Shown here: positions 1 to 64,000 of the stretch, in pieces
Position numbering within the stretch: position 1 is the stretch's first letter
Layout of the letters: each line of letters opens with the position of its first letter
Assembly (NCBI GenBank): GCA_964403955.1
Contig: CAYOID010000006.1
Coordinates: 3,867 to 67,866, forward strand
Direction of reading: 5' to 3'
Length of the DNA: 64,000 bases
Source: an uncultured Desulfohalobiaceae bacterium
GTDB lineage: Bacteria; Desulfobacterota; Desulfovibrionia; Desulfovibrionales; Desulfothermaceae
Made by a program: the position numbers and the translations under genes
Notes under the pieces: generated by a model
What the model saw: the letters and a program-made list of their open reading frames with translations, nothing else
The model's database searches: none
What the model was told of the DNA's origin: nothing

Positions 1-560
1 ACCTGGCCAAAGTAGTAGGCCTCATCCCTGTTGGCATGAATGGAGTGATCCACGACCATGGTTTCGCTGTTGGCATAAGAGACAGGGTCGTCCTTGAGAA
101 AGACGCTGCAGTAAAAGGTCTGATCGTAGACTGAAAGGCGGATGGTCTTGAACGAGGCGTTGGCCGCCACATGACAGGGCACGAAGAAGCGATAGGTCAG
201 CTGGCCGTCCTGGATCGATGCGGAGAAGTCCTTCACGTAGTCGACCTTGAACGGCGTGCCGTTGATTTTGATGTGGGTGAAGTAGTTGAACTTGCGAAGG
301 TTGGCAAAGTACGTCTGCTCGAGCTTTTTGGCTTCCGGGTCCTCAAGGGTCTTGTTGCCGTTGGCATCAAAATCGAGGATGATCATGTTGCTGAACATCT
401 CGTCAAAGACCCAGGTCATCTCAAAACCGGACAGACCTTTGTCGTCAAAGACAACGTCGACCGATGTGGTGAAGAAGACATGGGGGTGGGACCAGGAGGT
501 GCCTGCAACCAGGCAGGCCAGAAAGGTCGCGATCCCGATGAGAGCCTTGCGCTGGACCAT
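1..560 (-). CDS. DUF1007-family periplasmic protein, N-terminal part only (gene runs off the window start)
   Basis: My own minus-strand translation from the ATG at 558-560 reads MVQRKALIGIATFLACLVAGTSWSHPHVFFTTSVDVVFDDKGLSGFEMTWVFDEMF... It has a signal peptide followed by HPHVF, as in DUF1007 proteins that accompany Ni/Co-type permeases. It is absent from the ORF track because it is open at the window edge. Confidence 0.6.
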   Translation of the reverse strand, partial: MVQRKALIGIATFLACLVAGTSWSHPHVFFTTSVDVVFDDKGLSGFEMTWVFDEMFSNMIILDFDANGNKTLEDPEAKKLEQTYFANLRKFNYFTHIKINGTPFKVDYVKDFSASIQDGQLTYRFFVPCHVAANASFKTIRLSVYDQTFYCSVFLKDDPVSYANSETMVVDHSIHANRDEAYYFGQ

Positions 561-1137
561 ATCTGAAAGACGAAGTATGACCTTGAATACCGGTACCTCG
601 AGATCCGAATGACCGGTCTCGATGCATGCCAAGCCGAAGGTATGGTCCTGGATGTGCGTTGTCAAGCAAGGCAAAAGAGCGGGAAACCTTTTGTCATGCT
701 CATGAACGTTATGCGGGCAGGAGAGCCGAGTTGACCACCACAAACACCGAGGTCCTGTGGTGGAGCAACGCGGCCAGTCAGGGGCTGAGCACCCCGTCAA
801 TGGCCAGAGCGATGAGGGTCCTGAGGAGAAAGGCTTGTGCAGTCACGCGGGTCTCCTTCAGGGCAGCCCCGGGCTGTGCTCGGACGACACTCGGCTCAGG
901 GCCGAGAAATGCTCTGCCCACGGACCCACCAGACAAAGAGACACCGATTTGCCAGTCGGCCCGCCGCCCGAGCGGCGGCTTGTTTTCTCCTGGCCAGAGC
1001 CTGCCCCGTTGTCACAAACGGGGTTGGCCAGGCGGAAGAACTAAGGGTCCGTCAGCGTCTATGTGCGTCGAATGAGACCGTGAACGGGATGCTCAAAGCT
1101 CTTCTCTGCAATGTTCACGGGGACACGTGTGCGCGAT

Positions 1138-1168
1138 GCTCCGTCCAGGCCGACGGCCTGGACGGAGC
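1138..1168 (-). terminator. terminator-like hairpin after the binding-protein gene
   Basis: Perfect 14-bp stem GCTCCGTCCAGGCC-GAC-GGCCTGGACGGAGC lies just downstream of the stop at 1180. There is no U-tract, so function is uncertain. Confidence 0.3.
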
Positions 1169-1179
1169 TTGCGTCAGGG

Positions 1180-2181
1180 TTAGTCGGTCAAGGCCACGGC
1201 CCATTTCCTGAGCACTGTGGGGTATTCGATCACCCCGGAGTCGATGTAGCCCGGCAGGCCGAAGACGTTCATCTCCCTGATCGCCGTGACCTCCCGGAGG
1301 TCCGGGTTGTGCCTGGAAAAGCCGTGAAGGGCCTTCTGAACGGCCATCACATCCCCGGTGGCCACGATGACGTCCGGGTCGGCCGCCAGCAATGGGGAGA
1401 GGTCGAAACCGTGCCTGCTCTTGCGGACCATGAAGTGGCCCTTGACCGGCTTTTCCCCGGCTGGGTTGAAGGCGTTGCCCTCGTTGGTGCAGCCCAGGGG
1501 CTTCAGCAGGAAGCGGTCCGCATACCCGCCTGGGGCCTCGACCTGCAGAAGAGACTTGCCCGTGGCCGGCTGATAGGTCCCCTTGATGATGACCACGCTC
1601 TTGTTCAGCGGCTCCTCGGGGAGCATCTCCCTGGTCCTCTTGAGGTTCTTGGCATAGGCCTCGATGAGGCCCTCCGCCTTGGACTCCCTGCCGACCAGGT
1701 CTGCAGTCCGGCGGATGGCCGATTCCAGACCGTTGGAGAAGTCGACGTAGCGGATGTCCACATCCAGCCCGTCGAGCAATGGGACCACGTTTTCCGGGTC
1801 CACATCTGGCTTGTACAGGCAGTAGTGCTCGTTCCTCTCGACGATCACCTCCCTGATGCCCTTCCGGGTCAGGGCCTTGGGGACGGCGTCCTGTTTCTTG
1901 ACCGTCACGCAGTTGGGGCAGCCCAGGATCTGGGAGACCGTCTTGAGCTTTTTGGCCATGGGCCACAGCCCCCCGCGCACGGACATGGCCTCGGGGAGCA
2001 CCCCGAGGTGATAGGCGATATCCACCACCCTGTCCCCGATGATCACGGCCTTGATCCTCTCCGGCGGAGGGGACTTCATCCCGGCCATGGCCTGGGGGGC
2101 CTGGAGCAGGACGGCCAGAAGCAGGGCCAGGACCGGGGCCCAGATGCTGAGACAATGAACGTGACTGGGTTCGCTCTTCAT
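1180..2181 (-). CDS. periplasmic substrate-binding protein, Fe-siderophore/B12 type (class 8, Peripla_BP_2-like); no cognate permease adjacent
   Basis: ORF track, 333 aa. It has a signal peptide (APVLALLLAVLLQAPQAMA) and an AAAGGAGA RBS. The motifs IKAVIIGDRVVDIAYHLGVLPE and DPDVIVATGDV fit this binding-protein class. It lies 19 nt downstream of the OM barrel gene. Confidence 0.75.
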   Translation of the reverse strand: MKSEPSHVHCLSIWAPVLALLLAVLLQAPQAMAGMKSPPPERIKAVIIGDRVVDIAYHLGVLPEAMSVRGGLWPMAKKLKTVSQILGCPNCVTVKKQDAVPKALTRKGIREVIVERNEHYCLYKPDVDPENVVPLLDGLDVDIRYVDFSNGLESAIRRTADLVGRESKAEGLIEAYAKNLKRTREMLPEEPLNKSVVIIKGTYQPATGKSLLQVEAPGGYADRFLLKPLGCTNEGNAFNPAGEKPVKGHFMVRKSRHGFDLSPLLAADPDVIVATGDVMAVQKALHGFSRHNPDLREVTAIREMNVFGLPGYIDSGVIEYPTVLRKWAVALTD

Positions 2182-2200
2182 GATGCTCTCCTTTGATGGG

Positions 2201-3229
2201 TTAGAACTTGAAGGCCAGTTTGGCGCAGATGCGGTAGTCTTCGGACAGCTGGACGCCGTTCAGGTCCCGGTAGATCGGGATTGGTGTGCACAGGTCCAGG
2301 TGCATCCCCTTGGAGAACTTGAAATGGACCCCAGGGGAGAGGTAGAGGATGTGTCCGCCTGTGTTGTCCTTTTTCTGCCCCTCCAGCTCGGCCTTGCTCT
2401 TGACGACTCCGTTGAGCTCCAGCTGCAGGTCGAAGAACCTGGAGAGGGCGTAGGCGTACCCGAGGTTGTACTTGAACATGTCCGGTCTCTCGAAGTCCCG
2501 GTCACCGAGCTCGCCTTCGGTGGTCAGCTGATACATGAGGTAGCCGGACAACCAGTGCCGTCCCATGACCTTGTGGGCGCCGAGCTCGAACACAGGGTCC
2601 CAGGAACCGGAACCGGTCTGGAGGAAGCCTGGAAGGCACGTGTCGCTTGAATCCTCTTCATCCGTCTTTCCAGTGGGCATCTTCAATCCGGCCCCAATGG
2701 CCAGGTTGAAGGGGTCCTTTTGTTTCTGGGCCAGCAGACGGTAGCGCCCGACGAGCTTGATGTCCCCGAGGCCTGAATTGTCGTCCGTGAAGTCCTTGTT
2801 GAAGGACTGGCGCTTCATCTCCTTGTCGAAATAGGGGATGATCAGCCGGGCATCGAGGTTTTCCAGCAACCCGGCCCGAAGGGTGAGCTGGTACTGCTGC
2901 ATGGTCCTTTCCCGGCACTTCTTGCCTGGTTTCTGCCCTTTTTTGGGCCGGACGAAATCGACCTCGTCGTTCCCATCATAGAGCTGATCCTGCTCGACAT
3001 GGTGGTACTTGAAGATGATCCCGAACTGCCCTTTCTCGTACACGCCTCCATTGCTCGAATTCACCAGCCCCACCGGTTTTGGCCCCTTGTTCTGCTTCTT
3101 GTCCTGGGCAGCCTGGACCTGAGGGGCCTGGAGGAGGACCGTCAGGAGCACCGCCAGGAGGGCTGTCAGGGCTGCGGCCCAGGTTCTGCGAAGAGGACAA
3201 GGGCGCTGTTTTCCCGGTTCCATGTGCAT
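2201..3229 (-). CDS. outer-membrane beta-barrel protein (transporter / MetA-pathway-like OMP family)
   Basis: ORF track, 342 aa. It has a signal peptide ending QVQAAQ, alternating beta-strand pattern throughout, and a C-terminal ...AKLAFKF with terminal Phe. RBS is AAAGGAGAGCATC-ATG. Confidence 0.7.
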   Translation of the reverse strand: MHMEPGKQRPCPLRRTWAAALTALLAVLLTVLLQAPQVQAAQDKKQNKGPKPVGLVNSSNGGVYEKGQFGIIFKYHHVEQDQLYDGNDEVDFVRPKKGQKPGKKCRERTMQQYQLTLRAGLLENLDARLIIPYFDKEMKRQSFNKDFTDDNSGLGDIKLVGRYRLLAQKQKDPFNLAIGAGLKMPTGKTDEEDSSDTCLPGFLQTGSGSWDPVFELGAHKVMGRHWLSGYLMYQLTTEGELGDRDFERPDMFKYNLGYAYALSRFFDLQLELNGVVKSKAELEGQKKDNTGGHILYLSPGVHFKFSKGMHLDLCTPIPIYRDLNGVQLSEDYRICAKLAFKF

Positions 3230-3366
3230 GATGCTCTCCTTTGTCTGGTTAGAGGTTCAAAGCCACAGCGGATGGGAACAGTCGATACAAGGACCCTGAG
3301 CCAGGCCAGGATCAGGCTGAGGAGCTTTCCGGCTCCTTGCGCCTTCATGACGGCAGCTCCTGGAAC

Positions 3367-3448
3367 AAAAAAAGGCGCAAACGGCAGAAGCGGGAGCTCA
3401 GCCCTTTACGCCTTCACTGGTTCCGTCCTGAGCCGGAACCCGTAAGAC
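3367..3448 (-). promoter_or_regulatory. leader element L1: GUCUUACGG-hairpin-AGUGAAGGCG overlapping an intrinsic terminator
   Basis: The minus strand reads UGUCUUACGG GUUCCG-GCUCAGGA-CGGAACC AGUGAAGGCGUAAAGGG...UUUGCGCCUUUUUUU, about 138 nt upstream of the OMP start. The same architecture occurs at 11807-11893 and 13654-13731. Confidence 0.55.
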
Positions 3449-3540
3449 ACAGCCGGTTTCAGACCACCGGCTCACTCACTAAGGGATCATCAAAAGGCTC
3501 CCGGCAGACAAGCCAAGAGCGTCGCTGATCAACCTGCATT

Positions 3541-3876
3541 GATCCATGAGGCCATTACCTGCCTGTCCACAACCGCGATGCTGGCTGTGATCACAAAAGA
3601 CAATCCAACCGTGGTTGCAATCACGGCGATCATGCGCAGCCCAAGCCGGCCCCCGGCGCTCCGGGTGAGGGTCACAGCTGCTGAGGCAGCCAGGCTCCCG
3701 CCCCCCACGGATCAGGCTGGCCGCCTTGACGTTGCTGTGCTCGGACTTGATCCTCGCAAGGCCTTTGCAGCGCTGGACATACAGGCTGGCCTGCCCTGCC
3801 CTGCCTTGAAGCGGATGGCGGGGATCTTCAGCCTGATCCTGCCCGGGATGGCATGATGGAGAATGATCTCGTTCAT
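3541..3876 (-). pseudogene. possible frameshifted remnant of a PGRIRL-type heavy-metal-associated-like N-terminal domain
   Basis: The minus strand from ATG 3874-3876 gives MNEIILHHAIPGRIRLKIPAIRFKAGQGRPA..., then stops. A second frame continues LYVQRCKGLARIKSEHSNVKAASLI... There is no RBS and no intact ORF of 60 aa or more on this strand. Confidence 0.25.
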
Positions 3877-3992
3877 GATTGGGTCGTGCCTGTCAGCTCA
3901 GACTCTGATAAAACTGACATGTCGGGTTTGCTCATGGCGAGGACCGGGTCACCGCGAACCGCTCCACGCCATGAGCGTTCCAGGGCCAATGG

Positions 3993-5249
3993 CTAGAACT
4001 CAATCGCCAGCTGGGTGGTCAGGAGGTCCCGTTCGTCGTCGTTCTCAAACTCGCCGTGGAGGTACTCGAGGGCGATGGACGTGTTCGCGAACAGGCTGTA
4101 GGTGATGGCCGCGCCATACTGGGTTTCGGGGAGCAGGTCGCCCAGGTCGTCGCCCCCTTCATAGCGCAGGGCCAGTTCCAGGTCTTCAATGGGGACAAAG
4201 GCCAGCTCAAGGTTCCAGGCCTTGGGTTCATAGTCTTTGCCGCCGTCAAAACTCAGCTCCCCGGCCTCAAAGGTGTCCAGGGCCCCGACGTACTCGGCCT
4301 CGAGAAAGAACCGCTCCTGGTAGGAGACGCTCACGAAGGACCCCAGCCCCCCGACATGGTCGGCAACTTCGCCCGGGGTCTCCCCTTCAAGGCCGTCGCT
4401 GTCGGCAAGGTTGGAGATGTAGGAGACACCGGCCATCAGGCCGAGATCCGGAAGGGACTCTTCCGGCAGGGTGAAGGTGGCGCTGGCCACATATCCCTTG
4501 ATGTGGTCGTCCTCCCCGGTCTCATCGATATCCCCGTTGAACCCGGCCAGACAGAGGTCGAACATGTCGTTGGCGAACCCGACCTTGACCGCGCTCTCCC
4601 GGGTCTCCCCGAGCTCCAGGGTCAGAGGGTCGCTGATGAAGTGGCTCTCATAGTATCCAAAGGGGACGTACATCTTTCCGGCGTTGAGGTAGAGGGGGAC
4701 CACGTCTTCGCCGTCCAGGATGATGAACCCCTCATCCACGACCACCTCCTCGGTGTCGTCCTCTTCCCACAAGAAGAGCACGTGCCCGCCGACGTGCTTG
4801 GCGATGTCGGCGTCAACCCCGAGCTCCACCGTGGCCAGGGTGATGTCGCTGGACTCCTCGTCGTCGACGTCCGGATCAGCGAAATCGATGCTCTCGTACC
4901 CGGCCTCGACCTCCACGACCCCGCTGAAGGTCAAGCGTTCGGACAACGTGCCCAGCAGGGGTTTTTTCTCAAGCTGCTCTTCGACCCTGCGGACCCGGTC
5001 GGCCAGGCCCTTGACCCCGATGGAGCTGTCTTCGTGGACGTCGCTGGTCGATTCTGCAGCTGCGGGTGCAGCTTTCAATTGCGATTCCAGCTGCTCCAGG
5101 CGCTTCTTCGTGGTCTCCAGCTCCTGCATGAGCTCATAGTTTGACAACTCCGCGGCCAGAGCCGGACATGTGAGCAGAGACCCGCCGACCAGGAGGCATG
5201 CCAGGGCCAGGACGAGCTTCTTTGCCGCCCGTTGTGTTCTTGTGTTCAT
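3993..5249 (-). CDS. porin with N-terminal coiled coil and C-terminal beta-barrel (LbtU-like siderophore-porin look)
   Basis: The ORF track entry 3993..5375 is trimmed to MNTRTQRAAKKLVLALACLLVGGSLLTCPALA, which has an AAGGAGA RBS. It contains the coiled coil ELETTKKRLEQLESQLK, an acidic beta-strand-rich body, and ends ...QLAIEF. Confidence 0.7.
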   Translation of the reverse strand: MNTRTQRAAKKLVLALACLLVGGSLLTCPALAAELSNYELMQELETTKKRLEQLESQLKAAPAAAESTSDVHEDSSIGVKGLADRVRRVEEQLEKKPLLGTLSERLTFSGVVEVEAGYESIDFADPDVDDEESSDITLATVELGVDADIAKHVGGHVLFLWEEDDTEEVVVDEGFIILDGEDVVPLYLNAGKMYVPFGYYESHFISDPLTLELGETRESAVKVGFANDMFDLCLAGFNGDIDETGEDDHIKGYVASATFTLPEESLPDLGLMAGVSYISNLADSDGLEGETPGEVADHVGGLGSFVSVSYQERFFLEAEYVGALDTFEAGELSFDGGKDYEPKAWNLELAFVPIEDLELALRYEGGDDLGDLLPETQYGAAITYSLFANTSIALEYLHGEFENDDERDLLTTQLAIEF

Positions 5250-5524
5250 GGTGTCCTTCTCTCCTTGTGCTGAAGTGATGTGAAAGCGGGTGCGCACCTC
5301 ACGTGCGCCACCCTGTTTCCAGACGCAAAAAAACGCAGCAGCTCGACATGAGTGACAGACCTGCTGCGCCTTCACTTGCTCCGACGTGATTCAGAACCCG
5401 CAAGACACCGCTGACCTTGTGATGCGCCCCGTGACGCTTCCCAAGGATAGCTTTCAGCCGACTCCGGGCGGGGATCTCGCTGCAGTGGTCATGAGCATGG
5501 TGTTGGGTCCGGTTTGAGAGCCCT

Positions 5525-6385
5525 TCAGTGCGACTCCTCATCGGGTCTCTTGGGCTGATTGGGGATCTGGAAGACCAGGGTGGCTGTCCGCTTCATCCGG
5601 GTGTACTGTTCACGGTCTTCGCCTTGAGCGTCGACCTTGATGAAGTAGCGGACGTACCAGCGGCCGGGATGGGGGATGGGTATCTGAACCACGCCCCCGC
5701 TCACTCTGGTCTTGGGGTAGAAGTTGTCCTCGGCCTGGGTGGAAAAGCCGTTCAGCGTGGCGTCCCAGGTACCCTCGCCCGTGTAGGGCCGGCCGTCGAA
5801 AAAGACCTCCAGCTCCAGGGTCTCCCCAGCCTTGAGCCCGGTGATGTCCCGGGTGGGCACCAGCTCCAGGGGCAGCCCGATGTGCCTGGGGAAGGTTGTG
5901 GAAGGCTCTTCGCAGACCACGTAGGACTTGGTGTACTGTTTGCTGAAGAGGCTCTTGGTGACCTCCCGGGCCCTGTCGGCGATGGCGCTCTTGGGCTTGA
6001 TGGTGCGCCTTTTGCGGCCCTTTGTGTCGATGTACACCGTGTAGTAGCCGGGGTTGGTCTCTGCTGTCAGGGCATAGGTCCCGGGCTGGTCGTACCTGAT
6101 CATGTAGGAGTGGAGGCAGGTTTCGTCACGGATCCCGATGTCCTGGACCTCCCCATCGGGCTTGTGGACCTGGACGGACTTGAGCTTGTTGGCCCGGACG
6201 CCGTCGTCCACAGGGAAGTGATGCCCGTAGCAGAAGAACAGGGGAGTTTCCTTTCCTTCGGAGACCGTGTACCGGCTGGACTGAATGTAGAGGGAATGCG
6301 CCATGGACATGGTCGGGACCAGAAGGACCGCGGCCAGCACCGCGTACACGGCCGCTTGAACCTGAAGTGTCGGATGAATTCGCAT
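5525..6385 (-). CDS. DUF4198-domain periplasmic protein (Ni/Co-uptake-associated family), copy A
   Basis: ORF track, 286 aa. It has a signal peptide with predicted cleavage SMA|HSLYIQ, an AAGGAGA RBS, and is a paralogue of 7390..8193. Confidence 0.75.
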   Translation of the reverse strand: MRIHPTLQVQAAVYAVLAAVLLVPTMSMAHSLYIQSSRYTVSEGKETPLFFCYGHHFPVDDGVRANKLKSVQVHKPDGEVQDIGIRDETCLHSYMIRYDQPGTYALTAETNPGYYTVYIDTKGRKRRTIKPKSAIADRAREVTKSLFSKQYTKSYVVCEEPSTTFPRHIGLPLELVPTRDITGLKAGETLELEVFFDGRPYTGEGTWDATLNGFSTQAEDNFYPKTRVSGGVVQIPIPHPGRWYVRYFIKVDAQGEDREQYTRMKRTATLVFQIPNQPKRPDEESH

Positions 6386-6463
6386 GCTCTCTCCTTAGAT
6401 TGAGGTGATGCGCTGGACATGCCCCGGCAGAGCCTTGCCGGACATCTGTTCCGGGTCCTGCCC

Positions 6464-6700
6464 TCAGAAGTGTTTGTGCGAAGACCGGAAGTCCAGGACC
6501 TGAAAAGTCCTTTTCTGCCCCTGCGGCTTCGGCCGGCACTCCCGGCTTGCCTCCGCGATGAGCTGAACCAGGGCCTGGAAACCCTCCTCCCGGAGATGCA
6601 GGGTCACCCCGGGGACGTGGACCTTGTACTGGCCGCAGCTGCAGCGGGAGACACTGCCGAAACCGGCTATGACCGAGAGCTTTGTCAGTTCATGCTTCAT
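6464..6700 (-). CDS. hypothetical 78-aa protein (CxC motif)
   Basis: ORF track. A GAGGAGG RBS lies 9 nt upstream of the ATG, which is 15 nt after the preceding stop. The sequence MKHELTKLSVIAGFGSVSRCSCGQYKVHVPGVTLHL... matches no family I recognise. Confidence 0.45.
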   Translation of the reverse strand: MKHELTKLSVIAGFGSVSRCSCGQYKVHVPGVTLHLREEGFQALVQLIAEASRECRPKPQGQKRTFQVLDFRSSHKHF

Positions 6701-6715
6701 GGCGGGACAACCTCC

Positions 6716-6901
6716 TCAGTCGGTGCTGTTTGGGCCCTCATCATCCGATGTCCAGTCATCAAGCCCTGTTTTGGGGGCTGAAGGGCATCCCTCGCAGCTC
6801 CCGCAGCAGCTCCCCGGGGCGGTCTTGACGGTCCGGGTGAAGCGCCAGACAAGGTAACCCACAGCCAGCCCGCAGATGAGAATCACGACAAGGGTCTGCA
6901 T
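6716..6901 (-). CDS. FeoB-associated Cys-rich membrane protein
   Basis: Internal start within ORF 6716..7090: MQTLVVILICGLAVGYLVWRFTRTVKTAPGSCCGSCEGCPSAPK... This is one TM helix followed by a Cys cluster. RBS is GAGGAGGACACC-ATG. Confidence 0.75.
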   Translation of the reverse strand: MQTLVVILICGLAVGYLVWRFTRTVKTAPGSCCGSCEGCPSAPKTGLDDWTSDDEGPNSTD

Positions 6902-7137
6902 GGTGTCCTCCTCAAAAAAACAGTCAGTCCTCCGGGTCTGCAAACCCCAGGGCAATGAGCCCATAGATCCCGGTGAGAACCACAAGGCCCGGTCTGCCGG
7001 TGCCAGACCAGGTACACCAGGAGGCAGGCCAGTAGGCCGACGATCTTGCCTGCCGGCACGGTGAAGTTCAGCTCCCGGTAGATGGACCATTTGCTAAAGC
7101 AGTGGCTGAGATGTTCGACTTCGATGACCGGCTTCAC
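6883..7137 (-). pseudogene. remnant of an ABC-transporter ATPase (first ~35 aa only)
   Basis: The ORF begins VKPVIEVEHLSHCFSKWSIYRELNFTVPAGKIVGLL, a typical lead-in to a Walker A motif. No GxxGxGKT follows in any frame, and the ORF then runs into the next gene. Confidence 0.5.
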
Positions 7138-7389
7138 ACAAAGCTCCTTTCAGACCAGGCACCTGGCCGGGCTGAGGACTTGAAGGTGAAAGAAGGGAGC
7201 CTGCCGGCCGGGGCTGTCCCTGCGGGCAGGCTCTGCCCTTCTCCCTTCCTTCCTCTTCCTCTGTGTCCTGTTCCCGGGAAGCTCCCGGGAATGGTCCAGG
7301 TGTTTTTTCAGAACGCAGAGTTAAAGGTTTATCAAACGCAATGAGGCACATCTAACAACGGCCGCCAAAAAAAAGCGGCCATTGCTCCT

Positions 7390-8193
7390 CTACTTCATGT
7401 CCCTGGCCTGGACCCAGATCACGGCGTCCTGGGACAGCTCCTTGCCCTTGAACTCGGTATCCGGCCCGGTTCCCAGGGCGCAGAAGCCCCACCAGCCGGC
7501 CTTGGGCAGCCCGAAGGTGAACTCGCCGTTGACATTGGCCTTGATGGTCATGGTCACGAAGGAATCCTGAGGCGCATTCACCTTGGCCTGCTTGGCAAAG
7601 GCGTTCTTGTCCATGAGCGGTTCGTGATTCAGGTACTCGACCTCGATTTCGGCATAGGGCACCGGCTTGCCTGCGCTCTTGACGATGCCCCTGAAGACGT
7701 TGCCGGTCCACAGGGCGTAGGGCTTGTCCAGAGGCACGATCTCCGTGGGCAGCCCGATCTCCGAGTCCCAGTCCGTGGGGAAGCCGGCCGTGTTCACGAC
7801 CACCTTGGTGATCTGCTGGATGTAGGCGTCCTCCTTGCTTTCAAAGTAAGGCGCGGGCACCAGGCAGAAGACATTGTCCCCCATGCCCCGCAGGCGGTAG
7901 GAGGTCTCATAGGCCTTGCCGCTGTTGGACAGGCTGGTCCAGGTCGTGGCCTTGAGGGTGTCCAGGAGGTCGGTCTTGCGCCCTTTGCGGACCACGAAGA
8001 ACTCCTCGGGCTGGCCCATGTCCATGGTGTGCCCGGCATCGAAGGGATGGGTGAAGAACAGCTTGAGGTCGATTGGCCCGCCCTTGTTCAAAGCCGATTC
8101 AGGGGTGTAGATGGTCTGGAAGTGGGCCTGAGCCGGCAGGCTCATCAGGACCATGATCCCCAGGACGGCGGCCAGTGTGAACAGCTTTTTCAT
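7390..8193 (-). CDS. DUF4198-domain periplasmic protein, copy B
   Basis: ORF track, 267 aa. It has a signal peptide with predicted cleavage AQA|HFQTIY and an AAAGGAGA RBS. Confidence 0.8.
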   Translation of the reverse strand: MKKLFTLAAVLGIMVLMSLPAQAHFQTIYTPESALNKGGPIDLKLFFTHPFDAGHTMDMGQPEEFFVVRKGRKTDLLDTLKATTWTSLSNSGKAYETSYRLRGMGDNVFCLVPAPYFESKEDAYIQQITKVVVNTAGFPTDWDSEIGLPTEIVPLDKPYALWTGNVFRGIVKSAGKPVPYAEIEVEYLNHEPLMDKNAFAKQAKVNAPQDSFVTMTIKANVNGEFTFGLPKAGWWGFCALGTGPDTEFKGKELSQDAVIWVQARDMK

Positions 8194-8284
8194 CGCACAG
8201 TCTCCTTTGTTTGCATGGTTTTCTGGGTTCAGGGTTCAAAGTTGCAGATGTCGACTCCGGTTGAACCCGGTGCCGGCATCCGGT

Positions 8285-8599
8285 TCAGTAGATATCCTTG
8301 CCCTTGACTTCGACCGCGTGCCCTTCACCGGCGTCGAAGACGACCGTGTAGGAGCCTTCGGGCTCGTCAAAGGTGAACTCGGAGTACTCGTCCATCTGAC
8401 CGGTCACGACCTCCTTGCCGTCCTTCTTGACCACCATCCGCACTCCGGAGGCGCTCGATCCGTCAGAAAAGCCGCCTTCGCAGGTGATGGTCCCGTCCCC
8501 GTTGTCCCAGCAGGAGCAGAGCGGGGTGTGGGCCAGGGCCTGGGCCGAGAGCACGGCGCACAGGCACAGCGTTCCGATGAAGATGCCGATTCGTCGCAT
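8285..8599 (-). CDS. small secreted Cys/His protein (104 aa), unknown family
   Basis: ORF track. It has a signal peptide with predicted cleavage ALA|HTPLCSCWDNGDGTITCEGG. An AAGGAGA RBS sits in the feoB 3' end, and the start is 2 nt after the feoB stop. Confidence 0.7.
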   Translation of the reverse strand: MRRIGIFIGTLCLCAVLSAQALAHTPLCSCWDNGDGTITCEGGFSDGSSASGVRMVVKKDGKEVVTGQMDEYSEFTFDEPEGSYTVVFDAGEGHAVEVKGKDIY

Positions 8600-8600
8600 G

Positions 8601-11096
8601 TCAATCTCCTTGTTTTGGTTTGAGTGTTGGCGGTGTGTTCCTGATGAGCCCGACGAGAATGGTCGTCAGGACCATCAGCCCGAAAAAGCCGAACATGGCC
8701 TGCAGCCCGGTCAGGCCCAGGAGCCTGGACCCGGTGAAGACCAGGCTGGCCACGAAGATCCCCAGGCCCATCTGATAGACCAGGGAGAAGAGCATCCACT
8801 TGGCCGAAGCCGTCTGGATCTTGATGGCCATCAGGGTGGCCAGGCAGGGCGGGTAGAGGACCATGAACAGGATCAGGGCCAGGGCGTGCAGGGGGGTGAA
8901 CCCCTTCTCGGTCTCCTTCATCCTGGTCTCCAGGCTGGCCCCGCTCTCCCCGTCCTGCTGGTAGATGGCCCCCAGGGTTGCCACCAGGGACTCCTTGGCC
9001 GCCAGGGCGCTCAGGAGGGAGACGTTGATCCGCCAGTTGAAGCCGGCCCACTGGGTGACAGGTTCCAGGGCGCGGCCCATCTGGCCCAGAAAGCTGGCGT
9101 CGATCCGGGCGGAGCGGATCTCCCGCCGGATGGTCTTGCGCTCCCGAACCAGGTTCTGGAAGGCCCGGCCCACCTCTCTGGCCTCCCTGGGCTTTCTGCC
9201 CCGCTTGACGATCTCGAAGTACTGGGGCTGCTTGCTCTCGAACCGGGCGTTGACCGCATCCGACTCCTCCTTGCTGCCCACTGTCTTCCGGGCCTCCTTG
9301 TATTCGTCCTGGAACCGGATGAGCTCCATGACCGAGGCCTGGTCGGTGAACAGGCCGCTGTAGGGGGAGTCTGCAGCCGTGGCCAAAAACTGCTGGAGGG
9401 CCTGCTGCCCCCGCTGCTCGAAACCGGCCTGCCGGGTCTGGCTCAGCCCGGGAAACTGGAGGAGGATGAAGACCACCACGGCCACGGCCGCGACAATGGT
9501 CACGATCTTGCGCACGAAGAGCCAGGTCCGCTCCACAGCCCGGCCCAGGACCCCCCGAAAGGTGGGCAGGTGGTAGGCCGGCATCTCCATGAGGAAGGGA
9601 GCGGTTTCCCTGCCGCGCAGCACGGTCAGACTGAGGATCTTGGCCACCGGCAGGGCCATGAACAGGGAGATCGTGGCCACGAAGAACATGGCCGGTCCGG
9701 TGTAGTCGGGGAAGTAGGCGTGTACCAGGAGGATGTAGAGCGGGATCTTGGCCAGGCAGTTGAGCATGGGGATGATCAGGATGGTCCCCAGCCTGGCCCG
9801 CTCGTCCGGAATGCCCTTGGAGGACATGATCGCGGGTACGGCGCAGCCGCCGATGTAGACCCCGCCCAGGACCATGGGCAGGGTGGACTGGCCGTGCAGC
9901 CCGAACCGCTTGAAGAGGCGGTCCATGATGAAGGCCATCCTGGGCATGTAGCCCACGTCTTCCAGAAAGGCCACCAGGGAGAAAAGAATCAGAAAGATGG
10001 GGATGTAGTTCAAAAGAGCGTTCACGCTGTCGATGAACCACAGGCCGAGGCTCCGGAGCATGGGGTCGAAGAGGAAGCTGGAGCGGGGAAGCGCCGAGGC
10101 CGCCAGCCCCTTGAGGGCCTCCAGCAGGGGCCAGGTGTAGTCCGTCAGCTTGTAGCCCTGGACAATGGCCAGCTCGTAGAGCAGGTAGATGACCCCTACC
10201 AGGATCAGCGGCCCCAGGATCTTGTGGCAGAGGACGCTGTCGACGCGGTCGGTCAGTTTGGCCTGATGGGGGCTCCTGGCTGTGGTGAACGCGTCCCCGA
10301 TCCGGGTGGCCTTCTGAAACCGGCTCAGGCTGATGAGCCGTTCAGGGGCCTGGCCCTGCTCCTTCTCGATCTCGGAGCGCAGGGCGGACACCCGCTCGAG
10401 CAGGCTCTGAGTTTCCCGGCCCCTGTCCTGGAGCATGTCCCAGAGGATGGGGTCCTTTTCCAGCAGCTTGACCGCCAGCCAGCGCAGGGGCAGGTGGGAG
10501 GGCAGGCCCTGGGTGTCCCTGAGCAGGCCGATGACCTCTTCAATGGCCGGCTCCAGGGGACCGTAGTCGATCCTGGATTTCGACCGGTCGACGTCCTGCT
10601 CGGCCGCCCGGGCAATGGCCTGCTTGAGCTCGTTTCTGCCCTGCCCAGTCTTGGCCGACATGGGCACCACAGGCACCCCGAGGGCCTCGCTCAGACCCTG
10701 GACGTCCACGTTGAGATTGTTTTTCCGGGCCACGTCGATCTTGTTCAGGTCCAGGACCAGGCGCTGCTCCATCTCCGCGATCTGCAGGAACAGGGACAGG
10801 TGGCGCTTGAGGGTGGTGGCGTCGGCCACCTGGACCACCACGTCCGGCTGCTCCTCCAGGAGAAAGTCCCTGGCCACCCTCTCCTCCAGGGAGTAGGTGC
10901 TCAGGGAGTAGGTCCCGGGCAGGTCGGTGATCTCCATTTTCAGCCCGTTGTGGCTGTAGGCCCCGACTTTCTTCTCCACCGTGACCCCGGGATAGTTGGC
11001 CACATGCTGGCGGGCCCCGGTCAAGAGGTTGAAGACCGTGGACTTGCCGCTGTTGGGCTGTCCCGCCAGGGCGATCCGGACTCGACCCTCAGCCAT
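8601..11096 (-). CDS. feoB: ferrous iron transporter FeoB (long form, 831 aa)
   Basis: It has the N-terminal G-domain IALAGQPNSGKSTVFNLLTG...NYPGVTVEKK...DLPGTYSL followed by a polytopic gate domain. It overlaps the feoA stop by 8 nt. Confidence 0.95.
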   Translation of the reverse strand: MAEGRVRIALAGQPNSGKSTVFNLLTGARQHVANYPGVTVEKKVGAYSHNGLKMEITDLPGTYSLSTYSLEERVARDFLLEEQPDVVVQVADATTLKRHLSLFLQIAEMEQRLVLDLNKIDVARKNNLNVDVQGLSEALGVPVVPMSAKTGQGRNELKQAIARAAEQDVDRSKSRIDYGPLEPAIEEVIGLLRDTQGLPSHLPLRWLAVKLLEKDPILWDMLQDRGRETQSLLERVSALRSEIEKEQGQAPERLISLSRFQKATRIGDAFTTARSPHQAKLTDRVDSVLCHKILGPLILVGVIYLLYELAIVQGYKLTDYTWPLLEALKGLAASALPRSSFLFDPMLRSLGLWFIDSVNALLNYIPIFLILFSLVAFLEDVGYMPRMAFIMDRLFKRFGLHGQSTLPMVLGGVYIGGCAVPAIMSSKGIPDERARLGTILIIPMLNCLAKIPLYILLVHAYFPDYTGPAMFFVATISLFMALPVAKILSLTVLRGRETAPFLMEMPAYHLPTFRGVLGRAVERTWLFVRKIVTIVAAVAVVVFILLQFPGLSQTRQAGFEQRGQQALQQFLATAADSPYSGLFTDQASVMELIRFQDEYKEARKTVGSKEESDAVNARFESKQPQYFEIVKRGRKPREAREVGRAFQNLVRERKTIRREIRSARIDASFLGQMGRALEPVTQWAGFNWRINVSLLSALAAKESLVATLGAIYQQDGESGASLETRMKETEKGFTPLHALALILFMVLYPPCLATLMAIKIQTASAKWMLFSLVYQMGLGIFVASLVFTGSRLLGLTGLQAMFGFFGLMVLTTILVGLIRNTPPTLKPKQGD

Positions 11097-11319
11097 GACA
11101 GGCCTCCACCTTGACGCAGCCGGCCTCCTCCCTGCGCATGCTGATGAGATAGCCGTCCAGCTCCAGCTCCACCGGGTCCTTGAGAGGGGCGTTGCGGACC
11201 ACCTTGACCAGCTGGCCCGGAAGCAGGCCGAGGTCGAGGAGCCTCTGCCCCAGAAGGCTCTCGGCGTTGACGGCCTGGATGAGGCAGCTCTGACCGGGAA
11301 GGATCTCTTTGAGGGTCAT
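11089..11319 (-). CDS. feoA: FeoA
   Basis: Internal start within ORF 11089..11472: MTLKEILPGQSCLIQAVNAESLLGQRLLDLGLLPGQLVKVVRNAPLKDPVELELDGYLISMRREEA. RBS is AAGGAGA. Confidence 0.9.
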   Translation of the reverse strand: MTLKEILPGQSCLIQAVNAESLLGQRLLDLGLLPGQLVKVVRNAPLKDPVELELDGYLISMRREEAGCVKVEACHG

Positions 11320-11412
11320 GACGTTCTCCTTGAATGCCGGCCCGGGTTCACAAGGCTGACAATGACAGTTTGAGAGTGCACAAATGATGGTCATTTTTTG
11401 AATTGTCCACCT

Positions 11413-11435
11413 GTAGGGGCGAGCGGCGCTCGCCC
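11413..11435. repeat. REP-like palindrome GTAGGGGCGAGCGGCGCTCGCCC
   Basis: This GC-rich palindrome lies in the feoA-feoA intergenic spacer. Related copies are at 33459-33526 and 61026-61153. Confidence 0.7.
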
Positions 11436-11468
11436 TGGATACTCCCAGCGGCGCCCGCCCCCCACGCA

Positions 11469-11792
11469 TCACGCCGGGCTCGGCTCCATGGCCAGAATGG
11501 CACTGGACATGCCCCGGCCGAGCATGAACCTGGAGTTTTCCACAGCCACCAGCAGGGGGCCGCTGCCGGAGTTGACCACGACGGTGACCTCTGTTCCGGG
11601 CATGAGCCCCAGGCTCTCCATCTTGCCCCAGAGCTGCCTCCCTCCCGAGTGCCCGACGATGACCACCTTCCGTCCCGGGCCAAAGCAGGACAAGGCTTTG
11701 ACCCGTGGAGAACCCGTCAGGTCCTGGCTCGAACTGTCTGCCGGGCTTGCGGTTTGAGCCCGTGCACTGAGGCCGTTATTTTTCTTGAACAT
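11469..11792 (-). CDS. FeoA-domain protein with N-terminal extension
   Basis: Internal start MFKKNNG... within ORF 11469..11849. The C-terminal half RKVVIVGHSGGRQLWGKMESLGLMPGTEVTVVVNSGSGPLLVAVENSRFMLGRGMSSAI fits the FeoA fold. Confidence 0.8.
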   Translation of the reverse strand: MFKKNNGLSARAQTASPADSSSQDLTGSPRVKALSCFGPGRKVVIVGHSGGRQLWGKMESLGLMPGTEVTVVVNSGSGPLLVAVENSRFMLGRGMSSAILAMEPSPA

Positions 11793-11806
11793 AGATCCCC
11801 CAGAAC

Positions 11807-11893
11807 AAAAAAAGGCGTCACCCGGCAGCTCTTCAAAAGCCCGGGTCACGCCTCCACTTCCTCCGCGCTTTGAAAAGCCGAAGGCCGTAAGAC
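11807..11893 (-). promoter_or_regulatory. leader element L2 (same architecture as L1 and L3) with intrinsic terminator
   Basis: The minus strand reads UUGUCUUACGG CCUUCGGCUUUUCAAAGCGCGGAGG AAGUGGAGGCGUGACCCGGGC..GCCGGGUGACGCCUUUUUUU and ends 15 nt before the feoA-like ATG. Confidence 0.55.
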
Positions 11894-11898
11894 AATTC

Positions 11899-11927
11899 TT
11901 TTTGAGTTAAGACTCTCTACTCAAAAA
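11899..11927. promoter_or_regulatory. palindrome TTTTTGAGT-N11-ACTCAAAAA (candidate operator or extra leader hairpin)
   Basis: It has perfect 9-bp arms and lies 5 nt upstream (minus strand) of the L2 core. A TTGACA hexamer is at 11961-11966 (minus strand). Confidence 0.4.
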
Positions 11928-11997
11928 CGACAAAGTGAACTTGCCTCTGCGGCTCACATTTGTCAAGTCTTTTTCCTGCTCTTCGCAGGAAAAAGAT

Positions 11998-12189
11998 CTA
12001 TAGTTGTTCAGGCTGCTTTTCAGCGTGCGACAGGAGCCTCTGCTCGATGATCGCCTGGATGTCGTCCCGGACAGGGTTGTGAATTTCCAGCCTGGAACGG
12101 CAGTTGATGTGACTGCACTGTCCCTGCCTGAACATATTGACGCCTTTGGACGACCATTTCTTTGCTTTTTGTTTCATGTCGTACAGCAT
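11998..12189 (-). CDS. hypothetical 63-aa protein
   Basis: Internal ATG of ORF 11998..12234 with RBS GGAGGGAAC-ATG. The product MLYDMKQKAKKWSSKGVNMFRQGQCSHINCRSRLEIHN... matches no family I recognise. Confidence 0.5.
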   Translation of the reverse strand: MLYDMKQKAKKWSSKGVNMFRQGQCSHINCRSRLEIHNPVRDDIQAIIEQRLLSHAEKQPEQL

Positions 12190-12353
12190 GTTCCCTCCTG
12201 TCAGTCTTTTGAAGTGTCTTGAGCCCCAGTGCAAAAAGTCCAGCCGGTCGTTTTTCGTTGTCGGGCTAAAAGTGGAACTCTTTGATTATACTGACTCCTG
12301 AATACTGAATTCCGAATTCTTGCGGCTGCATCCTGGTTTTTTGCAGCCGCATC

Positions 12354-13604
12354 TCAATTGATCTGCTCTCCAACCGCTTCCGAACTGAAGATCACCTCGG
12401 ACACGGCGTTCAGGCTCGAGTTCTCGAGCATGTGAAAGGTCTTGCTGTGCTTCTTGGACAGATTCTTGACCGCGCTGCAGGCCGTGTGGCTGTTGCAGCT
12501 GACCGGGCAGATGACCATGTCGGCCCTTTTCAGGCGTGCCTCGAGCTGCTTGAGCCCTCCTTTCGTGGTCCCGTCGTGGTGTTCGAATATCCCGCCGCGG
12601 CCTTCAATGAGCCCCCGAAACAGGGTCTCCATCCTGGTGATCCCCCCGACAATGAGGATCCGCTTCTGGCAGAGATCATAGGACGGGCAGTTCTCGTCGC
12701 ACCGGTCCGTGGGCAGGGCCTGGTCCATGATCTCCACGGACTGTTTCTTGAACTGCCTGATCATGGCCTTCTGCCGCTTCAGCTCCACGGACAGGATGTC
12801 CGCCTTGTGCTTCAGGGCTTCCAGCTTCAGCTCTCTGTCCTGCAGCTCTTGCTCCAGGACAGCATTCTTCTCCTTCAGGTCCAAGTTGTCCCTTTCCAGT
12901 TCGCCAAAGCGATGGGTGACTTGCAGACCAGCGAGCTCATCTTTCAACCCGGTTGCTTCCTTCTCTGCAGCTTCCGCCCTGGCCTTCAGCCCGGCATGTT
13001 CCCGGCGCAGCTCTTTGTTCTCCCTGTGCAGCCTCTTCCTGTCCCTGCCTGCGTCCTTGAGGCTCAAGCGCTGCTGTTCGAGCATCTTGTGCTGTCTGCC
13101 CAGCTTCTGTCTCATGGCCAGAACCTGCTCGCTGTGAAAATGCATGGTCATGTGCACGGTCCCGAAAATCTCTCTCTTGAGTCCAGGCGGCAGATCAGGG
13201 GAAATGGCTGCTGCCCACAAAACCGGCGCAGGGTTGCCTTCGTCGCATGCGAGCTTGCAGTGGGCCGCCAGAGACAGGTGATCGAGCTCCCTGAACAGAG
13301 CAGCGTCTGCTCCGAATTTGCGGTCAAGCAGGCTGTCGACCCTTCTGGACAAGGGACTTTCATTTTTGGAGCTGGCCACCAGGGCCTCGTGGAGCTCGAA
13401 GGGAGAGGCTTTTTTCACCGCCAGATCGGTCTTCTTCAAGAGCTGTCGCTGTTCGGAAGCACTGAGGCACATGCCGATCACCGGGCAGATGAACAGCTGG
13501 TCGATTTCCCAGAATTTCAGCCTGGATCTGGGCTGAGCCTCCTGAACGTCCTGACAGAAGATGCTGGTTTCAACCTGTTCCGGACATGGTGTCGTCACTG
13601 GCAT
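12354..13604 (-). CDS. DUF2325-domain protein with long central coiled coil
   Basis: Start is set at MPVTTPC (RBS AAGGAGGA). The C-terminus ILIVGGITRMETLFRGLIEGRGGIFEHHDGTTKGGLKQLEARLKRADMVICPVSCNSHTA matches my recollection of the DUF2325 signature. The middle ~150 aa are heptad-rich (KELRREHAGLKARAEAAEKEATGLKDEL...). Confidence 0.75.
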   Translation of the reverse strand: MPVTTPCPEQVETSIFCQDVQEAQPRSRLKFWEIDQLFICPVIGMCLSASEQRQLLKKTDLAVKKASPFELHEALVASSKNESPLSRRVDSLLDRKFGADAALFRELDHLSLAAHCKLACDEGNPAPVLWAAAISPDLPPGLKREIFGTVHMTMHFHSEQVLAMRQKLGRQHKMLEQQRLSLKDAGRDRKRLHRENKELRREHAGLKARAEAAEKEATGLKDELAGLQVTHRFGELERDNLDLKEKNAVLEQELQDRELKLEALKHKADILSVELKRQKAMIRQFKKQSVEIMDQALPTDRCDENCPSYDLCQKRILIVGGITRMETLFRGLIEGRGGIFEHHDGTTKGGLKQLEARLKRADMVICPVSCNSHTACSAVKNLSKKHSKTFHMLENSSLNAVSEVIFSSEAVGEQIN

Positions 13605-13653
13605 GCGATCCTCCTTGTCTGTGCTCAATCAGACGCGTTCAGTTTTCAGCCAT

Positions 13654-13731
13654 AAAAAAGGCGCGTCCCGGCTCATCCAGGGTGCGCCTTCACTGATCCC
13701 CCGCCCTTGAAAAGGGTGGGACCCGTAAGAC
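13654..13731 (-). promoter_or_regulatory. leader element L3 with intrinsic terminator
   Basis: The minus strand reads GGUCUUACGG GUCCCACCCUUUUCAAGGGCGGGGGAUC AGUGAAGGCGCACCC..GACGCGCCUUUUUU, 50 nt before the DUF2325 start. Confidence 0.55.
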
Positions 13732-13849
13732 CTGTCTCCATGCGTCCGCAGCGTTGCTAGGGCCTTGAGGTTCAAGTCAGCTTTGCCTCTGGCAAAACTG
13801 GCTTCTTGACATTAAAATGAAGTAAAGATTTCGTTTTCTTACACAAGTC

Positions 13850-14143
13850 TCATTCATTTTCGATCAGGACCTGGGTCAACCTCTTGCGCAGGGCGGCCAG
13901 CTGCTTGGACTTGAACGATTTTCTGCTCTCCTCGAGGATGTCGATGGCTTCCTTGACCGCCTCTTCCAGCCTCTGCTCCCGGGACCGTTTGGGGCACTGA
14001 GCCCGCAGGGCCTGCAGCCCTGATTCGTCGATCTCACCCTTCATGAGGCTGTTGATCAGGCAGCAGTGGGTGTCGATGCCGTGCTGCAGCTCCCTGATGC
14101 TGGCGTTCAAGGCGTTGATGAGGTCCTTCTTCTCCCCGGCCAT
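13850..14143 (-). CDS. hypothetical all-helical 97-aa protein (HCC motif)
   Basis: ORF track. It lies 70 nt downstream of the DtxR-family gene. The product MAGEKKDLINALNASIRELQHGIDTHCCLINSLMKGE... has no recognised family. Confidence 0.55.
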   Translation of the reverse strand: MAGEKKDLINALNASIRELQHGIDTHCCLINSLMKGEIDESGLQALRAQCPKRSREQRLEEAVKEAIDILEESRKSFKSKQLAALRKRLTQVLIENE

Positions 14144-14213
14144 ATCTTAGTAGCCTCTTGTGTAGTTTTGCTTATCTAACTCAAGCATCAAAAAAAAGGC
14201 TTCGCTGAGACCA

Positions 14214-14792
14214 TCACTCGTTGTGTGTGCTGGAAGCCACCTGATCCTTCACGTCAGAGGAGAACTCATTGATCCTGGCCTGGCATTTCTCCGGCCTGCG
14301 CCCTTCCCTGCGGTACTCTTCAAAATAGTTGAGCCAGCTCTCGCCGGCCCTGGGGCAGGCCTGGATGAAGGCCATGAAGTCGGTCAGGCTGTCCAGGGTG
14401 GCGGTGCTGAGCGCATGCTCCATCTTGCAGGCGTCTTCGTTGGCGGTGTCAAAGTCGATTTTCAGGATCTCGGTCAGGAACTGGAGCAGAATGTCATGCC
14501 GGTGGCGCATGTCCTTGCCCACGACCGTTCCGTCATCGGTCAGCTCCACGTACTCGTACTTCTCGTAGTGGACCAGCCCCCTGCCGCTCAGATTCTTGAG
14601 CATGCTGGTCACCGTGGGCATCTTGACATCCAGCCGTTTGGCGATGTCCTTGACCCGGACGAACTTCTTGTCCTGGCTGAGATCGAAGATCGCCTCCAGG
14701 TAGTCCTCCATAGCCGGGGTCAGTGGCTTGTCGTTCTGGGTTGCTTTTGTCTCAGGGACCAAGGCTTGTTCTCGCGGTGTTAGATTCTTCAA
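14214..14792 (-). CDS. DtxR/MntR-family metal-dependent transcriptional regulator
   Basis: The motifs LTPAMEDYLEAIFDLSQDKKFVRVKDIAKRLDVKMPTVTSMLKNLSGRGLV...RHRHDILLQFL fit the family. The start is a TTG in the ORF track, so the exact start is uncertain. Confidence 0.85.
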   Translation of the reverse strand: MKNLTPREQALVPETKATQNDKPLTPAMEDYLEAIFDLSQDKKFVRVKDIAKRLDVKMPTVTSMLKNLSGRGLVHYEKYEYVELTDDGTVVGKDMRHRHDILLQFLTEILKIDFDTANEDACKMEHALSTATLDSLTDFMAFIQACPRAGESWLNYFEEYRREGRRPEKCQARINEFSSDVKDQVASSTHNE

Positions 14793-14806
14793 ACTTGTAT
14801 TTGATT

Positions 14807-14825
14807 TCCAAATACACGATCCCCC
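14807..14825. promoter_or_regulatory. inverted repeat GTATTTG-N5-CAAATAC just upstream of the DtxR-family gene
   Basis: It has perfect 7-bp arms in the AT-rich spacer between the znuA stop and the regulator start. It is a candidate autoregulatory operator. Confidence 0.3.
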
Positions 14826-14894
14826 AAACCTGTGTCAAGCATGGTATGGACATTTTTTTGGGGCGGGACATTGCCGCTGTTTCAAAAGGTTGTG

Positions 14895-15833
14895 CTAGTT
14901 CAGGGCTTGCTTCAATGCCCTGGCGGCGTGGAGAAGGTTTTCGGACCAGTTTTCAGCTAAAGGATCGAGTTCGACAACCCGTGCACCCATTTCCCTGGCA
15001 ATGACCTGGGCACTCTTGTCCGAAAACTGCGGCTGGACAAACACCGCTGTGATGCCAAGCTCGCGGCCATGGCGGACGATCTCGGCCAGTTCCTTCGGGC
15101 TCGGTTGCTTGCCTTCAGACTCGATGGGCACCTGATTCAGGTCGTACTGCCGGGCAAAATAGCCCCATGCCGGGTGAAACACCATGAAAGACCGCTTGTC
15201 TTCAGGCAGAGACGTGAACATGGCCCGAATCTTGTCATCCAGCCCGTCAAGCTCGTTCAAAAAATCCTTCAAGTTCTGGTCATAGATCGCTTTGTTGGAA
15301 GGATCGATCTTCACCAGCCCGTCACGGATGGTGCGGGCCTGTATCTTAACCAGGACAGGATCAAGCCAGATGTGAGGATCAAGGATCCGGTCATCCTTGT
15401 GCCGATCCTCGTGACCATGTCCTTTGTCATGCTGATGGCCGTGAGCATCGTGATGGTCTCCGTGGTGGTGACCAGAAGCGTGCTGATGAGCAGCCATGGC
15501 CCATTTCCTGATGTTCTCGTCAGTTGCAAAAAAGGACATCTTTGAATTGATCGCAGAAATGCGCGGCAGCCAGGTGCTTTCAAAGGGAACCCCAATGGAG
15601 AAATAGGCCGCAGCCATACTCAGCTCTGTCATTTGACCGGGAGAAGGTTCGTACGTGGCCGGACTGGCCCCTGGCATGACCATCACAGAGACATCTACGA
15701 GGTCGCCGCTGATGTGCTTCACAAAAGTGCGCTGCGGTAAAATGCTGACGTAAACCAGAGGATTGTCCTTGGCCACCGCAAAAGGAATGGCTGCAAGGCA
15801 CATCAAGCATGTGAACAGAATAACCTTTTTCAT
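14895..15833 (-). CDS. znuA: metal ABC-transporter substrate-binding protein, ZnuA-like with His-rich loop
   Basis: Start is set at MKKVILFTCL (RBS GGAGGG). The loop HQHASGHHHGDHHDAHGHQHDKGHGHEDRHKDD is typical of ZnuA. No znuB or znuC is adjacent. Confidence 0.85.
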   Translation of the reverse strand: MKKVILFTCLMCLAAIPFAVAKDNPLVYVSILPQRTFVKHISGDLVDVSVMVMPGASPATYEPSPGQMTELSMAAAYFSIGVPFESTWLPRISAINSKMSFFATDENIRKWAMAAHQHASGHHHGDHHDAHGHQHDKGHGHEDRHKDDRILDPHIWLDPVLVKIQARTIRDGLVKIDPSNKAIYDQNLKDFLNELDGLDDKIRAMFTSLPEDKRSFMVFHPAWGYFARQYDLNQVPIESEGKQPSPKELAEIVRHGRELGITAVFVQPQFSDKSAQVIAREMGARVVELDPLAENWSENLLHAARALKQALN

Positions 15834-15904
15834 ATGACCCTCCACAAAGCTTTATGGACAATGATTTTTAGCATAACAATCCGTTATACTTCATACTCTT
15901 GCTT

Positions 15905-16056
15905 CAATTCAGCTTTGCCTCTGGCCTGGCTGATGGCCGAGGGTTGAGGGTGGATGGTCGAGGGAAGAAAAGATTCCCGACTTGCCGAAAAAAGCGTCGC
16001 TTCGGCCAGTTTGATCAAAGAAGAAACTTAACTCCAAAATCAAGTTTCATACGAGG
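15905..16056 (+). repeat. modular intergenic repeat (modules H-P-D-C), short form
   Basis: Modules: H = CAGCTTTGCCTCTGGCCTGGCTG; P = GGTTGAGGGTGGATGGTCGAGGG; D = GCCAGTTTGATCAAAGAAGAAACTT; C = AAGTTTCATACGAG. Related copies are at 20085-20315, 21680-22190, 34035-34240, 45825-46100 and 47431-47541. Confidence 0.75.
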
Positions 16057-16148
16057 AATGACTCGATGGAGCATGGCAAGGCGTAGAGGTCCACCTTGCG
16101 TGCTGTCGTGGCCCATGACCTGTCCTGTCCAGAGCCCACTGTCGCTAA

Positions 16149-16164
16149 TGCGAATGCATTTGCA
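16149..16164. promoter_or_regulatory. near-palindrome TGCGAATGCATTTGCA (candidate Fur/Zur-type box)
   Basis: It is a 14/16 palindrome in the divergent znuA / Fur-family intergenic region, about 95 nt upstream of the Fur-family start. Confidence 0.3.
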
Positions 16165-16260
16165 ATAATAGGCTTCGGTAAGACCCCTTGTCAAGTTTCA
16201 TGCGATACTGCTTGCAATACAAAAAGGCGACAACTAAGCTCTTGACAAGGGAGGCAAACC

Positions 16261-16635
16261 TTGAGGCGCAAAACGACCCAGAGAATGGCCATAGAGCAGG
16301 CCTTCAGGCAGCATGAGAGGCCTTTGGGAGTGGACGAGGTTCTCGAATATGGCCGCAAGCTCGTGAAGTCTCTCAACAAGGCAACGGTCTATCGGAACAT
16401 CAAGATTCTCATCGACGACGGGTGGTTGGAACGTGTGTCCCATCCGTCTCTCGGGGCTTTGTATGAACGAACCGGGAAGGGGCATCACCACCACTTTCAC
16501 TGCCGCAGGTGCGACCGGACCTTTGAACTCCCTGGTTGTGCCCTCAGGGAAGATGAAGCAGCCCCTGAAGGGTTTGTTGTGGAAGACCACGAAATTTTCC
16601 TCTTCGGTGTTTGCCCGTCGTGCAGGGGGATGTGA
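16261..16635 (+). CDS. Fur-family transcriptional regulator (Zur-like by context)
   Basis: ORF track, 124 aa. It uses a TTG start with a GGGAGG RBS. The motifs [11 protein letters not shown]...[16 protein letters not shown]...FGVCPSC fit the Fur family. It is divergent from znuA. Confidence 0.85.
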
Positions 16636-16740
16636 CCACGACTTCTCGGTTTCGCCAAAGCCCTTCCCGAAGGCCATTCCCAGGGACCCTGACCGGAACA
16701 GGAGGGAAGATCCCGCCGGCTTCCACGTCGAGCATGACTT

Positions 16741-17124
16741 TCAGAGACCCTTCACTTTTTGTCGAAGGAAAGAGAAGAAACGTTTCCAATCCTGGATACA
16801 GAGCGAAAAAAAAGCTCCCACAGTTCCTGCAGAGGCCAGACCGACAGGGCATCCGGACTGTCCACAGAACGGGCAGACAGCAAAGACGGAGTAGAGTCCG
16901 GAAAAGCCAAGCCACCAGCCCAGGAAACGAAAGACGTGCCCGAACGGCGACATCTTGCTCCGGGAACCTTCCGGCTCGATCTTTTCGAGTGCCTGATCAT
17001 TCTTCATGACAGGCCCTGCTCTTCCCTGGTCGTCGTGCTCTTCGATGGCCTCGACGATGTCCTCCAGATCCCGGCCGGGATCATCGGCCATGAACTCCGA
17101 GGTTGTTGACGATTTTTGCAGCAT
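16741..17124 (-). CDS. small membrane protein with CPFCGQSGCP motif
   Basis: ORF track, 127 aa. It has an acidic N-terminal half, then two hydrophobic segments flanking CPFCGQSGCP. It is the last gene after the ABC importer. The start is uncertain (17124 or 17091). Confidence 0.45.
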   Translation of the reverse strand: MLQKSSTTSEFMADDPGRDLEDIVEAIEEHDDQGRAGPVMKNDQALEKIEPEGSRSKMSPFGHVFRFLGWWLGFSGLYSVFAVCPFCGQSGCPVGLASAGTVGAFFSLCIQDWKRFFSFLRQKVKGL

Positions 17125-17296
17125 GAGCTTTGAGACCGCTGCTCGGCTTGCTTGGCGTTGACACGTTCACGTTATCTCATCCTGGCCGGACGGGCAAAAG
17201 CTGTCATGTCCATTCCATGGTCGAGCTGCCTGTCATCACCCGAGACGTCCCCCTGGCTCCTCCTGCTTCAACCCCCCACCCTCGACCCTCGACCCG

Positions 17297-18091
17297 TCAG
17301 CTGTACCTTCCTGGAACGGTCATGATTCTGGGCAGTCCGTCAAAGGGGCTCTCATCCACGAGCATCAGGCATCCAAAGGCTTTCTCCAGGATCTCGAAAG
17401 TCAGGACCTCCTGCGGTCTCCCCAGGGCAGCAGCACCCCCCTCACTGAGCAAGAGGATCCGGTCCGCATACAGAGAGGCCACGTTCAGGTCATGGACCAC
17501 CATGACCACCGTCAAGTCCTCGTCCCTGTTCAGACCCTCCAGCAGATCCATGATCCTGACCTGGTGAGCCAGATCCAGGGAGGATATAGGCTCGTCCAGA
17601 ATCAGAATCTCCGGCTGCTGGCACAGGGCCCTGGCGATGAGCACCCGCTGCTGCTCGCCTCCGCTGAGCTGACTCATGTTGCGGTCCTGGAGATGGTCTA
17701 CCCCGGTCACCTCCATGGACCTGGCTGCCATCTCGCGATCCACCCGGCTTTCCATGCCCAGCAGCCCCTGAAAAGGGTATCGGCCCATGAGCACGGTCTC
17801 GAATATGGTGAACTCGGTCTGGAGATTGACCTGCTGGGGGACCACGGCCATCTTTCTGGCCAGGCTGCGCCGGGTGAACGAGGCCATCTCCCGGCCAAGG
17901 ACCTGCACCTTCCCCGTCCTGGGCTTTTCCAGACCGGAAAGGCACTTGACCAGGCTCGTCTTTCCGGAGCCGTTGGGGCCGATGATGATGAAGAACTCCC
18001 CCCTGGAAACAGAAAAGCTCAGGTTCTCAAAGACCTGGACCTGGTCGTAGGCAAAGGCCAGCTCGTGGATGCAGAGGGCAGAATCAGTCAT
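17297..18091 (-). CDS. ABC transporter ATP-binding protein (FepC/BtuD/HmuV type)
   Basis: It carries Walker A GPNGSGKT, the signature LSGGEQQR, and Walker B ILILDEP. It overlaps the permease stop by 4 nt. Confidence 0.92.
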   Translation of the reverse strand: MTDSALCIHELAFAYDQVQVFENLSFSVSRGEFFIIIGPNGSGKTSLVKCLSGLEKPRTGKVQVLGREMASFTRRSLARKMAVVPQQVNLQTEFTIFETVLMGRYPFQGLLGMESRVDREMAARSMEVTGVDHLQDRNMSQLSGGEQQRVLIARALCQQPEILILDEPISSLDLAHQVRIMDLLEGLNRDEDLTVVMVVHDLNVASLYADRILLLSEGGAAALGRPQEVLTFEILEKAFGCLMLVDESPFDGLPRIMTVPGRYS

Positions 18092-19086
18092 GAGGACCGC
18101 GACAGGAGATAGACGAACAAGGGGGCCCCGATCAGGGCCGTGACCACGCCCACCGGCATCTCACCCTGGGAGGGCAGGGTCCTGGCCAGCAGGTCGCAGC
18201 CGGTCATGAAGGCCGCACCGCCCAGGATGCAGCCCGGGACCAGGACCCGGTGGTCCGGGCCCATGATCAGGCGCAGGATATGGGGAATGACCAGACCGAC
18301 GAACCCCACCAGGCCCACCAGGCAGACCGTCCCGCTGACGATGAGCGAGCTCACCCCGAGCAGGGTCAGGGTCACGGCCCTGACGTTGACTCCCAGGCTC
18401 GAAGCCGTGTCCTTGCCCATCTGGAGCAGGTTCATGGGTCTGGCAAAGACCCCGATGAGCACCAGGCTGGGGATCAGCAGGACGAACAGGCCCAGCACAT
18501 GGACCCTCTGGGTGTTGGACAGGTCGCCCATGAGCCAGAACAAGGCCTGCTGGAGCTTGGTGTGGGTGGAGACAGACAGCAGAAAGACGATGATCGCCGA
18601 GCAGAAGGCATTGACCATGACCCCGGCCAGGAGCAGGCTGTTCTCCCGAAGCAGCCGGCGCCCGGAGGACAGGATGACCACCAGTGCCAGGGTGGACATG
18701 CTCCCGGCAAAGGACAGCAGGGTCACACCGGGAAAGAAGGCCAGCCCGAGCATCATGCCCAGGACCGCCCCCACCGAGGCCCCGCCGGAGATGCCCAGGA
18801 TGTAGGGCTCGGCCAGAGGGTTGCGCAGCAGGGCCTGGAACACCAGGCCGGAGACGCTCAGGGCCGCCCCCACGCAGGCGGCGAGCACCACCCGCGGGAA
18901 CCGGATCTCCCAGATGATGGTCTTCAAGACCCCGTCGCCGCCCCTGGAGCCGGTCAGGGTCGAAAACACCTCCCCAATCTGGAAGCCGGTGGACCCGGCC
19001 CCGATGCCCAGGAACATGAGCCCAGCCAGAAGCAGGATGAGCACCGCGACCATTGTGGCCACTCTGGTCAGCCTGGCCGGATCCAT
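18088..19086 (-). CDS. FecCD/BtuC-family ABC permease
   Basis: ORF track, 332 aa. It is a polytopic protein with ...AEPYILGISGGASVGAV... and ends ...GAPLFVYLL. Confidence 0.92.
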   Translation of the reverse strand: MDPARLTRVATMVAVLILLLAGLMFLGIGAGSTGFQIGEVFSTLTGSRGGDGVLKTIIWEIRFPRVVLAACVGAALSVSGLVFQALLRNPLAEPYILGISGGASVGAVLGMMLGLAFFPGVTLLSFAGSMSTLALVVILSSGRRLLRENSLLLAGVMVNAFCSAIIVFLLSVSTHTKLQQALFWLMGDLSNTQRVHVLGLFVLLIPSLVLIGVFARPMNLLQMGKDTASSLGVNVRAVTLTLLGVSSLIVSGTVCLVGLVGFVGLVIPHILRLIMGPDHRVLVPGCILGGAAFMTGCDLLARTLPSQGEMPVGVVTALIGAPLFVYLLSRSS

Positions 19087-19087
19087 T

Positions 19088-20059
19088 CTACTCCACCCCA
19101 GAGGATGCCTTGACGCTTTCCGGCTCCAGGAGCAGGTCGGCCAGAACCTGCAGACCTTTGATCAGCCGGGGCGAAGCCCGGTTGAAGACGTCGGAGTTGA
19201 CCGCAAAGATTCGATCCTGCTTGACCGCCTCGATCTGCGGATACCGCTTCCACATCTCGATGGTCTCCTGGAGCAGGGCATCGTCCCTGGTCATGGAGTT
19301 GATGACGATGATGTCCGGGTTGAGGACCAGGACGTCTTCCCTGGAAAAGCGCGGGTAGTCCCTGGGCCCGGCGGCCAGATTCACTCCCCCGGCCATGGTG
19401 ATGAGCTCGTGCACAAAGGTGTTGCTGCCCACGGACACGATGGGCGAGATCCCGATCTGGAAAAAGACCCGGGGCCTGTTCCTTGATGCCCGGACCCGCT
19501 CTCGGACGGTCTCGATCTTCTGCTGCATATCGGCCACCACCTTTGAGGCCTTGCCCTCGCACTCCAGCATCCAGCCCAGTTTGGCAATGGTCTGCATCAC
19601 CGCTTCGAGATTTCTGGGGTCCAGGGCATAGACCGACACGTCCAGGTCCTCGAGCTGACGGATGACCTTGACCGGGTTGCCATCCTTGGTGGCCAGGCAC
19701 AAGTCGGGCTCGAGGGCCACAATCTTTTCCAGGTCGAGTTGAATGTATGAGCCGACCTTGGGCAGCTTTTTGGCCTCGAGGGGGTGGTCGCTGTACCTGG
19801 TCACCCCGACCACCCGGTGCCCCTGCTCCAGGGCGAACAGGCACTCGGTCAGGCTCGGGGCCAGGGCCACGATCCTCTCCGGATATTCGGGAATCTGAAC
19901 CTGACGGCCGAGCTGGTCCACGATCGTCCGGGCCTGAGCAGGCTGGAACCAGACCAGGGTGGCGAGGATCGTCAGCATCGCTGCCAGCGTCAAGGCGAAC
20001 CCAAAAAGGTGGTTGCTCACACACAATGTTCTTTGTGGGAATGGCATGGTCTTCGTCAC
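19088..20059 (-). CDS. periplasmic binding protein, BtuF-like (cobalamin/iron-complex type)
   Basis: The motifs RIVALAPSLTECLFALEQGHRVVGVTRYSDHP...LEPDLCLA fit this class. The start is uncertain (GTG at 20059 or ATG at 20047). Confidence 0.85.
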   Translation of the reverse strand: MTKTMPFPQRTLCVSNHLFGFALTLAAMLTILATLVWFQPAQARTIVDQLGRQVQIPEYPERIVALAPSLTECLFALEQGHRVVGVTRYSDHPLEAKKLPKVGSYIQLDLEKIVALEPDLCLATKDGNPVKVIRQLEDLDVSVYALDPRNLEAVMQTIAKLGWMLECEGKASKVVADMQQKIETVRERVRASRNRPRVFFQIGISPIVSVGSNTFVHELITMAGGVNLAAGPRDYPRFSREDVLVLNPDIIVINSMTRDDALLQETIEMWKRYPQIEAVKQDRIFAVNSDVFNRASPRLIKGLQVLADLLLEPESVKASSGVE

Positions 20060-20084
20060 CCGGATTAAGGTTCCTTTTCATATC

Positions 20085-20315
20085 AGGATTCAGCGCTGCC
20101 TCTGGCAGCGCTGAATTTATCTCTTTGATTTTAAGAGTAAAACTCAAGCACTCGGTTGAGTGCTCCAGCTCAATCTTTGCCAGTTTGATCTGGGAAGAAA
20201 CTTTTCAAGCTGGCTCCTCTTACTGCTCCCCTGTACTCAGGGGAGCTGCCCGCAGGGCTGAGGGGTTCTTCTTGCCGAAGTTTCATACGAGCCCTGCCGC
20301 TGGCAAAGCTGAAAA
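20085..20315 (+). repeat. modular intergenic repeat, long form (H-D-insert-C-H')
   Basis: Modules: H = CAGCGCTGCCTCTGGCAGCGCTG (20090-20112); D at 20179-20203; an insert with hairpin GCTCCCCTG-TACT-CAGGGGAGC; C at 20278-20291. It is about 80% identical to the reverse complement of 34035-34240. Confidence 0.8.
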
Positions 20316-20467
20316 TGTTGATGCCTCTTCAGCCGCGTTTCTCCGATCCAGTTTTGCATGAGGCAAAAATGGATGTTGAGCTCAGAACCGGACGGTCGCC
20401 CAGGTCATGTCCGGCCACCCCTCCCCAGGGTGGGGCAGGGGTGGTTGTCTTTCGTCCCGCTCACGTA

Positions 20468-21184
20468 TCAGCGTTGCAGGCGGAACCGGATCGGGACCCT
20501 GATTCTGGTGGTCACGGCCTGTCCCCGGATCTCCCCGGGGCTGAACCGCCATTTTCGGACCGCATCCTTGGCACTCTCCTCAAACACTCCTTGGGGGGCG
20601 GCCGAGACCACGGTGATTTCCTCGACCCTCCCGTCAGGATTGACCAGGAATTCAAGCATGACCTGACCCTCGATGTTCCTCCGCCTGGCCTTGAAGGGAT
20701 AGACCGGATCGATCCTTCTGACCAGGGAAGGCCGCTTATCCACCTCTCCCAGGGCATAGGCCCCGGACTTGAGTTCCGGGGTTTGAGGCTGGGCGGCCGT
20801 TTGCCGGACAGCAGCTGTCCGGGGTTTGTCAATCCTGATCGAGGAGGGGTTCACATCCGGCTTCCGGACCTCGAGCTCCAGGGGGTCGATTTCAAGCTCC
20901 GGCTGATGACTGACCCTGGGCACTTCTTGAAAAAGAGACATCTCAGGCATGAGACGCTCAGGGACAGGAGTCTCCCTGGTCTGACTCTCTTCCTGCCGGC
21001 GATGGTCTCTTTCCATCACTGAAGGATCGGCATAGGCCACTCTGGTCGGCGTGGACACCTTCACCGGATGCTCGCGGGACTCCCGAACCTGGGTGAGCCA
21101 GGGCAGAATGATGAAGAACACGGCGTTGATCATCAGGGCCAGCCCGAGGATGAGCCCATTTCGACCCAGTTTCTGCATGGTCAT
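20468..21184 (-). CDS. tonB: energy transducer TonB
   Basis: ORF track, 238 aa. It has an N-terminal TM anchor, a Pro/Glu-rich linker, and the C-terminal domain PVYPFKARRRNIEGQVMLEFLVNPDGRV. Confidence 0.88.
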   Translation of the reverse strand: MTMQKLGRNGLILGLALMINAVFFIILPWLTQVRESREHPVKVSTPTRVAYADPSVMERDHRRQEESQTRETPVPERLMPEMSLFQEVPRVSHQPELEIDPLELEVRKPDVNPSSIRIDKPRTAAVRQTAAQPQTPELKSGAYALGEVDKRPSLVRRIDPVYPFKARRRNIEGQVMLEFLVNPDGRVEEITVVSAAPQGVFEESAKDAVRKWRFSPGEIRGQAVTTRIRVPIRFRLQR

Positions 21185-21243
21185 AAACTTTCAGTCCGGC
21201 CTCTGGACGATCTGCTGCCCGACACCTGGAACCTCTGCCATCC

Positions 21244-21660
21244 TCACCTTCCCGGCTGCCGGGCGGCAACGCTCACATCGCTCACCCCGGCCAGCCGGCA
21301 TCCGTCCAGGACCTGAATCACTTTTCCGGAACGGCTGTTTCGATCCGCGGCAATGACCACCGAAGGGTTGGGATTTTCCATCATGATCCTTTCCATGGCT
21401 CCCTGGACATGACGGACGTCGATGGGCTTGCCTTCCATGTAGACCACATTGTCTTCCGTCACGCTGATGATCACGTTGGTCTGCTCCTTGACCTGGGCCG
21501 ACCTGGCCTCCGCCCGCCGGACCTCCACCCCTGATTCCTTGACAAAGCTCGTGGTCACCAGAAAGAAGATGAGCAGGATGAAGATCATGTCGATCAGGGG
21601 GGCGATGTTCAGCTCCACGCTCCCCCTGTTCTTCTTCCGGCTGTATCTGAGGCTATCCAT
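21244..21660 (-). CDS. exbD: biopolymer transporter ExbD
   Basis: ORF track, 138 aa, containing ELNIAPLIDMIFILLIFFLV... Confidence 0.9.
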   Translation of the reverse strand: MDSLRYSRKKNRGSVELNIAPLIDMIFILLIFFLVTTSFVKESGVEVRRAEARSAQVKEQTNVIISVTEDNVVYMEGKPIDVRHVQGAMERIMMENPNPSVVIAADRNSRSGKVIQVLDGCRLAGVSDVSVAARQPGR

Positions 21661-21679
21661 ATGAACTCAATCACTCTGT

Positions 21680-22190
21680 CCAGGATTCAGCGCTGCCGCT
21701 GGCAGCGCTGAATCCTCTCTTTTTGATTTAAACAGATATATGCGCATTCATACTGTCACTGGCTCTGGGTTGGAAGCTGCCAGTTTGATCAGGAGGAACC
21801 TCTGTGGATACACTTCACGTGCAGCCCTTCTTCCTCGCATGAAACTTCAGCCCTTTCGTTGTCGTCTCCGTTGTCGAAGGATGAAGTCGTTGAAAGGCTT
21901 TCATTCCTTGCACTCGAGGCTAGCACGTTCTCTCTGGGCTGACTCTCCTCGCTTTAAAACCAGCAGGTCGTGATCGACAACGATAACGAAAACCGTTCAG
22001 CTCCAGCTGAACTGACAACGATTTCAAGATATGTCTTGGCCTTGGCCATCACAGCCATTGAGCTTTGGAGTTTTCTCCTGCTCAAAGTGGCCGAGTCGAA
22101 GCCCTTCCGACAACTCGGGGATCTTTTTTTCCCCTCAACCCTCCACCATCAACCCTCGACCATCAGCCCTGCCAGAGGCAAAGCTGAATT
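21680..22190. repeat. composite of two modular repeats in opposite orientation, filling the exbB-exbD spacer
   Basis: Modules in order: H 21688-21710, D 21779-21800, C(rc) 21834-21850, a long insert, D(rc)-like ~22068-22092, P 22131-22163, H(rc) 22164-22186. Confidence 0.7.
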
Positions 22191-22191
22191 C

Positions 22192-22776
22192 TCACTCCTT
22201 CAACTCCCGCACAGCCAGGAGACAGAACCGGTGCATGCGGTCTTTGAGCTCCTGACCCTTTTTGGCCATCAGGCTTCCAATGGCCAGACCAGGCACGGCC
22301 ACCAGGAGACCGGTCTGGGTGGAGATCAGGGCCTCGGAAATGCCCCCGGCCATGGCCCTGGCATTGCCGGTTCCAAATCCGGCAATGACCTCGAAGGTGG
22401 TGATCATCCCGCACACAGTCCCGAAAAGTCCCAGCAGGGGAGCTGCACCCGCGAGCAGCAGGATGGTCTGCAGAGAGTGGTCGATCCGAGCTTCAAGCCC
22501 CCTGGTCAGCTTCTTCAAGACACGGGCGTCAGGCGGAGCTGCATGGTCCGGCAAGGAACGCACCAGCTCCAGGATCTCTTCCTGCCATTCAGCCCCCCTG
22601 ATCTGCTCATGCACAAGGACGTGAACCGGTTTTTCCTTCCGACGCCAGGTCAGCAGCTCCAGGCCCTTGATGCCGATGAGCCACCACATCCAGATCGAGA
22701 GCGCCGCCAGTGGCCACATCACGGCTCCGCCCGCCGCCAGAAACTCCAGGCTTTGAATGATCAACACTTCAAGCAT
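22192..22776 (-). CDS. exbB: MotA/TolQ/ExbB proton-channel protein (ExbB)
   Basis: Internal start MLEVLIIQSLEFLAAGGAVMWPL... It overlaps the preceding stop by 8 nt and contains LLGLFGTVCGMI...AMAGGISEALISTQTGL. Confidence 0.88.
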   Translation of the reverse strand: MLEVLIIQSLEFLAAGGAVMWPLAALSIWMWWLIGIKGLELLTWRRKEKPVHVLVHEQIRGAEWQEEILELVRSLPDHAAPPDARVLKKLTRGLEARIDHSLQTILLLAGAAPLLGLFGTVCGMITTFEVIAGFGTGNARAMAGGISEALISTQTGLLVAVPGLAIGSLMAKKGQELKDRMHRFCLLAVRELKE

Positions 22777-24238
22777 GGTCTTCGTCGCGATCCTCAACCT
22801 GGCCTTTTTGCAGCAGCAGGAGGGAGAGCCTGGCCCCTTTCTCCTCGATGTCCCCAAGAATCTTCTCGATCCGGCGATCCAGGAGATGATGCAGGAACAT
22901 GATCGGCACGGCCACCATGAGCCCGGCCTGGGTGGTGATCAGGGCCTCGGAGATCCCGCCGGCCATGTGCTTGGCATCGCCCGTTCCAAAGATGGTGATG
23001 GTCTGAAACGTGGAGATCATCCCCGTCACCGTGCCCAGCAACCCCAGCAGAGGAGCGATGGCCGCCAGAACGCTCAGGGTGGGCAGAAATCGCTCCAGGC
23101 GGGGCAACAACTTGAGCATGGCCTCCTGCATGGCATTGTCCAGGATCTGCTTGCTCTGGCCGATGCACTCCAGCCCTCTGGCCATGACCTGGGAGGTTGG
23201 GGAATTGCGGTTGGCGCGGCAGAACTCCAGGCTTTCGCTCCACCTGTCTTCCTGAATGAGCGAGGTGATGGTCTGCATGATCCGGTCGGAGTTGGTCCTG
23301 ATGCGCAGGATGAAGAAGATCCGCTCCAGTCCGAGCAACAGGGCCAGGAGCCCGATACCGAAAATGGGCCAGATCAGGACGCCTCCGTCCTGGACCCACT
23401 CCATCCAGGTCTTTTCCCCGGCCAGACGCTGGAACACGGCCCCATGGGAAACATCCACAGGACCATGACCATCTTCGCCCCTGACATACGATCTGATATC
23501 CCTCTGGGTGAACCAGGACAGCTGGCCCGGGACCTGGCGCAGCATCCCGGAGTGGGGCCCCGGCTTGAGGAAACCGCACTCATCTTCCGTGCAGAACAGG
23601 GCCTCGGTACCCCCGACCCTGACAATCTCTCCCTGGGCTTCCTGGCCATCAGACAGGAGAAAAGATCCCTCATACCGGCGAATGTTTTCAGAGGCATTCA
23701 TGAGCTCAAAGGCCGAGTCCACAAGGGTGCGAATGTCCGCCATGCCTGGCATGGCATCCTGCCCGGACAGGGTGGCCAGGCTTTTCGCTTCTGTCTCCAG
23801 CCCTGGTCCGAAAGGGGCTTTTTGGAGCACCGACTGCACCCCCTTGACTCCGGCCAAAACAGTGCCCTGGACGGCATTGACATCGGCAAGCTCCTGCTTC
23901 AGATCGGAACGAAGGGACTGCTCCTGCTGTTCGAGTCCAGACAGCCTCTCCTGCTTGTCCTTAAGCCCGCTTTCGAGCCTGGCCACCGAGTCCTTCAGGG
24001 AGTTCAGCTCCTGCCGCAGCTCCTGCTCATCCCTGGATATGAGCTCCCGGGTCAGGGATACGCTCTCTCGGGTTTCTTGACTCAGGTGCCGGACCTCATC
24101 CCTGACCCCATTCCATGTCTCATTGCTCTGGGCCAAGCCAGGCAAAGGGCCGACGAACATCAGGCACAGGGCCAAACAGAAGGCCTGATGCAACAGGAGT
24201 CTTGGATCAACGGTCATCTGGAACATCCTCTTCCTCAC
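22769..24238 (-). CDS. long MotA/TolQ/ExbB-family protein with ~270-aa periplasmic coiled-coil N-domain (TtpC-like)
   Basis: ORF track, 489 aa. The C-terminus PLLGLLGTVTGMISTF...HMAGGISEALITTQAGL fits the family. The start is ambiguous (24238, 24226 or 24217). Confidence 0.85.
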   Translation of the reverse strand: MRKRMFQMTVDPRLLLHQAFCLALCLMFVGPLPGLAQSNETWNGVRDEVRHLSQETRESVSLTRELISRDEQELRQELNSLKDSVARLESGLKDKQERLSGLEQQEQSLRSDLKQELADVNAVQGTVLAGVKGVQSVLQKAPFGPGLETEAKSLATLSGQDAMPGMADIRTLVDSAFELMNASENIRRYEGSFLLSDGQEAQGEIVRVGGTEALFCTEDECGFLKPGPHSGMLRQVPGQLSWFTQRDIRSYVRGEDGHGPVDVSHGAVFQRLAGEKTWMEWVQDGGVLIWPIFGIGLLALLLGLERIFFILRIRTNSDRIMQTITSLIQEDRWSESLEFCRANRNSPTSQVMARGLECIGQSKQILDNAMQEAMLKLLPRLERFLPTLSVLAAIAPLLGLLGTVTGMISTFQTITIFGTGDAKHMAGGISEALITTQAGLMVAVPIMFLHHLLDRRIEKILGDIEEKGARLSLLLLQKGQVEDRDEDHA

Positions 24239-25007
24239 CGGACTCCGGCTTCCTCAGAGGGAGGAGAACCAGGTCTGCAGCTCGTTTCTGATCCACCATG
24301 TCCATGGTTGTCAGAATGGATCGGGCATCTTTGGCCGACAGCGAGCTCCAGGTTTGGGATTCTGGATTCCAGAGACCGGCCTGCTGACCGTCCGGGGTAA
24401 CGTAATACAAGGCCACCCGGCCCATCCGCAGCGTTCTGACCAGAGTTTCCTCCCCGTCCAGGGTCAGCTCGCGCTCCCTGACCTCAACGTCTGTTCCATA
24501 CCCGGCCTCGACCTGGAGGGCCTCCAGGACCCTCCGCAGCCTCTCGCTCATGTCCAGACCGTACTCCTGCAGCGACTGCTGCAGGAAATCAATCCGCTCT
24601 CGCCGCTCCTGAGGCAGAAAAGCGGGGGAGTCGCCGACACGCCTGTCCAGCCTGGCCACCACCCTTTCCAGGTAGGGCTCGAGCTCCATGCGCAGGGCCT
24701 TGACCTGGTTCACCCGGTCTTGAATTGCGGCAATGGCCTCCTTTTTCTGGTCGATGTAGCCCTGATGCTGCGTGTTCTGGTACTCCAGCCACTGTTTTTT
24801 CAACTTCAGATCGAGGATGTCATGCAGCAGAGCCTGTTTTTCCGCGCTCCACTCATCGACCTCCTTCTGCAGCTCGGCTTCCCCCTTCAGGGCCTGCTGC
24901 AAATCCTGCTGGACATCGTGAGGCTTCTGCCCGAAAGCTCGCAGAGCCATGAGCAGCACCAACACCATCCCCAGAAGCAAGGGCCAACCTCGGCGCACTG
25001 AGATCAT
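24207..25007 (-). CDS. DUF3450-domain protein (TtpB-like)
   Basis: ORF track, 266 aa. It has a signal anchor followed by a coiled coil, and an ATGA overlap with the TPR gene stop. Confidence 0.75.
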   Translation of the reverse strand: MISVRRGWPLLLGMVLVLLMALRAFGQKPHDVQQDLQQALKGEAELQKEVDEWSAEKQALLHDILDLKLKKQWLEYQNTQHQGYIDQKKEAIAAIQDRVNQVKALRMELEPYLERVVARLDRRVGDSPAFLPQERRERIDFLQQSLQEYGLDMSERLRRVLEALQVEAGYGTDVEVRERELTLDGEETLVRTLRMGRVALYYVTPDGQQAGLWNPESQTWSSLSAKDARSILTTMDMVDQKRAADLVLLPLRKPESGEEEDVPDDR

Positions 25008-26275
25008 CCTCCAATCTCCATTCCAGGCCGGTGGCCAGACGTGTGATGCTCTCCCTGGGCTTTCGATCGGAGCAGCGTGCGGATCGAAGCCAGGAAGGCC
25101 CTGGCCTGATGCCTGGTTCCTTTGATTTTTTCAGCTCTGGCAAAGGCTGTTTCAGCCCGCTGCCAGTCCTGCAGCTGGCTGGAAGCCAGACCGACGAGCA
25201 TGGCCATGGAGCCGAGCTGCCCATCCTGTTCCAGGGCTTGTTCTGCGCTTTGAATCGCCTGTTCAAAACGGCCGAACCGATAGAGGATCTTGGCTTTTTC
25301 AGCCAGAATGGGTGCAGAGGCTCTGACCTCCAGGGCCCTGTCCATCCAGGCTACCGCCTCATCATGCCGAAAGGCCCTGGCATACCAGGCAGCGATCTCC
25401 CGGCACTCTTCGAGGTCTGGATCGGCCCCGGCACCCTTTTCCAACCTTCTGGCCGCAGAAAGCGGGGCGTTCATGGCCTGATACAGATGGGCCAGCTCTT
25501 TCCACCTGGAGTTTTCCGTGTCCTGTAAGGCGTAAGCGATCTCCAGGGCTGAAGCAGCCGCGGGCAGATCTTCCTGTTCCAGATGCACCCTGGCCATCAG
25601 CCGCCAATACTGATTCCGGCCTGGCGTTCGCTGCACCAGAATGTCCAGGAACCTCTCGGCCCTGACAGGGTTCTCCTCTTGAAGGCACAGATTGACCCCC
25701 AACTCCAGCCAGGCTGAGCTGGGGCTTGGATGATGCTGAAACAATTCCTCCAGAAGACCCAAACCCTGGCGTGCTTCCCCGGCCTGGGCATACGCTGTGG
25801 CTGCATTGTAGAGCAGGTCCGGGCTCGACTCCTGTCCGAGCTCGAAGGCCTTGACAAAGGATTCGGCGGCTGCCTCCCAATCCTCTGTGACATAACAGGC
25901 CACGGCATGGTTGTGATGGAGGAGCTCGTGCCCGGGATGGTTCTCAAGGCCGTGCTCGAAGGTCGACCTGGCCTCGTCCTCCCTGTCCAGCTCCAGCAGG
26001 GCGTTCCCGCGCAGGATGAACCACTGGGCCGGGGCCGACTCCGGGGACAGGGACCGGTCCAGGAGGTCCACGCATGCCTTTGGCCTGCCCTTGCCCAGGA
26101 GCTCATAGGCCTGGTACAGGACCCGCTGCTCTCTGGGGCTGAGCTGCTCAGCAGCGCAGATCCCGGCGAAGAGGCCCATCAGGAGCACGAGCACAGTCAG
26201 GGCCTGGATGATCAGCCGCGATCTGACCTTGAATGGCGAAAGTCGAGACATGGCAATCGCTTGAATTGCAATCAC
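25004..26275 (-). CDS. TPR-repeat protein of the TonB2-type cluster
   Basis: ORF track, 423 aa. It has a signal/TM segment and repeated TPR-like helices. The start is uncertain (GTG at 26275 or ATG at 26251). Confidence 0.75.
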   Translation of the reverse strand: MIAIQAIAMSRLSPFKVRSRLIIQALTVLVLLMGLFAGICAAEQLSPREQRVLYQAYELLGKGRPKACVDLLDRSLSPESAPAQWFILRGNALLELDREDEARSTFEHGLENHPGHELLHHNHAVACYVTEDWEAAAESFVKAFELGQESSPDLLYNAATAYAQAGEARQGLGLLEELFQHHPSPSSAWLELGVNLCLQEENPVRAERFLDILVQRTPGRNQYWRLMARVHLEQEDLPAAASALEIAYALQDTENSRWKELAHLYQAMNAPLSAARRLEKGAGADPDLEECREIAAWYARAFRHDEAVAWMDRALEVRASAPILAEKAKILYRFGRFEQAIQSAEQALEQDGQLGSMAMLVGLASSQLQDWQRAETAFARAEKIKGTRHQARAFLASIRTLLRSKAQGEHHTSGHRPGMEIGG

Positions 26276-26302
26276 AACTACCAGGGTTTCAGTTTTTGGG
26301 TT

Positions 26303-27106
26303 TCAGTCCGGCCAGCGGCAGTGTTGAACAGCGACCCTGTCCGTGATGATCTCCAGGGCATCCCGGATATGCCGCCCAAAGAGATCGATGATGGACGGCA
26401 TGTGTCCCAGGCTCCGCTCTTCGATGGACACTTCAATCCCATGATCTTCAAAAAGCTTTTTCCAGGAATCCTCGTCCCCGGCCAGATCCTCATGAAAGTG
26501 GACTCCGGCCACGAGCATGAAGGGCACCAGCCGGGCTCGCTTGAAACCGGCCTGATCGACCGCCTGAACGATGCCCTCGGCTTCGGGCCAGCCCTCCACC
26601 ACCCCGACAAAAACCCCGTTGCCCAGGTGCTTCCGGGCCATGCTTTCCAAGCAAGGGTAGGCGGTCCAGATGGCGTGATCGGTGCCGTGCCCCACCAGGA
26701 TCAGGGCTTCTTCCCTGTCCAGGTGATCCAGCTCCCGGTCCAGGCCTTTGATGACAGCCTCATAGTCCTGTGGCGAATCCAGGAGGGGCAGCCCGATGGA
26801 GGTCCGCACAGGGCAGCCCTTGACCTCATCCACGAGGCGGTCGAACTCGTGTCCGCAGACCAGGTGCAGGGACTGGACCACCGCCCATTCGTGCCCCTTT
26901 TCCTGCAGTTCCTCCAGAACCTGGTGGGGGTGCTTGAACTCCAGACCCTGATCCTGCTGGATCCTGTCCCTGACCATCCTCGAGGTGAAGGCCCAGCGGA
27001 CTGGATGCTCTGGAAAGCAGGACCGGATTCGTTCGTCGATGATCTTGTAGGTCTGCCTGGCCCGGGTCGTGGTGCCAAAGGCCGTCATCACGATCGGGAC
27101 ACTCAT
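26303..27106 (-). CDS. cbiK: sirohydrochlorin cobaltochelatase CbiK-type, cytoplasmic form (no signal peptide)
   Basis: The motifs MSVPIVMTAFGTTT...ALILVGHGTDH...LVPFMLVAGVHFHEDLAGDEDSW fit CbiK. RBS is GAAGGAGGG. Confidence 0.85.
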   Translation of the reverse strand: MSVPIVMTAFGTTTRARQTYKIIDERIRSCFPEHPVRWAFTSRMVRDRIQQDQGLEFKHPHQVLEELQEKGHEWAVVQSLHLVCGHEFDRLVDEVKGCPVRTSIGLPLLDSPQDYEAVIKGLDRELDHLDREEALILVGHGTDHAIWTAYPCLESMARKHLGNGVFVGVVEGWPEAEGIVQAVDQAGFKRARLVPFMLVAGVHFHEDLAGDEDSWKKLFEDHGIEVSIEERSLGHMPSIIDLFGRHIRDALEIITDRVAVQHCRWPD

Positions 27107-27288
27107 CTCATCCCTCCTTCGTCAGCACGTGAACCACTTCTTCTGCAGGGCTTTTGGCCCCTTGAACGCTGTCTTCAAGCAGCTCAATGCTGCGAATCAC
27201 GGTCATCGTTTCACTGATCATCTCAGCTGGACATGTCGGGGACGCCCGGAAAACTGCCTCTGGAACCTCTCCTTGAGGCTGCTGTCCC

Positions 27289-30200
27289 TCACCCTGATCT
27301 TCGGCGCCTGCCTCCGGCAACAAACAGGGCCACGACCACCAGGATCCCCAGAGTGGCGAACCACTGCACACCTGAGGACGCCAGCTTCGAGGTCTCGTCC
27401 TGGGAGGCGACCTCTTCCATCTTGTAGCCCTTGACATCCTCGCGCTTGGAACCCTGTTCGGTCTTCCTGGTCTGCTGCTCGTCCCTGGCCTGATCGGCAT
27501 CTTTCAGACTCTGGCTGAGCTGGGCCTGCAGGGTTTGTCTGTCCTGGACCTGCTGGTCGAGCTTCTTGCCCATGGCCTGCTCCAGAGCCAGCTTGAACTC
27601 CTCGACCATCTCCGGGGACATGACCCCAGGCAGGGAGATGATGTTCACCACCATCTGGTTCAGCAGAGGGTTGTTGCAGGTATGGTCGCAGCAGGCCGCG
27701 CCTTTCTCCACCACGTTCAGGGCGTAGTCCGCAGCCAGCTTCTTCCTGACGGTTTCGTCCGCCTCCCAGTAGCCCTTTCGAGCCGCTTCCAGCATCCTGG
27801 CGGTGATGGACTGATAGGCCCAGGGGCTGGCCCGGTTGAAGAACGCTTTCAGATCCTGACCGTGCTTGTCCTGGACATAGACCTCATAGGTCTGTTCCCA
27901 TTTCGCGGCATCCACGGTCTCCGGCACGGTCACCTGCCAGCCCCACATGTGCTCCACGAACTTGGCCATCTCCCCGGCACCGGCATAATCCTCCTCTTTC
28001 ATGCCCTGGATCCATTTCGGGTTCAGGTAGCGGGTCCGCAGCTCCCGCCCCAGCGTCCTGGCCGCGTCCTCCACCTGGACCTCATTCGACACCTGCTGCC
28101 GGGTGATCAGGGTGTCCGGCGCCTGACCGCTCTCTCTGCGCACCGCCAGGGACAGCCCACCCAGATACTGGAACATGTCGTCGTTGTCCATCATTCCGTA
28201 AACATTGGAGGATCTGGAATGGACCGCCGTGTCCACATCTGAGAGCTGGAGCTTGAAGAGCTCTCTGGCCGGCTTGCCCCACAGCCCCTGTCCAAAGGCA
28301 TAGCCCACCCGGTTCTCGTAGACCTCCACGATCTCCTGATCCGACTCCCAGAACCCGGAGTGGCCGGTCATCTCGGAAACCCCGGTCCCGTATGATCCAG
28401 CCTTTTCAGAAAAAATGCGGATGGTGGAAAGGGTCTCGGCCTCCTGCTCATCCAGGCCCTTGTCCATGAGCCGTTTCTTGAGCCGACCGCTGTGCTCCTG
28501 GATGAGGTTGGCGATGTCGGTCTGCAGGGCTGCCTTGCGCACCGCCCGGTCAAGGAAGAGCAGCTTGCCCGGAAAGAGATCCCGGTACAGGCCGGAGGGG
28601 TTGATGAGCACGTCGATCCTGGGACGGCCGAGATCCGGGCCTGGAATGACCCGAGTTCCCGTGACCCGGCCGGCACTGTCCCAGACCGGCTTCAACCCCA
28701 TCAGGTACAGGATGGTGGACTCATTGACCCCCTCGTTGCGGATGGTCTCCGTGGCCCAGAGGACCACGGCCACCTTCTCCGGCATGGTCCCGTTCTGCTG
28801 CACGGATTCCTCGATGATCTGACGGGCCGCCTGCTTGCCCAGTGTCCAGGCCGATTCGGACGGTATCTTCTCCGGGTCAAAGCCGTAGAAGTTCTTGCCC
28901 GTGGGGATGGCCCCAGGGTTGCGAATGGGGTCGTTGCCCTCCCCAGCCGGAATGAACCGACCTTCAAGCCCCTGCATGAGACGGTCGATCTCCAGGGGCC
29001 CTGAATCGGTCAGACCCTGGCGAATGTCCTCGACTTCAGCGTCCGGGTTGATCTCAGCCACAGCCTGGGCAGTCTCCTCCAGGGGCTCTCCCCTGGGGGA
29101 GCGGCCATAGGTGTGCAGCCCATAGGGCATGAGGTTCTCTCTGATCTCCAGGAGATGGTGCTCGATCTCCTCCAGGGCCTCGTCATCCATGTCGTCCAGG
29201 CCAAGATCTGCGGTCAGGCCCAATCGAGCGCTCAGCCCCTGGATCTCCTTCAGCTTGGGTTGTGCAGTCTCACTGTCCAGGGCCTTTGAACGGTTGAAGC
29301 TGTTGATGAGATCGTAGAGCCGGCTGTACTCCCCGTACAGGCCCCCTTTACGCAAAGGCGGAATGAGATGGTCGATGATCACCCCCCGCCCCCTGCGTTT
29401 GGCCTGGATGCCTTCCCCCACATCGTCCACGATGTAGGGGTAGAGGTTGGGAATGTCGGTGAGCATGACCTCCGGAGGGCAGGCATGGGACAGGCCGGCC
29501 TGCTTTCCCGGCAGCCATTCATAGGTCGCATGGGTGCCGAGGTGGATCATGGCGTCGGCCTCGAACCCGTGCTTGAGCCACAGGTAGGCGGCCACGTACT
29601 GGTGATGGGGGTAGAGGGTGGGATCGTGGTAGAGCTTCATGGGGTCGTCCCCCCAGCCCCTGGCCGGTTCCGGCAGGAGCATGACCTGCCCCATCCTGAC
29701 CCCGGGTATGATCAGATCACCGCCTTTGATCATGATCGTGGAGTCCTCCACCGGTCCCCACTGCTCCACCACCCCCTGCCGGAACTCCCGGGGAAGGGTC
29801 TTGAACCACGACCTGTAGGTGGAAACCGGCAGGCGGATCACGGTCCCGTCGGCCAGCATGGCGTCCAGCTCACCCGGGGCCCAGCTGCCCACATTGCGGC
29901 CGGTCTTCAGGATGAGCTCCTTGAGCTCCTCTTCCGTGATCAAGTCCTTTTCTGCAACCCGGTAGCCCTCGGTGCGCATCCGTTCCAGAATGACCTGAAG
30001 GCTGCGAAAGACATTGAGGTAGCTGGCCCCGATGTTCTGTTTGCCCTGGCTGTGGTTGTAATAGAGGATGGCCACCCGTTTGTCCCTGTTGTCCATCTCC
30101 CTGAGCTGGAGCCATGTCTTGAGCCTCGGCAGCACAAGGTCCAGATTCTCATCGATGAGCTCGTATCTGGTCACCTCCCGCCCGGTTTGAGGATCTTGTG

Positions 30201-31197
30201 CCCTGACCGGGCCGGACAGGGGCGTGGGCTCGATCAGGCCGGAGATCTCCGGGTTGGCCATGGTCCAGACCACATGCATCGGGGGGATGCCCCTGGGGTC
30301 CTGGCGCCACTCGGGCAGGGTCTGCCCGTAGAGGTTGATGGCGTTGAAGACCGGGACGTCGAGATCGGACAGGGCCTTTTTGACCCGCTCGTTCATGGCT
30401 GAGTAGAACTTGAGGGAGAAGGCCAGGACGGCGTCCACCTCTGCCTCCTGCCTCTGGTTCAGGAGATACCGCGTCAGGACCTCCTCGTCCTGGCCGAAGC
30501 AGGGGAGCACATTCCAGCCGGCCTCTTCGATCCTGAGGATGAGCTCATCCAGGCACTCCTTCTGGCCGGGAATGAGGGAGGAGGAGAAGAACATCAGCCC
30601 CAGCCAGGGGCGCCGGTCATGGTCCTTGCGAAGGCCCTCATACCAGCTCCGATAGGCTGACAGGCTGGAAAAGATCTCCTTGGCCTCCGGATGGGCGATG
30701 CCCACATCCGGCCGGTTCTGGACGTCCTGGAAGGTCACCGAGGAATCGATCTCCTGGTGGACCACCCGCTTGATGAGGTTCTGGATGTTGGCGGCCGAGA
30801 GGTTGGAGAAGTAGGCCTGAATCTCGGGATCAAAGATGAATCCCCGGTCCTTGAGCTTCTGGTCGTTGCGCGACCCGCGAAGGGCATACACGGGCTTTGC
30901 CCCAGGGTCCTCGTTCTGCAGCAGATACTCGTTGAGCTCCGGCATCATCACGTCCACAATGATCGTCTCGGACCCGGCAATGAAGGCCCGGGCGGATTCG
31001 TTCTCCGCAATGTTCTTGTGGGTGAAGAACCGGACCTCGATCTCCCGGGGCAGGTCCAGGCCTTTGACCGCCTCGTTCACCACCGTGCTGTCCGCCTCGA
31101 TGATGAGCATGGACACGTCTGCGGACAGGGTGGACGAGGACATCAGGACCAGGGTCACAGCCCACAAACGGGCCAGGATCGCTCGGGGGGTCATCAT
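27289..31197 (-). CDS. CobN/ChlH-type chelatase large-subunit homologue with signal-like N-terminus and C-terminal TM anchor (HmuS/BtuS-like)
   Basis: ORF 27289..31299 is trimmed to MMTPRAILARLWAVTLVLMSSSTLSA (GAGG RBS). It carries the CobN core signature IHLGTHATYEWLPGKQAGLS and ends WFATLGILVVVALFVAGGRRRRSG. Confidence 0.88.
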   Translation of the reverse strand: MMTPRAILARLWAVTLVLMSSSTLSADVSMLIIEADSTVVNEAVKGLDLPREIEVRFFTHKNIAENESARAFIAGSETIIVDVMMPELNEYLLQNEDPGAKPVYALRGSRNDQKLKDRGFIFDPEIQAYFSNLSAANIQNLIKRVVHQEIDSSVTFQDVQNRPDVGIAHPEAKEIFSSLSAYRSWYEGLRKDHDRRPWLGLMFFSSSLIPGQKECLDELILRIEEAGWNVLPCFGQDEEVLTRYLLNQRQEAEVDAVLAFSLKFYSAMNERVKKALSDLDVPVFNAINLYGQTLPEWRQDPRGIPPMHVVWTMANPEISGLIEPTPLSGPVRAQDPQTGREVTRYELIDENLDLVLPRLKTWLQLREMDNRDKRVAILYYNHSQGKQNIGASYLNVFRSLQVILERMRTEGYRVAEKDLITEEELKELILKTGRNVGSWAPGELDAMLADGTVIRLPVSTYRSWFKTLPREFRQGVVEQWGPVEDSTIMIKGGDLIIPGVRMGQVMLLPEPARGWGDDPMKLYHDPTLYPHHQYVAAYLWLKHGFEADAMIHLGTHATYEWLPGKQAGLSHACPPEVMLTDIPNLYPYIVDDVGEGIQAKRRGRGVIIDHLIPPLRKGGLYGEYSRLYDLINSFNRSKALDSETAQPKLKEIQGLSARLGLTADLGLDDMDDEALEEIEHHLLEIRENLMPYGLHTYGRSPRGEPLEETAQAVAEINPDAEVEDIRQGLTDSGPLEIDRLMQGLEGRFIPAGEGNDPIRNPGAIPTGKNFYGFDPEKIPSESAWTLGKQAARQIIEESVQQNGTMPEKVAVVLWATETIRNEGVNESTILYLMGLKPVWDSAGRVTGTRVIPGPDLGRPRIDVLINPSGLYRDLFPGKLLFLDRAVRKAALQTDIANLIQEHSGRLKKRLMDKGLDEQEAETLSTIRIFSEKAGSYGTGVSEMTGHSGFWESDQEIVEVYENRVGYAFGQGLWGKPARELFKLQLSDVDTAVHSRSSNVYGMMDNDDMFQYLGGLSLAVRRESGQAPDTLITRQQVSNEVQVEDAARTLGRELRTRYLNPKWIQGMKEEDYAGAGEMAKFVEHMWGWQVTVPETVDAAKWEQTYEVYVQDKHGQDLKAFFNRASPWAYQSITARMLEAARKGYWEADETVRKKLAADYALNVVEKGAACCDHTCNNPLLNQMVVNIISLPGVMSPEMVEEFKLALEQAMGKKLDQQVQDRQTLQAQLSQSLKDADQARDEQQTRKTEQGSKREDVKGYKMEEVASQDETSKLASSGVQWFATLGILVVVALFVAGGRRRRSG

Positions 31198-31246
31198 GGT
31201 ATCTGCCTCGACGCACACAACACTGTTCGACCCTGAGTCTCCGCCA

Positions 31247-33379
31247 TCATCTCGCGCATCCTTTTTGGCAAGCAATATCAGCCCCGAAGGCTCCCTCAAG
31301 ACCCGCTTTTCTGTCTATTGTCCCCTGTCCTCTGGCCTCTGTCTCCTTCTGCACCACTCCATTGAGAATGGCGTTCAAGGCCATGGCCAGGACCCTGGGC
31401 CAGTCATGCCGGCCTGTGACATCTTTCAATTCCTGAATGGGCCTCCCGGCGATGTCGGCAGCCATCTCCCGGCACCAGGTCCTGTATCCCGACATGTCGG
31501 TCAGCAGCCCCTTGTGCACGTCATCGCTCAGAGTGATGGCCGCCTGGAGGAAATCGGCATACTTGGGCTGAAGCAGCACACAGTTCAAGGTGGTCAGGAC
31601 CTCCTGTCTGGAGATGCCCTTTGCGGGCTCAATGTTGGAGACGAGATCGTAGAGGCCGATCCTGCGCTCCTGGAGTCGGTGAAACACGCTGCGCTGGGCG
31701 ACCAGCCCGTTCTGCCTGCCTATCGCTTCCCGAACCCCGGCGTACACGGCGTTGGCGATGAGCTCCCCCAGCTTGGAGTGTCCGCCGGCATTGTCCAGCC
31801 GGGTCCCGGTCCCTTCCGCCACCAGGACGTTGTCCGTGCCTGTGCCGGTGGCCCTGTGCTTCAGGGGGGAGGAGGCGCTGCGGATGTCCATGTCCAGAAG
31901 GGCGGCGGTCTTGGCCTCTGTGGCCGAGATGACGGCCCTGGTCATGGCCCTGGGGCTGAGGGCCATGTTCGGCAGGAGGATGATGTTGATGGTTCCGGGC
32001 TCATAAAAGCGGCCCTCGTCCCGGGACATGCGGACCGCATTGGACCTGACCCCTGCTGTGACCAGGGCGGTCACGGCCATGTCCTTGAACGACCGCGTCT
32101 GCACCGCCAGATTGTCCATGTCCGCCCCGGTGAACAGGAAGCTGGACTGCTCCGGTTCGACCCCGATGACCTCGTAGACCTGAGACCTCACCCAGTCCAA
32201 CCCCTTGTGATGCCCCAGGCTCCAGCTCGGCGGGGGGGAGTAGTGGTTGCCCACGGTGCGGACCCCGCTTCGCTGCCCTTCCAGGGTCGAGACCACGGAC
32301 ATGGGCGCCTTGAACTCCACAATCAGGGACTTGTTCTCAAAATCCTGAATCCGGCTGGTGGCGATCCCGGCTGTACGCACGTACTCCAGGTCCAGATTCA
32401 AAGTCCGGCTGCCGACGATCTCTTCCTCCCGGACCAGGTTCTCCTGCCTGGCGAACTCCCGGGCATAGATCCTGGACGCCAGCCAGGCCACGAAGTCTCC
32501 GCTGTGGGTGGCTGCCCTGCAGGTCAGGGCGCAGGGGAACCAGAAGAGAGCACCCTCCTGCACGGCCTGGGCATCCCTCCACCCGGGTTTGGAGAAGAAC
32601 CTCTCCGCAACCTCCCGGTCCCCGCCGCAGCCGTAGATGACCTGGGGATCGAAGTCCTGCCACTCCTGTTGGGTGACCGGAACGATCTCACCGTCTTTTC
32701 CCAACTCGGGCGGTATGCCCCCGGCCAGCCGGATGAGCTCGGTCTGAAACGAGTCCTGCCCCGGTGTCATGACCCGGTCCCGGCCCATGAGCCGGATGAC
32801 TCGTTTCCTCCTGGACTCAGGGATCCTGACCATCTTGTCCTGAATGAGGTCCAGCTGGGCCTGAATCCCCTCCACAATGGACCTGGCCTCGCTCTCCCTT
32901 GCAAACATCCGCCCCAGAAGGCGGATCTCCTCAAAGCTGTCCGCAATGGACTCGGTCTTCAGGGTCACGACCTGGACCTCGGATCCGGCAAATTCCTTGC
33001 GCACCGCATCGTGCAGGGTGGAGGCCATGACCACATCGGGGTTCAGGGCTTTGATCCGCTCCATGCAGGGGCAGAAGAAGCTGCCCACGATCTCCTTGGC
33101 GTGCACCTCGGCCGGCATGGTCGAGTGCAAGGTCAGCCCCTGGAGATGCTCCCCGGCCCCCAGGGCGAACATGATCTCCGTGATTGACGGAACCAGGGAG
33201 ACCACCCGCTGAGGGGGTTCTGCAAAGGAAACCCGTTGTCCCAGGTCATCGGTGAACTCGATCGGTTTGGCCCAGGCCGGAACGGAGACGGCCACAACGA
33301 AAACCAGCAGCAGCGTGCCGACCAGGCTGATCCGACGTGAAAGACCTTGGATTGCATTGTTGACCGTGGACATGCGCAT
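31247..33379 (-). CDS. fusion protein: signal peptide + BtuF-like binding domain + CbiZ (adenosylcobinamide amidohydrolase) domain
   Basis: N-terminus: LVGTLLLVFVVAVSVPAWAKPIEFTDDLGQRVSFAEPPQRVVSLVPSITEIMFALG. C-terminal half: ...FYEPGTINIILLPNMALSPRAMTRAVISATEAKTAALLD...TGTGTDNV, which is CbiZ-like. ATG 33373 is a possible alternative start. Confidence 0.82.
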   Translation of the reverse strand: MRMSTVNNAIQGLSRRISLVGTLLLVFVVAVSVPAWAKPIEFTDDLGQRVSFAEPPQRVVSLVPSITEIMFALGAGEHLQGLTLHSTMPAEVHAKEIVGSFFCPCMERIKALNPDVVMASTLHDAVRKEFAGSEVQVVTLKTESIADSFEEIRLLGRMFARESEARSIVEGIQAQLDLIQDKMVRIPESRRKRVIRLMGRDRVMTPGQDSFQTELIRLAGGIPPELGKDGEIVPVTQQEWQDFDPQVIYGCGGDREVAERFFSKPGWRDAQAVQEGALFWFPCALTCRAATHSGDFVAWLASRIYAREFARQENLVREEEIVGSRTLNLDLEYVRTAGIATSRIQDFENKSLIVEFKAPMSVVSTLEGQRSGVRTVGNHYSPPPSWSLGHHKGLDWVRSQVYEVIGVEPEQSSFLFTGADMDNLAVQTRSFKDMAVTALVTAGVRSNAVRMSRDEGRFYEPGTINIILLPNMALSPRAMTRAVISATEAKTAALLDMDIRSASSPLKHRATGTGTDNVLVAEGTGTRLDNAGGHSKLGELIANAVYAGVREAIGRQNGLVAQRSVFHRLQERRIGLYDLVSNIEPAKGISRQEVLTTLNCVLLQPKYADFLQAAITLSDDVHKGLLTDMSGYRTWCREMAADIAGRPIQELKDVTGRHDWPRVLAMALNAILNGVVQKETEARGQGTIDRKAGLEGAFGADIACQKGCAR

Positions 33380-33458
33380 ACCTCTACGATCCGCTTTTCA
33401 GACTGACATGTGGTGTGAAAACATTGGTTCGCGACGGATGGGGGATTACCATTGACCC

Positions 33459-33526
33459 ATAGGGGCGAGCGGCGCTCGCCCGTCTGGAGCGGTGCTCGCC
33501 CGTCTTCTCTGGAACGGCGCTCGCCC
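33459..33526. repeat. REP-like GGGGCGAGCGGCGCTCGCCC plus two partial copies
   Basis: The sequence reads ATAGGGGCGAGCGGCGCTCGCCC GTCTG GAGCGGTGCTCGCCC ... ACGGCGCTCGCCC, in the spacer upstream of the BtuF-CbiZ gene. Confidence 0.7.
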
Positions 33527-33584
33527 TCTTTTCCGGGTCAGCGCCACTGACCCTCACGCCGGACGGGGGGAACGTGCTGACGCG

Positions 33585-33956
33585 TCATTGTTCATCCGGC
33601 ACATAGATCATGGTGCCGTCTTCCAGGCGGTAGGCGGTGCCGAGGCGTTCCCCCCGGCCCTGGGCCGTCTTCTCCGTCACCTTCCTGGCCTCGATCGTGG
33701 TGCCCTTCTTGGTGATGATCTCCATCTCTCCCTGGGCGCTCTTTTTCATGATGGTCAGCTCCGAGTGCTCACTGAAAAGATCCTGCAGGTGGTAGGCGGA
33801 AAAGAGTGTAAAGATGAGTCCGACAATGAAGACCAGGCCCAGGTCAAACAGGTTGGCCACTCCGCTTAAGGGGTCGTTGGCTTCGCCCCCTCTGCGCGGC
33901 TGCACCGTGTAGCCCCTGTCCTGAATCCCTGCTCGCCGTTTCATGAAATATCGCAT
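33585..33956 (-). CDS. DUF2149-like single-TM protein (ExbD-position partner of the MotA homologue)
   Basis: Internal start MRYFMKRRAG (RBS GAGGAAGGG). It has the TM segment LFDLGLVFIVGLIFTLF followed by a soluble beta-rich tail. Confidence 0.7.
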   Translation of the reverse strand: MRYFMKRRAGIQDRGYTVQPRRGGEANDPLSGVANLFDLGLVFIVGLIFTLFSAYHLQDLFSEHSELTIMKKSAQGEMEIITKKGTTIEARKVTEKTAQGRGERLGTAYRLEDGTMIYVPDEQ

Positions 33957-34034
33957 CGTTCCCTTCCTCAGATCACAGACAGCCACACCATCCCGAAACC
34001 CCAAGCATCACCTGTTCTGATCACTCCTGGCTTG

Positions 34035-34240
34035 AGCTCGTATGAAACTTCAGAAAAAAAGGCCCCCTCAGCCTTCGGCAGCTCCCCTGAGTACAGGGGA
34101 GCAGTCAGAGGAGCCAGCCCGAAAGTTTCTGCCTTGATCAAACTGGCAAAGAATGAACTGGAGCAATCACCCGAGTGCTCCAATTTTTGCACTTAAAATC
34201 AAAGAGATAAATTCAGTTTTCCCAGCGGCAAAACTGAATT
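34035..34240 (-). repeat. modular intergenic repeat, long form, inverted relative to 20085-20315
   Basis: Modules: C(rc) 34037-34050, D(rc) 34122-34146, H 34214-34236. It has the same internal hairpin CTCCCCTGAGTACAGGGGAG as the partner copy. Confidence 0.8.
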
Positions 34241-34281
34241 CTTTCTTCTGTCTTCTGCTCTCTGTCCTCTGTCTTCTGTCT

Positions 34282-34950
34282 TTACAGCGCCATGTGTGCC
34301 AATGCCTCACTGGTGCTTTGCGACGCATTGTCTGCTCTGTCGTGATCCTGGATCTCTGGAGTCTGGGTCAGGATTTCCGTGGCCAGCTCCATATTCTTGA
34401 CATCCTCCTCCACCCAGCGGCTCCTGATGGTCAGGAAGAAAAAGGCCAGCAGCCCCAGGGCCAGGCCGACCACGGTGGTGGTGAAGGCAATGACCAGGTC
34501 GGAGGTCAGCTTGGACATGTCCCCCTGACCCAGGGCAGCCAGTCCCGTGCCCATGGGGATCAATGTCCCGATGAGTCCCAGGCCCGGGGCCACCCGGACC
34601 AGGATGCGCAGGCGGTCAAGGGACTTCCAGACCCGCTGGGTGGCGTCCTGGAGAACGTTTTCCACCTTTTCCTCGGACCATGAGTGCCCTGCCAGGACCT
34701 TCTGCAGCCTGCGGACATAGCCCCTGCACCGTTGGGACAGGAAGGGGCCGTCCGGCTGGGCCTGGATCCTGTCCGGAAGGTTCTCCGGAAGGACCTTCTC
34801 CATTCGGAAACGTTCCAGCCATTCCGCGAAGAAGCCGCCTGCATAGACGATCATCCATACGATGAGGATGGCCAGCATGAAGAGGACCGGGAAGAGCAGC
34901 GAAGAGGAAACAAGGTAGATGAAGGTCTTTATGAACGCTCCGAGAGCCAT
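34282..34950 (-). CDS. MotA/TolQ/ExbB proton-channel family protein
   Basis: ORF track, 222 aa, containing ...APGLGLIGTLIPMGTGLAALGQGDM...VIAFTTTVVGL... Confidence 0.85.
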   Translation of the reverse strand: MALGAFIKTFIYLVSSSLLFPVLFMLAILIVWMIVYAGGFFAEWLERFRMEKVLPENLPDRIQAQPDGPFLSQRCRGYVRRLQKVLAGHSWSEEKVENVLQDATQRVWKSLDRLRILVRVAPGLGLIGTLIPMGTGLAALGQGDMSKLTSDLVIAFTTTVVGLALGLLAFFFLTIRSRWVEEDVKNMELATEILTQTPEIQDHDRADNASQSTSEALAHMAL

Positions 34951-35699
34951 GGGCGAAATCCTTTGCTGCGATGTTTGTGGGCCGCGTAGCCGACAGCGAA
35001 CGCGGTCAGGACAAAGACTGCCAGCCCTGCAGCCTGGGCAGGGCTGACCAGGGACTTTTCCCCTGGATAGGAGGCCAGACTGTAAATCTCATCCAGCTGG
35101 CTGAACTGGGGCATGACCATGACCGAAAGAAGAAAAAAGGCGGCCATGGACACCATGGCCCCACCCAGAAGCGACTCCGGAGATGTCTTGAAAACGGGGA
35201 ACAGGAGTGTGAGCAGCAGGGCTGTCACCAGCCCGGTCCCCACAAATCCGGCCCAGACCAGAACCAGGGAGATCACCCCGGCCTGGGGGAAGAAGGCCAG
35301 GAGCAAAGAGACATTGAAAAAAATCACCAGGGCGCAGACAGGACAGGGCATGACCAGAGCGATCCACCCCAGGCTCCTGTGCGATCCTGTCGTGGTTCTG
35401 CTGAGCAGAATCCAGCCCCAGACCAGGAGCAGCCCGGCCAGGAGGACATGGATGAGCATCCCGGACCGCATCACCTCCTGGAGCATCTGGAAGTGATTCA
35501 GGATGTTGACCTGCTCCAGAACCCAGAAGGACAGGGAGAACAGACCGGCATAGAGGACGGCGTAGGCGCACAGCCCCAGGACCTTGATTCGAACCCGGGC
35601 CTGGCTCGTCTTCAGGACATAGTGCAGACCGAGGCCGTTCTTGAGGGCAAAAATCCCCAGGGAGAAGGCCAGGCCCAGAATGAGGGCCTTGTATTCCAT
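34929..35699 (-). CDS. polytopic membrane protein, DUF2162-like
   Basis: Internal start MEYKALILGLAFSLGIFALKNG... It has about 7-8 hydrophobic helices and a CPVC motif (VMPCPVCALVIFF). It overlaps the MotA start by 22 nt. Confidence 0.6.
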   Translation of the reverse strand: MEYKALILGLAFSLGIFALKNGLGLHYVLKTSQARVRIKVLGLCAYAVLYAGLFSLSFWVLEQVNILNHFQMLQEVMRSGMLIHVLLAGLLLVWGWILLSRTTTGSHRSLGWIALVMPCPVCALVIFFNVSLLLAFFPQAGVISLVLVWAGFVGTGLVTALLLTLLFPVFKTSPESLLGGAMVSMAAFFLLSVMVMPQFSQLDEIYSLASYPGEKSLVSPAQAAGLAVFVLTAFAVGYAAHKHRSKGFRPWLSERS

Positions 35700-35846
35700 A
35701 GCGGAAACCGATCCCGTTGTTGTACCAGTCTGGAATTTTTTTCTGGACAAGGCTTCAAGTGAAAAAGGATTGGAGTGCGTGAATCCGTGTTCACGCACTC
35801 CAATCCATGAGCCATTTGCTCAATGCATCCAGTTCACATATTGAAA

Positions 35847-37832
35847 TCAGAACATGTATTCCACTCCAAGCACAAAGCTCCTGCCTGGCATGGGATAGCC
35901 TTTGACATAGGCATAGTCCTTGTCCAGAAGATTGTGGACTTCGCCCCGCAGGCTCAAATCCCCATAGGAGCCAAAATCCAGGATACGCTTTTCAACACTC
36001 AGGTTGGCCACGGTGAAACCGCCTTTCTCAATCACCGGAGCGGGGAAGCCGGATTCAAAATCCTGGATGTCCAGCTCACCGATGTAGGCAAAATTGAGCC
36101 TGGCCGAAAAACCGTCATAGTCTGAGACCATCAGTCCGTAGGACAGGTTCCATTCCGATGTGTACAGGAGATCTTCGTCAGTCTCCTCGTCCTCGAATTC
36201 AGTCAGGTAGGTGAAGTTGAAATAGGGCTTGATCTGCCAGTTCAGGTTCAGCAATGAAGCCACGTCATACGAGAGCTCGCCTTCGAAACCGGACACCGTG
36301 GCCTCGCCTACGTTGTCCCAGGTCTGCACACCGCCTTGACCAGCAACGCTGACAATTTTGTCTTCAAAATCAGTGTAAAAGTAGGTCAAAGAAGAATCGA
36401 AGGCTCCAAAGTACACATCAATGCCTGCTTCATAAGTTTCACTCTTTTCTGGGTCCAGATCCGGGTTGCCCTTAAAGGGCGTACCAAAGCCGCTGACAAA
36501 ATCAGCGGCCAGCTGCTGGGCGCTGGGCATTCTGAATCCCTGCCCATAGTTGGCCCTGAGCTTGATGTTCTCCAGTGGGAGATAGGCCATGCCCAGCTGA
36601 GGACTGAGATCATCGGCATCCTCAGTTCCGCCCTGTCCCTCCTTGACCTCGACTTCAAAATCATCGTAACGAGCCCCGCCGGAGAGGATGAGGCTGTCGT
36701 TCAGAAATCTGGCCTTGCCCAGAAGAAAGAAGGCCGGGTTGTCATACTCTGTTTTGACCGGGTCAAAATCCTGTTCAATGTCATAGTTGAGCCAATCCAC
36801 ACCTGCAGTCAGGCGATAAGGTTCTGGGTTCCAGGTCAACTGTGCCTGAGCTCCCTGATAGTCAGTGTTGTTTTCAAAGGGGATGCCGTCATCCCAAAAA
36901 TCCGGGTTGCTGGCCACTGGATCAACATTCTTGTTGTCGTCCTCACCCACAAAGTACCTGGCTTTCCAGGAGAACAGCCCGTCAGGTGTTGCACCGTCAT
37001 ACATGAAATCAAATGATTCGTTGGACTTGTCTGCGTAGTCGTCCAGGTCGTTCTGGCTCAGGTAGCTGGGCGTTCCAGCTTCATCGACCTCGAACGAGTT
37101 GACGATGACCCCGAGACGATTCTTGGGCAGGAACTCGTAGCCCAGATTCAGACTCACATTCACCTTTTCGTCGTAGCCGGTGTTGGCATACTCATCTCCA
37201 TCTGCCGTGTCGTAATCATCCATGGTGCTTCTGCTCACACTGCCGGAAAAGTCGAAGCCCTCCAGCGCTCCGGAAAAACCGGCCGAGATTTCCTCATGCC
37301 CAAAGCTGCCCAGCTCTCCCTGCACAAAAACCGATGGTTTGCCTTTGCCCTGCCTGGTGATCACATTGACCAGGCCTCCGATGGCAGATGAACCGTACTG
37401 CACGGAAGCCGGTCCGCGAATGATCTCCACCCGCTCTATGTTCTTAGTCATGATCTTGGCCAGATTTCCGGTGCCGATTCTGCGGCCATCGAGCAGGACA
37501 ATGACCTTGCCTTCCAAATCAATACCCATAGCATTGGTGCGAAATCCCCGAATTCCAATGGAGGTCAGGGTGCCCGGGTACTTGTTGACATAACCAATCC
37601 CTTGCTCGGCCAGCAGGTCACCCAAATCCCGCGCCGTTGACATCTTGATTTCCTGTTCCTCCAGAACTGTCACATGTGAGGTCACTTCCCGCTGAAACTC
37701 TTTGACCCGTCCAGCAGTGACCACCACTTCATCCAGTCTCGTGGTCGCATTGCCCGCTTGAGCGTTCATCGTTTGTGGAATGAACAACCCCATTGTCAAG
37801 AGGCAGAAAAGGAAAACACTTCGTTTGGCCAT
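35847..37832 (-). CDS. TonB-dependent outer-membrane receptor (BtuB-like by riboswitch context)
   Basis: ORF track, 661 aa. It has a signal peptide, the TonB box DEVVVTA, a plug domain, and ends ...SFVLGVEYMF. Confidence 0.92.
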   Translation of the reverse strand: MAKRSVFLFCLLTMGLFIPQTMNAQAGNATTRLDEVVVTAGRVKEFQREVTSHVTVLEEQEIKMSTARDLGDLLAEQGIGYVNKYPGTLTSIGIRGFRTNAMGIDLEGKVIVLLDGRRIGTGNLAKIMTKNIERVEIIRGPASVQYGSSAIGGLVNVITRQGKGKPSVFVQGELGSFGHEEISAGFSGALEGFDFSGSVSRSTMDDYDTADGDEYANTGYDEKVNVSLNLGYEFLPKNRLGVIVNSFEVDEAGTPSYLSQNDLDDYADKSNESFDFMYDGATPDGLFSWKARYFVGEDDNKNVDPVASNPDFWDDGIPFENNTDYQGAQAQLTWNPEPYRLTAGVDWLNYDIEQDFDPVKTEYDNPAFFLLGKARFLNDSLILSGGARYDDFEVEVKEGQGGTEDADDLSPQLGMAYLPLENIKLRANYGQGFRMPSAQQLAADFVSGFGTPFKGNPDLDPEKSETYEAGIDVYFGAFDSSLTYFYTDFEDKIVSVAGQGGVQTWDNVGEATVSGFEGELSYDVASLLNLNWQIKPYFNFTYLTEFEDEETDEDLLYTSEWNLSYGLMVSDYDGFSARLNFAYIGELDIQDFESGFPAPVIEKGGFTVANLSVEKRILDFGSYGDLSLRGEVHNLLDKDYAYVKGYPMPGRSFVLGVEYMF

Positions 37833-37964
37833 AACCTTCCTCCTTTCATGTGAAGAGCTTATGGCCCGGGACTTTGCCCGGACCAGCGCCTTTGAGAGCG
37901 ATCCGGGGATGTCCCTTTTTCATCCGCACTGATCATGCCGGGAACTGGTTCCGAGTCCCGGACA

Positions 37965-38130
37965 GACTTTTCTTCAGGCAGGTCTTCTGACTCTCGGATC
38001 GTCCTACTCGCCGCGCCTTCCCATCCGGCTCATGCCGGCAGTGGCTCTTTGCGGCTTTCGTCCCCGATCACAGCGGCGGGCCCGTCCCTGACTTGCACAG
38101 AGTTCCCTTTTCAGCCTGGCTTCGCTTGGT
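37965..38130 (-). promoter_or_regulatory. cobalamin (B12) riboswitch, copy 1
   Basis: The minus strand reads AAAAGGGAACUCUGUGCAAGUCAGGGACGGGCCCGCCGCUGUGAUCGGGGACGAAAGCCGCAAAGAGCCACUGCCGGCAUGAGCCGGAUGGGAAGGCGCGGCGAGUAGGACGAUCCGAGAGUCAGAAGACCUGCCUGAA. The GGGAA, GCCACUG and B12-box AGUCAGAAGACCUGCC elements are all present. Confidence 0.9.
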
Positions 38131-38235
38131 TTTCCTTGTTTCCAGCGAAGCGGGCACCTGAAGAAGCAGTAAGGTGCAGCCCCATGGGTGTGGTGGCATG
38201 AGGCTGCCTTTTTCAAAGAACGTTCATCGTTTTAT

Positions 38236-39141
38236 TTACTTGAAATGCGAAAAAGCCCCCTCGAGGTGGCCGACCCAGATGTCCACGATGTTGTCGAACT
38301 CGGCAGTGCCCTTGAGCACGGCCTCGGTCTCGATGCCTTCCTCGGCCAGGATCGCTGTCCAGGAGTCAGCCTCGTCACCGGCCATGTCGTTGCGCACATG
38401 GTCCCCGGCCACGGACATGAAAGGCATGAGCCAGGCCTTTTGAATGCCCCTGGACTTGAGCTCGGGCAGAATGTCCTCCAGGAGGGGTGCCCCCTCGACA
38501 ACAGCCACATAGACGTTGGGGTCCTTGCGCTGGAACTTGTAGGCCATGGCCTGGTAGAAGGCATTGCTGGGGTGGTGGGTGCCGTGGCCCATGAAAATCA
38601 CCGCCTCGTCAGCCTTGCGTTCCTCCGGGATGTTCTCCAGCATGGCCTCTCGGACCGCTTCCAGGTCATGGGAGGCAGCCAGGAGGGGGTAGCCCACCAG
38701 GATCTTGTCAAACCCGCCGGACATGGACTCGAACCCGTTGACCAGGGACATGAGGTCGTGGAACTCGGCCCCGCCGATGGTGTGCAGGGACTGAACCGCC
38801 ACATGGGTGAAGTCCTCATCCATCATCCTGGCCAGGGCCATGGCTGGCGAATCGAGGTCTTTGCCCTCTTTGGCCAGCTTGTGGCGGATGATCTTCGAAG
38901 TGTACCCCCAACGGACCGGAACCTCGGGAAAGGCCTTCCTGACTTCAGCCTCGATGTTCTCGAACGAGGCCTGGGCCTGGGGATAGCTGGACCCGAATGC
39001 CACCAGGAGGATACCCTTCTTGACCTCCTTCTTGTGCCCATGCCCGTGCCCGTGCCCATGCTCTCCGGCCCATCCCGAGCTGGCCAGCATGAGACTCACC
39101 ACAAACACAAACAGCATCTGCCTCAAGGACTTCAATTTCAT
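38236..39141 (-). CDS. cbiK: CbiK-type cobaltochelatase with signal peptide and (HG)n tract (periplasmic CbiK)
   Basis: Start is set at MKLKSLRQMLFVFVVSLMLASSGWAGEHGHGHGHGHKKE (RBS GGAGG). The motifs VIFMGHGTHHPSN...LMPFMSVAGDHVRNDMAGDEADSW fit CbiK. Confidence 0.85.
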   Translation of the reverse strand: MKLKSLRQMLFVFVVSLMLASSGWAGEHGHGHGHGHKKEVKKGILLVAFGSSYPQAQASFENIEAEVRKAFPEVPVRWGYTSKIIRHKLAKEGKDLDSPAMALARMMDEDFTHVAVQSLHTIGGAEFHDLMSLVNGFESMSGGFDKILVGYPLLAASHDLEAVREAMLENIPEERKADEAVIFMGHGTHHPSNAFYQAMAYKFQRKDPNVYVAVVEGAPLLEDILPELKSRGIQKAWLMPFMSVAGDHVRNDMAGDEADSWTAILAEEGIETEAVLKGTAEFDNIVDIWVGHLEGAFSHFK

Positions 39142-39173
39142 ACTTTTTTCCTCCACTTTTTTGAAAATATGGT

Positions 39174-39698
39174 TTATCCAGAGCTGCCCAACTTTCTCAA
39201 ATCGTACGACTTCCCCTGTCCCATGCTGATGGAGATGCGGTCCCCCTCATCCGACACAGTGGTCGTACCCAGGAGCTCCCGCATCGTCTCGCCATCCCAG
39301 AACCGGATCCAGTTGGGGAACTCGTCCCTCTTGTCGGAGTCCAGGATGTCTCCCACCTGGACCTTGCTCACCAGGCCCATGGAGTGCTGTGTTGACCCGG
39401 CTTTCAAGGTCAGATGGTAGTAGGAGAATGAATTGAAGAGGAGCTTGCCTTGCATCACCACCTCCCTGTTTGAGATGCAGCTGCCCAGAATGAAACGCAG
39501 CCGCATGAATTCAGAATCCAGTATCCAGCGCAGCCTCTGGCTGCGCTGGGTAGAGAACTCAATGCCAACACACTTCACGACAAACTGATGACCGGGGATA
39601 TTGTATTGATCCCTTTTTGATCGACGCCGCCCTTGCCCAGCCTCTGCTGCAGCGTTTTCTGCATCTTCAGGTTGACCCTGTTCCTGCACCACCGGCAC
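39174..39698 (-). CDS. hypothetical protein, distal part of a riboswitch-controlled ORF pair (possibly one frameshifted gene)
   Basis: ORF track, 174 aa, with a GTG start sitting on a G6 run. This frame opens only 8 codons upstream. There is no recognisable family, though RRRSKR...ISNRE is faintly PilZ-like. Confidence 0.45.
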   Translation of the reverse strand: MPVVQEQGQPEDAENAAAEAGQGRRRSKRDQYNIPGHQFVVKCVGIEFSTQRSQRLRWILDSEFMRLRFILGSCISNREVVMQGKLLFNSFSYYHLTLKAGSTQHSMGLVSKVQVGDILDSDKRDEFPNWIRFWDGETMRELLGTTTVSDEGDRISISMGQGKSYDLRKLGSSG

Positions 39699-39910
39699 CC
39701 CCCATGATCGAAATAGATATGGTCATGGACCTTTTGAAAGCTGAGATCCAGCCCGTTTCGGGGATGGACGTCGCCGTGTGTCCGCTGTCGGCACATGGCG
39801 TAGGACTCGACGCAGGCCGCCATCCACTCGTCCAGATCCTGGTGATCAGTAAAAAGACAACTCAAAGGTTCAGACCTGCTCAACCGCCATAAGTCCGTCT
39901 TCTGTCCCAT
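39575..39910 (-). CDS. hypothetical protein, proximal ORF directly behind riboswitch copy 2
   Basis: Internal ATG (RBS AGGAGG) gives MGQKTDLWRLSRSEPLSCLFTDHQDLDEWMAACVESYAMCRQRTHGD... It overlaps the next ORF by 124 nt in another frame. Confidence 0.5.
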   Translation of the reverse strand: MGQKTDLWRLSRSEPLSCLFTDHQDLDEWMAACVESYAMCRQRTHGDVHPRNGLDLSFQKVHDHIYFDHGGCRWCRNRVNLKMQKTLQQRLGKGGVDQKGINTISPVISLS

Positions 39911-39952
39911 GGAGCGCCTCCTGGGGATGCTGGCTGCATGTTTCGAAAAGCC

Positions 39953-39993
39953 CAAAAAAAATCCCCGGATCGAAGCAACTTCGATCCGGGGAT
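39953..39993 (-). terminator. intrinsic terminator of riboswitch copy 2 expression platform
   Basis: The minus strand reads AUCCCCGGAUCGAAG-UUGC-UUCGAUCCGGGGAU followed by U8. Confidence 0.8.
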
Positions 39994-40054
39994 GTCCCTT
40001 TTTTATCCACCGAAACCGGTCGGGCTCGTCTCCTGACCCGAAAGCGAGCGCCAA

Positions 40055-40215
40055 TTCTTCATTCAGGCAGGTCTTCTGACTCTCGGATCATCCTACTCGC
40101 CGCGCCTTCCCATCCGGCTCATGCCGGCAGTGGCTCCTTGCGGCTTTCGTCCCCGATCACAGCGGCGGGCCCGTCCCTGACTTGCACAGGGTTCCCTTTT
40201 CAGCCTTCACCGTCA
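40055..40215 (-). promoter_or_regulatory. cobalamin (B12) riboswitch, copy 2
   Basis: It has the same aptamer as copy 1, with 3 substitutions over ~145 nt (40062-40205 versus 37973-38116). GCCACUG and AGUCAGAAGACCUGCC are present. Confidence 0.9.
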
Positions 40216-40282
40216 GCAATGCTGGATTTACCAAGCATCCCATATCATTGGTGAAGTGCAACCCGAATGATCTTTTTCAAAT

Positions 40283-40312
40283 GATTTACATCTAAAATGA
40301 ACTCATGTCAAA
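40283..40312 (-). promoter_or_regulatory. candidate sigma70-type promoter for riboswitch copy 2
   Basis: The minus strand has TTGACA (40307-40312), an 18-nt spacer, and TAAATC (40283-40288). It is AT-rich and abuts the recombinase stop codon. Confidence 0.4.
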
Positions 40313-40882
40313 CTATCCTGCTCCAAGGCCAAGGTAGAGTTGGATCGCCATGGTGTCCTGGCTGTTGGCCAACTTGTACCCGCAGGCATGCCTTAATTGG
40401 TGCGGGTGGACCGGAAAGTCAAAGCCCGCCTTCTCTCCCGCTTTTCTCACAATCTTCTGCAGCGCCGAGACCTTGAGCGGCGCGTTTCTTTCCGAAGAAA
40501 ACACGAACTGGCTGTCAGGCAGCTCCCGAAAGAGCTTGCGCACAGCCCGAATTTCCTGACCTCTCAGGGGGTGAGTGCTGGGTACACCGATCTTGAGCCT
40601 GCTCACGTGGAGCAGGCCTCGGTCAAGGTCGAGCTGGGAGCGGCGCAGGCCTGCAGCCTTCCCCGCCCCCAGGCCGTGTGTGTACATCATCAATAATATG
40701 GTCCGATCACGGTGCCTTTGGCGCCCCACCTTCTCCGCAGTCTCGATAAGCAGCTTGGCCTCTTTCTGGGTCAGGTAGTCCCTGGGCCTGACCTGGCCGT
40801 TTTGAGGCCTTCCATACACTTTACGCTTTTCGAGTACTGACCTTCCTTGCTCACCTGATCTGGCCTCCCGGCTTGTCTGCAT
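40313..40882 (-). pseudogene. degenerate FimB/XerC-type tyrosine recombinase (C-terminally truncated)
   Basis: ORF track, 189 aa. HQLRHACGYKLAN is present, but the ORF ends IQLYLGLGAG before the catalytic Tyr region. The first catalytic Arg position reads HGLGAGK instead of HGLRxSE. Confidence 0.65.
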
Positions 40883-41180
40883 CGACCCATGAAAACTTTC
40901 TGCTTTCAGTATAGATTGAAGCCACCCAACCGGGAGAGAGCTGGCGAGATGAAGATTTTGGCAACGAAACAGGCATATTCAAGGAGCGAGAATGCTTGCC
41001 ATCGTCAAGACCATGGCGGCACGGCTCATCCTGATGTCTCTTTCCCAGCCAAGAATGGCTTTGGACGTGGCCACTGCGATAGACAACACGAAAGGAGTTT
41101 TCTCGAGGGTACCATATGGGTACCACAAAAATTTCACAAAAAAAGAGGTCCAGAGCTAAAGCTCTGAACCCCTGATTTTT

Positions 41181-41256
41181 CTGGTGCCGAGGGACAGAAT
41201 TGAACTGCCGACACGGGGATTTTCAGTCCCCTGCTCTACCGACTGAGCTACCTCGG
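41181..41256 (-). tRNA. tRNA-Phe (GAA)
   Basis: The reverse complement is GCCGAGGTAGCTCAGTCGGTAGAGCAGGGGACTGAAAATCCCCGTGTCGGCAGTTCAATTCTGTCCCTCGGCACCA, 76 nt. It folds as a cloverleaf with anticodon loop CUGAAAA. Confidence 0.95.
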
Positions 41257-41392
41257 CGCAAACAAAAAATCTGTCTACTAAAAAGAAGCTCAAAATGCAA
41301 GGTTCTCTGGGACACTTTTTTACAAAAGTCGTCTCCGGTGTCTTTTTGGGTATGGATTGCTTTGTCGACAAGGCTCTGGCATAGCAAGGCTG

Positions 41393-42055
41393 ATGGCAGA
41401 AATACGTCTTCACCCCTCAGGCCGGCTTGTCCTGGACGGCTCTGAACAAGAGACCGCCCAATCCAAAGCCTTGCGCACCCTGCAGGCAGCTTTTCGCAAA
41501 GACTGGCGAGCCGGGCTCTTCTGTCTGGCCGCAAACACATCGCTGAGCGATCTGCCCATGACCATGCGGTTCTGGCGGACCCTGGCCGCAGATTACCTGA
41601 CCAAGCTCTGTCATCTCCCAGATACGGACCAGGAGGTTTCTGTACAGCCTCCCAGCGCCTCCCAGCTTGCGCATTGGGTGTTGGCAGCCCCTCCAATGCC
41701 CGGCGGAGAGTACCTCTCTACGGATATGCTGACCCGGATCTGGAACAGCTTGACCATGTGGGGACTGGAGTCCATTACCGGGCACGGCGGTCTGGACACG
41801 TTCCTCCAGACCCGGGTCCCTGCTTGGAAGCGAGTCGGGAAGGTCGTGTTTCACCTGGCTGAAAACAAAAAGGACCAGAATCGCCCCTTTGCCTTCATGG
41901 CCACTTTCACCACCGGGATGGGTGCCGGGGGCACAGGGCTCAACCTGACGGCTGCCTCTCATGTCATCCATCTCCATCAAAATCGACCCGTTGAGCGCCG
42001 ACATCTGGGATGGGATCAAAAAACAGAGCTCCGGGCACATTGGTTCCTTGCTTGA
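41393..42055 (+). pseudogene. SNF2-family helicase remnant (N-terminal SNF2-associated region joined to a helicase-C fragment)
   Basis: The sequence MAEIRLHPSGRLVLDG...NRPFAFMATF jumps directly to TTGMGAGGTGLNLTAASHVIHL and then goes out of frame. The entire ATPase core is missing. Confidence 0.6.
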
Positions 42056-42521
42056 GTTCATTCAGGGCAAGCTGTCTGATCGGGTCATGGACATTGACGC
42101 AGACAAGCATCGTGGTCTGTTTCCCGGGCCCAGGGATATTCACTTGAACTGCGACTGTCCTGACTGGGCGGTGATGTGCAAACATGTCGCTGCTGTCCTC
42201 TATGGCATTGGCAACAGACTGGACGGTGAGCCTGAACTGCTCTTTCACCTGCGCAGGGTTGATGCCCAGGAACTGATTTCCACTGGGCTTTCAATTCCTC
42301 ATGAAAAAAATGTTTCCCGAGAGGAGGCCCTCAGCGATGATGACCTGGGAGAGCTCTTCGGGATCGATTCAGATCAGGATCTCATTGAGACGGACAGGGA
42401 AGAGAAAAAGGCTGCGGCCCGGAACGGGAAAATGGAGTCGTCGCCAGAGGGCACGACAGCAACAACACAGCAGCAATCAGGGAAAGCCGGGACACCGCAG
42501 GCCCAAGGGAAGAAGACGTGA
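41961..42521 (+). pseudogene. SWIM zinc-finger protein, C-terminal half only
   Basis: The sequence reads ...GSLLEFIQGKLSDRVMDIDADKHRGLFPGPRDIHLNCDCPDWAVMCKHVAAVLYGIGNRLDGEPELLF... It carries the SWIM CxC..CxH motif. It has no proper N-terminus and overlaps the SNF2 remnant. Confidence 0.55.
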
Positions 42522-42672
42522 GGATCAAAGACCGGCAGATCGAGGCTGATGAGCCCATCCAGTCCAGTACCCTTTGTGAGCAGGACTGACCAGCAGACAA
42601 ACCGCCCTGAACCCCGCACCCACGAAGAAGGCCCCGCGATTCATCAAAGAATCGCGGGGCCTTGTCATCAAA

Positions 42673-42759
42673 TGGTGCCGAAGGGGAGATTCGAACTCCC
42701 ACGGGCTATTGCCCACTAGACCCTGAACCTAGCGTGTCTACCAATTCCACCACTTCGGC
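42673..42759 (-). tRNA. tRNA-Leu (CAG)
   Basis: The reverse complement is GCCGAAGTGGTGGAATTGGTAGACACGCTAGGTTCAGGGTCTAGTGGGCAATAGCCCGTGGGAGTTCGAATCTCCCCTTCGGCACCA, 87 nt. It has a long variable arm and anticodon loop UUCAGGG. Confidence 0.95.
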
Positions 42760-42986
42760 GTTAAAAAAAGACATATAGCTGATTTCCTGTTCGTTGGCAA
42801 GAGATGTTGCAGATGTTTTTTGCAAAGAATTCAATCTCTGTTCATAAAGTTTTTCAGTCAGATACAGAAAAACATCGGCCCAGGCCAAATTGATCTGGCT
42901 CATAAAACCTTGCGAGGAGGTCTCTTTTGAGCTAGCAAAGGGTTCCAAGGAAATTCGACGACCGGATTGAGAGGAACTTCTCGGCC

Positions 42987-43970
42987 ATGGGTACATACTG
43001 TTCATTGGATCAACTCAAAAGCTCCATCACCAGGGGGACCTGCTGCACCATCGGCAACTTTGACGGGGTGCATCTGGGTCACCAGACCCTGGTCAGGAGG
43101 ACTCTGGACACGGCAAAAAAAGCTGAACTGCCCAGTGTCGTAGTCACCTTCGACCCCCACCCGTTAAGGATCATCAACGGAGAGACCCCTCCTTTCATCA
43201 CCCTGACAGGGCAGAAGCTCAAGCTCCTGCAGCAACTGGGCATCGATCACATCCTGTGCCTGGAGTTCACGGCTGCAATGGCGGCCATGTCCCCGGAGGA
43301 GTTCGTCCACTCCATACTGGTGGACGGGCTGGCGGTCAAAAAGCTGATTATCGGCCATGATTACGCCTTTGGCAAAGGTCGGGCAGGCAACTACACCCTT
43401 TTGAAGGAGCTTGGCAGCCACTACGGATTCGAAGTTGAAAAAATCGATCCTGTGATTCTGAACGGGGATGTGGTCAGCTCATCCCGGATCAGATCCATGA
43501 TCCAGGCCGGCAAGGTCAGCGAGGTCAGACCCCTCTTGGGCCGATTCTATCAGGTCGGGGGAACGGTCATCCCCGGTAAGAAGAGGGGCGGCCCCCTGCT
43601 TGGCGTCCCCACGGCCAACATCAAACTGGTGGACGAGCTCTTCCCCAAGCCGGGGGTCTATGCCGTCTGGGGCGAACATGAGGGGCTGCTCCACCCTGCG
43701 GTGGCCAATGTCGGGTTCAATCCCACTTTTGGAAACGACGCCCTGTCTGTTGAGGTCCACCTCCTGGACTTCAATAAGGACCTTTACAGCCAGACCCTGC
43801 AGGTCCATTTTGTGCAGCGCTTGCGGGATGAACAGAAATTCTCCGGCGTGGAGGAGCTCCTGGACCAGATCCACAAAGACATCGACCAGGCCAGGACAGC
43901 CCTTTCAGATCCGGTCAACGCCATCACCAACGCTGAGCAGAGGGCCAACAGCGAACAACCCACAGCATGA
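42987..43970 (+). CDS. ribF: bifunctional riboflavin kinase / FAD synthetase
   Basis: ORF track, 327 aa, with CTIGNFDGVHLGHQTL...VVTFDPHP...GRFYQVGGTVIPGKKRG...PTAN. Confidence 0.93.
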   Translation: MGTYCSLDQLKSSITRGTCCTIGNFDGVHLGHQTLVRRTLDTAKKAELPSVVVTFDPHPLRIINGETPPFITLTGQKLKLLQQLGIDHILCLEFTAAMAAMSPEEFVHSILVDGLAVKKLIIGHDYAFGKGRAGNYTLLKELGSHYGFEVEKIDPVILNGDVVSSSRIRSMIQAGKVSEVRPLLGRFYQVGGTVIPGKKRGGPLLGVPTANIKLVDELFPKPGVYAVWGEHEGLLHPAVANVGFNPTFGNDALSVEVHLLDFNKDLYSQTLQVHFVQRLRDEQKFSGVEELLDQIHKDIDQARTALSDPVNAITNAEQRANSEQPTA

Positions 43971-45814
43971 CCATGAGCAACGAAGCACACTCCGTCGCTG
44001 ACGATGAAAAACGTTCTCTGACCACTTCGATCCTCACCGCCATCAAACACACCACCATCGGCAAATGGCTGACCTGCTTCATCCTCATCGGGATCATTGC
44101 CGGGTTGGGCTCTGTTGCTTTCCAGCTCCTCTGCAATGTCGGGACCCACTACCTGCTCGACTTTCTGGCCGGATACCGGCCTGAAGCCCCCGCCGGCGAG
44201 CCGGAAATCTTTCACTTCACGGACACCCCTTTTCGCAGATGGATGCTCCTGATTCTGCCTGCCGCAGGCGGTCTGGTCAGCGGCTGGCTGGTGTACACCT
44301 TTGCCCCGGAAGCCGAAGGCCATGGGACAGACGCCGCCATCAGGGCCTACCACAATCAGGGCGGCTTTATCCGGGCCAGGGTCCCGATCATCAAGACCAT
44401 AGCCTCAGCCATCACCCTGACCTCGGGCGGATCCGGAGGCCGGGAAGGCCCTATCGCCCAGATCGGGGCCGGATTCGGCTCCTTCCTGGGCTCCAAGCTC
44501 AACCTCACGGCCCGCGAACGACGAATCATGATGGCGGCCGGGGTGGGCGCCGGGGTGGGCAGTATCTTCAGGGCCCCCCTGGCCGGGGCCATCTTCGCTG
44601 CCGAGGTCCTGTACCGGGATCCGGAAATCGAGTCTGAAGTGGTCATTCCGGCCGGACTGTCCTCTGTGGTGGCCTACTGCGTTTTCTGCATGGTCTTTGG
44701 CTGGGGGGCCCTGTTCCAGGCTCCGGACTTCAATTTCCACAACCCCCTGGAGCTCGGGCCTTATGCGATTCTGGCCTTTGTCCTGGTCCTGGGCGGTTTT
44801 TTGTACACCAAGTCCTTTTACGGGGTTCACGACCTGTTCAAAAAGATCTCGATCCCCCTGCACCTCAAACCGGCCCTGGGGGGTCTGTTGACCGGGGTCA
44901 TCGGCTTCTTCCTGCCCGAGACACTGTCCTTTGGCTATGGGGTCATCCAGCAGGGCCTGTTCGACGAGCTCGGGGTCATGCTCCTGCTTGGCGTGGCCTT
45001 CGGCAAAATCCTGACCACCTCCTTCACCATCGGCTCCGGCGGCAGCGGCGGGGTCTTCGGGCCATCAGTGGTCATCGGCGGCGCCCTGGGCGGGGCTGTG
45101 GGCAAGATCTTTCAGGCCGTCGTTCCCGGCCTGGTGTCTCCTGGGGCCATGGTCATCGTGGGCATGGCCGGTTTTTTCACCGCAGTCTCCAACACCCCCA
45201 TCTCGACCATCATTTTTGTCAGCGAAATGACCAACTCTTACCACCTTTTGCTCCCGAGCCTGCTGGTCTGCCTGCTCTGCTATCACTTCTCCCAGGGGTT
45301 CACCATCTACGTGGAGCAGGTCAAGAACAAGGCCAACTCCCCGGCCCATGCCGGAGAGTTCTTTGTGAACATCCTGGAATCCTACACTGTGGGGGACATG
45401 TCGGACATGATCCAGCCGGCGCAGACCGTTCCGGAATCCATGACTTTTTGCCAGTTCAAGGACTTTTTCGCCGAATCCAATCAGCACTACTTTCCTGTGG
45501 TCGATTCCCAGAACAGGTTGACCGGCATCTTTTCCAACACCGACTTTCGTGGGGTCCTCTTCTGTCAGGACATTGAAGAGCTGGTCCTGGTCAAGGACAT
45601 CGCCACCCGGGAGATCATCAGCACCACAACGGATGACGACCTGTACTCCCTGATGAACAAGTTCACCACCAAGAACCTGGACTCCATTCCGGTTGTGGAC
45701 GGCCAGGACCCAACCATGCTCAAGGGTATGATCAGGCGCAAGGAAGTGATCGGATTCTACAACCAGAAAATCGAGGAACTGAAGAAATCTCAGGTCTCAG
45801 AATCGGCGTTTTGA
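43967..45814 (+). CDS. ClC-family chloride channel/antiporter with C-terminal CBS pair
   Basis: ORF track, 615 aa, with GSGGREGPIAQIG and GAIFAAEVL motifs and a CBS-like tail. It has an ATGA overlap with ribF. Confidence 0.9.
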   Translation: MTMSNEAHSVADDEKRSLTTSILTAIKHTTIGKWLTCFILIGIIAGLGSVAFQLLCNVGTHYLLDFLAGYRPEAPAGEPEIFHFTDTPFRRWMLLILPAAGGLVSGWLVYTFAPEAEGHGTDAAIRAYHNQGGFIRARVPIIKTIASAITLTSGGSGGREGPIAQIGAGFGSFLGSKLNLTARERRIMMAAGVGAGVGSIFRAPLAGAIFAAEVLYRDPEIESEVVIPAGLSSVVAYCVFCMVFGWGALFQAPDFNFHNPLELGPYAILAFVLVLGGFLYTKSFYGVHDLFKKISIPLHLKPALGGLLTGVIGFFLPETLSFGYGVIQQGLFDELGVMLLLGVAFGKILTTSFTIGSGGSGGVFGPSVVIGGALGGAVGKIFQAVVPGLVSPGAMVIVGMAGFFTAVSNTPISTIIFVSEMTNSYHLLLPSLLVCLLCYHFSQGFTIYVEQVKNKANSPAHAGEFFVNILESYTVGDMSDMIQPAQTVPESMTFCQFKDFFAESNQHYFPVVDSQNRLTGIFSNTDFRGVLFCQDIEELVLVKDIATREIISTTTDDDLYSLMNKFTTKNLDSIPVVDGQDPTMLKGMIRRKEVIGFYNQKIEELKKSQVSESAF

Positions 45815-45824
45815 GCTTTTGAAA

Positions 45825-46100
45825 GCTCGTATGAAACTTACTATACCTTCTTGAGATTGCTTCGTCGAGTTCCCTCGCTCTGCTCGGGACAGGCCTCGCA
45901 ATGACGGCTAGGGCCTCAGCTACGGAGAATATCCTTGGCTCGTCATTGCGAACGTAGTGAAGCAATCTCTCAGAGTACGTGACAGAGTTTCTTCCTTGAT
46001 CAAACTGGCCAAGTTGAGTGTCATCTCGCGACAAGTCGGAGAGCTTTTCTTCCCTCAACCATCCACCCTCGACCTGTCAGCCCAGCCAAAGGCGGGGCTG
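45825..46100 (-). repeat. modular intergenic repeat, long form (C-insert-D-P-H as read on the plus strand)
   Basis: Modules: C(rc) 45825-45839, a ~145-nt insert with nested inverted repeats (TCGCAATGACG/CGTCATTGCGA), D(rc) 45986-46010, P 46050-46077, H 46078-46100. Confidence 0.8.
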
Positions 46101-46114
46101 ACCTCTATCTTTCT

Positions 46115-47419
46115 TCACCCCCTGTCGGTCCACAGGCCCCTGGTCCCCTTGACCGACAGCCAGCCCAGAGGGATATCCCGCCAGAACAAGGGGATGAGCT
46201 TGCCCTTGAAGCGCACCTGCAGACTTTGGCCCTGAACCAGCCTGTGCAGCGAGGTGATGTCCTCCAAGTTGAGCTCTGCCTGTTGCCCCGGGGCAGGCAC
46301 AAGATGCCTCGTCCTCTGGGACAGGAAAAACCTGCCTTTTTTTATTCGGCCCAGGGGGAATCCAGTCACGGTCAGAGCGGAAAAAGACTGTGTCCCGAGC
46401 ATGGCTGGAACGAAAAAGACCTCATCCTGATGCAGCTCCAGACTGCCTGGCGGCAGGTTCTCCCAGCACACAGGAGAGGCCCGCAGGATGGCTTCATGTC
46501 CCTCAAGCCCGGCTCCAAGGCTCTTTTCCAGGATGAACTCCCGCTGGTCCGTTTGGGGCATCCGGGGACCGGCCGGCAAGCCCGGCCGGCCCAGACATCC
46601 AATGAAAAAGGATTGCCCGCCGGACCGGGGCCCGTCAACCCGAAAACACCCGGCCGCCCCCTGCCGCTGCAAAGGCTGGGTGACAATCCCTCCCGGCACG
46701 GCCAGGGGTTCGATCTCCAGACCGAACGTGTCCGCGGCCCAGGCAATCTGATCTTCGTTTTCCCTGACGTTGGTGGTGCAGGTGGAGTAGATCAGGCGGC
46801 TCCCTGGCTGAAGCAGGCAGGCGGCCCGACCGAGAATCTTTTGCTGGAGCTCGATCAAAGGACCGATCCGCTCATCTGTCCACATGCTCCTGACCTTGGG
46901 GTGCCGGTCCACCGTACCCCAGCCACTGCACGGGACATCGCACAGGATGTGTACAGGCCCGTCCAGCTGAGGAAAATCCTGGCCAGGGTACCGAGTGCTG
47001 CCCACATTGAAAAGATTTTGAAGCTGCAGGTTTTTCCGCAGGGTCTGCAGGCGGATCCTGTTCGGCTCATTGGCCAGGATTCCCCCATACGGCCCGACCA
47101 TATGGGACAGCACGCCGGTCTTGCTTCCCGGGCTGGCGCACATGTCCAGGACCACCCCTCCAGGTTCGGGATTCAGACACAGGGCAGGCAGGAAGGATGA
47201 TTTGTCCTGAATGTAGATCAAGCCGAAAAAAGCAGCCAGAGAGCTGCCCAAAGGTTTGGGGCCATGCTCGAGAACCCGGGCGTACCTGGACAATGGCACC
47301 CCGGAACTGGCAAAGCCCTCGGCTTTGAGCAGGAGATCCACTGCAGGGATCTCCGCAGGCCGGCAGTTGAGGCGAAAAAACCTGCCGGATGACTTCCAGG
47401 CCTGGTCAGAGTGTGCCAT
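46115..47419 (-). CDS. RsmB/RsmF (NOL1/NOP2/Sun) family RNA m5C methyltransferase
   Basis: It carries DMCASPGSKT and DVPCSGWGT motifs. Start is set at ATG 47419, because the TTG at 47449 lies inside a repeat hairpin. Confidence 0.85.
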   Translation of the reverse strand: MAHSDQAWKSSGRFFRLNCRPAEIPAVDLLLKAEGFASSGVPLSRYARVLEHGPKPLGSSLAAFFGLIYIQDKSSFLPALCLNPEPGGVVLDMCASPGSKTGVLSHMVGPYGGILANEPNRIRLQTLRKNLQLQNLFNVGSTRYPGQDFPQLDGPVHILCDVPCSGWGTVDRHPKVRSMWTDERIGPLIELQQKILGRAACLLQPGSRLIYSTCTTNVRENEDQIAWAADTFGLEIEPLAVPGGIVTQPLQRQGAAGCFRVDGPRSGGQSFFIGCLGRPGLPAGPRMPQTDQREFILEKSLGAGLEGHEAILRASPVCWENLPPGSLELHQDEVFFVPAMLGTQSFSALTVTGFPLGRIKKGRFFLSQRTRHLVPAPGQQAELNLEDITSLHRLVQGQSLQVRFKGKLIPLFWRDIPLGWLSVKGTRGLWTDRG

Positions 47420-47430
47420 TGCATTTCCAG

Positions 47431-47541
47431 TCAGCTTTGCCTCTGGCAAAGCTGAACATTTTGGTTTTGGACTGAAGAAGGAACCATTTGAAGCCGAAGA
47501 GAAGCGGTCTGGCCCTTCACAACAGGTGAGTTCATACGAGC
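47431..47541 (+). repeat. modular intergenic repeat, H ... C form
   Basis: Modules: H = CAGCTTTGCCTCTGGCAAAGCTG (47431-47453) and a C-like GAGTTCATACGAGC (47528-47541). Confidence 0.7.
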
Positions 47542-47560
47542 GTGTTGAACACGGACACGC

Positions 47561-48685
47561 TCAGTCTCCAGCCCTGCTTATGCCCAGGACATGAGTCAGG
47601 GCGTAGAGTGGAATCCTGCCCATAGCCCGTCTGTAGGACAGCCGGGCCGAGAGAATCCGCATCAGGTCCTGGAACACGAGCGTGTTCTTGACCAGCCACT
47701 TGAAGCAGACGCTCTGATGGGCATAAAAGAGACGGGCCAACCGATTGGCCCAGACCAGATCCCGGCCCAATGCCCTGGCAATCCGTTCCGAATAGAACTG
47801 CCCCTGACCGCTGCCGATGGCTTCTGCGGCAATCCGCCCGCTTTCCAGGGCATGCCTGATCCCTTCCCCTGTCAAGGGATCCACCAGGCCGGCGGCATCG
47901 CCGACCAGAAAGACCCTTTGCGAATGGACTGGCTTGTTGTGGTCATAGACCGGCAGGGGATACCCATAGGGCTTGCGCTGCCCCAGTCGAATCCCATGCC
48001 GGGATATGGATGTTGCAAAAATGCCAGGCAGAGAGTTGACTCCCCGCTTCATGGTCCCAATGCCCACAGAGAGATGTCTGGACTTGGGAAAGACCCAATA
48101 GTAGCCATTGTCCAGCATGCCCAGTCCTACCAGGATGCGATTTTGAAAACTGTTCTGGACCTGAGCCTCGACTTCCACCTCTGACTCCAGAGCCACACCG
48201 TGCCTGCGCCCGTTGAGCAGCCCCAATGACCGTCCGGTTCTGGAATTGGCCCCATCCGCCCCGATCACATACCTGGCCCGCATGGTCTGTCCGCTGCTCA
48301 GGGTGACTGTCGCCCCGCTCTGGTCCTGGGCCACGGATCTGACCTCGCATCTGTCCTCCACATCTGCACCGGAACGCTCCACCAGAAAAGCGTCAAACCG
48401 GTCCCGCATGACCATGGACAAAGTCCCTGACGGCAGGCGATGGGTGACTGACTGGTCCTGGTAGACAAAAGTGGCTCGAGTCACTTCCTGCTCCACAACC
48501 GAATGGCAGGAAAAGGGGAACATGGCAAAGCAGGTGCCGGCCACGCCCCCTGCGCAGACCTTGTACCTGGGCAGGGCCATCTTTTCCACGATGCGCACGG
48601 CACATCCGGCCTGACGAAGAAAGAAGGCGGCAGATGCTCCGCCCGGTCCGGCTCCGACTACAATCACATCGGCATCAAAGCCCAT
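47561..48685 (-). CDS. geranylgeranyl-reductase-family FAD-dependent oxidoreductase
   Basis: Internal start MGFDADVIVVGAGPGGASAAFFLRQAG (dinucleotide-binding GxGxxG), with ...VFLVGDAAGLVDPLTGEGI... Confidence 0.85.
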   Translation of the reverse strand: MGFDADVIVVGAGPGGASAAFFLRQAGCAVRIVEKMALPRYKVCAGGVAGTCFAMFPFSCHSVVEQEVTRATFVYQDQSVTHRLPSGTLSMVMRDRFDAFLVERSGADVEDRCEVRSVAQDQSGATVTLSSGQTMRARYVIGADGANSRTGRSLGLLNGRRHGVALESEVEVEAQVQNSFQNRILVGLGMLDNGYYWVFPKSRHLSVGIGTMKRGVNSLPGIFATSISRHGIRLGQRKPYGYPLPVYDHNKPVHSQRVFLVGDAAGLVDPLTGEGIRHALESGRIAAEAIGSGQGQFYSERIARALGRDLVWANRLARLFYAHQSVCFKWLVKNTLVFQDLMRILSARLSYRRAMGRIPLYALTHVLGISRAGD

Positions 48686-48942
48686 TGAACACTCCCATTT
48701 GACAGGACCCGCTGGAACAGGGAACATGGGTTCAGCTGTCTCGGGCAAGCTCGAAAGGGAGACTGGCAATGGAAAGATCCTGAAGCTTCACCCTGGTGCG
48801 GCTGACCGTAGCCTCTGAAGTATTTCCGGAGCAGGACTTTGTCAACCAGTTCACGGACACCATCCTCCCGGGATCATTCAAGGTCGATCAAGACCCAAGG
48901 GGTCGTTGCCAGACGATAAAAAAACCTGCTGAACATGAGACC

Positions 48943-49830
48943 ATGATCGACTTGAACCGGATACGCACCCTGCCGCTCTGCCTGCAAAAACGGATCACCG
49001 TCCTGAATGACGTGCTGGTCAAGCTCCAGCCCGGGATCATTGCCGTTTCAGGCGGACTGGATTCCCGTTTGCTGGCCGCCTTGGCCAAAGCATGGGAGTT
49101 GGACTATCGGGCCGCTTTCCTGTCCGGCCCGCACCTCACCCCCCAGGAAGCAGCTCAAGGCAGGCTCTGCCTGGACCGACTGGGTCTGCCCGGCCGGGCT
49201 GGAACCTTTTCTCCCCTGGAGAACGAGCAGGCAGCCCGGAATTCAGTTCAGCGCTGTTATTTTTGCAAAAAAGCCATGATCACCCGCATCAGGACCCTTT
49301 TTGAACAGTCGGACAGCTTGAGCCTCCTTGAAGGGAGCCATGCTTCGGATCAAGAGTCCTATCGGCCTGGAGCCCTGGCTCTGCAAGAGGGGGGGGTACG
49401 CAGCCCTCTGGCCCAGGCCGGGCTGGACAAGTCCGACCTGCGGACCTGCGCACACGGCCTTGGCCTGGCTGACCCTGAGCAGCCCTCCAGGGCCTGCCTG
49501 ATGACCAGGTTCGCTTATGGAATCTCTCCTGATGAATCCCAGCTGACAGCCCTGGGCCTGGCTGAAGACGAACTCAAGGGTCTCGGGCTGCGGCACTTCA
49601 GAATCCGCATAGGAGCGGACAGCCAGACCTGGCTCCAGGTGGATCAGAGCGATGCCGGTAATGCGGAGCATCTCCAGGAAAAGATCCAGGCCAGTCTGGC
49701 CCGCTCCGGCTTTGGCCAGGCTGAACTGCTGATCTGCAACGGCATCAGCGGTTTTTTTGATCAGCCGGGCTGCGGTCGGCAACGTGAACCTGCGAAGGGG
49801 AAAAGAATGTTCTTTCCTTTCTTGACGTGA
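48943..49830 (+). CDS. LarE-like PP-loop ATP pyrophosphatase (sulfur transferase family)
   Basis: Internal start MIDLNRIRT... It has the PP-loop AVSGGLDSRLLA and a Cys motif SRACLMTRFAYG resembling the LarE catalytic-Cys region. Confidence 0.7.
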   Translation: MIDLNRIRTLPLCLQKRITVLNDVLVKLQPGIIAVSGGLDSRLLAALAKAWELDYRAAFLSGPHLTPQEAAQGRLCLDRLGLPGRAGTFSPLENEQAARNSVQRCYFCKKAMITRIRTLFEQSDSLSLLEGSHASDQESYRPGALALQEGGVRSPLAQAGLDKSDLRTCAHGLGLADPEQPSRACLMTRFAYGISPDESQLTALGLAEDELKGLGLRHFRIRIGADSQTWLQVDQSDAGNAEHLQEKIQASLARSGFGQAELLICNGISGFFDQPGCGRQREPAKGKRMFFPFLT

Positions 49831-49887
49831 GTGCTAAAATTCAACTGCTTTCTGCCTACATGTGCAACATGACCAGGGACAGCGATC

Positions 49888-51021
49888 ATGGCCACAAAGA
49901 AAACCACCAGCCCAGTCTACTTCTGGAACCTACGGGCATCCTCCAAAGCTCCATACGAGCTCAGGATCAGAAAGCTGCTCAAACAGAGCAGAGTGGCTTC
50001 GCTTCTCAATCCAGGCGATCTTGTCGCTGTGAAGACTCATTTCGGGGAGAAAGGGACCACCGCCTTTGTCTCTGCCCTGCAGATCAAACCCATTGTCGAT
50101 TTTCTGCGCAAGAGCGGCGTCAAAACCTTCTTGACCGACACGAACACGCTCTATATTGGCCGCAGGGGTGAGTCAGTCTCCCACGCTCTCCAGGCAGCAG
50201 AACACGGCTTCGACCCGATGATCACCGGGGCCCCGGTGATCATCGCCGACGGGCTCAAGAGCTCCAATCAAATTTCAGTTCCTGGCCCGGGGAAGCACTT
50301 TGAGCACGCCTACCTGGCCGGGGACATCCTGGACGCCGACTTCATGATCTCCATCACCCATTTTAAGGGCCACGAATTGACCGGGTATGGCGGGACCCTG
50401 AAGAATCTGGGCATGGGATGCGCCACCAGGCAGGGTAAGATGCAGCAGCACTGCTGTCTCGGCCCCAGGCTCAACCCAAAGAAGTGCATTCAGTGCGGTG
50501 ATTGCGTGGAAGTCTGTAGCCCTGGGGCCCTTTCTGTGACTGAAGACGGCTCCCTGGCCCTGGACCAGGAGGCCTGCATCGGTTGCGCCGCCTGTCTGCT
50601 GACGTGCCGGCATGGGGGCCTGACCGTTGACTGGGATGTCGATCTCCGCCAGTTCGTGGAGAGGATGGTCGAATACGCCGGGGCCCTGCTGTCCTGCTTT
50701 GCCCAGCCCCTCCTGCACCTCGCCTTTGTCCAAGACATCACTCCTGGCTGCGACTGCATCGGATTCAGTGATGCCCCGATATGCCCTGACCAGGGCGTGC
50801 TGGCTTCCTATGACCCTGTGGCCCTGGACAGCGCCTGCCTGGACCTGGTCAATCAGGCCCCCTGCCTTGCCCAAAGCCCCCTTCCTCCAGAATGCCGGCC
50901 CGGTATGGACAAGTTCAAGGCCCTTCATCCCCAGAGCCAGCCAGAGCACGGTCTGGAGTATGCTGAAGGTCTGGGCCTTGGCACGCGAAGCTATCAGCTC
51001 ATTCACACCGCTGACGGCTGA
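49888..51021 (+). CDS. DUF362-domain protein with 2x[4Fe-4S] ferredoxin insert
   Basis: ORF track, 377 aa, with CIQCGDCVEVCSPGAL and CIGCAACLLTCRHG. Confidence 0.8.
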   Translation: MATKKTTSPVYFWNLRASSKAPYELRIRKLLKQSRVASLLNPGDLVAVKTHFGEKGTTAFVSALQIKPIVDFLRKSGVKTFLTDTNTLYIGRRGESVSHALQAAEHGFDPMITGAPVIIADGLKSSNQISVPGPGKHFEHAYLAGDILDADFMISITHFKGHELTGYGGTLKNLGMGCATRQGKMQQHCCLGPRLNPKKCIQCGDCVEVCSPGALSVTEDGSLALDQEACIGCAACLLTCRHGGLTVDWDVDLRQFVERMVEYAGALLSCFAQPLLHLAFVQDITPGCDCIGFSDAPICPDQGVLASYDPVALDSACLDLVNQAPCLAQSPLPPECRPGMDKFKALHPQSQPEHGLEYAEGLGLGTRSYQLIHTADG

Positions 51022-51163
51022 TGGCAGAGAGCCGCGAACACTCTGTCATCTGCGGGCTGATCGAAGATGCGGCTGCCAAAATTAACCCTGGACAACCTGA
51101 TCCGATCCTGATAGTGTATTCTTTTAATTTTATCGAATTTCTTTTGAGGAGGAGCACGTTTCT

Positions 51164-51274
51164 ATGTCCCGTCACAAAAAAATTGAGCGGAAAAAAGAAC
51201 TTGACCGCAGACGCCAACGGCGCAAAAAGAGATTGAAGCAGCGAATCAAAGAGGCCAAGTCCGAATCCAAATAA
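51164..51274 (+). CDS. small basic 36-aa protein (below the ORF-track cutoff)
   Basis: GAGGAGGA RBS lies 9 nt before the ATG. The product is MSRHKKIERKKELDRRRQRRKKRLKQRIKEAKSESK, followed by TAA and a hairpin. Confidence 0.45.
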   Translation: MSRHKKIERKKELDRRRQRRKKRLKQRIKEAKSESK

Positions 51275-51276
51275 GT

Positions 51277-51305
51277 TTCAGACCTGCCTCGAAGCAGGTC
51301 TGAAA
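51277..51305 (+). terminator. hairpin after the small basic ORF
   Basis: TTCAGACCTGC-CTCGAA-GCAGGTCTGAA, with a U-rich stretch only about 15 nt downstream. Confidence 0.45.
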
Positions 51306-51484
51306 TGTAATGTGTTCATTTTTATAAAAAAGATGATCTCATCCCTCGATAACTCAGGTGCGAAACGGCGACTCTTGACTTTTCGCAATTGCTGATTATT
51401 GAATGAACCGAGCATGTTGCACCCGCTAATGGTTGCGGATGAGCATCGGCAGGATCTTACCGGATTTGCAAGGAGGATGGACTC

Positions 51485-51808
51485 ATGCCTATCTACGAAT
51501 ACAGATGCGACGACTGCCAGCATCTCTTTGAGGAATGGCAGAAAGACTTCACTGAAAGGGAGTTGACCTGCCCAGTATGCGGTGGCAAAGCCAAAAGGAT
51601 GATCTCCAACACAGCGTTCATCTTGAAAGGCTCAGGCTGGTATGTGACCGACTATGCGGGCAAGAACGCATCTGGAGGAAATGGAGATAACGGCAACGGC
51701 AGCAAGGACTCCAACTCCAAGGAGGCGGGGTCGACCGAATCCCAAAGCGCACAACCGGCTTCTGCCAAGGAGTCGAAGACATCAGATAGTTCAAGCACCT
51801 CATCCTGA
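51485..51808 (+). CDS. FmdB-family zinc-ribbon protein
   Basis: The product starts [34 protein letters not shown] and has a Ser/Gly/Asn-rich tail. Confidence 0.88.
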
Positions 51809-51864
51809 GGTCTTTTTCGCACGCAGCTTCTTCTCAGCCCGAGACCTCACTCACCTCTTCAATC

Positions 51865-51903
51865 AAAAAACAATGCGTCAGACAGTCTGACGCATTGTTT
51901 TTT
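51865..51903 (+). terminator. intrinsic (bidirectional-looking) terminator
   Basis: AAAAAACAATGCGTCAGAC-AGT-CTGACGCATTGTTTTTT, immediately before the purB RBS. Confidence 0.8.
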
Positions 51904-51912
51904 GGAGGGATG

Positions 51913-53226
51913 ATGATCGAACGTTACACCCGCCCGGAAATGGGAAAGATCTGGAGCCTGGAGAACAAGTTTCGGACCTGGTTGAAAGTCGAAGTGGCCG
52001 TTTGCGAGGCCTGGCACGAACTCGGTGACATCCCGGCCCAGGCCATGCAGGAGATCAGGGACAAGGCCGATTTTGAGCTGGAGCGGATCCTGGAGCTGGA
52101 AGAACAGACCAAGCACGATGTGATCGCCTTTCTGAGCGCTGTGGAGGAAAAGGTCGGCCCGGCTGCCAGGTACATCCACCTTGGGTGCACTTCATCCGAT
52201 ATCGTGGACACTGCAAACTCCGTCCTTTTGTCCCAGGCCGGGGAAATGATTCTGGATGACCTGAAAATGTTCACCCAGGTCCTGAAAGACGCGGCCTTTG
52301 CCGCCAAGGGCCGCCTGACCATGGGACGGACCCACGGCATCCATGCTGAACCCACCAGCTTCGGGTTGAAGATGGCCGGCTGCTATGCCGAGTTCAAAAG
52401 GCATGAGCAACGCTTCCAGGAGGCCCTGGACACTGTCCGAGTGGGCAAAATATCCGGAGCTGTCGGCACTTACGCCCATCTGAGCCCGGAGCTGGAAGCC
52501 CGGGCCTGCAAGCGTCTGGGCCTGATTCCGGACCCAATTTCCACCCAGATCGTCCAACGGGACCGCTACGCCCATTTCTTTTCCACCCTGGCCTTGATCG
52601 GCGGCGGGATCGAACGACTGGCCACCGAACTCAGGCACCTGCAGCGAACAGAGGTCCTTGAAGTGGAAGAGGGGTTCAGCAAGGGTCAGAAAGGGTCCTC
52701 AGCCATGCCGCACAAGAAAAACCCCATTTCAGCCGAAAACCTGTGCGGCCTGGCCAGGCTGGTCCGCACCAACAGCCTGGCCGCTCTGGAGAACATGGCC
52801 CTGTGGCATGAGCGCGACATCAGCCACTCCTCGGTGGAAAGGGTCATCATGCCCGATTCCACCATCCTGATTGACTACATGCTCAACCGCATGGCAGGGG
52901 TGCTCAGGACTCTGCGCATCATCCCCGAGAATATGGACAAGAACTTGCGCGGCTCTTATGGACTCTTCTTTTCCCAGCGGGTCCTTCTGGGACTGGTGGA
53001 GTCCGGGCTTCCCCGCCAGCAGGCCTATGAAATGGTCCAGAAAGTGGCCATGCAGGCCTGGGACCAGCAGCAGTCCTTTGAAGAACTGATCAGGAAAACC
53101 CCCGACATATCTGCCCGCTTGAGCCCCCAGGCCCTGGATGAGCTGTTTGACCCAGCCTATTATTTGCGCTATGAAGACCTCATCTTTGATCGGGTTTTCA
53201 AAGGCTTGGACAACGAACAACCTTGA
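51913..53226 (+). CDS. purB: adenylosuccinate lyase
   Basis: The motifs MIERYTRPEMGKIWSLENKF...GSSAMPHKKNP fit PurB. ATG 51910 is an alternative start. Confidence 0.95.
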   Translation: MIERYTRPEMGKIWSLENKFRTWLKVEVAVCEAWHELGDIPAQAMQEIRDKADFELERILELEEQTKHDVIAFLSAVEEKVGPAARYIHLGCTSSDIVDTANSVLLSQAGEMILDDLKMFTQVLKDAAFAAKGRLTMGRTHGIHAEPTSFGLKMAGCYAEFKRHEQRFQEALDTVRVGKISGAVGTYAHLSPELEARACKRLGLIPDPISTQIVQRDRYAHFFSTLALIGGGIERLATELRHLQRTEVLEVEEGFSKGQKGSSAMPHKKNPISAENLCGLARLVRTNSLAALENMALWHERDISHSSVERVIMPDSTILIDYMLNRMAGVLRTLRIIPENMDKNLRGSYGLFFSQRVLLGLVESGLPRQQAYEMVQKVAMQAWDQQQSFEELIRKTPDISARLSPQALDELFDPAYYLRYEDLIFDRVFKGLDNEQP

Positions 53227-53259
53227 CCGGCCCTGGTATGGCCCTGATATGGCCCTGAT

Positions 53260-53832
53260 ATGGACAGAAAAGCTCGACTCGCTCGTCTCTTGTTGGACAA
53301 ATCCTACATCGAGGGTCAGGTCACCCTGACCTCCGGCAAGACGAGCGACTACTACTTCGACTGCAAACAGACCGCCCTGCATCCTGAAGGGGCTTATCTG
53401 TTGGGACATCTCCTTTTTGAACGTCTCCAGGGGGCTGTGCAGGGGGTTGCGGGCATGACCCTGGGGGCTGACCCTCTGGTCACCGCAGTGAGCCTGGTAT
53501 CCCACCTGCAGGGGTGGCCTTTGCCGGGATGCATCGTGCGCAAGAAGCCCAAAGGCCACGGGACCGATCAGTTCCTGGAAGGCATGGCCAATTTTGCCCA
53601 GGGCAACCGCATTGCCCTGCTCGAGGATGTGGTCACCACCGGAGGAAGCGTGCTCACGGCCTGCGAACGGGTCAAGGCCGCCGGGCTGAGTATCCTTCAG
53701 GTCATCTGCATCCTGGACCGGGAGGAAGGGGGCCGGGAGGCTCTTGAGCAAAAGGGATTCGCTCTCGAGTCCATCTACACCAGAGCGGAGCTCCTGAAAT
53801 GGGGCCGGGCATCAGTGACCTCCCCTGCTTGA
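53260..53832 (+). CDS. pyrE: orotate phosphoribosyltransferase
   Basis: ORF track, 190 aa, with ...LTSGKTSDYYFDCK... and the PRPP motif ALLEDVVTTGGS. Confidence 0.92.
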   Translation: MDRKARLARLLLDKSYIEGQVTLTSGKTSDYYFDCKQTALHPEGAYLLGHLLFERLQGAVQGVAGMTLGADPLVTAVSLVSHLQGWPLPGCIVRKKPKGHGTDQFLEGMANFAQGNRIALLEDVVTTGGSVLTACERVKAAGLSILQVICILDREEGGREALEQKGFALESIYTRAELLKWGRASVTSPA

Positions 53833-53862
53833 ACACGTCGACGAACCACCTGACCGGGACCT

Positions 53863-55164
53863 GTGAAGCAGACCATCCAACAGCCACTTTTCCGATCAGC
53901 GCACCTGGTATGTGCCTTGGCCTTCCTGGTCCTGGTTCTCCAGTCATCAGCTCACAGCAGTCCGGTCGTCATCCCTGCCAATCCCTTTGGACCGAAAACC
54001 TTTCTCACTGTGGACAAGGCCCGGCAAGTCGTCTCACTCTGGCAGCGCAAGAGCCCCCTCCAGACTGTCTGGTCCTCTGTCTGCTCAACTGGAAGCCAAG
54101 CCGGGGACAAGCAGGTGGAAGGGGATCGGCGCACCCCGGAAGGTGTCTATTTCCTGGAACAACGGATGAACGGCAATCTGGGCCTGGAGCTCTATGGCAA
54201 TCTGGCCTATGTCTTGAACTACCCCAATCCTGTGGACCGCCTCAGAGGGAAAACCGGCTACGGCATCTGGCTGCACGGTCGGGGCAAAACTCTCCTGCCC
54301 CGGGACACCCAGGGTTGTGTGGCCATGCAGACCAAAGAGCTGCGTGAGCTTGGACAGCACTTCAAGTTGAGTCAAACCCCGGTCCTGATCGGGACCACCA
54401 GCTCCTCTCAAAAGGACGGCCAGGAGCTTGACACCTCAGCCAGAGAGCTGAAATCACGCCTTCAGGCCTGGGTCCGGGCCTGGGAGCAGCAATCCGGCCA
54501 GTTTTTCTCTTTTTACCACCCAAACAAGTTCTCCCGATCCGGCTCCGTGCCTTTCAGGAATTTCCAGTCCCGGAAAGAGAACCTCTTCCGCCTTTACTCC
54601 TGGATCGACATCTACCTGGATCACCTGCAGATCATCCCTGGACCGGGATACTGGGTGACCTCCTTTGGGCAGTACTTCAGGAGCCCCTCCTTCCAGTCTC
54701 AGGGAGTGAAACGCCTGTACTGGCAGAAAACGGAACAGGGTGTATGGAAAATCGTCGGTCGGGAATGGGTTCCTCTGGATCTGGAGCTGGAAGAGGCCTA
54801 CCTTCGCCAGGCCGGATCCAGAATCAAGATGTGGCTCCAGGACTGGAAATCCGCATGGGAAGAGGCCGATCTCCCGGCGTACCTGGACAGTTATCATCCC
54901 GAAGCCACTCAGGATGCCCGGTCCGGCAGAGCAGCCATTCAGGATCACAAAGAAACAATCTGGGCCCGGGAAAGACCTGCAAGCATTCAATTGGAGAACA
55001 TCCAAGTCCAATCCGCAGACTCGGGATTCCAGGTCACCTTCCTGCAACGCTACCAGGGAAGACAGGGATACACGGACACCGGTATCAAGTCATTGCTCCT
55101 GGAACCACAACCCGATACATTCCGAATCGTTCGGGAAACCTGGAGACCTCTGTCCTCTTCATGA
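53863..55164 (+). CDS. L,D-transpeptidase (YkuD) domain protein with C-terminal extension
   Basis: It uses a GTG start and has a signal peptide. The motifs GDRRTPEGVYFL...GIWLHGRGK...TQGCVAM show the catalytic His and Cys pattern. Confidence 0.85.
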   Translation: MKQTIQQPLFRSAHLVCALAFLVLVLQSSAHSSPVVIPANPFGPKTFLTVDKARQVVSLWQRKSPLQTVWSSVCSTGSQAGDKQVEGDRRTPEGVYFLEQRMNGNLGLELYGNLAYVLNYPNPVDRLRGKTGYGIWLHGRGKTLLPRDTQGCVAMQTKELRELGQHFKLSQTPVLIGTTSSSQKDGQELDTSARELKSRLQAWVRAWEQQSGQFFSFYHPNKFSRSGSVPFRNFQSRKENLFRLYSWIDIYLDHLQIIPGPGYWVTSFGQYFRSPSFQSQGVKRLYWQKTEQGVWKIVGREWVPLDLELEEAYLRQAGSRIKMWLQDWKSAWEEADLPAYLDSYHPEATQDARSGRAAIQDHKETIWARERPASIQLENIQVQSADSGFQVTFLQRYQGRQGYTDTGIKSLLLEPQPDTFRIVRETWRPLSSS

Positions 55165-56930
55165 GACTTCGCCTGGACCTCATCATCTTTCGCCGGCCAA
55201 CATCAGTTTTGATCATGGCTTTCATTGTCCTGACCGGATTGATCCATTCCCAGAAGGCCTCCTGCCAGATCACGGAACCGTATACCTTTTTCTCCCAGAC
55301 CCAATTCCCCCTGGAAGCCATCTTTATCCAGGGCGACCAGCCCGGACCCACAGTCATGGTCCAGGGCGGCATCCAAGGCGATGAACCAGCGGGCTATCTG
55401 ACTGCCGAGCTTTTGACCCGGGCCAGGGTCCTGTCCGGGAATCTGATCGTGGTCCCTCGGGCCAATCTCCCGGCCGTCCTGGCCAGGACCAGATCGGTGA
55501 ATGTTGATCTGAACCGGCGCTTCGACACCGACTATCACCAGTTTTACGAAGACACGTTAGCCCGGGCCATTCGCTTCCTGGTCCGGCAGAGCGATGCCCT
55601 GATCCATCTCCATGAAGGCTCTGGATTCTACAATCCCGAACATATCGACTCTCTGCGCAATCCCAAACGGTATGGCCAATCGCTGATCATCGACACCGCC
55701 GTCTTCCAGAACCGGATCTTCCTGGCCCGAACAGTCCAGCAGGTTTTGCCCCGTTTGAACGCCAAGATCGTTCCGGCCACCTATCATTTTCAGCTCTTCA
55801 ACACCAAGACCCATTCAGAGACATCCCAGCATCCGGAACAGAGAAAATCCCTGACCTATTTCGCCTTGAATGAAGCCAATATTCCTGCTGTGGCCGTGGA
55901 GGTGAGCAAAGACATCGCCAACCTGAAATGGAAGGTCAGGCACCAGTTCAGAGCCACCCAGAAGCTCCTGCAGCAATTCGGGGTGGACATCGTCTTCCCT
56001 GACCTCTCCCGGATGATCAACCAGTCCCTCATGGAGCCTCAGAACACCACGTGCTCGGTCAACTCAAAGCCTCTGAACCCGCGCGGAACATCCACCATTG
56101 AACTCAAGTCCCCATTGTCCTTTGCCTGCACCTCTTCCTTAGAGTCTCTCTTTTCCCCGAAGCTTGGGCTCTATGCCTCAGACGGGCATGGCCGGAACCT
56201 GCTTCAGGCCAAAACCCTGATGCTGCATCCCAGCGAAACCCTGCGTCTGGTGGCTGACGGCAAGCCCTTTCAGACCTTCAACCTCGACTGGTCACGGGCT
56301 GATCAGCCCCTTTATTATTCTTCAGAGCCGGTCTTTGTCTGCAGCTTGAACGGAAAAATCCGCCTCATCCCTGCCGGAGACGAGCTGGAGGCTGTGGAAG
56401 GGGATCGACTCGTGCTTCTCGGGATCTGGAACGGCGAAGCAGACGAAGTCCTCAACCTCAAGGGCTATGTCAGTCAGACCGGATACAACAGCGGCCAGGA
56501 CGCGGGTCATGAAATCGTCCTCTACCCCGAGATCTTCATCCAGCGCTACCTGCTGCAGTCCAGGCACCCTGGAGACTGGCGCTGTGAAGTGGTCCGGGAG
56601 ACAAAAGACAAAAAAAGATCCCGGATGACCATTCGGGTCTTGCCTCGAAAAGTCCGAGGGATTACACTTCGTTCAGAAAAAGAAAGGTCATTTGTCCTGC
56701 CTTTTGAACCTGGGGCGCAATGCTCCCTCCAACCCGGGTCATACACCCTGGAACAGGTCCTGGCCAAGGAGGGCACTTCTCTGATTTGCCCTGTCATCCA
56801 AGGACGCCCACGATCCTGGGGCGACTCTTTCAGCATCAACGAAGGAGAAGACAAGACCTTGCAACTCTTTCTGGCCACCACCTTCGAGCCTCTGGGGCAA
56901 ATGACCTTTTCCGGAACCAAACGCTACTAG
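55161..56930 (+). CDS. M14/M99-type peptidoglycan carboxypeptidase, Csd4/Pgp1-like
   Basis: The start has an ATGA overlap with the previous stop. The motifs VMVQGGIQGDEPAG...VVPRANLPAV...DLNRRF...IHLHEG fit the family. Gln replaces the usual first zinc-ligand His. Confidence 0.75.
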   Translation: MRLRLDLIIFRRPTSVLIMAFIVLTGLIHSQKASCQITEPYTFFSQTQFPLEAIFIQGDQPGPTVMVQGGIQGDEPAGYLTAELLTRARVLSGNLIVVPRANLPAVLARTRSVNVDLNRRFDTDYHQFYEDTLARAIRFLVRQSDALIHLHEGSGFYNPEHIDSLRNPKRYGQSLIIDTAVFQNRIFLARTVQQVLPRLNAKIVPATYHFQLFNTKTHSETSQHPEQRKSLTYFALNEANIPAVAVEVSKDIANLKWKVRHQFRATQKLLQQFGVDIVFPDLSRMINQSLMEPQNTTCSVNSKPLNPRGTSTIELKSPLSFACTSSLESLFSPKLGLYASDGHGRNLLQAKTLMLHPSETLRLVADGKPFQTFNLDWSRADQPLYYSSEPVFVCSLNGKIRLIPAGDELEAVEGDRLVLLGIWNGEADEVLNLKGYVSQTGYNSGQDAGHEIVLYPEIFIQRYLLQSRHPGDWRCEVVRETKDKKRSRMTIRVLPRKVRGITLRSEKERSFVLPFEPGAQCSLQPGSYTLEQVLAKEGTSLICPVIQGRPRSWGDSFSINEGEDKTLQLFLATTFEPLGQMTFSGTKRY

Positions 56931-56938
56931 GAGAGTTC

Positions 56939-57772
56939 ATGGGCTGTTTTTTTGTGAATCTCCCCATTCGGTATGCGGCTGAGGACCCCTCCCTGCTGGA
57001 TTATTTCCTGGAAAAAGAAATCAACCCTGAACTCGGGCTGGACGCTCTGGCCCTGGATGAGTTTGATGCAGACTGGCACCGTCGGCTGGCGGACAAGCTC
57101 AAGGCCCACGGCCGGCCCTGCTCCATCCATCTTCCGTTCCATGACCTCCAGCCCGGAAGCATCGATGACCTGGTCCTTTCAGCCACCAGGCAGCGTCTCA
57201 AACAGTCCATGAGAATAGCCGGCCTGTATGAGCCGCGGTATCTGGTGGGTCATGCCTACTTCATCCCCCTGTATTCGGACATGTTCTCCAAGTGGCTGAA
57301 TCGAGCCACCACGACCTGGAAGCAGGTTCTGGAGGAGTGGCCCGGGGAATCCCCTCCCCCTCTGTACCTGGAAAACGTCCGGGAAAAGGATCCCCGCCCC
57401 TTGGAAGACCTGATGTGCGAGCTGGCGAAATACAATGTCAAGTTCTGCCTGGACATCGGCCACTGGGCCAGCTACGGAAGCGGCAGCCAGTACAAGAACC
57501 TGCCCCTGTGGATCCAGACCATGGGCCCTTACCTCGACCATCTCCACCTGCACGACAACGACGGCATCGCCGACATGCATCTTGGCCTTGGCCAGGGGTC
57601 GATCCCCTGGAACGAGCTCTTTTCCGGGCTCGATTTTCTCGATCTCCAACCCAGCTTTGCTCTGGAACCCCATTCCAAGGAGGACCTTGAACAGAGCTGT
57701 TCCTTCATTGCCAAGCACATCTTCTGGTTTACAAGGCTCGGAGTGAATCACTGCGACATACCTGAACTCTGA
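56939..57772 (+). CDS. xylose-isomerase-like TIM-barrel protein (AP endonuclease 2 superfamily)
   Basis: Internal start MGCFFVNLPIRY..., with CSIHLPFHDLQPGS...YLENV...HLHLHDNDG...ALEP. Confidence 0.7.
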   Translation: MGCFFVNLPIRYAAEDPSLLDYFLEKEINPELGLDALALDEFDADWHRRLADKLKAHGRPCSIHLPFHDLQPGSIDDLVLSATRQRLKQSMRIAGLYEPRYLVGHAYFIPLYSDMFSKWLNRATTTWKQVLEEWPGESPPPLYLENVREKDPRPLEDLMCELAKYNVKFCLDIGHWASYGSGSQYKNLPLWIQTMGPYLDHLHLHDNDGIADMHLGLGQGSIPWNELFSGLDFLDLQPSFALEPHSKEDLEQSCSFIAKHIFWFTRLGVNHCDIPEL

Positions 57773-58671
57773 ACCTGATCAAGAATCTGGGTCAGGAGCC
57801 CCTGGTCCACGGCATAGGCCTTTGTCCAGGGCGGCTCGAGGGTGAAGGCCCTCTCCTGCCAGGAGAGGTGACAGGCATGCAGCAGCAGGCCCTGACCCGA
57901 TGACGGCCCGCCGTGCTTTTTGTCCCCAAGCACTGGATGCCCCCGTTTGGAGAGCTGAATGCGGATCTGATGCTTGCGCCCTGTGAGCAGTTGCACGGCC
58001 ACCAGGCTGCATCCCTGGATGCGCTTGAGGGTCAGGATCCTGGATTGGGCCATGACCGTGCGGGTTGATTTGACCTTTCGCCTGGAAACTGTCTGCTGGA
58101 GATGGTCCTCGACCAGAGTCCAGTCCAGCCAGCCTGTCCGGCCCTCAACCCAGGCCAGATAGATCTTGGTCACTTCCCCCTTCCGCCACAGGCTCTGGAG
58201 AGCCTGCAGTGCGGCGTAGCTTTTGGCCAGGACCAGGAGCCCGGATGTCTCTTTGTCCAGGCGATGCACCAGGGTGGGCATCCAATCGGCCTGGGCATAA
58301 GCCTGCCTGACCCGGTCCACAACACTGTCGGTCTGCTTGCTCCCGGGTTGGGTCGGCAGGTTTGGAGGCTTGGCCACAACGAGCAGGTCCCCGTCTTCGA
58401 AGACCCGGCGCAGAAGGAAGGGGTTGGATTCCTGGCCGGCGGCCAGCGGGGAGTGGTCAGCCGGGGTGTAGGGGGGGATGCGAACGTCCTGGCCCTCGTG
58501 GACCCTGTCAAAAGGCTTGACCCGGGACCCATCCACCCTGACCTGACCGGTCCTGATCCAGCGCATCAGGGCCGAGCGGGGCATTTTCCCCTCCACAGTT
58601 CTCTCCAGGAACTGAATCAGCTTCTGGCCGGCCTCTGGCCTGGTCACAATCACATGGGATACCCTGGACAT
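57748..58671 (-). CDS. RluA-family pseudouridine synthase with S4-like N-domain
   Basis: Internal start MSRVSHVIV..., with the catalytic motif HRLDKETSGLLVLAK. Confidence 0.88.
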   Translation of the reverse strand: MSRVSHVIVTRPEAGQKLIQFLERTVEGKMPRSALMRWIRTGQVRVDGSRVKPFDRVHEGQDVRIPPYTPADHSPLAAGQESNPFLLRRVFEDGDLLVVAKPPNLPTQPGSKQTDSVVDRVRQAYAQADWMPTLVHRLDKETSGLLVLAKSYAALQALQSLWRKGEVTKIYLAWVEGRTGWLDWTLVEDHLQQTVSRRKVKSTRTVMAQSRILTLKRIQGCSLVAVQLLTGRKHQIRIQLSKRGHPVLGDKKHGGPSSGQGLLLHACHLSWQERAFTLEPPWTKAYAVDQGLLTQILDQVQSSGMSQ

Positions 58672-58835
58672 GACTGGGAAGGTACAGCCAAGGGAGGACG
58701 TGTGCAACCATGTTGTCGGGGTTCGGACGAGGCTCTTGCCACCGGCGGCGTCAAAAGGTCTTCATTTTACACCAGCAAGGCAATTCTGTACTCTGAAGAT
58801 CGGTCTACCCAAGCACTGACCAAAGGTGATTCCGC

Positions 58836-60947
58836 ATGACCGACAGCAGTCAATGGATCACGACCCATTGCAGCCGTATGGACCACGGAGGATGCAGGCT
58901 CAAGGTCCTGGTCGACAACAACCGGATCCTCAAAATCTCCGGGGACCATTCAGGGATCCTCAGTCGCGGGCATCTCTGCGCCAAGGGACGGGCCATGGGC
59001 GAAAAAAGGGACCATCCCTTGAGGCTCACCCACCCCCTGCGCCGGACCGGTCCCCGTGGCAGCGGGCAGTGGGAGCAGATCAGCTGGCCGGACGCCCTGG
59101 AATGCATCAGAGACAATCTGGACCGGATCAGGCAAAAGCACGGGGCCGGTTCTGTGGCCTTTTGCCAGGGGATGCCCAAGGGATTGGAGCACTTTGTGCT
59201 CATTCGCCTGGCCAACCTCTTTGGCTCGCCCAACGTGGTTGCGGTCCAGGATGTGTGTCATGCCCCAAGAGAGATCGCCGGGCTGTTGACCTGCGGTTTC
59301 TACCCAGTGCCAGACTTCACCCACCCTACCCGGCTCATCCTGCTCTGGGGCAGCAATATCGTCAGCACCAACGAAGAAGGTTCCATCTGCCGTCTGCCCT
59401 TGGAACAGATCCGACAGGGGGCAGAGCTGATCGTTGTCGATCCCTGCAGGACACCGCTGGCCGAAAAGGCTGACCTGTGGCTCCAAATCAAGCCCGGGAC
59501 CGACCTGGCCCTGGCCCTGGCCATGCTCCAGGTGATCACCTCTGAACAGCTCTTTGACCAGGACTTTGTCCACACCTGGACCTCTGGCCTGTCCGGACTG
59601 GAAGCCCATGTCCGACCCTGTACCCCGGAGTATATGGCAGAAGTGACCGGAGTGCCGGCTCAATCCATCAGGGAGGCGGCCAGGCGCTACGCCCGGGCCA
59701 GGCCAGCCACTCTTGGCTGGGGCAACCCCATCGAACACACGGTCAATGCCTTTGACGCCTCCAGGTCCCTGGTCCTGCTGATGGCCCTGTGCGGAAACCT
59801 GGATGTCCCTGGCGGAAACATACGGGCCATTGAACCCGGAACCCGGCCGCCCGGGCAGTTTGTCCTCTCCAGGATGCTGCCTGACAAGCGCCGGACCATG
59901 CTCAATGCTCATCATCAGGCCCTGCCCGGATTGATGACCGTGCCTCCGGCCTATTTTCGGCGGGCCGTGCTTCAGAATGAGCCCTATCCTGTCCGCGGGG
60001 CCTATATTCAGTGTTCAAACCCCATGCTCACCTGGGCCGAGAGCGAACTGACCAGGCAGAGCCTCATGGCCCTTGATTTCTGCGCCGTCTCCGAAGTGGT
60101 CATGACCCCTACCGCCCAGCTTGCAGACCTGGTCCTGCCGGCAGCAACCTCGCCTGAATTCAACGACATTGGCCATTACGGCCTGGGGCACGGCCTTGTC
60201 CTGGCCAGGCCCAAGGTTTTCGACCCGCCTGGGCACTGCTGGCCGGACATGAAGATTCTCAATGAGCTGGGCAAAATGCTGACCCCGGAAAATCTGTGGT
60301 TTTCAGATCACGAGGATCTTCTGGATCATCTTCTGGAACCGGCCGGGCTCGATTTTCAGGACCTGGTCCGCCATGGGGTCCTGAAAGGGGAAAAGGCTTT
60401 TCAGATCCATGAGCGCACCAGCTTCAAGACACGGTCCGGACTGGTGGAGCTCCAGCTGGCCCAGGCCGACCGCCTGGGCCAGCCACCCTATCCAGAGTGG
60501 GACGGCCCTCCTGAGGATCCTGACCCGAACTATCCCCTGCTCCTGACCACAGCCAAGAGCAGGGTCTTTCTGCACTCCTCCTACCGCTGGGTGCCTTCCC
60601 TGCGAAAAAGGCACCCCAGTCCCCGCTGCCTGATCCACCCTGAAACCGCGGCTTCTCTGGGCATAACCGACAATGCCCCTGTGCGCATCGAGACCAGGTC
60701 CGGGGCCATGACCCAGGTTGCCCATCTCACAGACAGGATTCGCCCGGATGTGGTCCAGGCCGACTACGGCTGGTGGTTCCCCGAGGCTGAGGCAGCCGCA
60801 CTCTTTCAGTGGGATCTGGCCAATTACAACCTGTTGACCTCAACCTCCTGGCTGGGACGGGCCTTTGGCACGCCGAACCTCAAGGGCCTCAACTGCCGCA
60901 TCAGACCTGCCGGCGCAGATTCTGGATGCTCTGAATTTGTCGATTGA
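58836..60947 (+). CDS. molybdopterin-dependent oxidoreductase (DMSO-reductase superfamily), cytoplasmic, atypical N-terminal Cys pattern
   Basis: ORF track, 703 aa, with no signal or Tat motif. The N-terminus HCSRMDHGGCRLKV...GHLCAKG replaces the canonical CxxCxxxC. It has a typical MopB body and a C-terminal barrel. Confidence 0.85.
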   Translation: MTDSSQWITTHCSRMDHGGCRLKVLVDNNRILKISGDHSGILSRGHLCAKGRAMGEKRDHPLRLTHPLRRTGPRGSGQWEQISWPDALECIRDNLDRIRQKHGAGSVAFCQGMPKGLEHFVLIRLANLFGSPNVVAVQDVCHAPREIAGLLTCGFYPVPDFTHPTRLILLWGSNIVSTNEEGSICRLPLEQIRQGAELIVVDPCRTPLAEKADLWLQIKPGTDLALALAMLQVITSEQLFDQDFVHTWTSGLSGLEAHVRPCTPEYMAEVTGVPAQSIREAARRYARARPATLGWGNPIEHTVNAFDASRSLVLLMALCGNLDVPGGNIRAIEPGTRPPGQFVLSRMLPDKRRTMLNAHHQALPGLMTVPPAYFRRAVLQNEPYPVRGAYIQCSNPMLTWAESELTRQSLMALDFCAVSEVVMTPTAQLADLVLPAATSPEFNDIGHYGLGHGLVLARPKVFDPPGHCWPDMKILNELGKMLTPENLWFSDHEDLLDHLLEPAGLDFQDLVRHGVLKGEKAFQIHERTSFKTRSGLVELQLAQADRLGQPPYPEWDGPPEDPDPNYPLLLTTAKSRVFLHSSYRWVPSLRKRHPSPRCLIHPETAASLGITDNAPVRIETRSGAMTQVAHLTDRIRPDVVQADYGWWFPEAEAAALFQWDLANYNLLTSTSWLGRAFGTPNLKGLNCRIRPAGADSGCSEFVD

Positions 60948-61025
60948 ATTGAGAGAGGGTCACAAAACAGTGAGGGCATTTGATAGAGCCACTTGAGAAC
61001 TTGAATGATGGTTGTCTTGTCTGAC

Positions 61026-61153
61026 GGGCGAGCGCCGCTTTGAAAGGGCGAGCGCCGCTCGCCCCTACAAACACGATCATCGCGTCAGGCCCTGGAGGTG
61101 CAAGACACCCTCATGCCTGATGACGGGCTTGTAGGGGCGACTGGCAGTCGCCC
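61026..61153. repeat. cluster of REP-like palindromes (GGGCGAGCGCCGCTCGCCCCTAC and variant GTAGGGGCGACTGGCAGTCGCCCC)
   Basis: Three copies or part-copies lie in the spacer before mutY. It is the same family as 11413-11435 and 33459-33526. Confidence 0.7.
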
Positions 61154-61247
61154 CTCGAGGGGGTCAATTTTCGTTGTCGTCCCCTGGGATATGTTTATTT
61201 CGCTGCGTTCCCTTAGCATTACAGCGAAAGTTCATTCGATTGCCCTC

Positions 61248-62381
61248 ATGAGTCTCGTCATGAACCACGAGCAACGCACCCGTTTTGCCCGGTCCCTGAT
61301 CCAGTGGTACCAGGAGCACAAGCGCTCCCTGCCCTGGAGGCAGGAGGTGACCCCATACAGGGTCTGGATATCCGAGATCATGCTCCAGCAGACCCAGGCC
61401 GAAAGGGTGATTCCCTTTTTTCAGAACTGGCTCCGGCTCTTTCCGGACATCAGATCGGTGGCCGAAGCTGCGCAGGATGAGCTGCTCAAGGCCTGGGAGG
61501 GGCTGGGCTACTACTCCCGGGCCAGACGCATCCAGGCAGCGGCCCAAAAAATAGCAGGCTCGCATGGCGGGTCATTGCCCCAGGACCTGGATGACCTGCT
61601 GGCACTGCCTGGAATCGGACCCTACACTGCTGCAGCGATCCTGAGCCTGGCCTTCAATCAGCCTGTTGCTGCTGTGGATGGCAATGTGGAACGGGTCTTG
61701 GCCCGGGTCCTGAACATCCCGGCCCCGGTCAAGACCAGGGCCAGCCAGCACCAGATCAGAGACACGGCCCAGGCCATGATCCCCGAAGGTCAAGCTCGGA
61801 CCTTCAACCAGGCCCTCATGGAGCTCGGGGCCACGGTCTGCCTCCCCAGAAAGCCGTCCTGCGCCGCATGTCCTGTGCGCGAGTCCTGTCAGAGCCTGGC
61901 TCAAGGGGTGGTTCTGCAGAGGCCCGTGCCTGGAAAGAAAACCCGCATCACCCCCATCCAGGTGGCTGCCGGGGTCCTGACCCGGGATTCCCGCATTTTC
62001 ATCCAGAAGCGCCCCCCGCAGGGGCTGATGGCCAACCTGTGGGAATTCCCTGGAGGCAAGCTCAAGGACGGGGAGAGCCCGGACCAGGCCCTCATACGTG
62101 AATTCAAGGAAGAACTGGACATGGACATCGCGGTCGGGGAAAAGATCACGGTCATCAAACACGGCTACACCACTTTTCGAGTCACCCTGCACGTCTTCTG
62201 GTGCAGTCCCGGCATTGATTCTCAAGAACCTGTGCTCAGAGCAGCCACTGACTCGACCTGGGTCCATCCCCATGACCTGGACCGTTATGCTTTTCCAGCC
62301 GCAGACAGGAAGCTGATCACCATCCTGGGCTCAAGCTTCAAGGACCTCTTCCTGCCACAAGAGCAGGCTGATCAGGAGTGA
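61248..62381 (+). CDS. mutY: A/G-specific adenine glycosylase MutY with Nudix-type C-domain
   Basis: The motifs WYQEHKRSLPWRQEVTPYRVWISEIMLQQTQ...LPGIGPYTAAAI...C..C....C (FeS loop) fit MutY. The C-terminus has GGKLKDGESPDQALIREFKEEL. ATG 61260 is an alternative start. Confidence 0.92.
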   Translation: MSLVMNHEQRTRFARSLIQWYQEHKRSLPWRQEVTPYRVWISEIMLQQTQAERVIPFFQNWLRLFPDIRSVAEAAQDELLKAWEGLGYYSRARRIQAAAQKIAGSHGGSLPQDLDDLLALPGIGPYTAAAILSLAFNQPVAAVDGNVERVLARVLNIPAPVKTRASQHQIRDTAQAMIPEGQARTFNQALMELGATVCLPRKPSCAACPVRESCQSLAQGVVLQRPVPGKKTRITPIQVAAGVLTRDSRIFIQKRPPQGLMANLWEFPGGKLKDGESPDQALIREFKEELDMDIAVGEKITVIKHGYTTFRVTLHVFWCSPGIDSQEPVLRAATDSTWVHPHDLDRYAFPAADRKLITILGSSFKDLFLPQEQADQE

Positions 62382-62409
62382 GGATGTGAAGCGCAGACAC
62401 AGCGTGGAC

Positions 62410-63384
62410 ATGCAGGCTGCCTGGCTGGAACACGGCTGTGCCTCAGTGCTGGCAAAGCCAATCCCAGCACCGGCAAAAGGAGAGGCCCTGATCAAGACCC
62501 TGATGGCCGGCATTTGCGCCACCGACCTGGAGCTGGCCAGGGGATACGCCCAGTTCTCCGGCATTCCCGGGCATGAATTCGTGGGCGAGGTGATCCAGGC
62601 TGAAGCGGCCCCGGATTTGATCGGCCGCAGGGTCGTGGCGGACATCAACTGCGGGTGCCGGGCCTGCGCCTGGTGCCTGGCAAACGACCCCAGACACTGC
62701 CCGGACCGGGAGGTCCTCGGCATCCGGAAACGGAACGGGGCCTGTGCCGAATTCCTGACCCTTCCTGTCTCCAACCTGCACCCTGTACCGGAGCGGGTCG
62801 ACACCCTGGAAGCCGTTTTTGCCGAACCCCTGGCCGCAGCTCTGGAAATCACCCAGCAGCTCCACATCAAGCACTCCACCCGGGTAGGAGTCCTGGGCGG
62901 AGGCAAGCTGGGCATCCTGATCGCCCTGAGCCTGAACCATGTCTCCTCAGCCGTGACCCTGATCGGCAGGCGTGCGGCCCTGCTGGACCTGGCGGCCCGC
63001 AAAGGAGTGCACACCGTGCTTTCTGGCTCAGAACACCCTGAAATGGCTGACTTTGATCTGGTGGTTGAGGCCACCGGCAGCCCCCAGGGCTTGAGCAACG
63101 CACTGGAACTGGTCCGGCCGGAAGGGACCGTGGTCTTGAAAACAACGACTCAGGACACTGCAGACGTTGATTTGAGCCCGATCGCGGTCAAGGAGATCAC
63201 CCTCATCGGGTCCAGATGCGGAGACCTGACCCTGGCCTTGAAGTATCTCGAACACGGCTGGATCATTGTGGACGATCTGGTGGAGGCGGTCTACCCGCTG
63301 CAGGATTTCCCAAAGGCCCTGGAGCATGCCTCCAGGCCGGGAACGCTCAAGGTCCTTGTGGCTGTTGACCGGGAAGGCTCATGA
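62410..63384 (+). CDS. zinc-dependent alcohol/threonine-dehydrogenase-family (MDR) oxidoreductase
   Basis: It contains GICATDLELARGY...GHEFVGEV and the structural Zn cluster CGCRACAWC. The start is ATG 62410 or GTG 62386. Confidence 0.85.
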   Translation: MQAAWLEHGCASVLAKPIPAPAKGEALIKTLMAGICATDLELARGYAQFSGIPGHEFVGEVIQAEAAPDLIGRRVVADINCGCRACAWCLANDPRHCPDREVLGIRKRNGACAEFLTLPVSNLHPVPERVDTLEAVFAEPLAAALEITQQLHIKHSTRVGVLGGGKLGILIALSLNHVSSAVTLIGRRAALLDLAARKGVHTVLSGSEHPEMADFDLVVEATGSPQGLSNALELVRPEGTVVLKTTTQDTADVDLSPIAVKEITLIGSRCGDLTLALKYLEHGWIIVDDLVEAVYPLQDFPKALEHASRPGTLKVLVAVDREGS

Positions 63385-63519
63385 TGTGGGCTCGCATGAA
63401 AATCATTCCCGGGGTCCACTGCTGCCCAGGCGGCGGGAAAAGAGAGCACCGGCTCCGGGTGGAGGGGAAAAAGATCCGGAAGCCGGTACTCATCATGGAT
63501 GGGGCACATGCAGGCGGCC

Positions 63520-63957
63520 TTAATGGCCCACAGAAATGACCCCAACAGCGGAAAGGATGAGAATCACGGCGATGATGAGGGCAAAATACAGGAAAATATA
63601 GGGCTTTTCCTTGTTGACGATCATGGAGACCACCGCCCCCCAGGCCCCGACCACCCCGGCAAAGCAGCAGACCCCGATGCCCAGCATGGCGATCCCGTCG
63701 CTGCTGGCCAGCTTCTCCAGATACCAGTGGCCGTACATGACCTCGCCGCCGGTGGCTTCCTTCCAGATCGTGCTTGAATCCTTGCCTTCGAACAAGCCCT
63801 GCATGATGATGTTCGGATCGAAGAACTGATTGGCCCCGAAGAGATACATGACAATACCCACCAGGGCGATGAGCAGCCCGGCAATCGCGATCCAATAGGC
63901 GAACTCGCCGTAGACAAGCCCGGACAGGAGCGGTTTTTGGACATTTTGCTCAGACAT
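63520..63957 (-). CDS. small polytopic membrane protein, family not recognised
   Basis: ATG 63957 has a GGAGG RBS. The protein has four hydrophobic segments (EFAYWIAIAGLLIALVGIVMYLF ... FALIIAVILILSAVGVI). Confidence 0.6.
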   Translation of the reverse strand: MSEQNVQKPLLSGLVYGEFAYWIAIAGLLIALVGIVMYLFGANQFFDPNIIMQGLFEGKDSSTIWKEATGGEVMYGHWYLEKLASSDGIAMLGIGVCCFAGVVGAWGAVVSMIVNKEKPYIFLYFALIIAVILILSAVGVISVGH

Positions 63958-64000
63958 AGCCACCTCCTAGAGCATGCTGATTGCTTTCATGACGAGCCTG

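Follow-up and report, generated by a model that had tools for sequence, protein, structure and literature searches.

A conserved leader RNA family overlapping an intrinsic terminator upstream of iron-starvation genes in Desulfobacterales and related Thermodesulfobacteriota

The window, a 64,000-nucleotide stretch of contig CAYOID010000006.1 from an uncultured Desulfohalobiaceae bacterium, includes on its minus strand a feoA-feoA-feoB operon (coordinates 8601-11792) with two Pfam FeoA matches and an 831-amino acid FeoB ORF, which is predicted to be controlled by a leader RNA named L2. The product of this feoB clusters with those of 30 feoB genes found downstream of other copies of the leader. 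Two further minus-strand genes are predicted to be under the control of related leaders: a gene for a Cys/His-rich protein of the DUF2325 family (12354-13604, Pfam PF10087, E value 2e-24) after L3, and a gene for a siderophore porin of the LbtU family (3993-5249, NCBIfam NF033652 with 262 bits, the cut-off being 90) located 77 nt downstream of L4. Following L1 (1180-3348, minus strand) are an ORF of 60 codons, a gene for an outer-membrane channel of the MetA/phenol-degradation type and another for a possible periplasmic binding protein, whose match to Peripla_BP_2 (22.6 bits) is under the Pfam cut-off of 27.5. The DUF2325 protein of the window has one relative with 93% identity, in a Logan assembly (P0001), the rest having at most 62%, and the exact protein is found only on short Logan contigs, one of them 2.6 kb long. 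At the DNA level the identity between the window and the loci fetched for comparison is 66-80%.

All four leaders are located on the minus strand and have the structure GUCUUACGG, variable hairpin, A-AGUGAAGGCG and intrinsic terminator; as read from the sequence, the hairpin of L1 to L3 is followed by AGUGRAGGCG and then by the terminator stem and six or seven U. The portion preceding the terminator, or sensor element, is about 40-55 nt long and comprises an outer helix, P1, in which GUCUUAC is paired with GU(G)AAGGC through seven base pairs plus one bulged G, a 2x2 purine junction with GG opposite AA, and a helix of variable length, P2. An earlier note on this DNA had described L1 (3367-3448), L2 (11807-11893) and L3 (13654-13731) as sharing one architecture, and all three were found at these positions on the minus strand; its count of three leaders was incomplete, since the window holds a fourth, L4 (5327-5406, minus strand), with the sequence GUCUUGCGG / GUUCUGA-AUCACG-UCGGAGC / A-AGUGAAGGCG / GCGCAGCAG…CUGCUGCG-U7. 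As the 5' strand of L4 is GUCUUGCGG, one A-U pair of P1 is turned into G·U. Several of the copies lie within 11 kb of one another.

The L2 sensor element (11849-11893, minus strand) includes P1, formed by GUCUUAC and GU(G)GAGGC with a U-A pair changed to U·G, the GG/AA junction, and a P2 of sequence CCUUCGGCUU-UUCA-AAGC-G-CGGAGG. It is matched by the covariance model with 61.5 bits (E value 1e-16), and its P1+P2 fold has a free energy of -20.1 kcal/mol (z -2.8). The L2 intrinsic terminator (11807-11854, minus strand; GAGGCGUGACCCGG…CCGGGUGACGCC followed by U7) has as its first five nucleotides the 3' strand of P1, and the minimum-energy fold of the full-length leader is the terminator (-44.1 kcal/mol, z -4.6). 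The distance from the end of the U-run to the feoA ATG at 11792 is 14 nt, not 15 nt as the earlier note had it. The L1 sensor element (3409-3448, minus strand; 39.4 bits, E value 2e-9, z -3.7) consists of P1 and the P2 GGUUCCG-GCUCAGGA-CGGAACC, and its terminator (3367-3414, minus strand) is AAGGCGUAAAGGG…CCGUUUGCGCCUU followed by a U-run. In L3 the sensor element (13685-13731, minus strand; 38.5 bits, E value 3.5e-9) has the P2 GGUCCC-A-CCCUU-UUC-AAGGG-CGG-GGGAUC and precedes the terminator AAGGCGC…GCGCCUU with its U-run (13654-13690, minus strand), while in L4 the corresponding elements are located at 5367-5406 (minus strand; 37.3 bits, E value 8e-9) and 5327-5372 (minus strand; AAGGCGCAGCAG…CUGCUGCG followed by U7). 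The sensor elements of L3 and L4 are also recovered by folding, and the terminators of L1, L3 and L4 are recognized from both sequence and folding. The core sequences exceed chance expectation in the window: TCTTACGG occurs 3 times versus 0.39 expected, and CTTAC-N10-40-GTGRAGG 3 times versus 0.23 expected, a count reached in none of 100 shuffles.

Upstream of L2 there is a TTGACA -35 hexamer (11961-11966, minus strand) preceded by an A-run and located 73 nt from the motif, and between this promoter and the motif there is a perfect palindrome with 9-bp arms (11899-11927; TTTTTGAGT-N11-ACTCAAAAA), both of them as previously described; the palindrome could be either an operator or a hairpin of the 5' leader. 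This layout fits that of the whole family, in which a recognizable TTGACC/A -35 box is present in 72 copies and in 58 of these, with the pattern A6-N2-CTTGACA, is found 66-73 nt upstream of the motif. The predicted transcription start is some 35 nt or more upstream of the conserved blocks, which are always on the coding strand, every copy being directly upstream of a gene and on the strand of that gene, as are 45 of the 45 copies from loci that were chosen by protein. Three copies have a -10 box that stops 7 nt short of the first G of the motif, so that transcription can start exactly at P1. A reading of the conserved blocks as the operator of Fur or DtxR was rejected: they do not form a DNA palindrome, are bound to one strand and bracket a covarying RNA helix. 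A search of the window with the delta-proteobacterial Fur consensus TGAAAATNATTTTCA gave seven matches, all with three mismatches and none at the four leaders or their promoters.

The exact pattern was found at no fewer than 118 loci in species-representative genomes, with about four matches estimated to occur by chance and four that look spurious on inspection, and a covariance model (R1) recovered 125 copies in the window and 99 loci, about 25 of which are outside the exact pattern. Among the matches listed, nearly all belong to Desulfobacterales and other Thermodesulfobacteriota. The hosts, in well over a hundred genomes of sulfate reducers, include the cultured Desulfosarcina variabilis, D. 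alkanivorans, D. widdelii and strain NaphS2. The family spans many genera and several orders of essentially one phylum, and several copies with an identical 17-19 nt core are found per genome. Conserved flanking repeats were not found around the copies.

The core of about 19 nt is invariant across copies, and P1 is nearly so, also in the sample that was picked by protein instead of by RNA sequence. On the other hand, neither P2 nor the upper terminator stem is constant in sequence or length, although both remain paired. P2 is 95% paired, with all six standard pair types occurring at several positions, and 222 cells of the alignment are changed on both sides of a pair versus 61 in shuffles, 0 of 500 of which reach 222; in the independent protein-chosen sample the values are 62 versus 20, again reached by 0 of 500 shuffles. 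When control structures shifted by 1-3 columns were imposed, pairing fell to 31-66%. The proposal that the hairpin differs between copies while its stem is retained is therefore borne out, and a conserved structured aptamer with covariation, as expected of a riboswitch, is present in two independent samples. Covariation is strong in P2 and scant in P1, because P1 hardly varies. Its changes mostly preserve pairing (A-U to G·U in nine copies, A-U to G-C in one, U·G to C-G in six and three, and G-C to G·U in two), but only one is fully compensatory, mismatches are found in a few copies (L130, L143 and L161), and the first base is variable, so that the support for P1 is mainly conservation and energy. 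When the aptamers are folded alone, P1+P2 is formed in the window copies (z -2.8 to -3.7) and at least six of the seven P1 pairs are formed in 89% of 139 copies. The pairing of CUUAC with GU(G)RAG around the hairpin that had been suggested for the window is thus supported, the helix being longer than it was drawn, with seven pairs and the bulged G. An alternative register of P1 pairing UUACG with CGUAA was discarded, as it is predicted in 2 of 139 copies and is broken when C follows GGCG. Two other features of the sensor are the strict strand polarity at the base of P2, with 91% pyrimidines in the 5' arm and 92% purines in the 3' arm, and the long purine tract that makes up the 3' strand. No covarying partner was found by mutual information for the conserved AGGRAU 5' flank among upstream, P2, core and terminator columns. 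By-eye comparison of the junction with the K-turn, the sarcin-ricin loop and the IRE did not fit the defining consensus of any of them.

These properties bear on whether the element regulates at all. The presence of several copies within 11 kb of the window is what a dispersed repeat or mobile sequence carrying a terminator would produce, and a fixed partial terminator would only damp expression; the conservation of only a core of about 19 nt while P2 and the upper terminator stem vary and stay paired, the lack of conserved flanking repeats, the fixed distance to the promoter and the link to a single functional regulon that recurs in many genera from several orders leave this explanation close to refuted. 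Attenuation by a leader peptide is similarly a very remote prospect. The peptide would be encoded from an AUG, formed by AU and the first G of the motif, to the UAA of GCGUAAC, and this AUG is present in 83 of 144 copies while the length of P2 is a multiple of three in 70 of 144 versus 48 expected. However, AGG abuts the AUG and there is therefore no usable Shine-Dalgarno spacing, third-codon positions are invariant while the putative amino acids within P2 are free to vary, three promoters start the RNA at or beside the first G and so remove the AUG, and L3 of the window has no start codon there; on these grounds the reading was rejected.

P1 ends in five nucleotides (AAGGC) with which a strong intrinsic terminator begins, its G+C-rich stem lying directly before the U-run; at least five consecutive T are found within 70 nt in 147 of 153 copies. 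A consensus terminator scan missed the leader terminators, as it allows loops of at most 8 nt and theirs are longer. As in riboswitches, the fold of the expression platform excludes that of the aptamer, AAGGC being common to P1 and the terminator. The minimum-energy fold of the full-length leader is the terminator in 139 of 139 copies, and the full leaders L1 to L4 of the window fold into P2 plus terminator, so that the claim that the 3' flank is also the 5' arm of the terminator and that the two folds are mutually exclusive holds. Forcing P1 at full length costs 6.3±1.7 kcal/mol (139 copies), while before the 3' arm of the terminator exists P1 is predicted in 109 of 139 copies. Sequestration of the ribosome-binding site, the second type of platform, was not found among 153 copies; in the one copy that both lacks a terminator and adjoins a ribosome-binding site (L111:2453), a clear sequestering helix was not found.

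The energetics can be read in two directions. In one of them read-through with P1 formed would be the default, and a factor present when iron is replete, such as an iron-loaded protein, Hfq with a small RNA, or a metal ion, would capture GUCUUACGG or the purine-rich 3' strand and free AAGGCG for the terminator. Such a scheme would require no more than a signal of replete iron, the usual kind, and could make use of the long purine tract of the 3' strand and of the P1 that is predicted as long as the terminator lacks its 3' arm. We nevertheless consider it improbable: the terminator is more stable by about 6 kcal/mol in every copy and, as it can nucleate in its unblocked upper stem, an unprotected P1 should be displaced unaided; moreover, the sharing of the P1 3' strand with the terminator 5' arm is the known layout of ON switches, and, TCTTACGG being restricted to the leaders on either strand, the window encodes no complementary RNA that could act in trans.

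The genes located downstream of the motif constitute a coherent iron-starvation regulon. Among 109 copies, 84 are upstream of genes for Feo, DUF2325, TonB/ExbB/DUF3450, LbtU porin, flavodoxin or P-type ATPase, with Feo genes at 35, genes of the DUF2325 family at 21 (copies found by the pattern), TonB receptor, ExbB or DUF3450 genes at 14, LbtU porin genes at 8, flavodoxin genes at 4 and P-type ATPase genes at 2. Other copies precede genes for an ECF sigma factor and FecR (FecI/FecR), an AraC regulator or an OprB porin. The idea that the leader is shared by metal-uptake operons can thus be narrowed to iron. The predicted delta-proteobacterial Fur regulon overlaps this gene set in feoAB, porins, flavodoxin and the AraC regulator (PMC545781), and genY-genZ are perhaps also common to both. 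Many of the promoters in the relatives carry TTAG-N4-8-CTAA palindromes at the position that matches 11899-11927, and since these are palindromic operators a transcription factor may already sense iron at them, in which case the RNA could follow another signal.

The terminated leader could also be a product in its own right, a small RNA some 120 nt long that iron starvation would induce and that would act in trans as RyhB does. This would be compatible with control in cis. Its terminated fold would leave the 5' GUCUU and the conserved upstream AGGRAU single-stranded, followed by a hairpin, the terminator and a U tail, as is typical of Hfq-dependent small RNAs, and the conserved bases would serve as its seed, the 17-19 nt core being identical in several copies per genome. 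The mutual complementarity of the conserved 5' and 3' blocks, the observed changes that keep their pairing, and the location of every copy directly before a gene and on its strand argue against this role, which we regard as very doubtful.

Taken together, the data suggest that the motif defines an uncatalogued family of cis-acting 5' leader RNAs that probably exerts ON-type attenuation of an iron-starvation regulon in Desulfobacterales and related Thermodesulfobacteriota. The antiterminator/terminator layout first recognized in the window has withstood comparison in every part that can be tested computationally, namely covariation, overlap, energetics and regulon; which way the switch works, and whether there is an effector and of what kind, we infer. 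During transcription P1+P2 would form first. With its 3' arm transcribed, the terminator, more stable by about 6 kcal/mol, would strip P1 and transcription would stop, which would be the default OFF state. A candidate effector bound to the invariant core of P1 and junction would keep P1 closed with the base of the terminator sequestered, and the polymerase would then read into the feoAB, porin, TonB/ExbB, flavodoxin or DUF2325 genes. As the regulated genes are needed when iron is short, the effector must report iron deficiency. This effector could quite possibly be a small molecule or an ion; an RNA-binding protein in its iron-free form is also a possibility, and something else a lesser one. 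An ON switch for iron uptake would need a low-iron signal, and we know of no RNA ligand of that kind. The use of a terminator as the platform in almost all copies is less typical of metabolite riboswitches, and a small element that is essentially one irregular hairpin could be a protein site just as readily as a ligand pocket.

In the protein version of the ON switch an iron or Fe-S protein in its metal-free form would hold the P1/junction antiterminator, in the manner of the IRE and IRP, and the RNA would bind no small molecule. The bulged G, the GG/AA junction and the helix positions with invariant sequence resemble known protein sites, the polarity of the strands at the base of P2 (91% pyrimidine and 92% purine) is what a protein or groove reader would impose, and the family is essentially restricted to one phylum. 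Apart from Feo genes, the gene most often located downstream is that of the Cys/His-rich DUF2325 protein, as would be expected of an autoregulated factor, and this gene follows the motif in 26 of the 65 loci picked by this protein. Against this, the RNA is absent from all of the gut Desulfovibrionaceae loci (L183-L199) that hold the DUF2325 gene, two of which (L188 and L195) have a dFUR-like box before it; the loops of P2 are variable and the CAGUGN apical loop is lacking; and there is no candidate protein with a supported RNA-binding feature. A profile search of the PDB with DUF2325 retrieved coiled coils only, its AlphaFold model (pLDDT 81.5) has only a generic receiver- or Rossmann-like resemblance, and comparison of the model with the PDB by Foldseek gave no match at E≤0.001. 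As no RNA-binding signal came from PDB profiles, AlphaFold or Foldseek, DUF2325 as the trans-acting factor is a guess, and control by a metal-free protein is in our opinion rather unlikely.

The family does not correspond to known RNAs. Rfam 15 (4227 models, including Cobalamin, NiCo/czcD, yybP-ykoY, M-box, Moco, T-box and c-di-GMP) gave no match to a leader at the gathering threshold over the whole window, its two Cobalamin and two tRNA matches being located elsewhere, nor any match in the 18 loci with the best-scoring copies. At E≤10 with permissive filters, L1, L2, L3 and a canonical relative (L021) gave only miRNA, lncRNA and sRNA noise on other hairpins or on the terminator. Our literature search did not find a description of the leader motif, and a 2024 survey of 50 genomes that include Desulfobacula toluolica mentions no feo or iron motif. 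Both the lack of any known riboswitch core and the suggestion of an undescribed class of cis-regulatory RNA, made in the earlier note, are thus supported.

The control of iron uptake in bacteria is accounted for by repressor proteins (Fur, DtxR) and by trans-acting small RNAs. The metal-sensing RNAs that have been reviewed respond to metal excess or to a cofactor, and none of them switches on iron acquisition (PMC11672702). The family described here, a compact, extremely conserved RNA coupled to a terminator, marks the iron-starvation genes of environmentally dominant sulfate reducers and hydrocarbon degraders, and it may, we suggest tentatively, be the first RNA class to sense iron deficiency, either as a riboswitch for a metabolite or ion that accumulates under iron shortage or, with an apo-protein as reader, as the bacterial equivalent of the IRE, governing the Feo, siderophore-porin, TonB-ExbB, flavodoxin and FecI-FecR regulon of sulfate reducers alongside or instead of Fur-type control. 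A small-molecule effector would be a chemical signal of iron deficiency not known today; with a protein as effector, the system would be an analogue of IRE/IRP acting on transcription. In either case the motif is a simple marker for the annotation of iron regulons in metagenome-assembled Desulfobacterota genomes, and it provides a testable 45-nt RNA that is carried by several cultured hosts.

Among known systems the closest are the ON-type transcriptional riboswitches that use one stretch of RNA both as P1 3' strand and as terminator 5' arm, such as the pbuE/ydhL adenine, crcB fluoride and yybP-ykoY Mn2+ riboswitches. Like them, the motif has a conserved aptamer in the 5' leader whose outer helix competes directly with an intrinsic terminator, and it occurs in several copies per genome before one functional gene set; as the terminator is thermodynamically favoured in both, read-through needs P1 to be stabilised. 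Unlike them, its aptamer is a single irregular hairpin with no multi-helix junction and no Rfam match, and its genes serve uptake and iron sparing rather than efflux or detoxification. The czcD (NiCo) riboswitch has been reported to respond to Fe(II) (PMC11672702). It shares with the motif a role in metal homeostasis, a wide occurrence in anaerobes and a terminator-based ON switch, but it is a four-way junction with several metal sites that turns on exporters in metal excess, whereas the motif is a hairpin located before importers, so the logic is the opposite; its model (RF02683) did not match L1, L2, L3 or the canonical relative even at E≤10.

The IRE consists of a CAGUGN apical hexaloop with an unpaired C 5 bp below and acts on translation or mRNA stability; it is read in eukaryotes by IRP1/aconitase, and binding of aconitase to RNA occurs in bacteria as well. 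The motif is likewise a short bulged hairpin in mRNAs of iron metabolism, with action at low iron and an apo-protein reader being plausible, but its apical loop is variable, its conserved bases lie at the foot of the hairpin and it would work through an intrinsic terminator. Membership in the IRE was rejected for this variability of the P2 loops, and because the AGUG lies in the 3' strand at the hairpin base, preceded by A in 135 of 144 copies. With the RAT/LicT, ANTAR, PyrR and TRAP sites the motif shares a short leader structure that overlaps a terminator and a regulon of several operons. It differs from these protein-dependent antiterminator RNAs in having no tandem hexaloop hairpins, RAT consensus or GAG/UAG repeats, and in that no cognate binding protein is consistently encoded beside it; P2, whose loop is variable, is the only hairpin ahead of the terminator, and the motif does not belong to ANTAR or RAT. 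The standard circuit of bacterial iron starvation is repression by Fur (or DtxR) together with small RNAs of the RyhB type. The motif overlaps this circuit in its gene set and in the palindromic operator present at many of its promoters, and departs from it in that the control element is an RNA structure within the transcript, downstream of the promoter.

The window contains four minus-strand copies of the same leader RNA. The three described in the earlier note, L1 (3367-3448), L2 (11807-11893) and L3 (13654-13731), are present and, when that strand is read, share the order GUCUUACGG, copy-specific hairpin, AGUGRAGGCG, G+C-rich stem and a terminal run of 6-7 U. A fourth copy, L4 (5327-5406, minus strand), with the 5' block GUCUUGCGG, was found by searching for the 3' block. 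In the window, TCTTACGG is expected 0.39 times and observed 3 times; the two-block pattern is expected 0.23 times and also observed 3 times, and none of 100 shuffles contained three or more. Folding of the four isolated elements gave a common structure (z-scores -2.8 to -3.7) consisting of an outer 7-bp helix, P1, formed by GUCUUAC and GU-G-AAGGC with a single bulged G, a small purine junction, and the inner variable hairpin, P2. When the 3' extension is included all four fold as P2 plus a long terminator, which starts at the A or G immediately 3' of the bulged G.

The element is not confined to this contig. When one genome of each GTDB species was scanned for the exact pattern (both conserved blocks and a T6 run), at least 118 loci were returned, of which about 4 are estimated to be due to chance. 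Among the matches listed, four (Binatia, Halomonas, Eubacterium and Dysgonamonadaceae) lack the hairpin, and the others belong to Desulfobacterales, Desulfatiglandales, Syntrophales-type lineages, Desulfarculia and one Desulfovibrionales assembly; the cultured carriers listed are Desulfosarcina alkanivorans, D. widdelii, D. variabilis and strain NaphS2. A few short contigs among these matches are labeled as other phyla, possibly through errors of binning. The 41-kb contig of a Thermodesulfovibrionales MAG (L081, Nitrospirota) includes two copies (1503-1572 and 5285-5335), which may be genuine and take the family beyond Thermodesulfobacteriota, or else reflect misbinning of the contig. With a covariance model derived from 16 copies, 125 matches were obtained in the window and 99 loci, about 25 of them outside the exact pattern. 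The finding is real, and broader than the three original copies, with a fourth in the window and others in well over a hundred genomes.

The alignment of the covariance-model matches, a check of the kind that the earlier note had proposed, shows the three helices 96% paired, a value that drops to 31-66% when the structure is slid by 1-3 columns. Changes on both sides of a pair were found in 222 cells versus 61 in shuffles, a level reached by none of 500 shuffles. All of this signal comes from P2. P1 is nearly constant, and its variants mostly preserve pairing (A-U to G·U in 9 copies and to G-C in 1; U·G to C-G in 6). Since the flanks had been fixed by the pattern scan, an independent sample was taken, consisting of 80 metagenome loci selected solely for a relative of the DUF2325 protein encoded downstream of L3. 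The covariance model identified 45 copies in this sample, all on the strand of the gene, and in 26 of the 65 loci with the upstream region present a copy lies immediately upstream of the DUF2325 gene. The covariation of P2 was repeated (62 cells versus 20 in shuffles, equaled by 0 of 500), and the core CUUACGG … A-AGUGAAGGCG was again near-invariant, with a few pair-preserving changes and three single mismatches. A plain repeat, dispersed as such, is close to excluded as an explanation. As the approximately 19 conserved nucleotides are also found in the sample chosen by protein, their conservation is real, and it goes beyond what base pairing requires. The base of P2 keeps a strand polarity (5' arm 91% pyrimidine, 3' arm 92% purine), and the first bases of the terminator arm 3' of GGCG are conserved as YAAC. 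That these leaders act by encoding a leader peptide is likewise nearly excluded.

The antiterminator/terminator layout with mutually exclusive folds claimed for the three original copies is borne out across the family, the segment AAGGC being common to P1 and the terminator. In 139 curated copies, the isolated element forms at least 6 of the 7 P1 pairs in 89%, while the minimum-energy fold at full length is the terminator in 100%, with a penalty of 6.3±1.7 kcal/mol when P1 is forced. Until the terminator's 3' arm has been made, the predicted fold is P1 in 109 of the 139. In 147 of 153 copies, five or more consecutive T follow within 70 nt. That the terminated leader is itself the active product and works in trans is an unlikely reading. 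If P1 were kept closed, the remaining stem would be cut off from the U-run and termination would not take place. The opposite arrangement, in which an OFF factor captures one strand, is improbable, if marginally less so than action in trans. One copy, L111:2453 (minus orientation of this relative locus), has no U-run terminator; AGUGAAGGCA-UAAC is followed by a ribosome-binding site (AGGAG) and AUG, and the copy is either a translational expression platform or decayed.

To define the gene context, the three ORFs that come next after each copy were clustered and representatives scanned. The proposal that these leaders are shared by metal-uptake operons found support, since 84 of 109 copies precede one of six gene sets: feoA/feoB/feoC (35 copies), a DUF2325-family gene often followed by a gene for a 126-aa partner (21), a TonB-dependent receptor, ExbB or DUF3450 (14), an LbtU-type porin (8), a flavodoxin (4) and a P-type ATPase (2). 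The remaining contexts include an ECF sigma factor with FecR, an AraC regulator, an OprB-family porin, Slp and HU. The gene set overlaps the Fur regulon of other delta-proteobacteria as reconstructed in a study that found no Fur box in the sole Desulfobacterales-type genome it covered (PMC545781). In gut Desulfovibrionaceae loci no motif RNA was found upstream of the DUF2325 gene, and the two of them that were inspected (L188 and L195) have a dFUR-like box instead.

In the window, L1 precedes genes for an outer-membrane channel and a possible periplasmic binding protein, L3 the DUF2325 gene, L4 an LbtU-family siderophore porin gene, and L2 feoA-feoA-feoB, a unit that possibly extends into the NikL-like and DUF4198 genes that come next. 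The interval between feoB and the porin gene encodes two DUF4198 proteins and a NikL-like protein that is small and secreted (5525-6385, 7390-8193 and 8285-8599, all minus strand); in a further nine loci feoB is followed by a gene for a 107-aa homolog of this small protein, a pattern suggesting that this Feo system has a conserved periplasmic accessory. Immediately upstream of the L3 locus an MntR/DtxR-family regulator adjoins a ZnuA-type metal-binding protein (14214-14792 and 14895-15845, minus strand), and homologs of the regulator gene are found in at least five motif-bearing loci (L008, L036, L053, L074 and L078). Elsewhere the window includes two full-length cobalamin riboswitches (RF00174; 37960-38176, 105.9 bits, and 40049-40229, 92.1 bits), both on the minus strand and spaced by about 2 kb, and two minus-strand tRNA genes (RF00005; 41185-41257, 70.3 bits, and 42676-42759, 51.6 bits).

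The DUF2325-family protein (12354-13604, minus strand) has in alignments A3 and A5 six invariant cysteines (C40, C46, C306, C312, C366 and C376) and two nearly so (C302 and C370), as well as several invariant histidines, including an HxxxH. These eight cysteines, and its rank as the most frequent non-Feo partner, made it the obvious effector candidate; it could bind a metal or an Fe-S cluster, and may correspond to 'genY', a Fur-regulated gene in Rodionov 2004. The model of the protein has an N-domain of helices, about 150 residues of coiled coil and a C-domain that is Rossmann-like, and neither this model nor sequence profiles matched any RNA-binding fold.

A recognizable TTGACC/A -35 box was found in 72 copies, located in 58 of them 66-73 nt upstream of the motif and preceded by an A-tract (A6-N2-C). 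L2 conforms, its TTGACA (11961-11966) being 73 nt from the motif. Three copies have the promoter 35 nt upstream, with the end of a TATAAT 7 nt ahead of the first G, so that the RNA can start exactly at P1. Palindromes TTAG-N4-8-CTAA cover the -10 box and early leader in 28 of the 58 standard promoters, about 60 times background (loci L005-L116, e.g. L021:5020-5090), and the palindrome at 11899-11927 occupies the same place. The TTAG-N4-8-CTAA palindromes are unlike the published delta-proteobacterial Fur box and constitute a candidate operator in Desulfobacterales for a regulator of the Fur or DtxR type that responds to iron; these promoters are probably also under the control of a transcription factor. 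The 11-nt spacer plus the first base of the 3' arm of the 11899-11927 palindrome is AGAGAGUCUUAA, which includes GUCUUA, the first six bases of the motif 5' strand; such a match could be left over from a duplication, serve as a decoy or be due to chance. A perfect 13-bp hairpin (GUCUUUUUCCUGC-5 nt-GCAGGAAAAAGAC) at 11967-11997 abuts the L2 -35 box and probably acts as a terminator in either direction; the A-run within it serves also as the family-wide A-tract.

The interpretation given in the earlier note holds, and we regard a conserved family of cis-regulatory attenuator RNAs as very probable. As the genes are those needed at iron scarcity and stabilization of P1 would turn expression ON, an effector that reports iron deficiency is the most economical reading. 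Such an effector, which may be the ligand of a riboswitch (a small molecule or an ion) or an iron-free protein (in an IRE/IRP-like manner), would bind the invariant P1/junction core. This specific model of an effector-stabilized ON switch responding to iron deficiency is, at most, reasonably likely. The suggestion of a possibly undescribed class also stands: no Rfam 15 model matches the motif even at E<=10, full-text searches on riboswitches and iron-related genes yielded no description of it, and none was found in two surveys for new motifs, one covering 26 bacterial genomes and the other 50, with Desulfobacula toluolica among the latter. The RNAs listed in a 2024 review of bacterial metal sensing are the B12, Moco, Mn and NiCo/Fe(II) RNAs (PMC11672702). 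Terminator/antiterminator leaders as a type of device are well known, which is not the case for this family, its regulon or the signal implied. The layout is that of known ON switches, in which termination is the default and read-through occurs only with a stabilized P1.

Follow-up and report, generated by a model that had tools for sequence, protein, structure and literature searches.

The riboswitch-headed gene cluster analysed here is best explained overall as a BtuS/HmuS-type envelope system that B12 represses in a Desulfohalobiaceae-like host and in which a MotA-type/DUF2149 stator would drive the CobN-like protein BtuS; we give this joint reading an even chance of being right. By the window we mean the whole 64 kb stretch of DNA that was analysed, and every feature located below lies on its minus strand.

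Rfam and Pfam searches bore out all the gene and riboswitch positions in the first-pass annotation. Cobalamin riboswitch 1 proved slightly wider than described, at 37960-38176 instead of 37965-38130 (RF00174, 105.9 bits against a gathering threshold of 31.5, E 1.7e-25). The ATG of the receptor gene is preceded in the leader by a ribosome-binding site, aaaggagga; reading the leader through revealed no T-run terminator. [quoted passage not shown] Between the last two lies an exported protein in which a BtuF-type binding domain is fused to a CbiZ amidohydrolase domain (31247-33379; Peripla_BP_2 at residues 59-279, CbiZ at 355-549), with a hydrophobic signal at its N-terminus by hydropathy. The CobN-like gene is followed by a sirohydrochlorin cobaltochelatase, CbiK, without a signal peptide and hence of the cytoplasmic type (26303-27106; Pfam CbiK, 215 bits).

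The minus-strand run extends beyond CbiK to about position 17297. Pfam placed there a separate TonB-type energiser set (20468-26275), made up of a TPR protein (25004-26275), DUF3450 (24207-25007), a 489-aa MotA/ExbB protein (22769-24238), ExbB (22192-22857), ExbD (21244-21660) and TonB (20468-21184), and then a BtuFCD-type importer (17297-20147) with a BtuF-like binding protein (19068-20147; 115 bits with our own BtuF/CbiZ HMM, in the BtuF part only), a FecCD permease (18088-19086) and an ABC ATPase (17297-18091). The run had been called uninterrupted. It does keep to a single strand, but gaps of 200-330 nt precede the DUF2149 gene and btuF-cbiZ, and a consensus scan found, at 35767-35806, a terminator-like hairpin (17-bp stem, then TTTTT) that separates the receptor gene from DUF2162. 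This hairpin may act as an attenuator or a partial stop, so full riboswitch control of the downstream genes in this window is open to doubt. On the other side of riboswitch 1 stands riboswitch 2 (40049-40229; RF00174, 92.1 bits), which shares 98% identity with riboswitch 1 in the aptamer core (direct repeat D1). A sequence scan located its intrinsic terminator, a 15-bp stem with T8, at 39961-39993; downstream of it is a second, exported CbiK of the periplasmic type, which bears a signal peptide and a run of GHGHGHGHGH (38236-39156; Pfam CbiK, 238 bits).

The CobN-like protein had been proposed to be periplasmic and anchored, and both hydropathy and homology agree. Its N-terminus carries the signal-like segment MMTPRAILARLWAVTLVLMSSSTLSA, and a membrane anchor at residues 1276-1294 (27316-27372) is followed by GGRRRRSG. 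Basic residues thus flank the protein at both ends, and the positive-inside rule is obeyed only if the bulk of the protein lies in the periplasm. Its closest solved relative, HmuS (9d26, E 1.3e-155), has been located by experiment on the periplasmic side of the inner membrane (PMC13227078). The window protein falls under all NCBIfam CobN/BchH cutoffs. As for the AAA+ partner, whose absence from the window the earlier annotation had noted, Pfam likewise detected no ChlI, ChlD, CobS or CobT gene in the remaining large ORFs, and a Walker-A scan of all window ORFs returned only FeoB and one ABC ATPase.

Conservation singled out a juxtamembrane motif, V-K-G-Y-K-M-E, at residues 1255-1261 (27415-27435), whose G1257 is invariant in A4. 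Of 86 full-length relatives, 82 have the C-terminal transmembrane helix and 80 the basic tail. The motif, which was defined post hoc, occurred in 80 of the 82 family members that have the anchor; from shuffles, 4.0 would be expected. The same arrangement of signal peptide, motif, helix and basic tail was also seen in three unrelated proteins beside MotA-DUF2149 pairs (a PKD protein, a 606-aa protein and a Sel1 protein), these three being all the non-CobN clients looked at. We propose the conserved V-x-G-Y-x-M-E motif as a candidate coupling element.

Hydropathy gave the MotA-type channel protein three transmembrane helices; it had no NCBIfam match. DUF2149 has a basic N-terminus, one transmembrane helix and a small periplasmic beta domain, and its AF2 model (pLDDT 83) shows a helix at 29-54 and six strands. 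An Asp in the helix (NLFD, D38) was at least 90% conserved in an alignment of 53 diverse sequences. In this layout, N-in and single-pass, with the conserved Asp placed towards the cytoplasmic end of its helix, DUF2149 resembles ExbD. However, comparison with PDB folds left DUF2149 unmatched (best Foldseek E 0.2) and hhalign detected no homology to ExbD, TolR or MotB (probability 1%); the stator analogy therefore draws on three things: the MotA_ExbB partner, the topology and a single Asp. DUF2162 holds a PCPVC motif within a membrane helix, invariant from Desulfobacterota to Archaeoglobus.

We then compared 50 related loci that had sufficient flanking sequence. In every one the CobN-like gene was accompanied by the MotA-type and DUF2149 genes: at 49 loci they share its strand and lie no more than 6 kb away, and at the remaining one they are adjacent but divergent. 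These three genes are the obligate set. The TonB-dependent receptor was found at 35 loci, and DUF2162 was truly absent from 22, where the receptor and MotA genes lie directly next to each other. Since it is genuinely missing from many clades, DUF2162 cannot be kept as a regular member of the unit; it may be an accessory outside the core that perhaps passes metal or electrons through PCPVC.

The suggested corrinoid link held up. A B12 riboswitch stands upstream on the same strand at 20 of the 50 loci, in several deep clades, and the Desulfonema magnum locus consists only of a riboswitch immediately 5' of DUF2162, MotA, DUF2149 and the CobN-like gene. The BtuF-CbiZ fusion recurs at no fewer than 12 related loci, exported CbiZ being either fused or stand-alone; CbiK adjoins the module at 10 of 50. 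At a Planctomycetota locus the module, with a riboswitch ahead, lies among BluB-like, BtuR, CbiZ-CobU, CbiB and CobC-like genes.

Together, the conserved pairing and the C-terminal module support, but do not prove, the idea that the chelatase has a stator of its own, driven by protons. In the proposed mechanism, the MotA-type protein and DUF2149 would form an ExbB/ExbD-like proton-conducting stator with BtuS, rather than the outer-membrane receptor, as its client. The stator would grip BtuS through its C-terminal module, that is, the motif, linker, membrane helix and basic tail, and would supply the conformational work that ChlI/D or CobS/T give to cytoplasmic class I chelatases. The substrate, we infer, is a corrinoid or its cobalt. 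More tentatively, an imported cobalt tetrapyrrole of this kind might have its nucleotide loop cut by the exported CbiZ domain before BtuS alters its metal state, most likely by releasing cobalt for re-use by CbiK; alternatively, BtuS might condition the ring for BtuFCD uptake. We know of no enzymatic precedent for removing cobalt from a corrin ring, which is chemically hard.

The pair, with or without DUF2162, might instead serve the adjacent receptor as a substitute energiser of the ExbB/ExbD type, leaving BtuS independent. HmuU and HmuV are so drawn in the 2025 HmuS paper (PMC12583661), HmuS on its own completes 1-2 turnovers, the receptor is common at the loci, and in Desulfomonile tiedjei a TonB-domain gene lies immediately upstream of DUF2162. 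Yet archaeal loci (among them Archaeoglobus L007, Methanobacteriota L069, Methanoculleus L075, Methanomicrobia L077 and Methanotrichaceae L086) retain the pair and the CobN-like gene without receptor or TonB, and within 10 kb no receptor gene occurs in Desulfonema magnum or at several further loci. On Gram-positive-type contigs the pair sits beside other anchored exported proteins. A canonical ExbB-ExbD-TonB set is present as well in the window and at six other loci (L015, L023, L031, L041, L046 and L047); the pair is therefore no mere duplicate of it. We regard this alternative as quite improbable; from the comparative data, the pair is more likely coupled specifically to the chelatase-like protein than at work for the receptor.

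A somewhat less improbable alternative, although still unlikely, is that DUF2162, the MotA-type protein and DUF2149 import the tetrapyrrole or released metal across the inner membrane, with BtuS mainly binding and handing it off in the periplasm. A HmuTUV transport model exists in the P. gingivalis literature, where the hmu operon has no periplasmic binding protein or ABC importer (PMC13227078, PMC12094164); Pfam labels the polytopic, PCPVC-bearing DUF2162 a predicted transporter, and the head/neck region of HmuS is similar to binding proteins. Against this, DUF2162 is dispensable at the loci noted above, its AF2 model (pLDDT 74) matched no transporter or other fold in the PDB, BtuF, FecCD and an ABC ATPase already provide for inner-membrane import in the window, and haem iron enters B. 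fragilis through FeoAB (PMC6460266). Least probable of all, in our estimate, is an ordinary haem dechelatase serving iron supply, its B12 riboswitch being incidental to an operon shared with corrinoid uptake genes. HmuS as the closest solved relative would fit, as would the rise of M. barkeri BtuS paralogues in iron-stress-like conditions (PMC10846266) and the FeoB, DtxR and ZnuA genes encoded nearby in the window. In NCBIfam the receptor, too, scores slightly closer to haem receptors (TIGR01785, 204 bits) than to BtuB (TIGR01779, 162 bits), both below cutoff, which counts against the corrinoid reading. By contrast, the HmuS-defining haem ligands are missing, riboswitches lie immediately 5' of minimal modules without uptake genes, and exported CbiZ, CbiK and genes of cobamide salvage repeatedly accompany the module.

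The name BtuS was reportedly coined in 2003, and its periplasmic anchoring is said to have been predicted in 2019. The BtuS/HmuS kind is thus already known; no experimental study of its B12-linked branch is known. The noted likeness to hmuYRSTUV and the BtuS label were supported, HmuS being CobN-like, HmuU of the MotA/TolQ/ExbB type and HmuV a DUF2149 protein (PMC11681262, PMC6460266). That the mechanism is not settled was half right, as Bacteroides HmuS proved in 2025 to be an ATP-independent haem dechelatase that strips the iron with NADH as reductant (PMC12583661). Purified HmuS turns haem into protoporphyrin without HmuTUV, so a motor is not strictly required for its chemistry; the recombinant protein, lacking its membrane helices, made only 1-2 turnovers without needing ATP (PMC12583661), which leaves room for a missing energiser. 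The window protein was rejected as an HmuS orthologue, since the published defining residues are missing: it lacks the Met-rich insertion, has Tyr for His254, and has Asp/Gln for His1209/Glu1212, so that the second axial His is Asp and its active-site motif, D-N-D-D-x-F-Q-Y-L-G-G, matches true CobN. It falls in an uncharacterised branch of BtuS/HmuS, one that is controlled by B12 riboswitches in several phyla and often linked to the exported BtuF-CbiZ fusion and CbiK.

The cluster lies in a single minus-strand run (17297-38176), and Rfam and Pfam searches bore out both the riboswitch and every part that the first-pass annotation had listed. Behind cobalamin riboswitch 1 (37960-38176; Rfam RF00174, 105.9 bits) come, all on the minus strand, a TonB-dependent receptor (35847-37832), a DUF2162 protein (34929-35699), a MotA/TolQ/ExbB-family protein (34282-34950; PF01618, 53 bits, cutoff 22.9), a DUF2149 protein to which Pfam assigned no other family (33585-33956), a fusion of a BtuF-type binding domain with CbiZ that begins with a hydrophobic signal (31247-33379; CbiZ domain 183 bits), the 1302-aa CobN/Mg-chelatase-family protein that we call BtuS (27289-31197; CobN-Mg_chel, 1082 bits), and CbiK, which has no signal at its N-terminus (26303-27106). 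Riboswitch 2 (40049-40229, minus strand) stands before an exported cbiK, and both riboswitches exceeded the Rfam gathering score of 31.5 over the full model (positions 1-189; 105.9 and 92.1 bits). Beyond CbiK the run extends through genes for TPR, DUF3450, 489-aa MotA/ExbB, ExbB, ExbD and TonB proteins (20468-26275; Pfam), an order that we take to resemble the TonB2-type energiser clusters of Vibrio, here inside a B12 cluster, and then through a BtuF-like protein, a FecCD permease and an ABC ATPase (the run starting at 17297; Pfam and our own BtuF/CbiZ profile). The locus therefore holds a complete canonical TonB energiser besides the small MotA-type/DUF2149 pair. The nearest homologues, at 67-71% identity, are proteins of Desulfovermiculus and Desulfohalobiaceae, which points to a Desulfohalobiaceae-like sulfate reducer; a search of the contig index for the identical BtuS sequence found no entry.

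No AAA+ chelatase subunit, whether CobS/CobT or ChlI/ChlD, was found in the 64-kb window by Pfam searches of the remaining large ORFs, and a Walker-A scan returned only FeoB and the ABC ATPase; the lack of such a partner within the window, as first noted, thus stands. Beside the 80 relatives described below, a heuristic Walker-A motif scan (rather than a profile search) for ChlI/ChlD-like genes found only ABC-type and STAND ATPases. The HmuY hemophore likewise had no match, every gene of the run 17297-38176 being assigned by Pfam to another family.

Much of this has a published background. According to 2003 work cited in PMC6460266, BtuS forms a third kind of CobN relative, linked to metalloporphyrin salvage. 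On the Geobacter lovleyi plasmid pSZ77, an orphan CobN that lies among TonB-type genes and has no CobS/T was noted in 2012 (PMC3403914). Work of 2025 (PMC12583661) then showed HmuS of B. thetaiotaomicron, a membrane-bound protein, to be a haem dechelatase, yielding protoporphyrin IX and Fe(II), that needs NADH and not ATP, and solved its structure by cryo-EM. Within hmuYRSTUV, HmuU is a MotA/TolQ/ExbB protein and HmuV a DUF2149 protein (PMC11681262; PMC10434189). The resemblance to this locus and the BtuS label, both suggested in the first-pass annotation, are confirmed by the CobN-like protein with its MotA/TolQ/ExbB and DUF2149 partners. Its overall interpretation survives in part only, a secreted CobN without an AAA+ partner having already been published. 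The branch that is B12-gated and combines a CobN-like site with a predicted periplasmic CbiZ is uncharacterised; we know of no B12-linked BtuS member that has been characterised.

BtuS is predicted to be membrane-anchored, with its bulk in the periplasm. By hydropathy, the N-terminus consists of a basic stretch, a hydrophobic stretch and then L-S-A, and the C-terminus of a single strongly hydrophobic helix (residues 1276-1294) followed by the tail GGRRRRSG. Since both ends are basic, the positive-inside rule places the body of about 1250 residues in the periplasm, irrespective of cleavage of the N-terminal segment. For B. fragilis BtuS1/2 such a layout had been predicted (PMC6460266), and fractionation and protease accessibility showed an inner-membrane, periplasm-facing layout for P. 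gingivalis HmuS (PMC13227078). Hydropathy and homology to HmuS thus agree with the earlier view of a secreted, anchored CobN-type protein.

Among solved structures, the closest to BtuS in phmmer was HmuS (9D26, E 1.3e-155), with M. tuberculosis CobN at E 1.7e-138. Nevertheless, the window protein lacks the published family-defining features of HmuS (Nath et al. 2025). The Met-rich insertion (HmuS domain IV) is absent, with about 230 HmuS residues (659-890) unmatched and residues 679-696 of BtuS spanning the gap; the haem ligand His254 of HmuS, in an H-G-R motif, is replaced by Tyr (Y-S-A) at a position that is variable in the window's clade; and the region of HmuS Met79 gave no alignment to BtuS. 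Only three of the conserved cleft residues of HmuS are kept, all of them superfamily-wide, namely Ser1067, Ser1199 and His538, which is H556 in BtuS. Ser1014, Gln1198, Trp1202, His1209 and Glu1212 of HmuS become Ala, Ser, Tyr, Asp and Gln, and the equivalent of His1209, Asp1007 in BtuS, is Asp in all aligned relatives. The BtuS segment D-N-D-D-M-F-Q-Y-L-G-G matches D-S-D-D-Y-F-Q-Y-H-G-G of true CobN (M. tuberculosis), and this CobN-type motif, D-x-D-D-x-F-Q-Y-x-G-G, is nearly universal among 86 bacterial and archaeal relatives; an H-x-G-T-H motif is also common to BtuS and M. tuberculosis CobN. BtuS fell below every NCBIfam CobN/BchH cutoff, the best scores being 1003 against 1619 bits for NF004645 and 649 against 822 bits for TIGR02257. 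Taken together, the HmuS-like architecture and partners, the chelatase metal-site motif and the sub-cutoff scores make the window protein a BtuS-type member of the anchored branch, one with the architecture and gene partners of HmuS but a metal-site motif of the chelatase type.

Two further sequence features of the family are worth recording. Near the end of the BtuS body (window 27640-27690, residues ~1170-1186) there is a Cys/His cluster, A-C-C-D-H-T-C-N-N-P, which the alignment consensus shows to be kept in most relatives of the window's clade, and HmuS has S-C-S-G-F-V-C-D-N at this position; the cluster may be a metal or redox site. In a paralogous Desulfobacterota subclade (loci L029, L032-L035, L037, L039, L071 and L079 of our comparison set), S-L-G-K-H replaces H-L-G-T-H at the conserved His motif, and these loci often carry tandem CobN-like genes, also behind B12 riboswitches.

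The observation of a chelatase-like protein beside a small channel pair raises the question of which partner the pair serves. In the scheme of one group, HmuU/V energise the receptor HmuR (PMC12583661), while another proposal has HmuTUV taking part in inner-membrane haem transport or affecting HmuS activity (PMC13227078; PMC12094164). We gathered 80 related loci, one genome per species scanned, around relatives at 34-67% identity, and annotated them with profiles built for the purpose; counts refer to the 50 loci whose flanks reach at least 3 kb upstream and 1.5 kb downstream. Because the search was seeded by the CobN-like alignment, it sampled loci around the chelatase and not around the stator. 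A MotA-type gene and a DUF2149 gene each lay on the same strand within 6 kb in 49/50 loci, and in the 50th both were divergently adjacent. DUF2162 was present in 28/50 and a TonB-dependent receptor in 35/50. The earlier idea that MotA, DUF2149 and DUF2162 form one set therefore holds for the first two and fails for DUF2162. That protein is truly missing in some loci, as the receptor and MotA genes are direct neighbours in Acidobacteriota and beta-proteobacteria and in part of the Bacteroidota loci. A homologue search with DUF2162 gave only 19 matches, one with DUF2149 gave close relatives only, and the predicted (AF2) structure of DUF2162 had no significant match in the PDB by Foldseek. The taxa named for cluster members were Archaeoglobus, Zavarzinella and Solirubrobacteraceae.

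The loci without a receptor bear most directly on these proposals. No TonB-dependent receptor was found in the archaeal loci, and Archaeoglobus, Methanobacteriota, Methanoculleus, Methanomicrobia and Methanotrichaceae nevertheless carry DUF2162-MotA-DUF2149 beside a C-terminally anchored CobN-like gene. Desulfonema magnum has the four genes only, with no receptor within 10 kb. Besides, six further loci carry ExbB-ExbD-TonB, as the window does. The archaeal retention without a receptor, the D. magnum locus and the co-presence of ExbB-ExbD-TonB together indicate that the pair tracks the chelatase-like protein and not the receptor. Across these genomes the pair is the obligate companion of the anchored chelatase-like protein, with or without an outer membrane, and in our judgement it probably serves BtuS rather than the receptor.

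If the pair acts on BtuS, the C-terminal end of the protein is a natural place to look for contact. A C-terminal membrane helix is present in 82 of the 86 full-length relatives and a basic tail in 80. The 55 residues ahead of the helix contain a [VIL]-x-G-x-x-[MLIV] motif in 80/86 (4.0 expected from shuffles), and a stricter form in 68/86 (0.5 expected); in the window's BtuS it reads V-K-G-Y-K-M-E (residues 1255-1261). Recombinant HmuS without membrane helices stops at 1-2 turnovers (PMC12583661). Distant DUF2149 genes sometimes lie beside proteins other than chelatases, and we examined three, a Solirubrobacteraceae PKD-domain protein, a 606-aa protein on a Gram-positive-type contig and a Sel1-repeat protein. 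Each of them combines a signal peptide, the motif (V-E-G-F-V-L, L-R-G-M-A-L or V-Q-G-L-G-L), a linker, a membrane helix and a basic tail. Such a shared module is what one would expect if MotA/DUF2149 were a general stator that recognises its clients by it, although this client-module rule was framed once the data had been seen and the non-chelatase sample, of three proteins, is small. On a Gram-positive-type contig (L004:4474-11136), MotA-DUF2149 belongs to a stretch of genes for exported and membrane proteins that lack annotation; a CW_binding_2 protein comes before it, and MetH follows a few genes later.

The DUF2149 protein itself has a basic N-terminus and one helix (29-54; AF2 model, pLDDT 83), giving an N-in single-pass topology, and Asp38, near the cytoplasmic end of the helix, is at least 90% conserved in 53 sequences. 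In the model, this layout is that of ExbD, TolR and MotB, with no detectable homology: the DUF2149 profile aligned to the window's ExbD with an hhalign probability of 1% (the template being a single sequence), and the AF2 model had no significant Foldseek match in the PDB (best E 0.2). Overall, three independent lines of comparative evidence support the stator idea, namely archaeal conservation, coexistence with a canonical TonB and the shared client module; it is from these that we infer the stator function and the coupling element.

We then considered what the branch acts on. With a covariance model made from nine Rfam-verified riboswitches, a same-strand upstream B12 riboswitch was found in 20/50 loci. 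The bearers are the window's Desulfobacterota clade, two paralogous Desulfobacterota clades, Brocadiia (two to three in tandem), one Nitrospirota and one Trichlorobacter locus, and none was detected in the Acidobacteriota, Bacteroidota, beta/gamma-proteobacterial or archaeal loci. The minimal module of D. magnum comes immediately after its riboswitch. A Planctomycetota genome has a riboswitch-like element before MotA-DUF2149-CobN-like-CobC-like genes, with BluB-like, BtuR, CbiZ-CobU and CbiB genes as divergent neighbours. An exported BtuF-CbiZ fusion lies beside the module in at least 12 loci, and a stand-alone CbiZ with a clear N-terminal signal peptide in two more (Zoogloeaceae, L059:5774-7012; Trichlorobacter, L088:13667-14638), so that periplasmic CbiZ seems to be a recurring feature and not the accident of one fusion. 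A Tat-type export signal in the window's fusion (SRRISL) was considered and dropped, as the motif is not conserved in other fusions. CbiK is adjacent in 10/50 loci. The corrinoid link drawn from riboswitch control in the first-pass annotation thus gains from the riboswitches, the exported CbiZ and CbiK, which together tie the role of this branch to cobamide supply, via the corrin ring, its cobalt, or both. One locus, recorded as a Promethearchaeota archaeon (L061), has a B12 riboswitch and genes for a TonB-dependent receptor and for a CobN-like protein whose motif strings, scores and C-terminus match those of a Proteobacteria MAG (L029); the contig is probably bacterial and was binned with an archaeal MAG.

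Whether riboswitch 1 reaches btuS depends on what lies between. Its leader has an RBS and no terminator. Between the receptor and DUF2162 genes, a hairpin with a perfect 17-bp stem followed by TTTTT (35767-35806, minus strand) could stop or attenuate transcription past the receptor gene, and the gaps ahead of DUF2149 and btuF-cbiZ are unusually long for genes that overlap or abut in relatives. Given this hairpin and these gaps, we put read-through from riboswitch 1 into btuS in this genome no higher than probable. About 300 nt separate the MotA-type and DUF2149 genes (33957-34281, minus strand), which overlap in relatives. This stretch, possibly an inserted repeat element, contains several hairpins (e.g. 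GCTCCCCTG...CAGGGGAGC), short purine-rich repeats (34240-34278) and a weak terminator-like site (34058-34076). In the 205 nt between DUF2149 and btuF-cbiZ lie three tandem copies of a 19-20-nt unit (GAGCGGCGCTCGCCCGTCT; 33467-33530, spacing 20-25 nt); they might be operators, repeat elements or part of an internal promoter.

Riboswitch 2 has an aptamer core 98% identical to that of riboswitch 1 over 145 nt, and this near-identity suggests a recent duplication of the leader. It has its own classic terminator (15-bp stem/T8; 39961-39993, minus strand), followed by about 800 nt without a recognisable gene and then by the exported CbiK (38236-39156, minus strand), which has a signal peptide and a GHGHGHGHGH stretch. 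Two ORFs in between (39174-39698 and 39575-40054) had no Pfam match, and the former, of 174 aa, had no relative among the loci gathered for comparison; both are left unassigned. Just upstream of riboswitch 2 lie a truncated phage-type integrase ORF (40313-40882, 189 aa) and tRNA genes (41185-41257 and 42676-42759); this region may be an integration hot spot at the cluster border. Elsewhere in the window, a metal-uptake neighbourhood (5525-15845) comprises DUF4198 proteins (5525-6385 and 7390-8193), FeoB (8601-11096), a DUF2325 protein (12354-13628), a DtxR-type repressor (14214-14792) and ZnuA (14895-15845), and an Archaeoglobus locus (L007) also has DtxR and ZnuA/ABC-3 genes, in that case directly after its CobN-like gene.

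The searches show what the parts are, their topology by prediction, and how they co-occur; they could be assembled into the following mechanism, in which we infer both the substrate and the direction of the reaction. At low AdoCbl the cluster would be expressed, and the receptor, driven by the ExbB-ExbD-TonB set of the locus, would take a corrinoid into the periplasm. There the exported CbiZ domain, which can work outside the cytoplasm because hydrolysis needs no ATP, could cut the aminopropanol-nucleotide arm, and the fused BtuF domain could hand the product to the FecCD/ABC importer. BtuS, with its CobN-like His/Asp metal site, would act on the metal centre of a cobalt tetrapyrrole, while the MotA-type/DUF2149 stator would drive its conformational cycle via the C-terminal module, replacing the AAA+ motor. 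Any cobalt released would be used by the adjacent cytoplasmic CbiK. That the reaction is removal of cobalt from, or its insertion into, a corrinoid is a tentative proposal to which we give rather less than even chances; the main chemical objection is that we know of no enzyme that removes cobalt from a corrin. The fullest reading, in which the MotA-type protein and DUF2149 form a hitherto unrecognised, proton-driven stator family of Bacteria and Archaea whose clients are exported proteins with the C-terminal V-x-G-Y-x-M-E module, and which drives extracytoplasmic cobalt removal or insertion on corrinoids after CbiZ, we regard as unlikely in its entirety.

Were it true, this would be the first enzymatic (de)metalation of a corrinoid of its kind and a new route in the cobalt and B12 economy of anaerobes. 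If the proposed mechanism holds, many sulfate reducers, anammox bacteria and perhaps methanogens rely on a proton-powered enzyme in the periplasm for processing corrinoids or harvesting cobalt; models of B12 and cobalt cross-feeding in anoxic communities would change, and the label 'cobaltochelatase subunit CobN', which these genes routinely receive, would be corrected. The locus and its relatives also bear on the roles of HmuT, HmuU and HmuV, on the driving force and on the function of the non-Bacteroidota and archaeal homologues. They offer the C-terminal module as a concrete, mutable candidate coupling element, and they point to a large family branch wired to B12 sensing, exported CbiZ and CbiK, not to haem.

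Compared with known systems, the window is closest to HmuS and hmuYRSTUV (B. thetaiotaomicron, P. gingivalis, B. fragilis BtuS2). Both have a six-domain protein of the CobN/ChlH type, anchored in the inner membrane, facing the periplasm and without an AAA+ partner, alongside a TonB-dependent receptor, a polytopic membrane protein, a MotA/TolQ/ExbB protein and a DUF2149 protein. By contrast, the window has no HmuY, its order is R-T-U-V-(BtuF-CbiZ)-S instead of Y-R-S-T-U-V, and it is under a B12 riboswitch and joined to CbiZ, CbiK and BtuFCD, whereas hmu is under iron or haem. The BtuS of B12-regulated or cobalamin-cluster loci, in the 2003 sense (Rodionov), is likewise a CobN homologue without CobS/CobT beside TonB-dependent transport genes, and its predicted role was in salvaging metalloporphyrins, not in de novo synthesis. 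In the window a CobN homologue lies behind a B12 riboswitch with TonB-dependent and BtuFCD-type genes, an arrangement that recurs in relatives, and the protein fits the BtuS family with no essential difference from the published descriptions, all of which come from comparative genomics. The Trichlorobacter locus L088 has the same module behind riboswitches. The class I chelatases CobNST and ChlHID, which are cytoplasmic, ATP-dependent and in need of AAA+ partners, share with BtuS a homologous catalytic subunit and the H-x-G-T-H and D-x-D-D-x-F-Q-Y-x-G-G motifs; unlike theirs, BtuS is predicted to be exported and anchored, and the window has no AAA+ gene of this kind.

ExbB-ExbD-TonB, TolQ-TolR-TolA and MotA-MotB resemble the MotA-type/DUF2149 pair in combining a channel subunit of the MotA_ExbB family with a small N-in single-pass partner that has a conserved membrane Asp, and in proton-driven stators, as proposed here, the client is held by one membrane helix. 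That helix would be at the C-terminus of a large enzyme here, whereas it is at the N-terminus of a TonB/TolA-type rod in known stators, and the pair, unlike them, also occurs in archaea and Gram-positive-type genomes. Finally, the CbiZ amidohydrolase of archaea and Rhodobacter, which acts on cobinamide or pseudo-B12, shares with the window the CbiZ domain and adjoining BtuF-type transport genes. Characterised CbiZ enzymes are cytoplasmic; unlike them, the CbiZ domain of the window sits behind a signal peptide and a BtuF domain, and is thus predicted to act in the periplasm.

Follow-up and report, generated by a model that had tools for sequence, protein, structure and literature searches.

The window analysed here, meaning the whole stretch of 64,000 nt, belongs to the genome of an uncultured Desulfohalobiaceae bacterium (GCA_964403955.1, contig CAYOID010000006.1, positions 3,867-67,866 of the forward strand), a 192-contig MAG. 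The minus strand carries, in this order, a cobalamin riboswitch (RS2), orfA, orfB, cbiK, a second cobalamin riboswitch (RS1) and the operon of a TonB-dependent receptor; both riboswitches are complete (Table 1). The receptor gene is the first of a receptor-DUF2162-ExbB-like-DUF2149-BtuF/CbiZ-CobN line, and its homologs are called ‘vitamin B12 transporter’ by several sources. The homologs of orfA, with 82% and 72% amino-acid identity in metagenomes and ~ 40% in genus g7, always lay between a cobalamin riboswitch and cbiK in the loci that we compared. Those of orfB (77% and 84% amino-acid identity) were situated between orfA and cbiK in L116/L117, and orfB was absent from the L118, L029 and C53 paralog loci. 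We also observed a tyrosine-recombinase fragment and a tRNA-Phe just upstream of the locus.

Upstream of RS2 we noted a candidate promoter, which the consensus scan missed because its second hexamer has no final T. Between cbiK and RS1, neither the consensus scan nor inspection of the sequence revealed a convincing sigma-70 promoter. This intergenic region contains a GC-rich hairpin, at which the terminator scan called no minus-strand terminator. The par, L118, L136 and L037 loci also have hairpins at the equivalent place.

Table 1. Features of the two-riboswitch locus in minus-strand order, with positions in the window.
Feature	Position	Strand	Description and basis
Candidate RS2 promoter	40283..40311	-	TTGACA (40311-40306), 17-nt spacer, TAAATC (40288-40283); putative, read from the sequence
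RS2, upstream cobalamin riboswitch aptamer	40049..40270	-	Leader of orfA-orfB-cbiK; RF00174 hit 40229-40049, 92.1 bits; P1/P2 by folding
Probable conversion tract in RS2, maximal extent	40091..40206	-	15 consecutive informative sites of receptor-leader type
Conserved platform block of RS2	39982..40008	-	GGAU-AAAAAAGGGAC-AUCC hairpin that continues into the terminator's 5′ arm; repeat search
RS2 intrinsic terminator	39953..39993	-	15-bp stem (39993-39961, 9 G-C pairs), 3-nt loop, U8; terminator scan, inverted repeat, MFE fold
orfA	39575..39913	-	112-aa Cys/His-rich protein; ORF list; no Pfam family
orfB	39174..39455	-	~ 93 aa from ATG after GGGAGG; ORF list; no Pfam family; gene callers start further upstream
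cbiK	38236..39156	-	Cobaltochelatase with signal peptide and (HG)n tract; PF06180, E = 1e-70
GC-rich hairpin between cbiK stop codon and RS1	38176..38207	-	Read from the sequence; no clean U-tract
RS1, downstream cobalamin riboswitch aptamer	37960..38176	-	Leader of the TonB-dependent receptor operon; RF00174, 105.9 bits
Probable donor segment in RS1	38002..38117	-	Same alignment columns as the tract
Conserved platform block of RS1	37899..37925	-	Repeat search, alignment
H3, stem homologous to the terminator stem	37877..37907	-	CCCGGAUCGC...GCGCUGGUCCGGG; MFE fold, RNAalifold of 6 receptor leaders
H4, alternative hairpin	37863..37884	-	GGUCCGGG-CAAAGU-CCCGGGCC; predicted, -14.7 kcal/mol; kept in 6/6 receptor leaders
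H5, sequestor hairpin	37827..37866	-	GGCCAUAA...UUAUGGCC; predicted, MFE and centroid folds, -18.2 kcal/mol
TonB-dependent receptor	35847..37832	-	Pfam Plug and beta-barrel domains

In cmscan, RS1 and RS2 each matched positions 1-189 of the Rfam model RF00174, for which the gathering score is 31.5 bits. The B12 box (GCCACUG motif), GAGCCACUGCC, was present in both, and the conserved junction core aligned with high posterior probability. The closing helix P1 of RS1 is formed by CUUCUUCAGGU and ACCUG-CCU-GAAGAA according to cmscan. The cmscan alignment of RS2 contained mismatches in P1, and we considered whether RS2 might be degenerating, its P1 disrupted. This was rejected: folding of the truncated leader with RNAfold placed P1 45 nt further upstream, where UCAUUCGGGU (40270-40261) pairs with ACCU-GCCU-GAAUGA, followed by a long P2. 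The same P1/P2 sequences recur in the cbiK leader on contig C53. For the kissing-loop partner of L5, inspection by eye and folding gave two candidates, both with GGG: one is the conserved AAAAAGGGAC loop, the other the loop of the linker hairpin, CGGGU. The surrounding genes are B12-related, with cbiK (PF06180) following RS2 and the TonB-dependent receptor, BtuF/CbiZ and CobN following RS1. As reported by Rodionov et al. (2004, PMC545781), B12-elements precede btuB in E. coli, and in Desulfovibrio they precede cbiK-cbiL/btuCDF. Both aptamers resemble the RF00174 B12-element in their full match to the model, in the B12 box and in their place before B12 transport or cobalt-chelatase genes. The aptamers themselves are no different from it; what is unusual is that one gene line has two nearly identical copies, together with the possibly derived platform of RS1.

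The sequence-only reading had described the two aptamers as direct repeats of ~ 98% identity, ~ 2.1 kb apart. The repeat search and an exact alignment gave the same picture: segments 37973-38117 and 40062-40206, 145 nt long and 2089 nt apart, were 98% identical, with three mismatches (38001/40090, 38048/40137 and 38101/40190) at the positions already named in that reading. A second shared block, of 27 nt and 96% identity, was likewise recovered by the repeat search at the two platform blocks (Table 1). Between the blocks the sequence is unrelated, as had been claimed; neither there nor outside them do the leaders align, and 26-28 of 47 linker positions are different. The longest exact run that RS1 and RS2 have in common is at most 53 nt. 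Other riboswitch cores of the same genome differed from RS1 and RS2 at 13-30 of ~ 141-145 aligned positions, compared with three between the pair.

One explanation of this near-identity is a recent segmental duplication, in which the orfA-orfB-cbiK cassette was inserted before the receptor operon and brought a new copy of the receptor leader with it, much as the sequence-only reading had proposed. The 98% identity of the cores as a direct repeat agrees with such an event, as do the recombinase fragment and the tRNA-Phe upstream. Nevertheless, comparison of the loci indicates that the riboswitch-(orfA-orfB)-cbiK-riboswitch-TonB receptor layout is old and predates this genome. A second such module, riboswitch-cbiK-riboswitch-receptor, is present in the same genome on contigs C53 and C174, with ~ 83% nucleotide identity. 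Riboswitches flank cbiK in L037/G014 and L069. In L116/L117, the closest sequenced relative (~ 88-95% nucleotide identity), we found riboswitch-orfA-orfB-cbiK as well as cbiK-riboswitch-receptor; L118 contains riboswitch-orfA-cbiK-riboswitch-receptor, and L136 contains cbiK-riboswitch-receptor. Moreover, the P1/P2, linker, terminator and downstream genes of RS2 are orthologous to those of L116 (88-91% nucleotide identity), that is, to the flanks of a cbiK leader. RS1 and RS2 are homologous only in the core and in the family-wide 27-nt block, whereas the homology of a duplicated segment would continue into the flanks. Since the layout is old in the paralog and the relatives, a recent cassette insertion is not a likely cause of the near-identity, and we consider it highly improbable. 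The 778-nt orfA-orfB segment was also examined as an insertion specific to the window and rejected, as orfA/orfB occupy the equivalent place in L116/L117, L118, L029 and L014; their absence from the C53 paralog is most likely due to loss.

The RS2 leader is composed of parts with different affinities. In the core, RS2 differed from RS1 at 3 of 143 positions and from L117_D at 2 of 143, and from its own positional ortholog, L116_U, at 13 of 143. In the linker, by contrast, RS2 differed from the cbiK-leader orthologs at only 5-6 of 53 positions, to be compared with the 28 of 47 that separate it from RS1. Fifteen informative sites in a row (40206-40091) were of the receptor-leader type, whereas nearly all others, including those downstream of 40090, were of the cbiK-leader type; a run of this length was reached in 0 of 200,000 shuffles. 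The tree of the core placed RS2 with RS1 and L117_D, and an AU test rejected RS2 with the cbiK-leader clade (p = 0.002). The tree of the 3′ flank placed RS2 with L116_U (support 92/98), and here the AU test rejected RS2 with RS1 and L117_D (p = 7e-5), the clades of both AU tests having been named after the alignments had been seen. These mosaic sites, the shuffles, the AU tests and the unconverted L116_U argue for gene conversion, which the sequence-only reading had offered as its alternative. In our interpretation, the core of RS1 was very probably copied over that of RS2 by non-reciprocal homologous recombination within an old layout.

The direction of copying follows from the variable hairpin adjoining the B12 box. 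In RS2 this hairpin is GCCGGCAUGAGCCGG, as in RS1 and L117_D, which is the receptor-leader type, whereas the cbiK leaders L116_U, par_U and L118_U have CGGGAA(A/U)AUCCUG; the hairpin of the cbiK-leader type is CGGGAAAAUCCUG. In consequence, RS1 appears as the donor and RS2 as the recipient. About 12 sites in the hairpin differ between the two types, and RS2 has the receptor type at all of them.

The same sites bear on the view that nothing was copied and that purifying selection alone keeps the cobalamin aptamers of the family near-invariant. The 5′ half of the core is indeed 85-98% identical even between genera, and across all riboswitches of the genome there is little or no difference in the last 28 nt of the repeat or in the 27-nt block. 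Selection of this kind, however, does not account for a variable hairpin in which RS2 follows the receptor leader at every type-differing site, nor for the 13 of 143 differences from L116_U, nor for the rejection of the positional tree on the core by the AU tests. In the paralogous module, the two cores differ at 19-22 positions and by a 49-nt indel. More broadly, in the paralog and in related Desulfohalobiaceae loci the two cores differ at 7-22 of ~ 143 aligned positions, and it is by their place in the locus that the leader flanks cluster. Selection without copying is therefore extremely improbable as the explanation.

Gene conversion, as the preferred reading, can be bounded by the alignments. 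The tract would comprise at least 24 and at most ~ 116 nt: strictly type-specific sites set a minimal tract at ~ 40115-40138, only ~ 24 nt long, and 116 nt is no more than an upper bound, since the family shows almost no variation in the 5′ part of the core. The P1/P2, linker and terminator of RS2 appear untouched, with their cbiK-leader flanks kept. The remaining ~ 28-29 nt of the 145-nt repeat, like the 27-nt block, are alike only through near-invariance among the riboswitches of this genome. The block hardly varies among the four cbiK/receptor leaders and can be recognised in 7/7 riboswitch leaders of the genome, and we rejected it as part of the copying event on that ground. Judging from L116_U, the ortholog of RS2 in L116/L117, which is unconverted, the conversion would postdate the split from that relative.

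We must also note that the mosaic of RS2 was read from one assembly. The 100% match of an independent Logan contig, L140, is limited to 40008-38815 and ends short of the aptamer. The run SRR7048219 contains an orfA-cbiK contig of 100% identity. The near-identity could then be an assembly chimera, in which the sequence of RS1 or of a strain variant was threaded through RS2. The genome is a MAG in 192 contigs, and at C174/C53 the assembly breaks at a riboswitch of the same family that has an exact run of 55-58 nt in common with RS1; at 38048/40137, moreover, RS2 has the base of the relative L117_D. The exact runs between RS1 and RS2, however, never exceed 53 nt, and the break at the 55-58-nt repeat suggests that k was 55. 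The receptor-specific site 40115 and the cbiK-leader-specific site 40090 are 25 nt apart, so that k-mers of at least 31 across the 3′ junction must exist in the reads, and the variants of RS2’s own are interleaved with its unique flanks. A chimera is accordingly very improbable. We assign a similarly small probability to an external origin of the tract, by ectopic recombination of imported receptor-leader DNA from a related strain into RS2. In the tract, L117_D (2/143) is no more distant from RS2 than the RS1 of the same genome (3/143). The two tract positions at which RS1 and RS2 disagree, 38101 and 38048, are substitutions private to RS1, which fits divergence after an intragenomic copy, and it is simpler to assume a donor on the same molecule, 2.1 kb away.

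The sequence-only reading had also suggested that the two copies may use different expression platforms, transcriptional and translational, and at the sequence level this is supported: RS2 has a canonical terminator, and RS1 has no U-tract and a conserved predicted hairpin over the Shine-Dalgarno sequence (SD) and the AUG. The clean terminator claimed for RS2 was found again, as a stem followed by a T-run (Table 1). The platform block was present in 7/7 riboswitches of the genome and in relatives, and its C17 copy covaries (GGGU/ACCC). The conserved GGAU...AUCC hairpin of this block is in competition with the lowest pairs of the terminator stem. With B12 bound, the genes after RS2 would be predicted to be off by intrinsic termination.

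RS1 had been described as a copy with no obvious terminator, in agreement with the terminator scan, which listed nothing between 37960 and 37832. Its stem H3 is followed by CAAAGUCCCGGG and has no U-tract. In the more distant receptor leaders L030_D and L069_D, the U-tract terminator is still there. Further downstream, H5 encloses the SD (GGAGG, 37843-37839) and pairs with the start codon (37832-37830) in the MFE and centroid structures as well as in the alifold structure of six leaders. All 8 outer pairs of H5 were kept in 5-6 of the 6 sequences. Two of these pairs show G-C to G-U changes, and an inner pair was changed on both sides; this covariation was drawn from six close relatives, in which only 2 pairs changed on both sides. 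On these predicted structures, control of the receptor by RS1 is probably translational. H4 overlaps both neighbours, having its 5′ arm in common with H3 and 4 nt in common with H5, and forms in folded truncated transcripts when the 5′ arm of H3 is blocked.

These folds are consistent with a relay. Formation of H3 would leave the next segment free to close H5 over the receptor SD and AUG; with the 5′ arm of H3 held elsewhere, the 3′ arm would form H4, and H5 would lose four G-C pairs. The predicted outcome is that, as for RS2, the genes are off when B12 is bound. When the H3 arm was blocked in the window sequence, H5 was still favoured by 7.6 kcal/mol, and an inner SD hairpin persisted in every state. 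It is quite possible, if slightly short of probable, that RS1 has a derived platform of this kind, H3 being the former terminator stem that serves as a relay after the loss of its U-tract. Two pattern scans of metagenome contigs for receptor-type platforms and the copied hairpin found none. Compared with known expression platforms, RS2 has the classical stem and U-tract and RS1 a predicted hairpin over the SD and AUG; RS1 differs in keeping the ancestral terminator stem without a U-tract, apparently coupled to the sequestor via H4.

Tandem riboswitches consist of two aptamers or switches in one 5′ UTR with no intervening gene, such as the tandem glycine aptamers or the SAM and AdoCbl pair of Bacillus clausii metE. 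RS1 and RS2 are likewise two sensors on one transcription line, and read-through into RS1, if it occurs, would subject the receptor operon to two B12 checkpoints. They are parted, however, by 2.1 kb and three genes (orfA, orfB, cbiK), and each has its own platform and downstream genes, which sets the pair apart from tandem riboswitches. Another parallel is offered by the bacterial paralogs that undergo concerted evolution by gene conversion, such as the rRNA operons and tufA/tufB. As in those cases, we see a short non-reciprocal copy between dispersed repeats and a mosaic of locus-type and position-type sites; the unit converted in RS2, by contrast, is a cis-regulatory RNA sensor. Our full-text literature searches found no paper describing gene conversion or concerted evolution of riboswitches, and riboswitch paralogs are usually taken to evolve independently after duplication.

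A wider reading is that the riboswitches flanking cbiK have been converted repeatedly within their loci in Desulfohalobiaceae, so that the two checkpoints stay matched in ligand response while their platforms diverge, one a terminator and the other a relay to an SD/AUG sequestor. In L118, on this reading, the same hairpin would have been copied in the direction opposite to that from RS1 to RS2 in the window. In L069, a long idiosyncratic insert is common to both riboswitch copies (~ 92%). We put this forward tentatively and regard it as rather doubtful. If true, it would provide a documented concerted evolution of a riboswitch pair and an intermediate between transcriptional and translational control.

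The locus offers a case with sharp boundaries, for which an unconverted ortholog serves as control: a sensor core was very probably overwritten by its neighbour, and the decision-making parts were spared. Near-identical riboswitches thus call for caution when a recent insertion of a gene cassette is to be deduced from them. The 98%-identical direct repeats are possibly also a substrate for loss of the 2.1-kb cbiK segment by recombination. The receptor leader lends itself to testing how a transcription terminator might become a translational switch. As an instance of paired RNA sensors held alike, the case is clean but modest, and it suggests that an aptamer and its expression platform can have separate histories.

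Repeat search found two stretches common to the leaders, a direct repeat of 145 nt (98% identity) and a block of 27 nt (96% identity), beyond which the leaders do not align. Each copy of the repeat lies within an RF00174 match (cmscan), and both aptamers are ordinary members of that family. The near-identical cobalamin riboswitch pair and the second short block noticed in the sequence-only reading were thereby borne out. The upstream riboswitch (RS2) is the leader of orfA-orfB-cbiK, and the downstream one (RS1) is that of a TonB-dependent receptor operon. The three mismatches in the repeat fall at 38001/40090, 38048/40137 and 38101/40190. A 21-nt stretch just 5′ of both riboswitches (76% identity) reads GAUG...UUUGAAAAAG on the minus strand; the RS2 stretch takes in the candidate −10 box together with the start site, and the RS1 one is perhaps a promoter copy that has decayed.

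Features of the two-riboswitch locus (window coordinates)
Feature	Position	Strand	Description
Direct repeat	37973-38117 / 40062-40206		145 nt
Second block	37899-37925 / 39982-40008		27 nt
Upstream stretch	38208-38228 / 40272-40292		21 nt
RS1	38176-37960	minus	RF00174 cobalamin riboswitch, 105.9 bits
RS2	40229-40049	minus	RF00174 cobalamin riboswitch, 92.1 bits
Candidate RS2 promoter	40311-40283	minus	TTGACA-N17-TAAATC, read by eye; absent from promoter scan list
RS2 P1	40270-40261		UCAUUCGGGU, pairs with ACCU-GCCU-GAAUGA
RS2 terminator	39993-39953	minus	15-bp stem + U8
Maximal D-like tract in RS2	40206-40091		116 nt
Strictly type-specific part	~40138-40115		B12-box flank and variable hairpin, ~12 differences
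H3	37907-37877		Terminator stem of RS1
H4	37884-37863		−14.7 kcal/mol
H5	37866-37827		−18.2 kcal/mol
GC-rich hairpin	38207-38176		Between cbiK and RS1
orfA, orfB	39174-39913		112 aa (Cys/His-rich), ~93 aa
Integrase fragment and tRNA-Phe	40313-40882 and 41182-41257		189-aa fragment, between tRNA-Phe and RS2 promoter

On the minus strand, tRNA-Leu and tRNA-Phe are followed by a tyrosine-recombinase fragment, RS2 with its terminator, orfA, orfB, cbiK (PF06180, with a signal peptide), RS1 and the receptor line, i.e. the TonB-dependent receptor, DUF2162, an ExbB-like protein, DUF2149, a BtuF-CbiZ fusion and CobN. The recombinase fragment, of the Phage_integrase family, has a 57%-identical copy on contig C2 of the same genome. 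Neither orfA nor orfB matches a Pfam family; their homologues occur in a few metagenomes (72-84% aa identity), always between a cobalamin riboswitch and cbiK. Since relatives carry both, orfA only or neither, orfA and orfB are distinct small genes under B12 control and not a single frameshifted one.

B12-elements 5′ of cbiK in Deltaproteobacteria were reported by Rodionov et al. 2004 (PMC545781). The genome contains six full RF00174 matches and a seventh split over the ends of contigs C174 and C53. A second riboswitch-cbiK-riboswitch-TonB receptor module, with ~83% nt identity to that of the window and without the orfA-orfB segment, occupies C53:1-1480 and the whole of C174; its downstream riboswitch has a 49-nt extra hairpin and is divided by the contig break. 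The loci closest to ours in public data come from Desulfohalobiaceae MAGs. Among related loci, the order is RS-cbiK-RS in L037/G014 and in L069, RS-cbiK-receptor-RS-receptor in G022, RS-orfA-cbiK-RS-receptor in L118 and cbiK-RS-receptor-...-CobN in L136, while the closest sequenced relative lineage has RS-orfA-orfB-cbiK on L116 and orfB-cbiK-RS-receptor-DUF2162-ExbB on its partner contig L117. A cbiK with its own riboswitch, then a second riboswitch 5′ of the receptor, is thus a recurring Desulfohalobiaceae design. Recent insertion of an orfX-cbiK cassette with its own leader copy, proposed earlier as one possible source of the pair, is therefore not supported, as the layout is old and recurs, in the same or similar form, in the paralog and relatives. 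Nor is the pair a strictly tandem riboswitch, since three genes separate the copies. Upstream of its riboswitch, L116 differs from the window and carries an NrdD fragment, cbiA and btuCDF-like genes. In L137/L138 (4676-4927), where the receptor is 75% identical, an 83-aa ORF (MKTGVIVYVTG...) stands 5′ of the receptor and 3′ of cbiK in place of the downstream riboswitch; by eye, this ORF resembles the first one 3′ of the riboswitch on contig C17 of the window's genome. The sister species G001 (same genus) has a cbiK 96% identical to ours, followed by a different gene from that in the window; no TonB receptor ortholog was found there at E ≤ 1e-100.

We aligned four leaders from upstream of cbiK (U: RS2, L116_U, par_U of the paralogous module on C53, L118_U) with four from upstream of the receptor (D: RS1, L117_D, par_D on C53/C174, L118_D). 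Flanking sequence follows leader position: RS2 has 5-6 linker differences in 53 positions to the other U leaders, against 27-28 in 47-49 to each D leader, and 1 difference in 39 to L116_U over the 40-50 columns after the block. In the core, however, RS2 differs at only 3/143 positions from RS1 and 2/143 from L117_D, versus 13/143 from its own ortholog L116_U, and within the paralogous module, 19-22 positions and a 49-nt indel set the two cores apart. At the 84 informative sites, where the U and D references disagree, RS2 is D-like at 15 consecutive ones, which delimit the maximal tract, and U-like at nearly all from 40090 downstream and at most of those upstream; none of 200,000 shuffles matched this run. 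The core ML tree places RS2 with RS1 and L117_D, whereas the 3′-flank tree places it with L116_U (support 92/98), the D leaders forming a 100/100 clade. With groups named post hoc on alignments already seen, AU tests reject RS2 with the other U leaders in the core (p = 0.002) and RS2 with RS1 and L117_D in the 3′ flank (p = 7e-5). The RS2 core thus bears the signature of a gene-conversion tract. Of the earlier suggestion of recent duplication or gene conversion, the run and the AU tests uphold the latter, and cassette insertion falls away. Recombination between the direct repeats, also raised in that reading, might delete the 2.1-kb segment.

Because some boundary sites vary within one leader type (e.g. 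GGAUGAUCC occurs in both U and D), strictly type-specific sites cover only a small part of the tract. The copied hairpin, GCCGGCAUGAGCCGG, is present in RS1 and L117_D, and CGGGAA(A/U)AUCCUG takes its place in L116_U, par_U and L118_U, all of them U leaders, so the direction is RS1 to RS2. As L116_U is unconverted, the conversion is younger than the split from L116/L117 (88-95% nt identity to the window). The two RS1/RS2 differences within the tract (38101, 38048) are private to RS1, and the third mismatch is the first position-type site beyond it. The other 28 nt of the repeat (GAUCCGAGAGUCAGAAGACCUGCCUGAA) do not vary among the genome's seven riboswitches, apart from single substitutions in C93, the copy that diverges most; the 27-nt block, which can be recognised in 7/7, is near-invariant across the four cbiK/receptor leaders. 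Judged by this distribution, both are conserved, not copied.

A mosaic RS2 might instead be an assembly artefact, against which the evidence is indirect. The longest exact run common to RS1 and RS2 is at most 53 nt, whereas the assembly breaks at C174/C53, where another riboswitch has an exact 55-58-nt run in common with RS1, suggesting k = 55. At the 3′ junction, the receptor-specific site 40115 lies only 25 nt from the cbiK-leader-specific site 40090, and k-mers over the junction must therefore derive from reads. The two-riboswitch layout is independently backed by L116 and L117. A Logan contig (SRR7048219; present in 4 samples) matches the window at 100% identity over 40008-38815 and ends before the aptamer.

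Among bacterial paralogs, rRNA operons and tuf genes are well-known examples of gene conversion; full-text literature searches returned no report of it for riboswitches. Two further loci are suggestive of recurrence. L118_D bears the U-type hairpin of its own locus, with a block of U-like calls over it, and differs from L118_U at 7/143 positions, versus 15/143 plus the 49-nt indel from its positional ortholog par_D. In L069, both copies have a long idiosyncratic insert (~92% identity; ~86% in the rest of the core, counted by eye).

The two copies probably use different expression platforms on one aptamer, as the sequence-only reading had proposed. RS2, with its terminator, is probably a classical transcriptional off-switch. 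Its folding gave P1 and a long P2, correcting the cmscan placement of both helices, which was wrong. A common scheme (aptamer, linker hairpin, GGAU-AAAAAGGGAC-AUCC, terminator) underlies the genome's seven leaders and those of relatives. The near-invariant element GGAU-AAAAAGGGAC-AUCC-CCGGAUCG follows every cobalamin aptamer of the genome and occurs also in related genera; its GGAU...AUCC stem competes with the terminator base. In the C17 copy, GGAU/AUCC is changed to GGGU/ACCC together with the terminator 3′ arm, so both competing pairings of AUCC are kept. The element is a candidate kissing-loop partner or antiterminator.

In RS1 and its five closest relatives (L117_D, L136_D, L139_D, par_D, L118_D), the terminator stem H3 is retained and the U-tract is absent; the more distant receptor leaders L030_D and L069_D still have it. 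H4, formed by the H3 3′ arm and the next segment, is possible in all six. H5 encloses the ribosome-binding site (SD) and pairs the AUG, and four of its G-C pairs overlap with the H4 segment. Eight outer H5 pairs are retained in 5-6 of the six sequences, two of them as G-U in place of G-C in leaders whose second codon is GUU instead of GCC. H3 with H5 is the MFE, centroid and RNAalifold structure. These hairpins could constitute a kinetic relay, a reading that we would stop just short of calling probable: with B12 bound, H3 would form, H5 close and translation be off; without B12, H4 would form, weakening H5 and turning translation on. Predicted folding of transcripts cut before the SD, which yields H3 unless its 5′ arm is blocked, in which case H4 forms, supports the relay incompletely. 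With the arm blocked, H5 is still favoured by 7.6 kcal/mol in the full-length window sequence, the H4 and H5 states are near-equal in energy in par_D and L136_D, and the inner SD hairpin persists in every state. Rho-dependent termination or mere attenuation would be the alternatives to the relay.

Between cbiK and RS1, scans and reading found neither a minus-strand terminator nor a convincing promoter, only a GC-rich hairpin with counterparts in relatives; transcription may therefore read through into RS1. The pair belongs to a known kind of element, though with an evolutionary twist; given such read-through, the receptor operon would have two B12 checkpoints in series.
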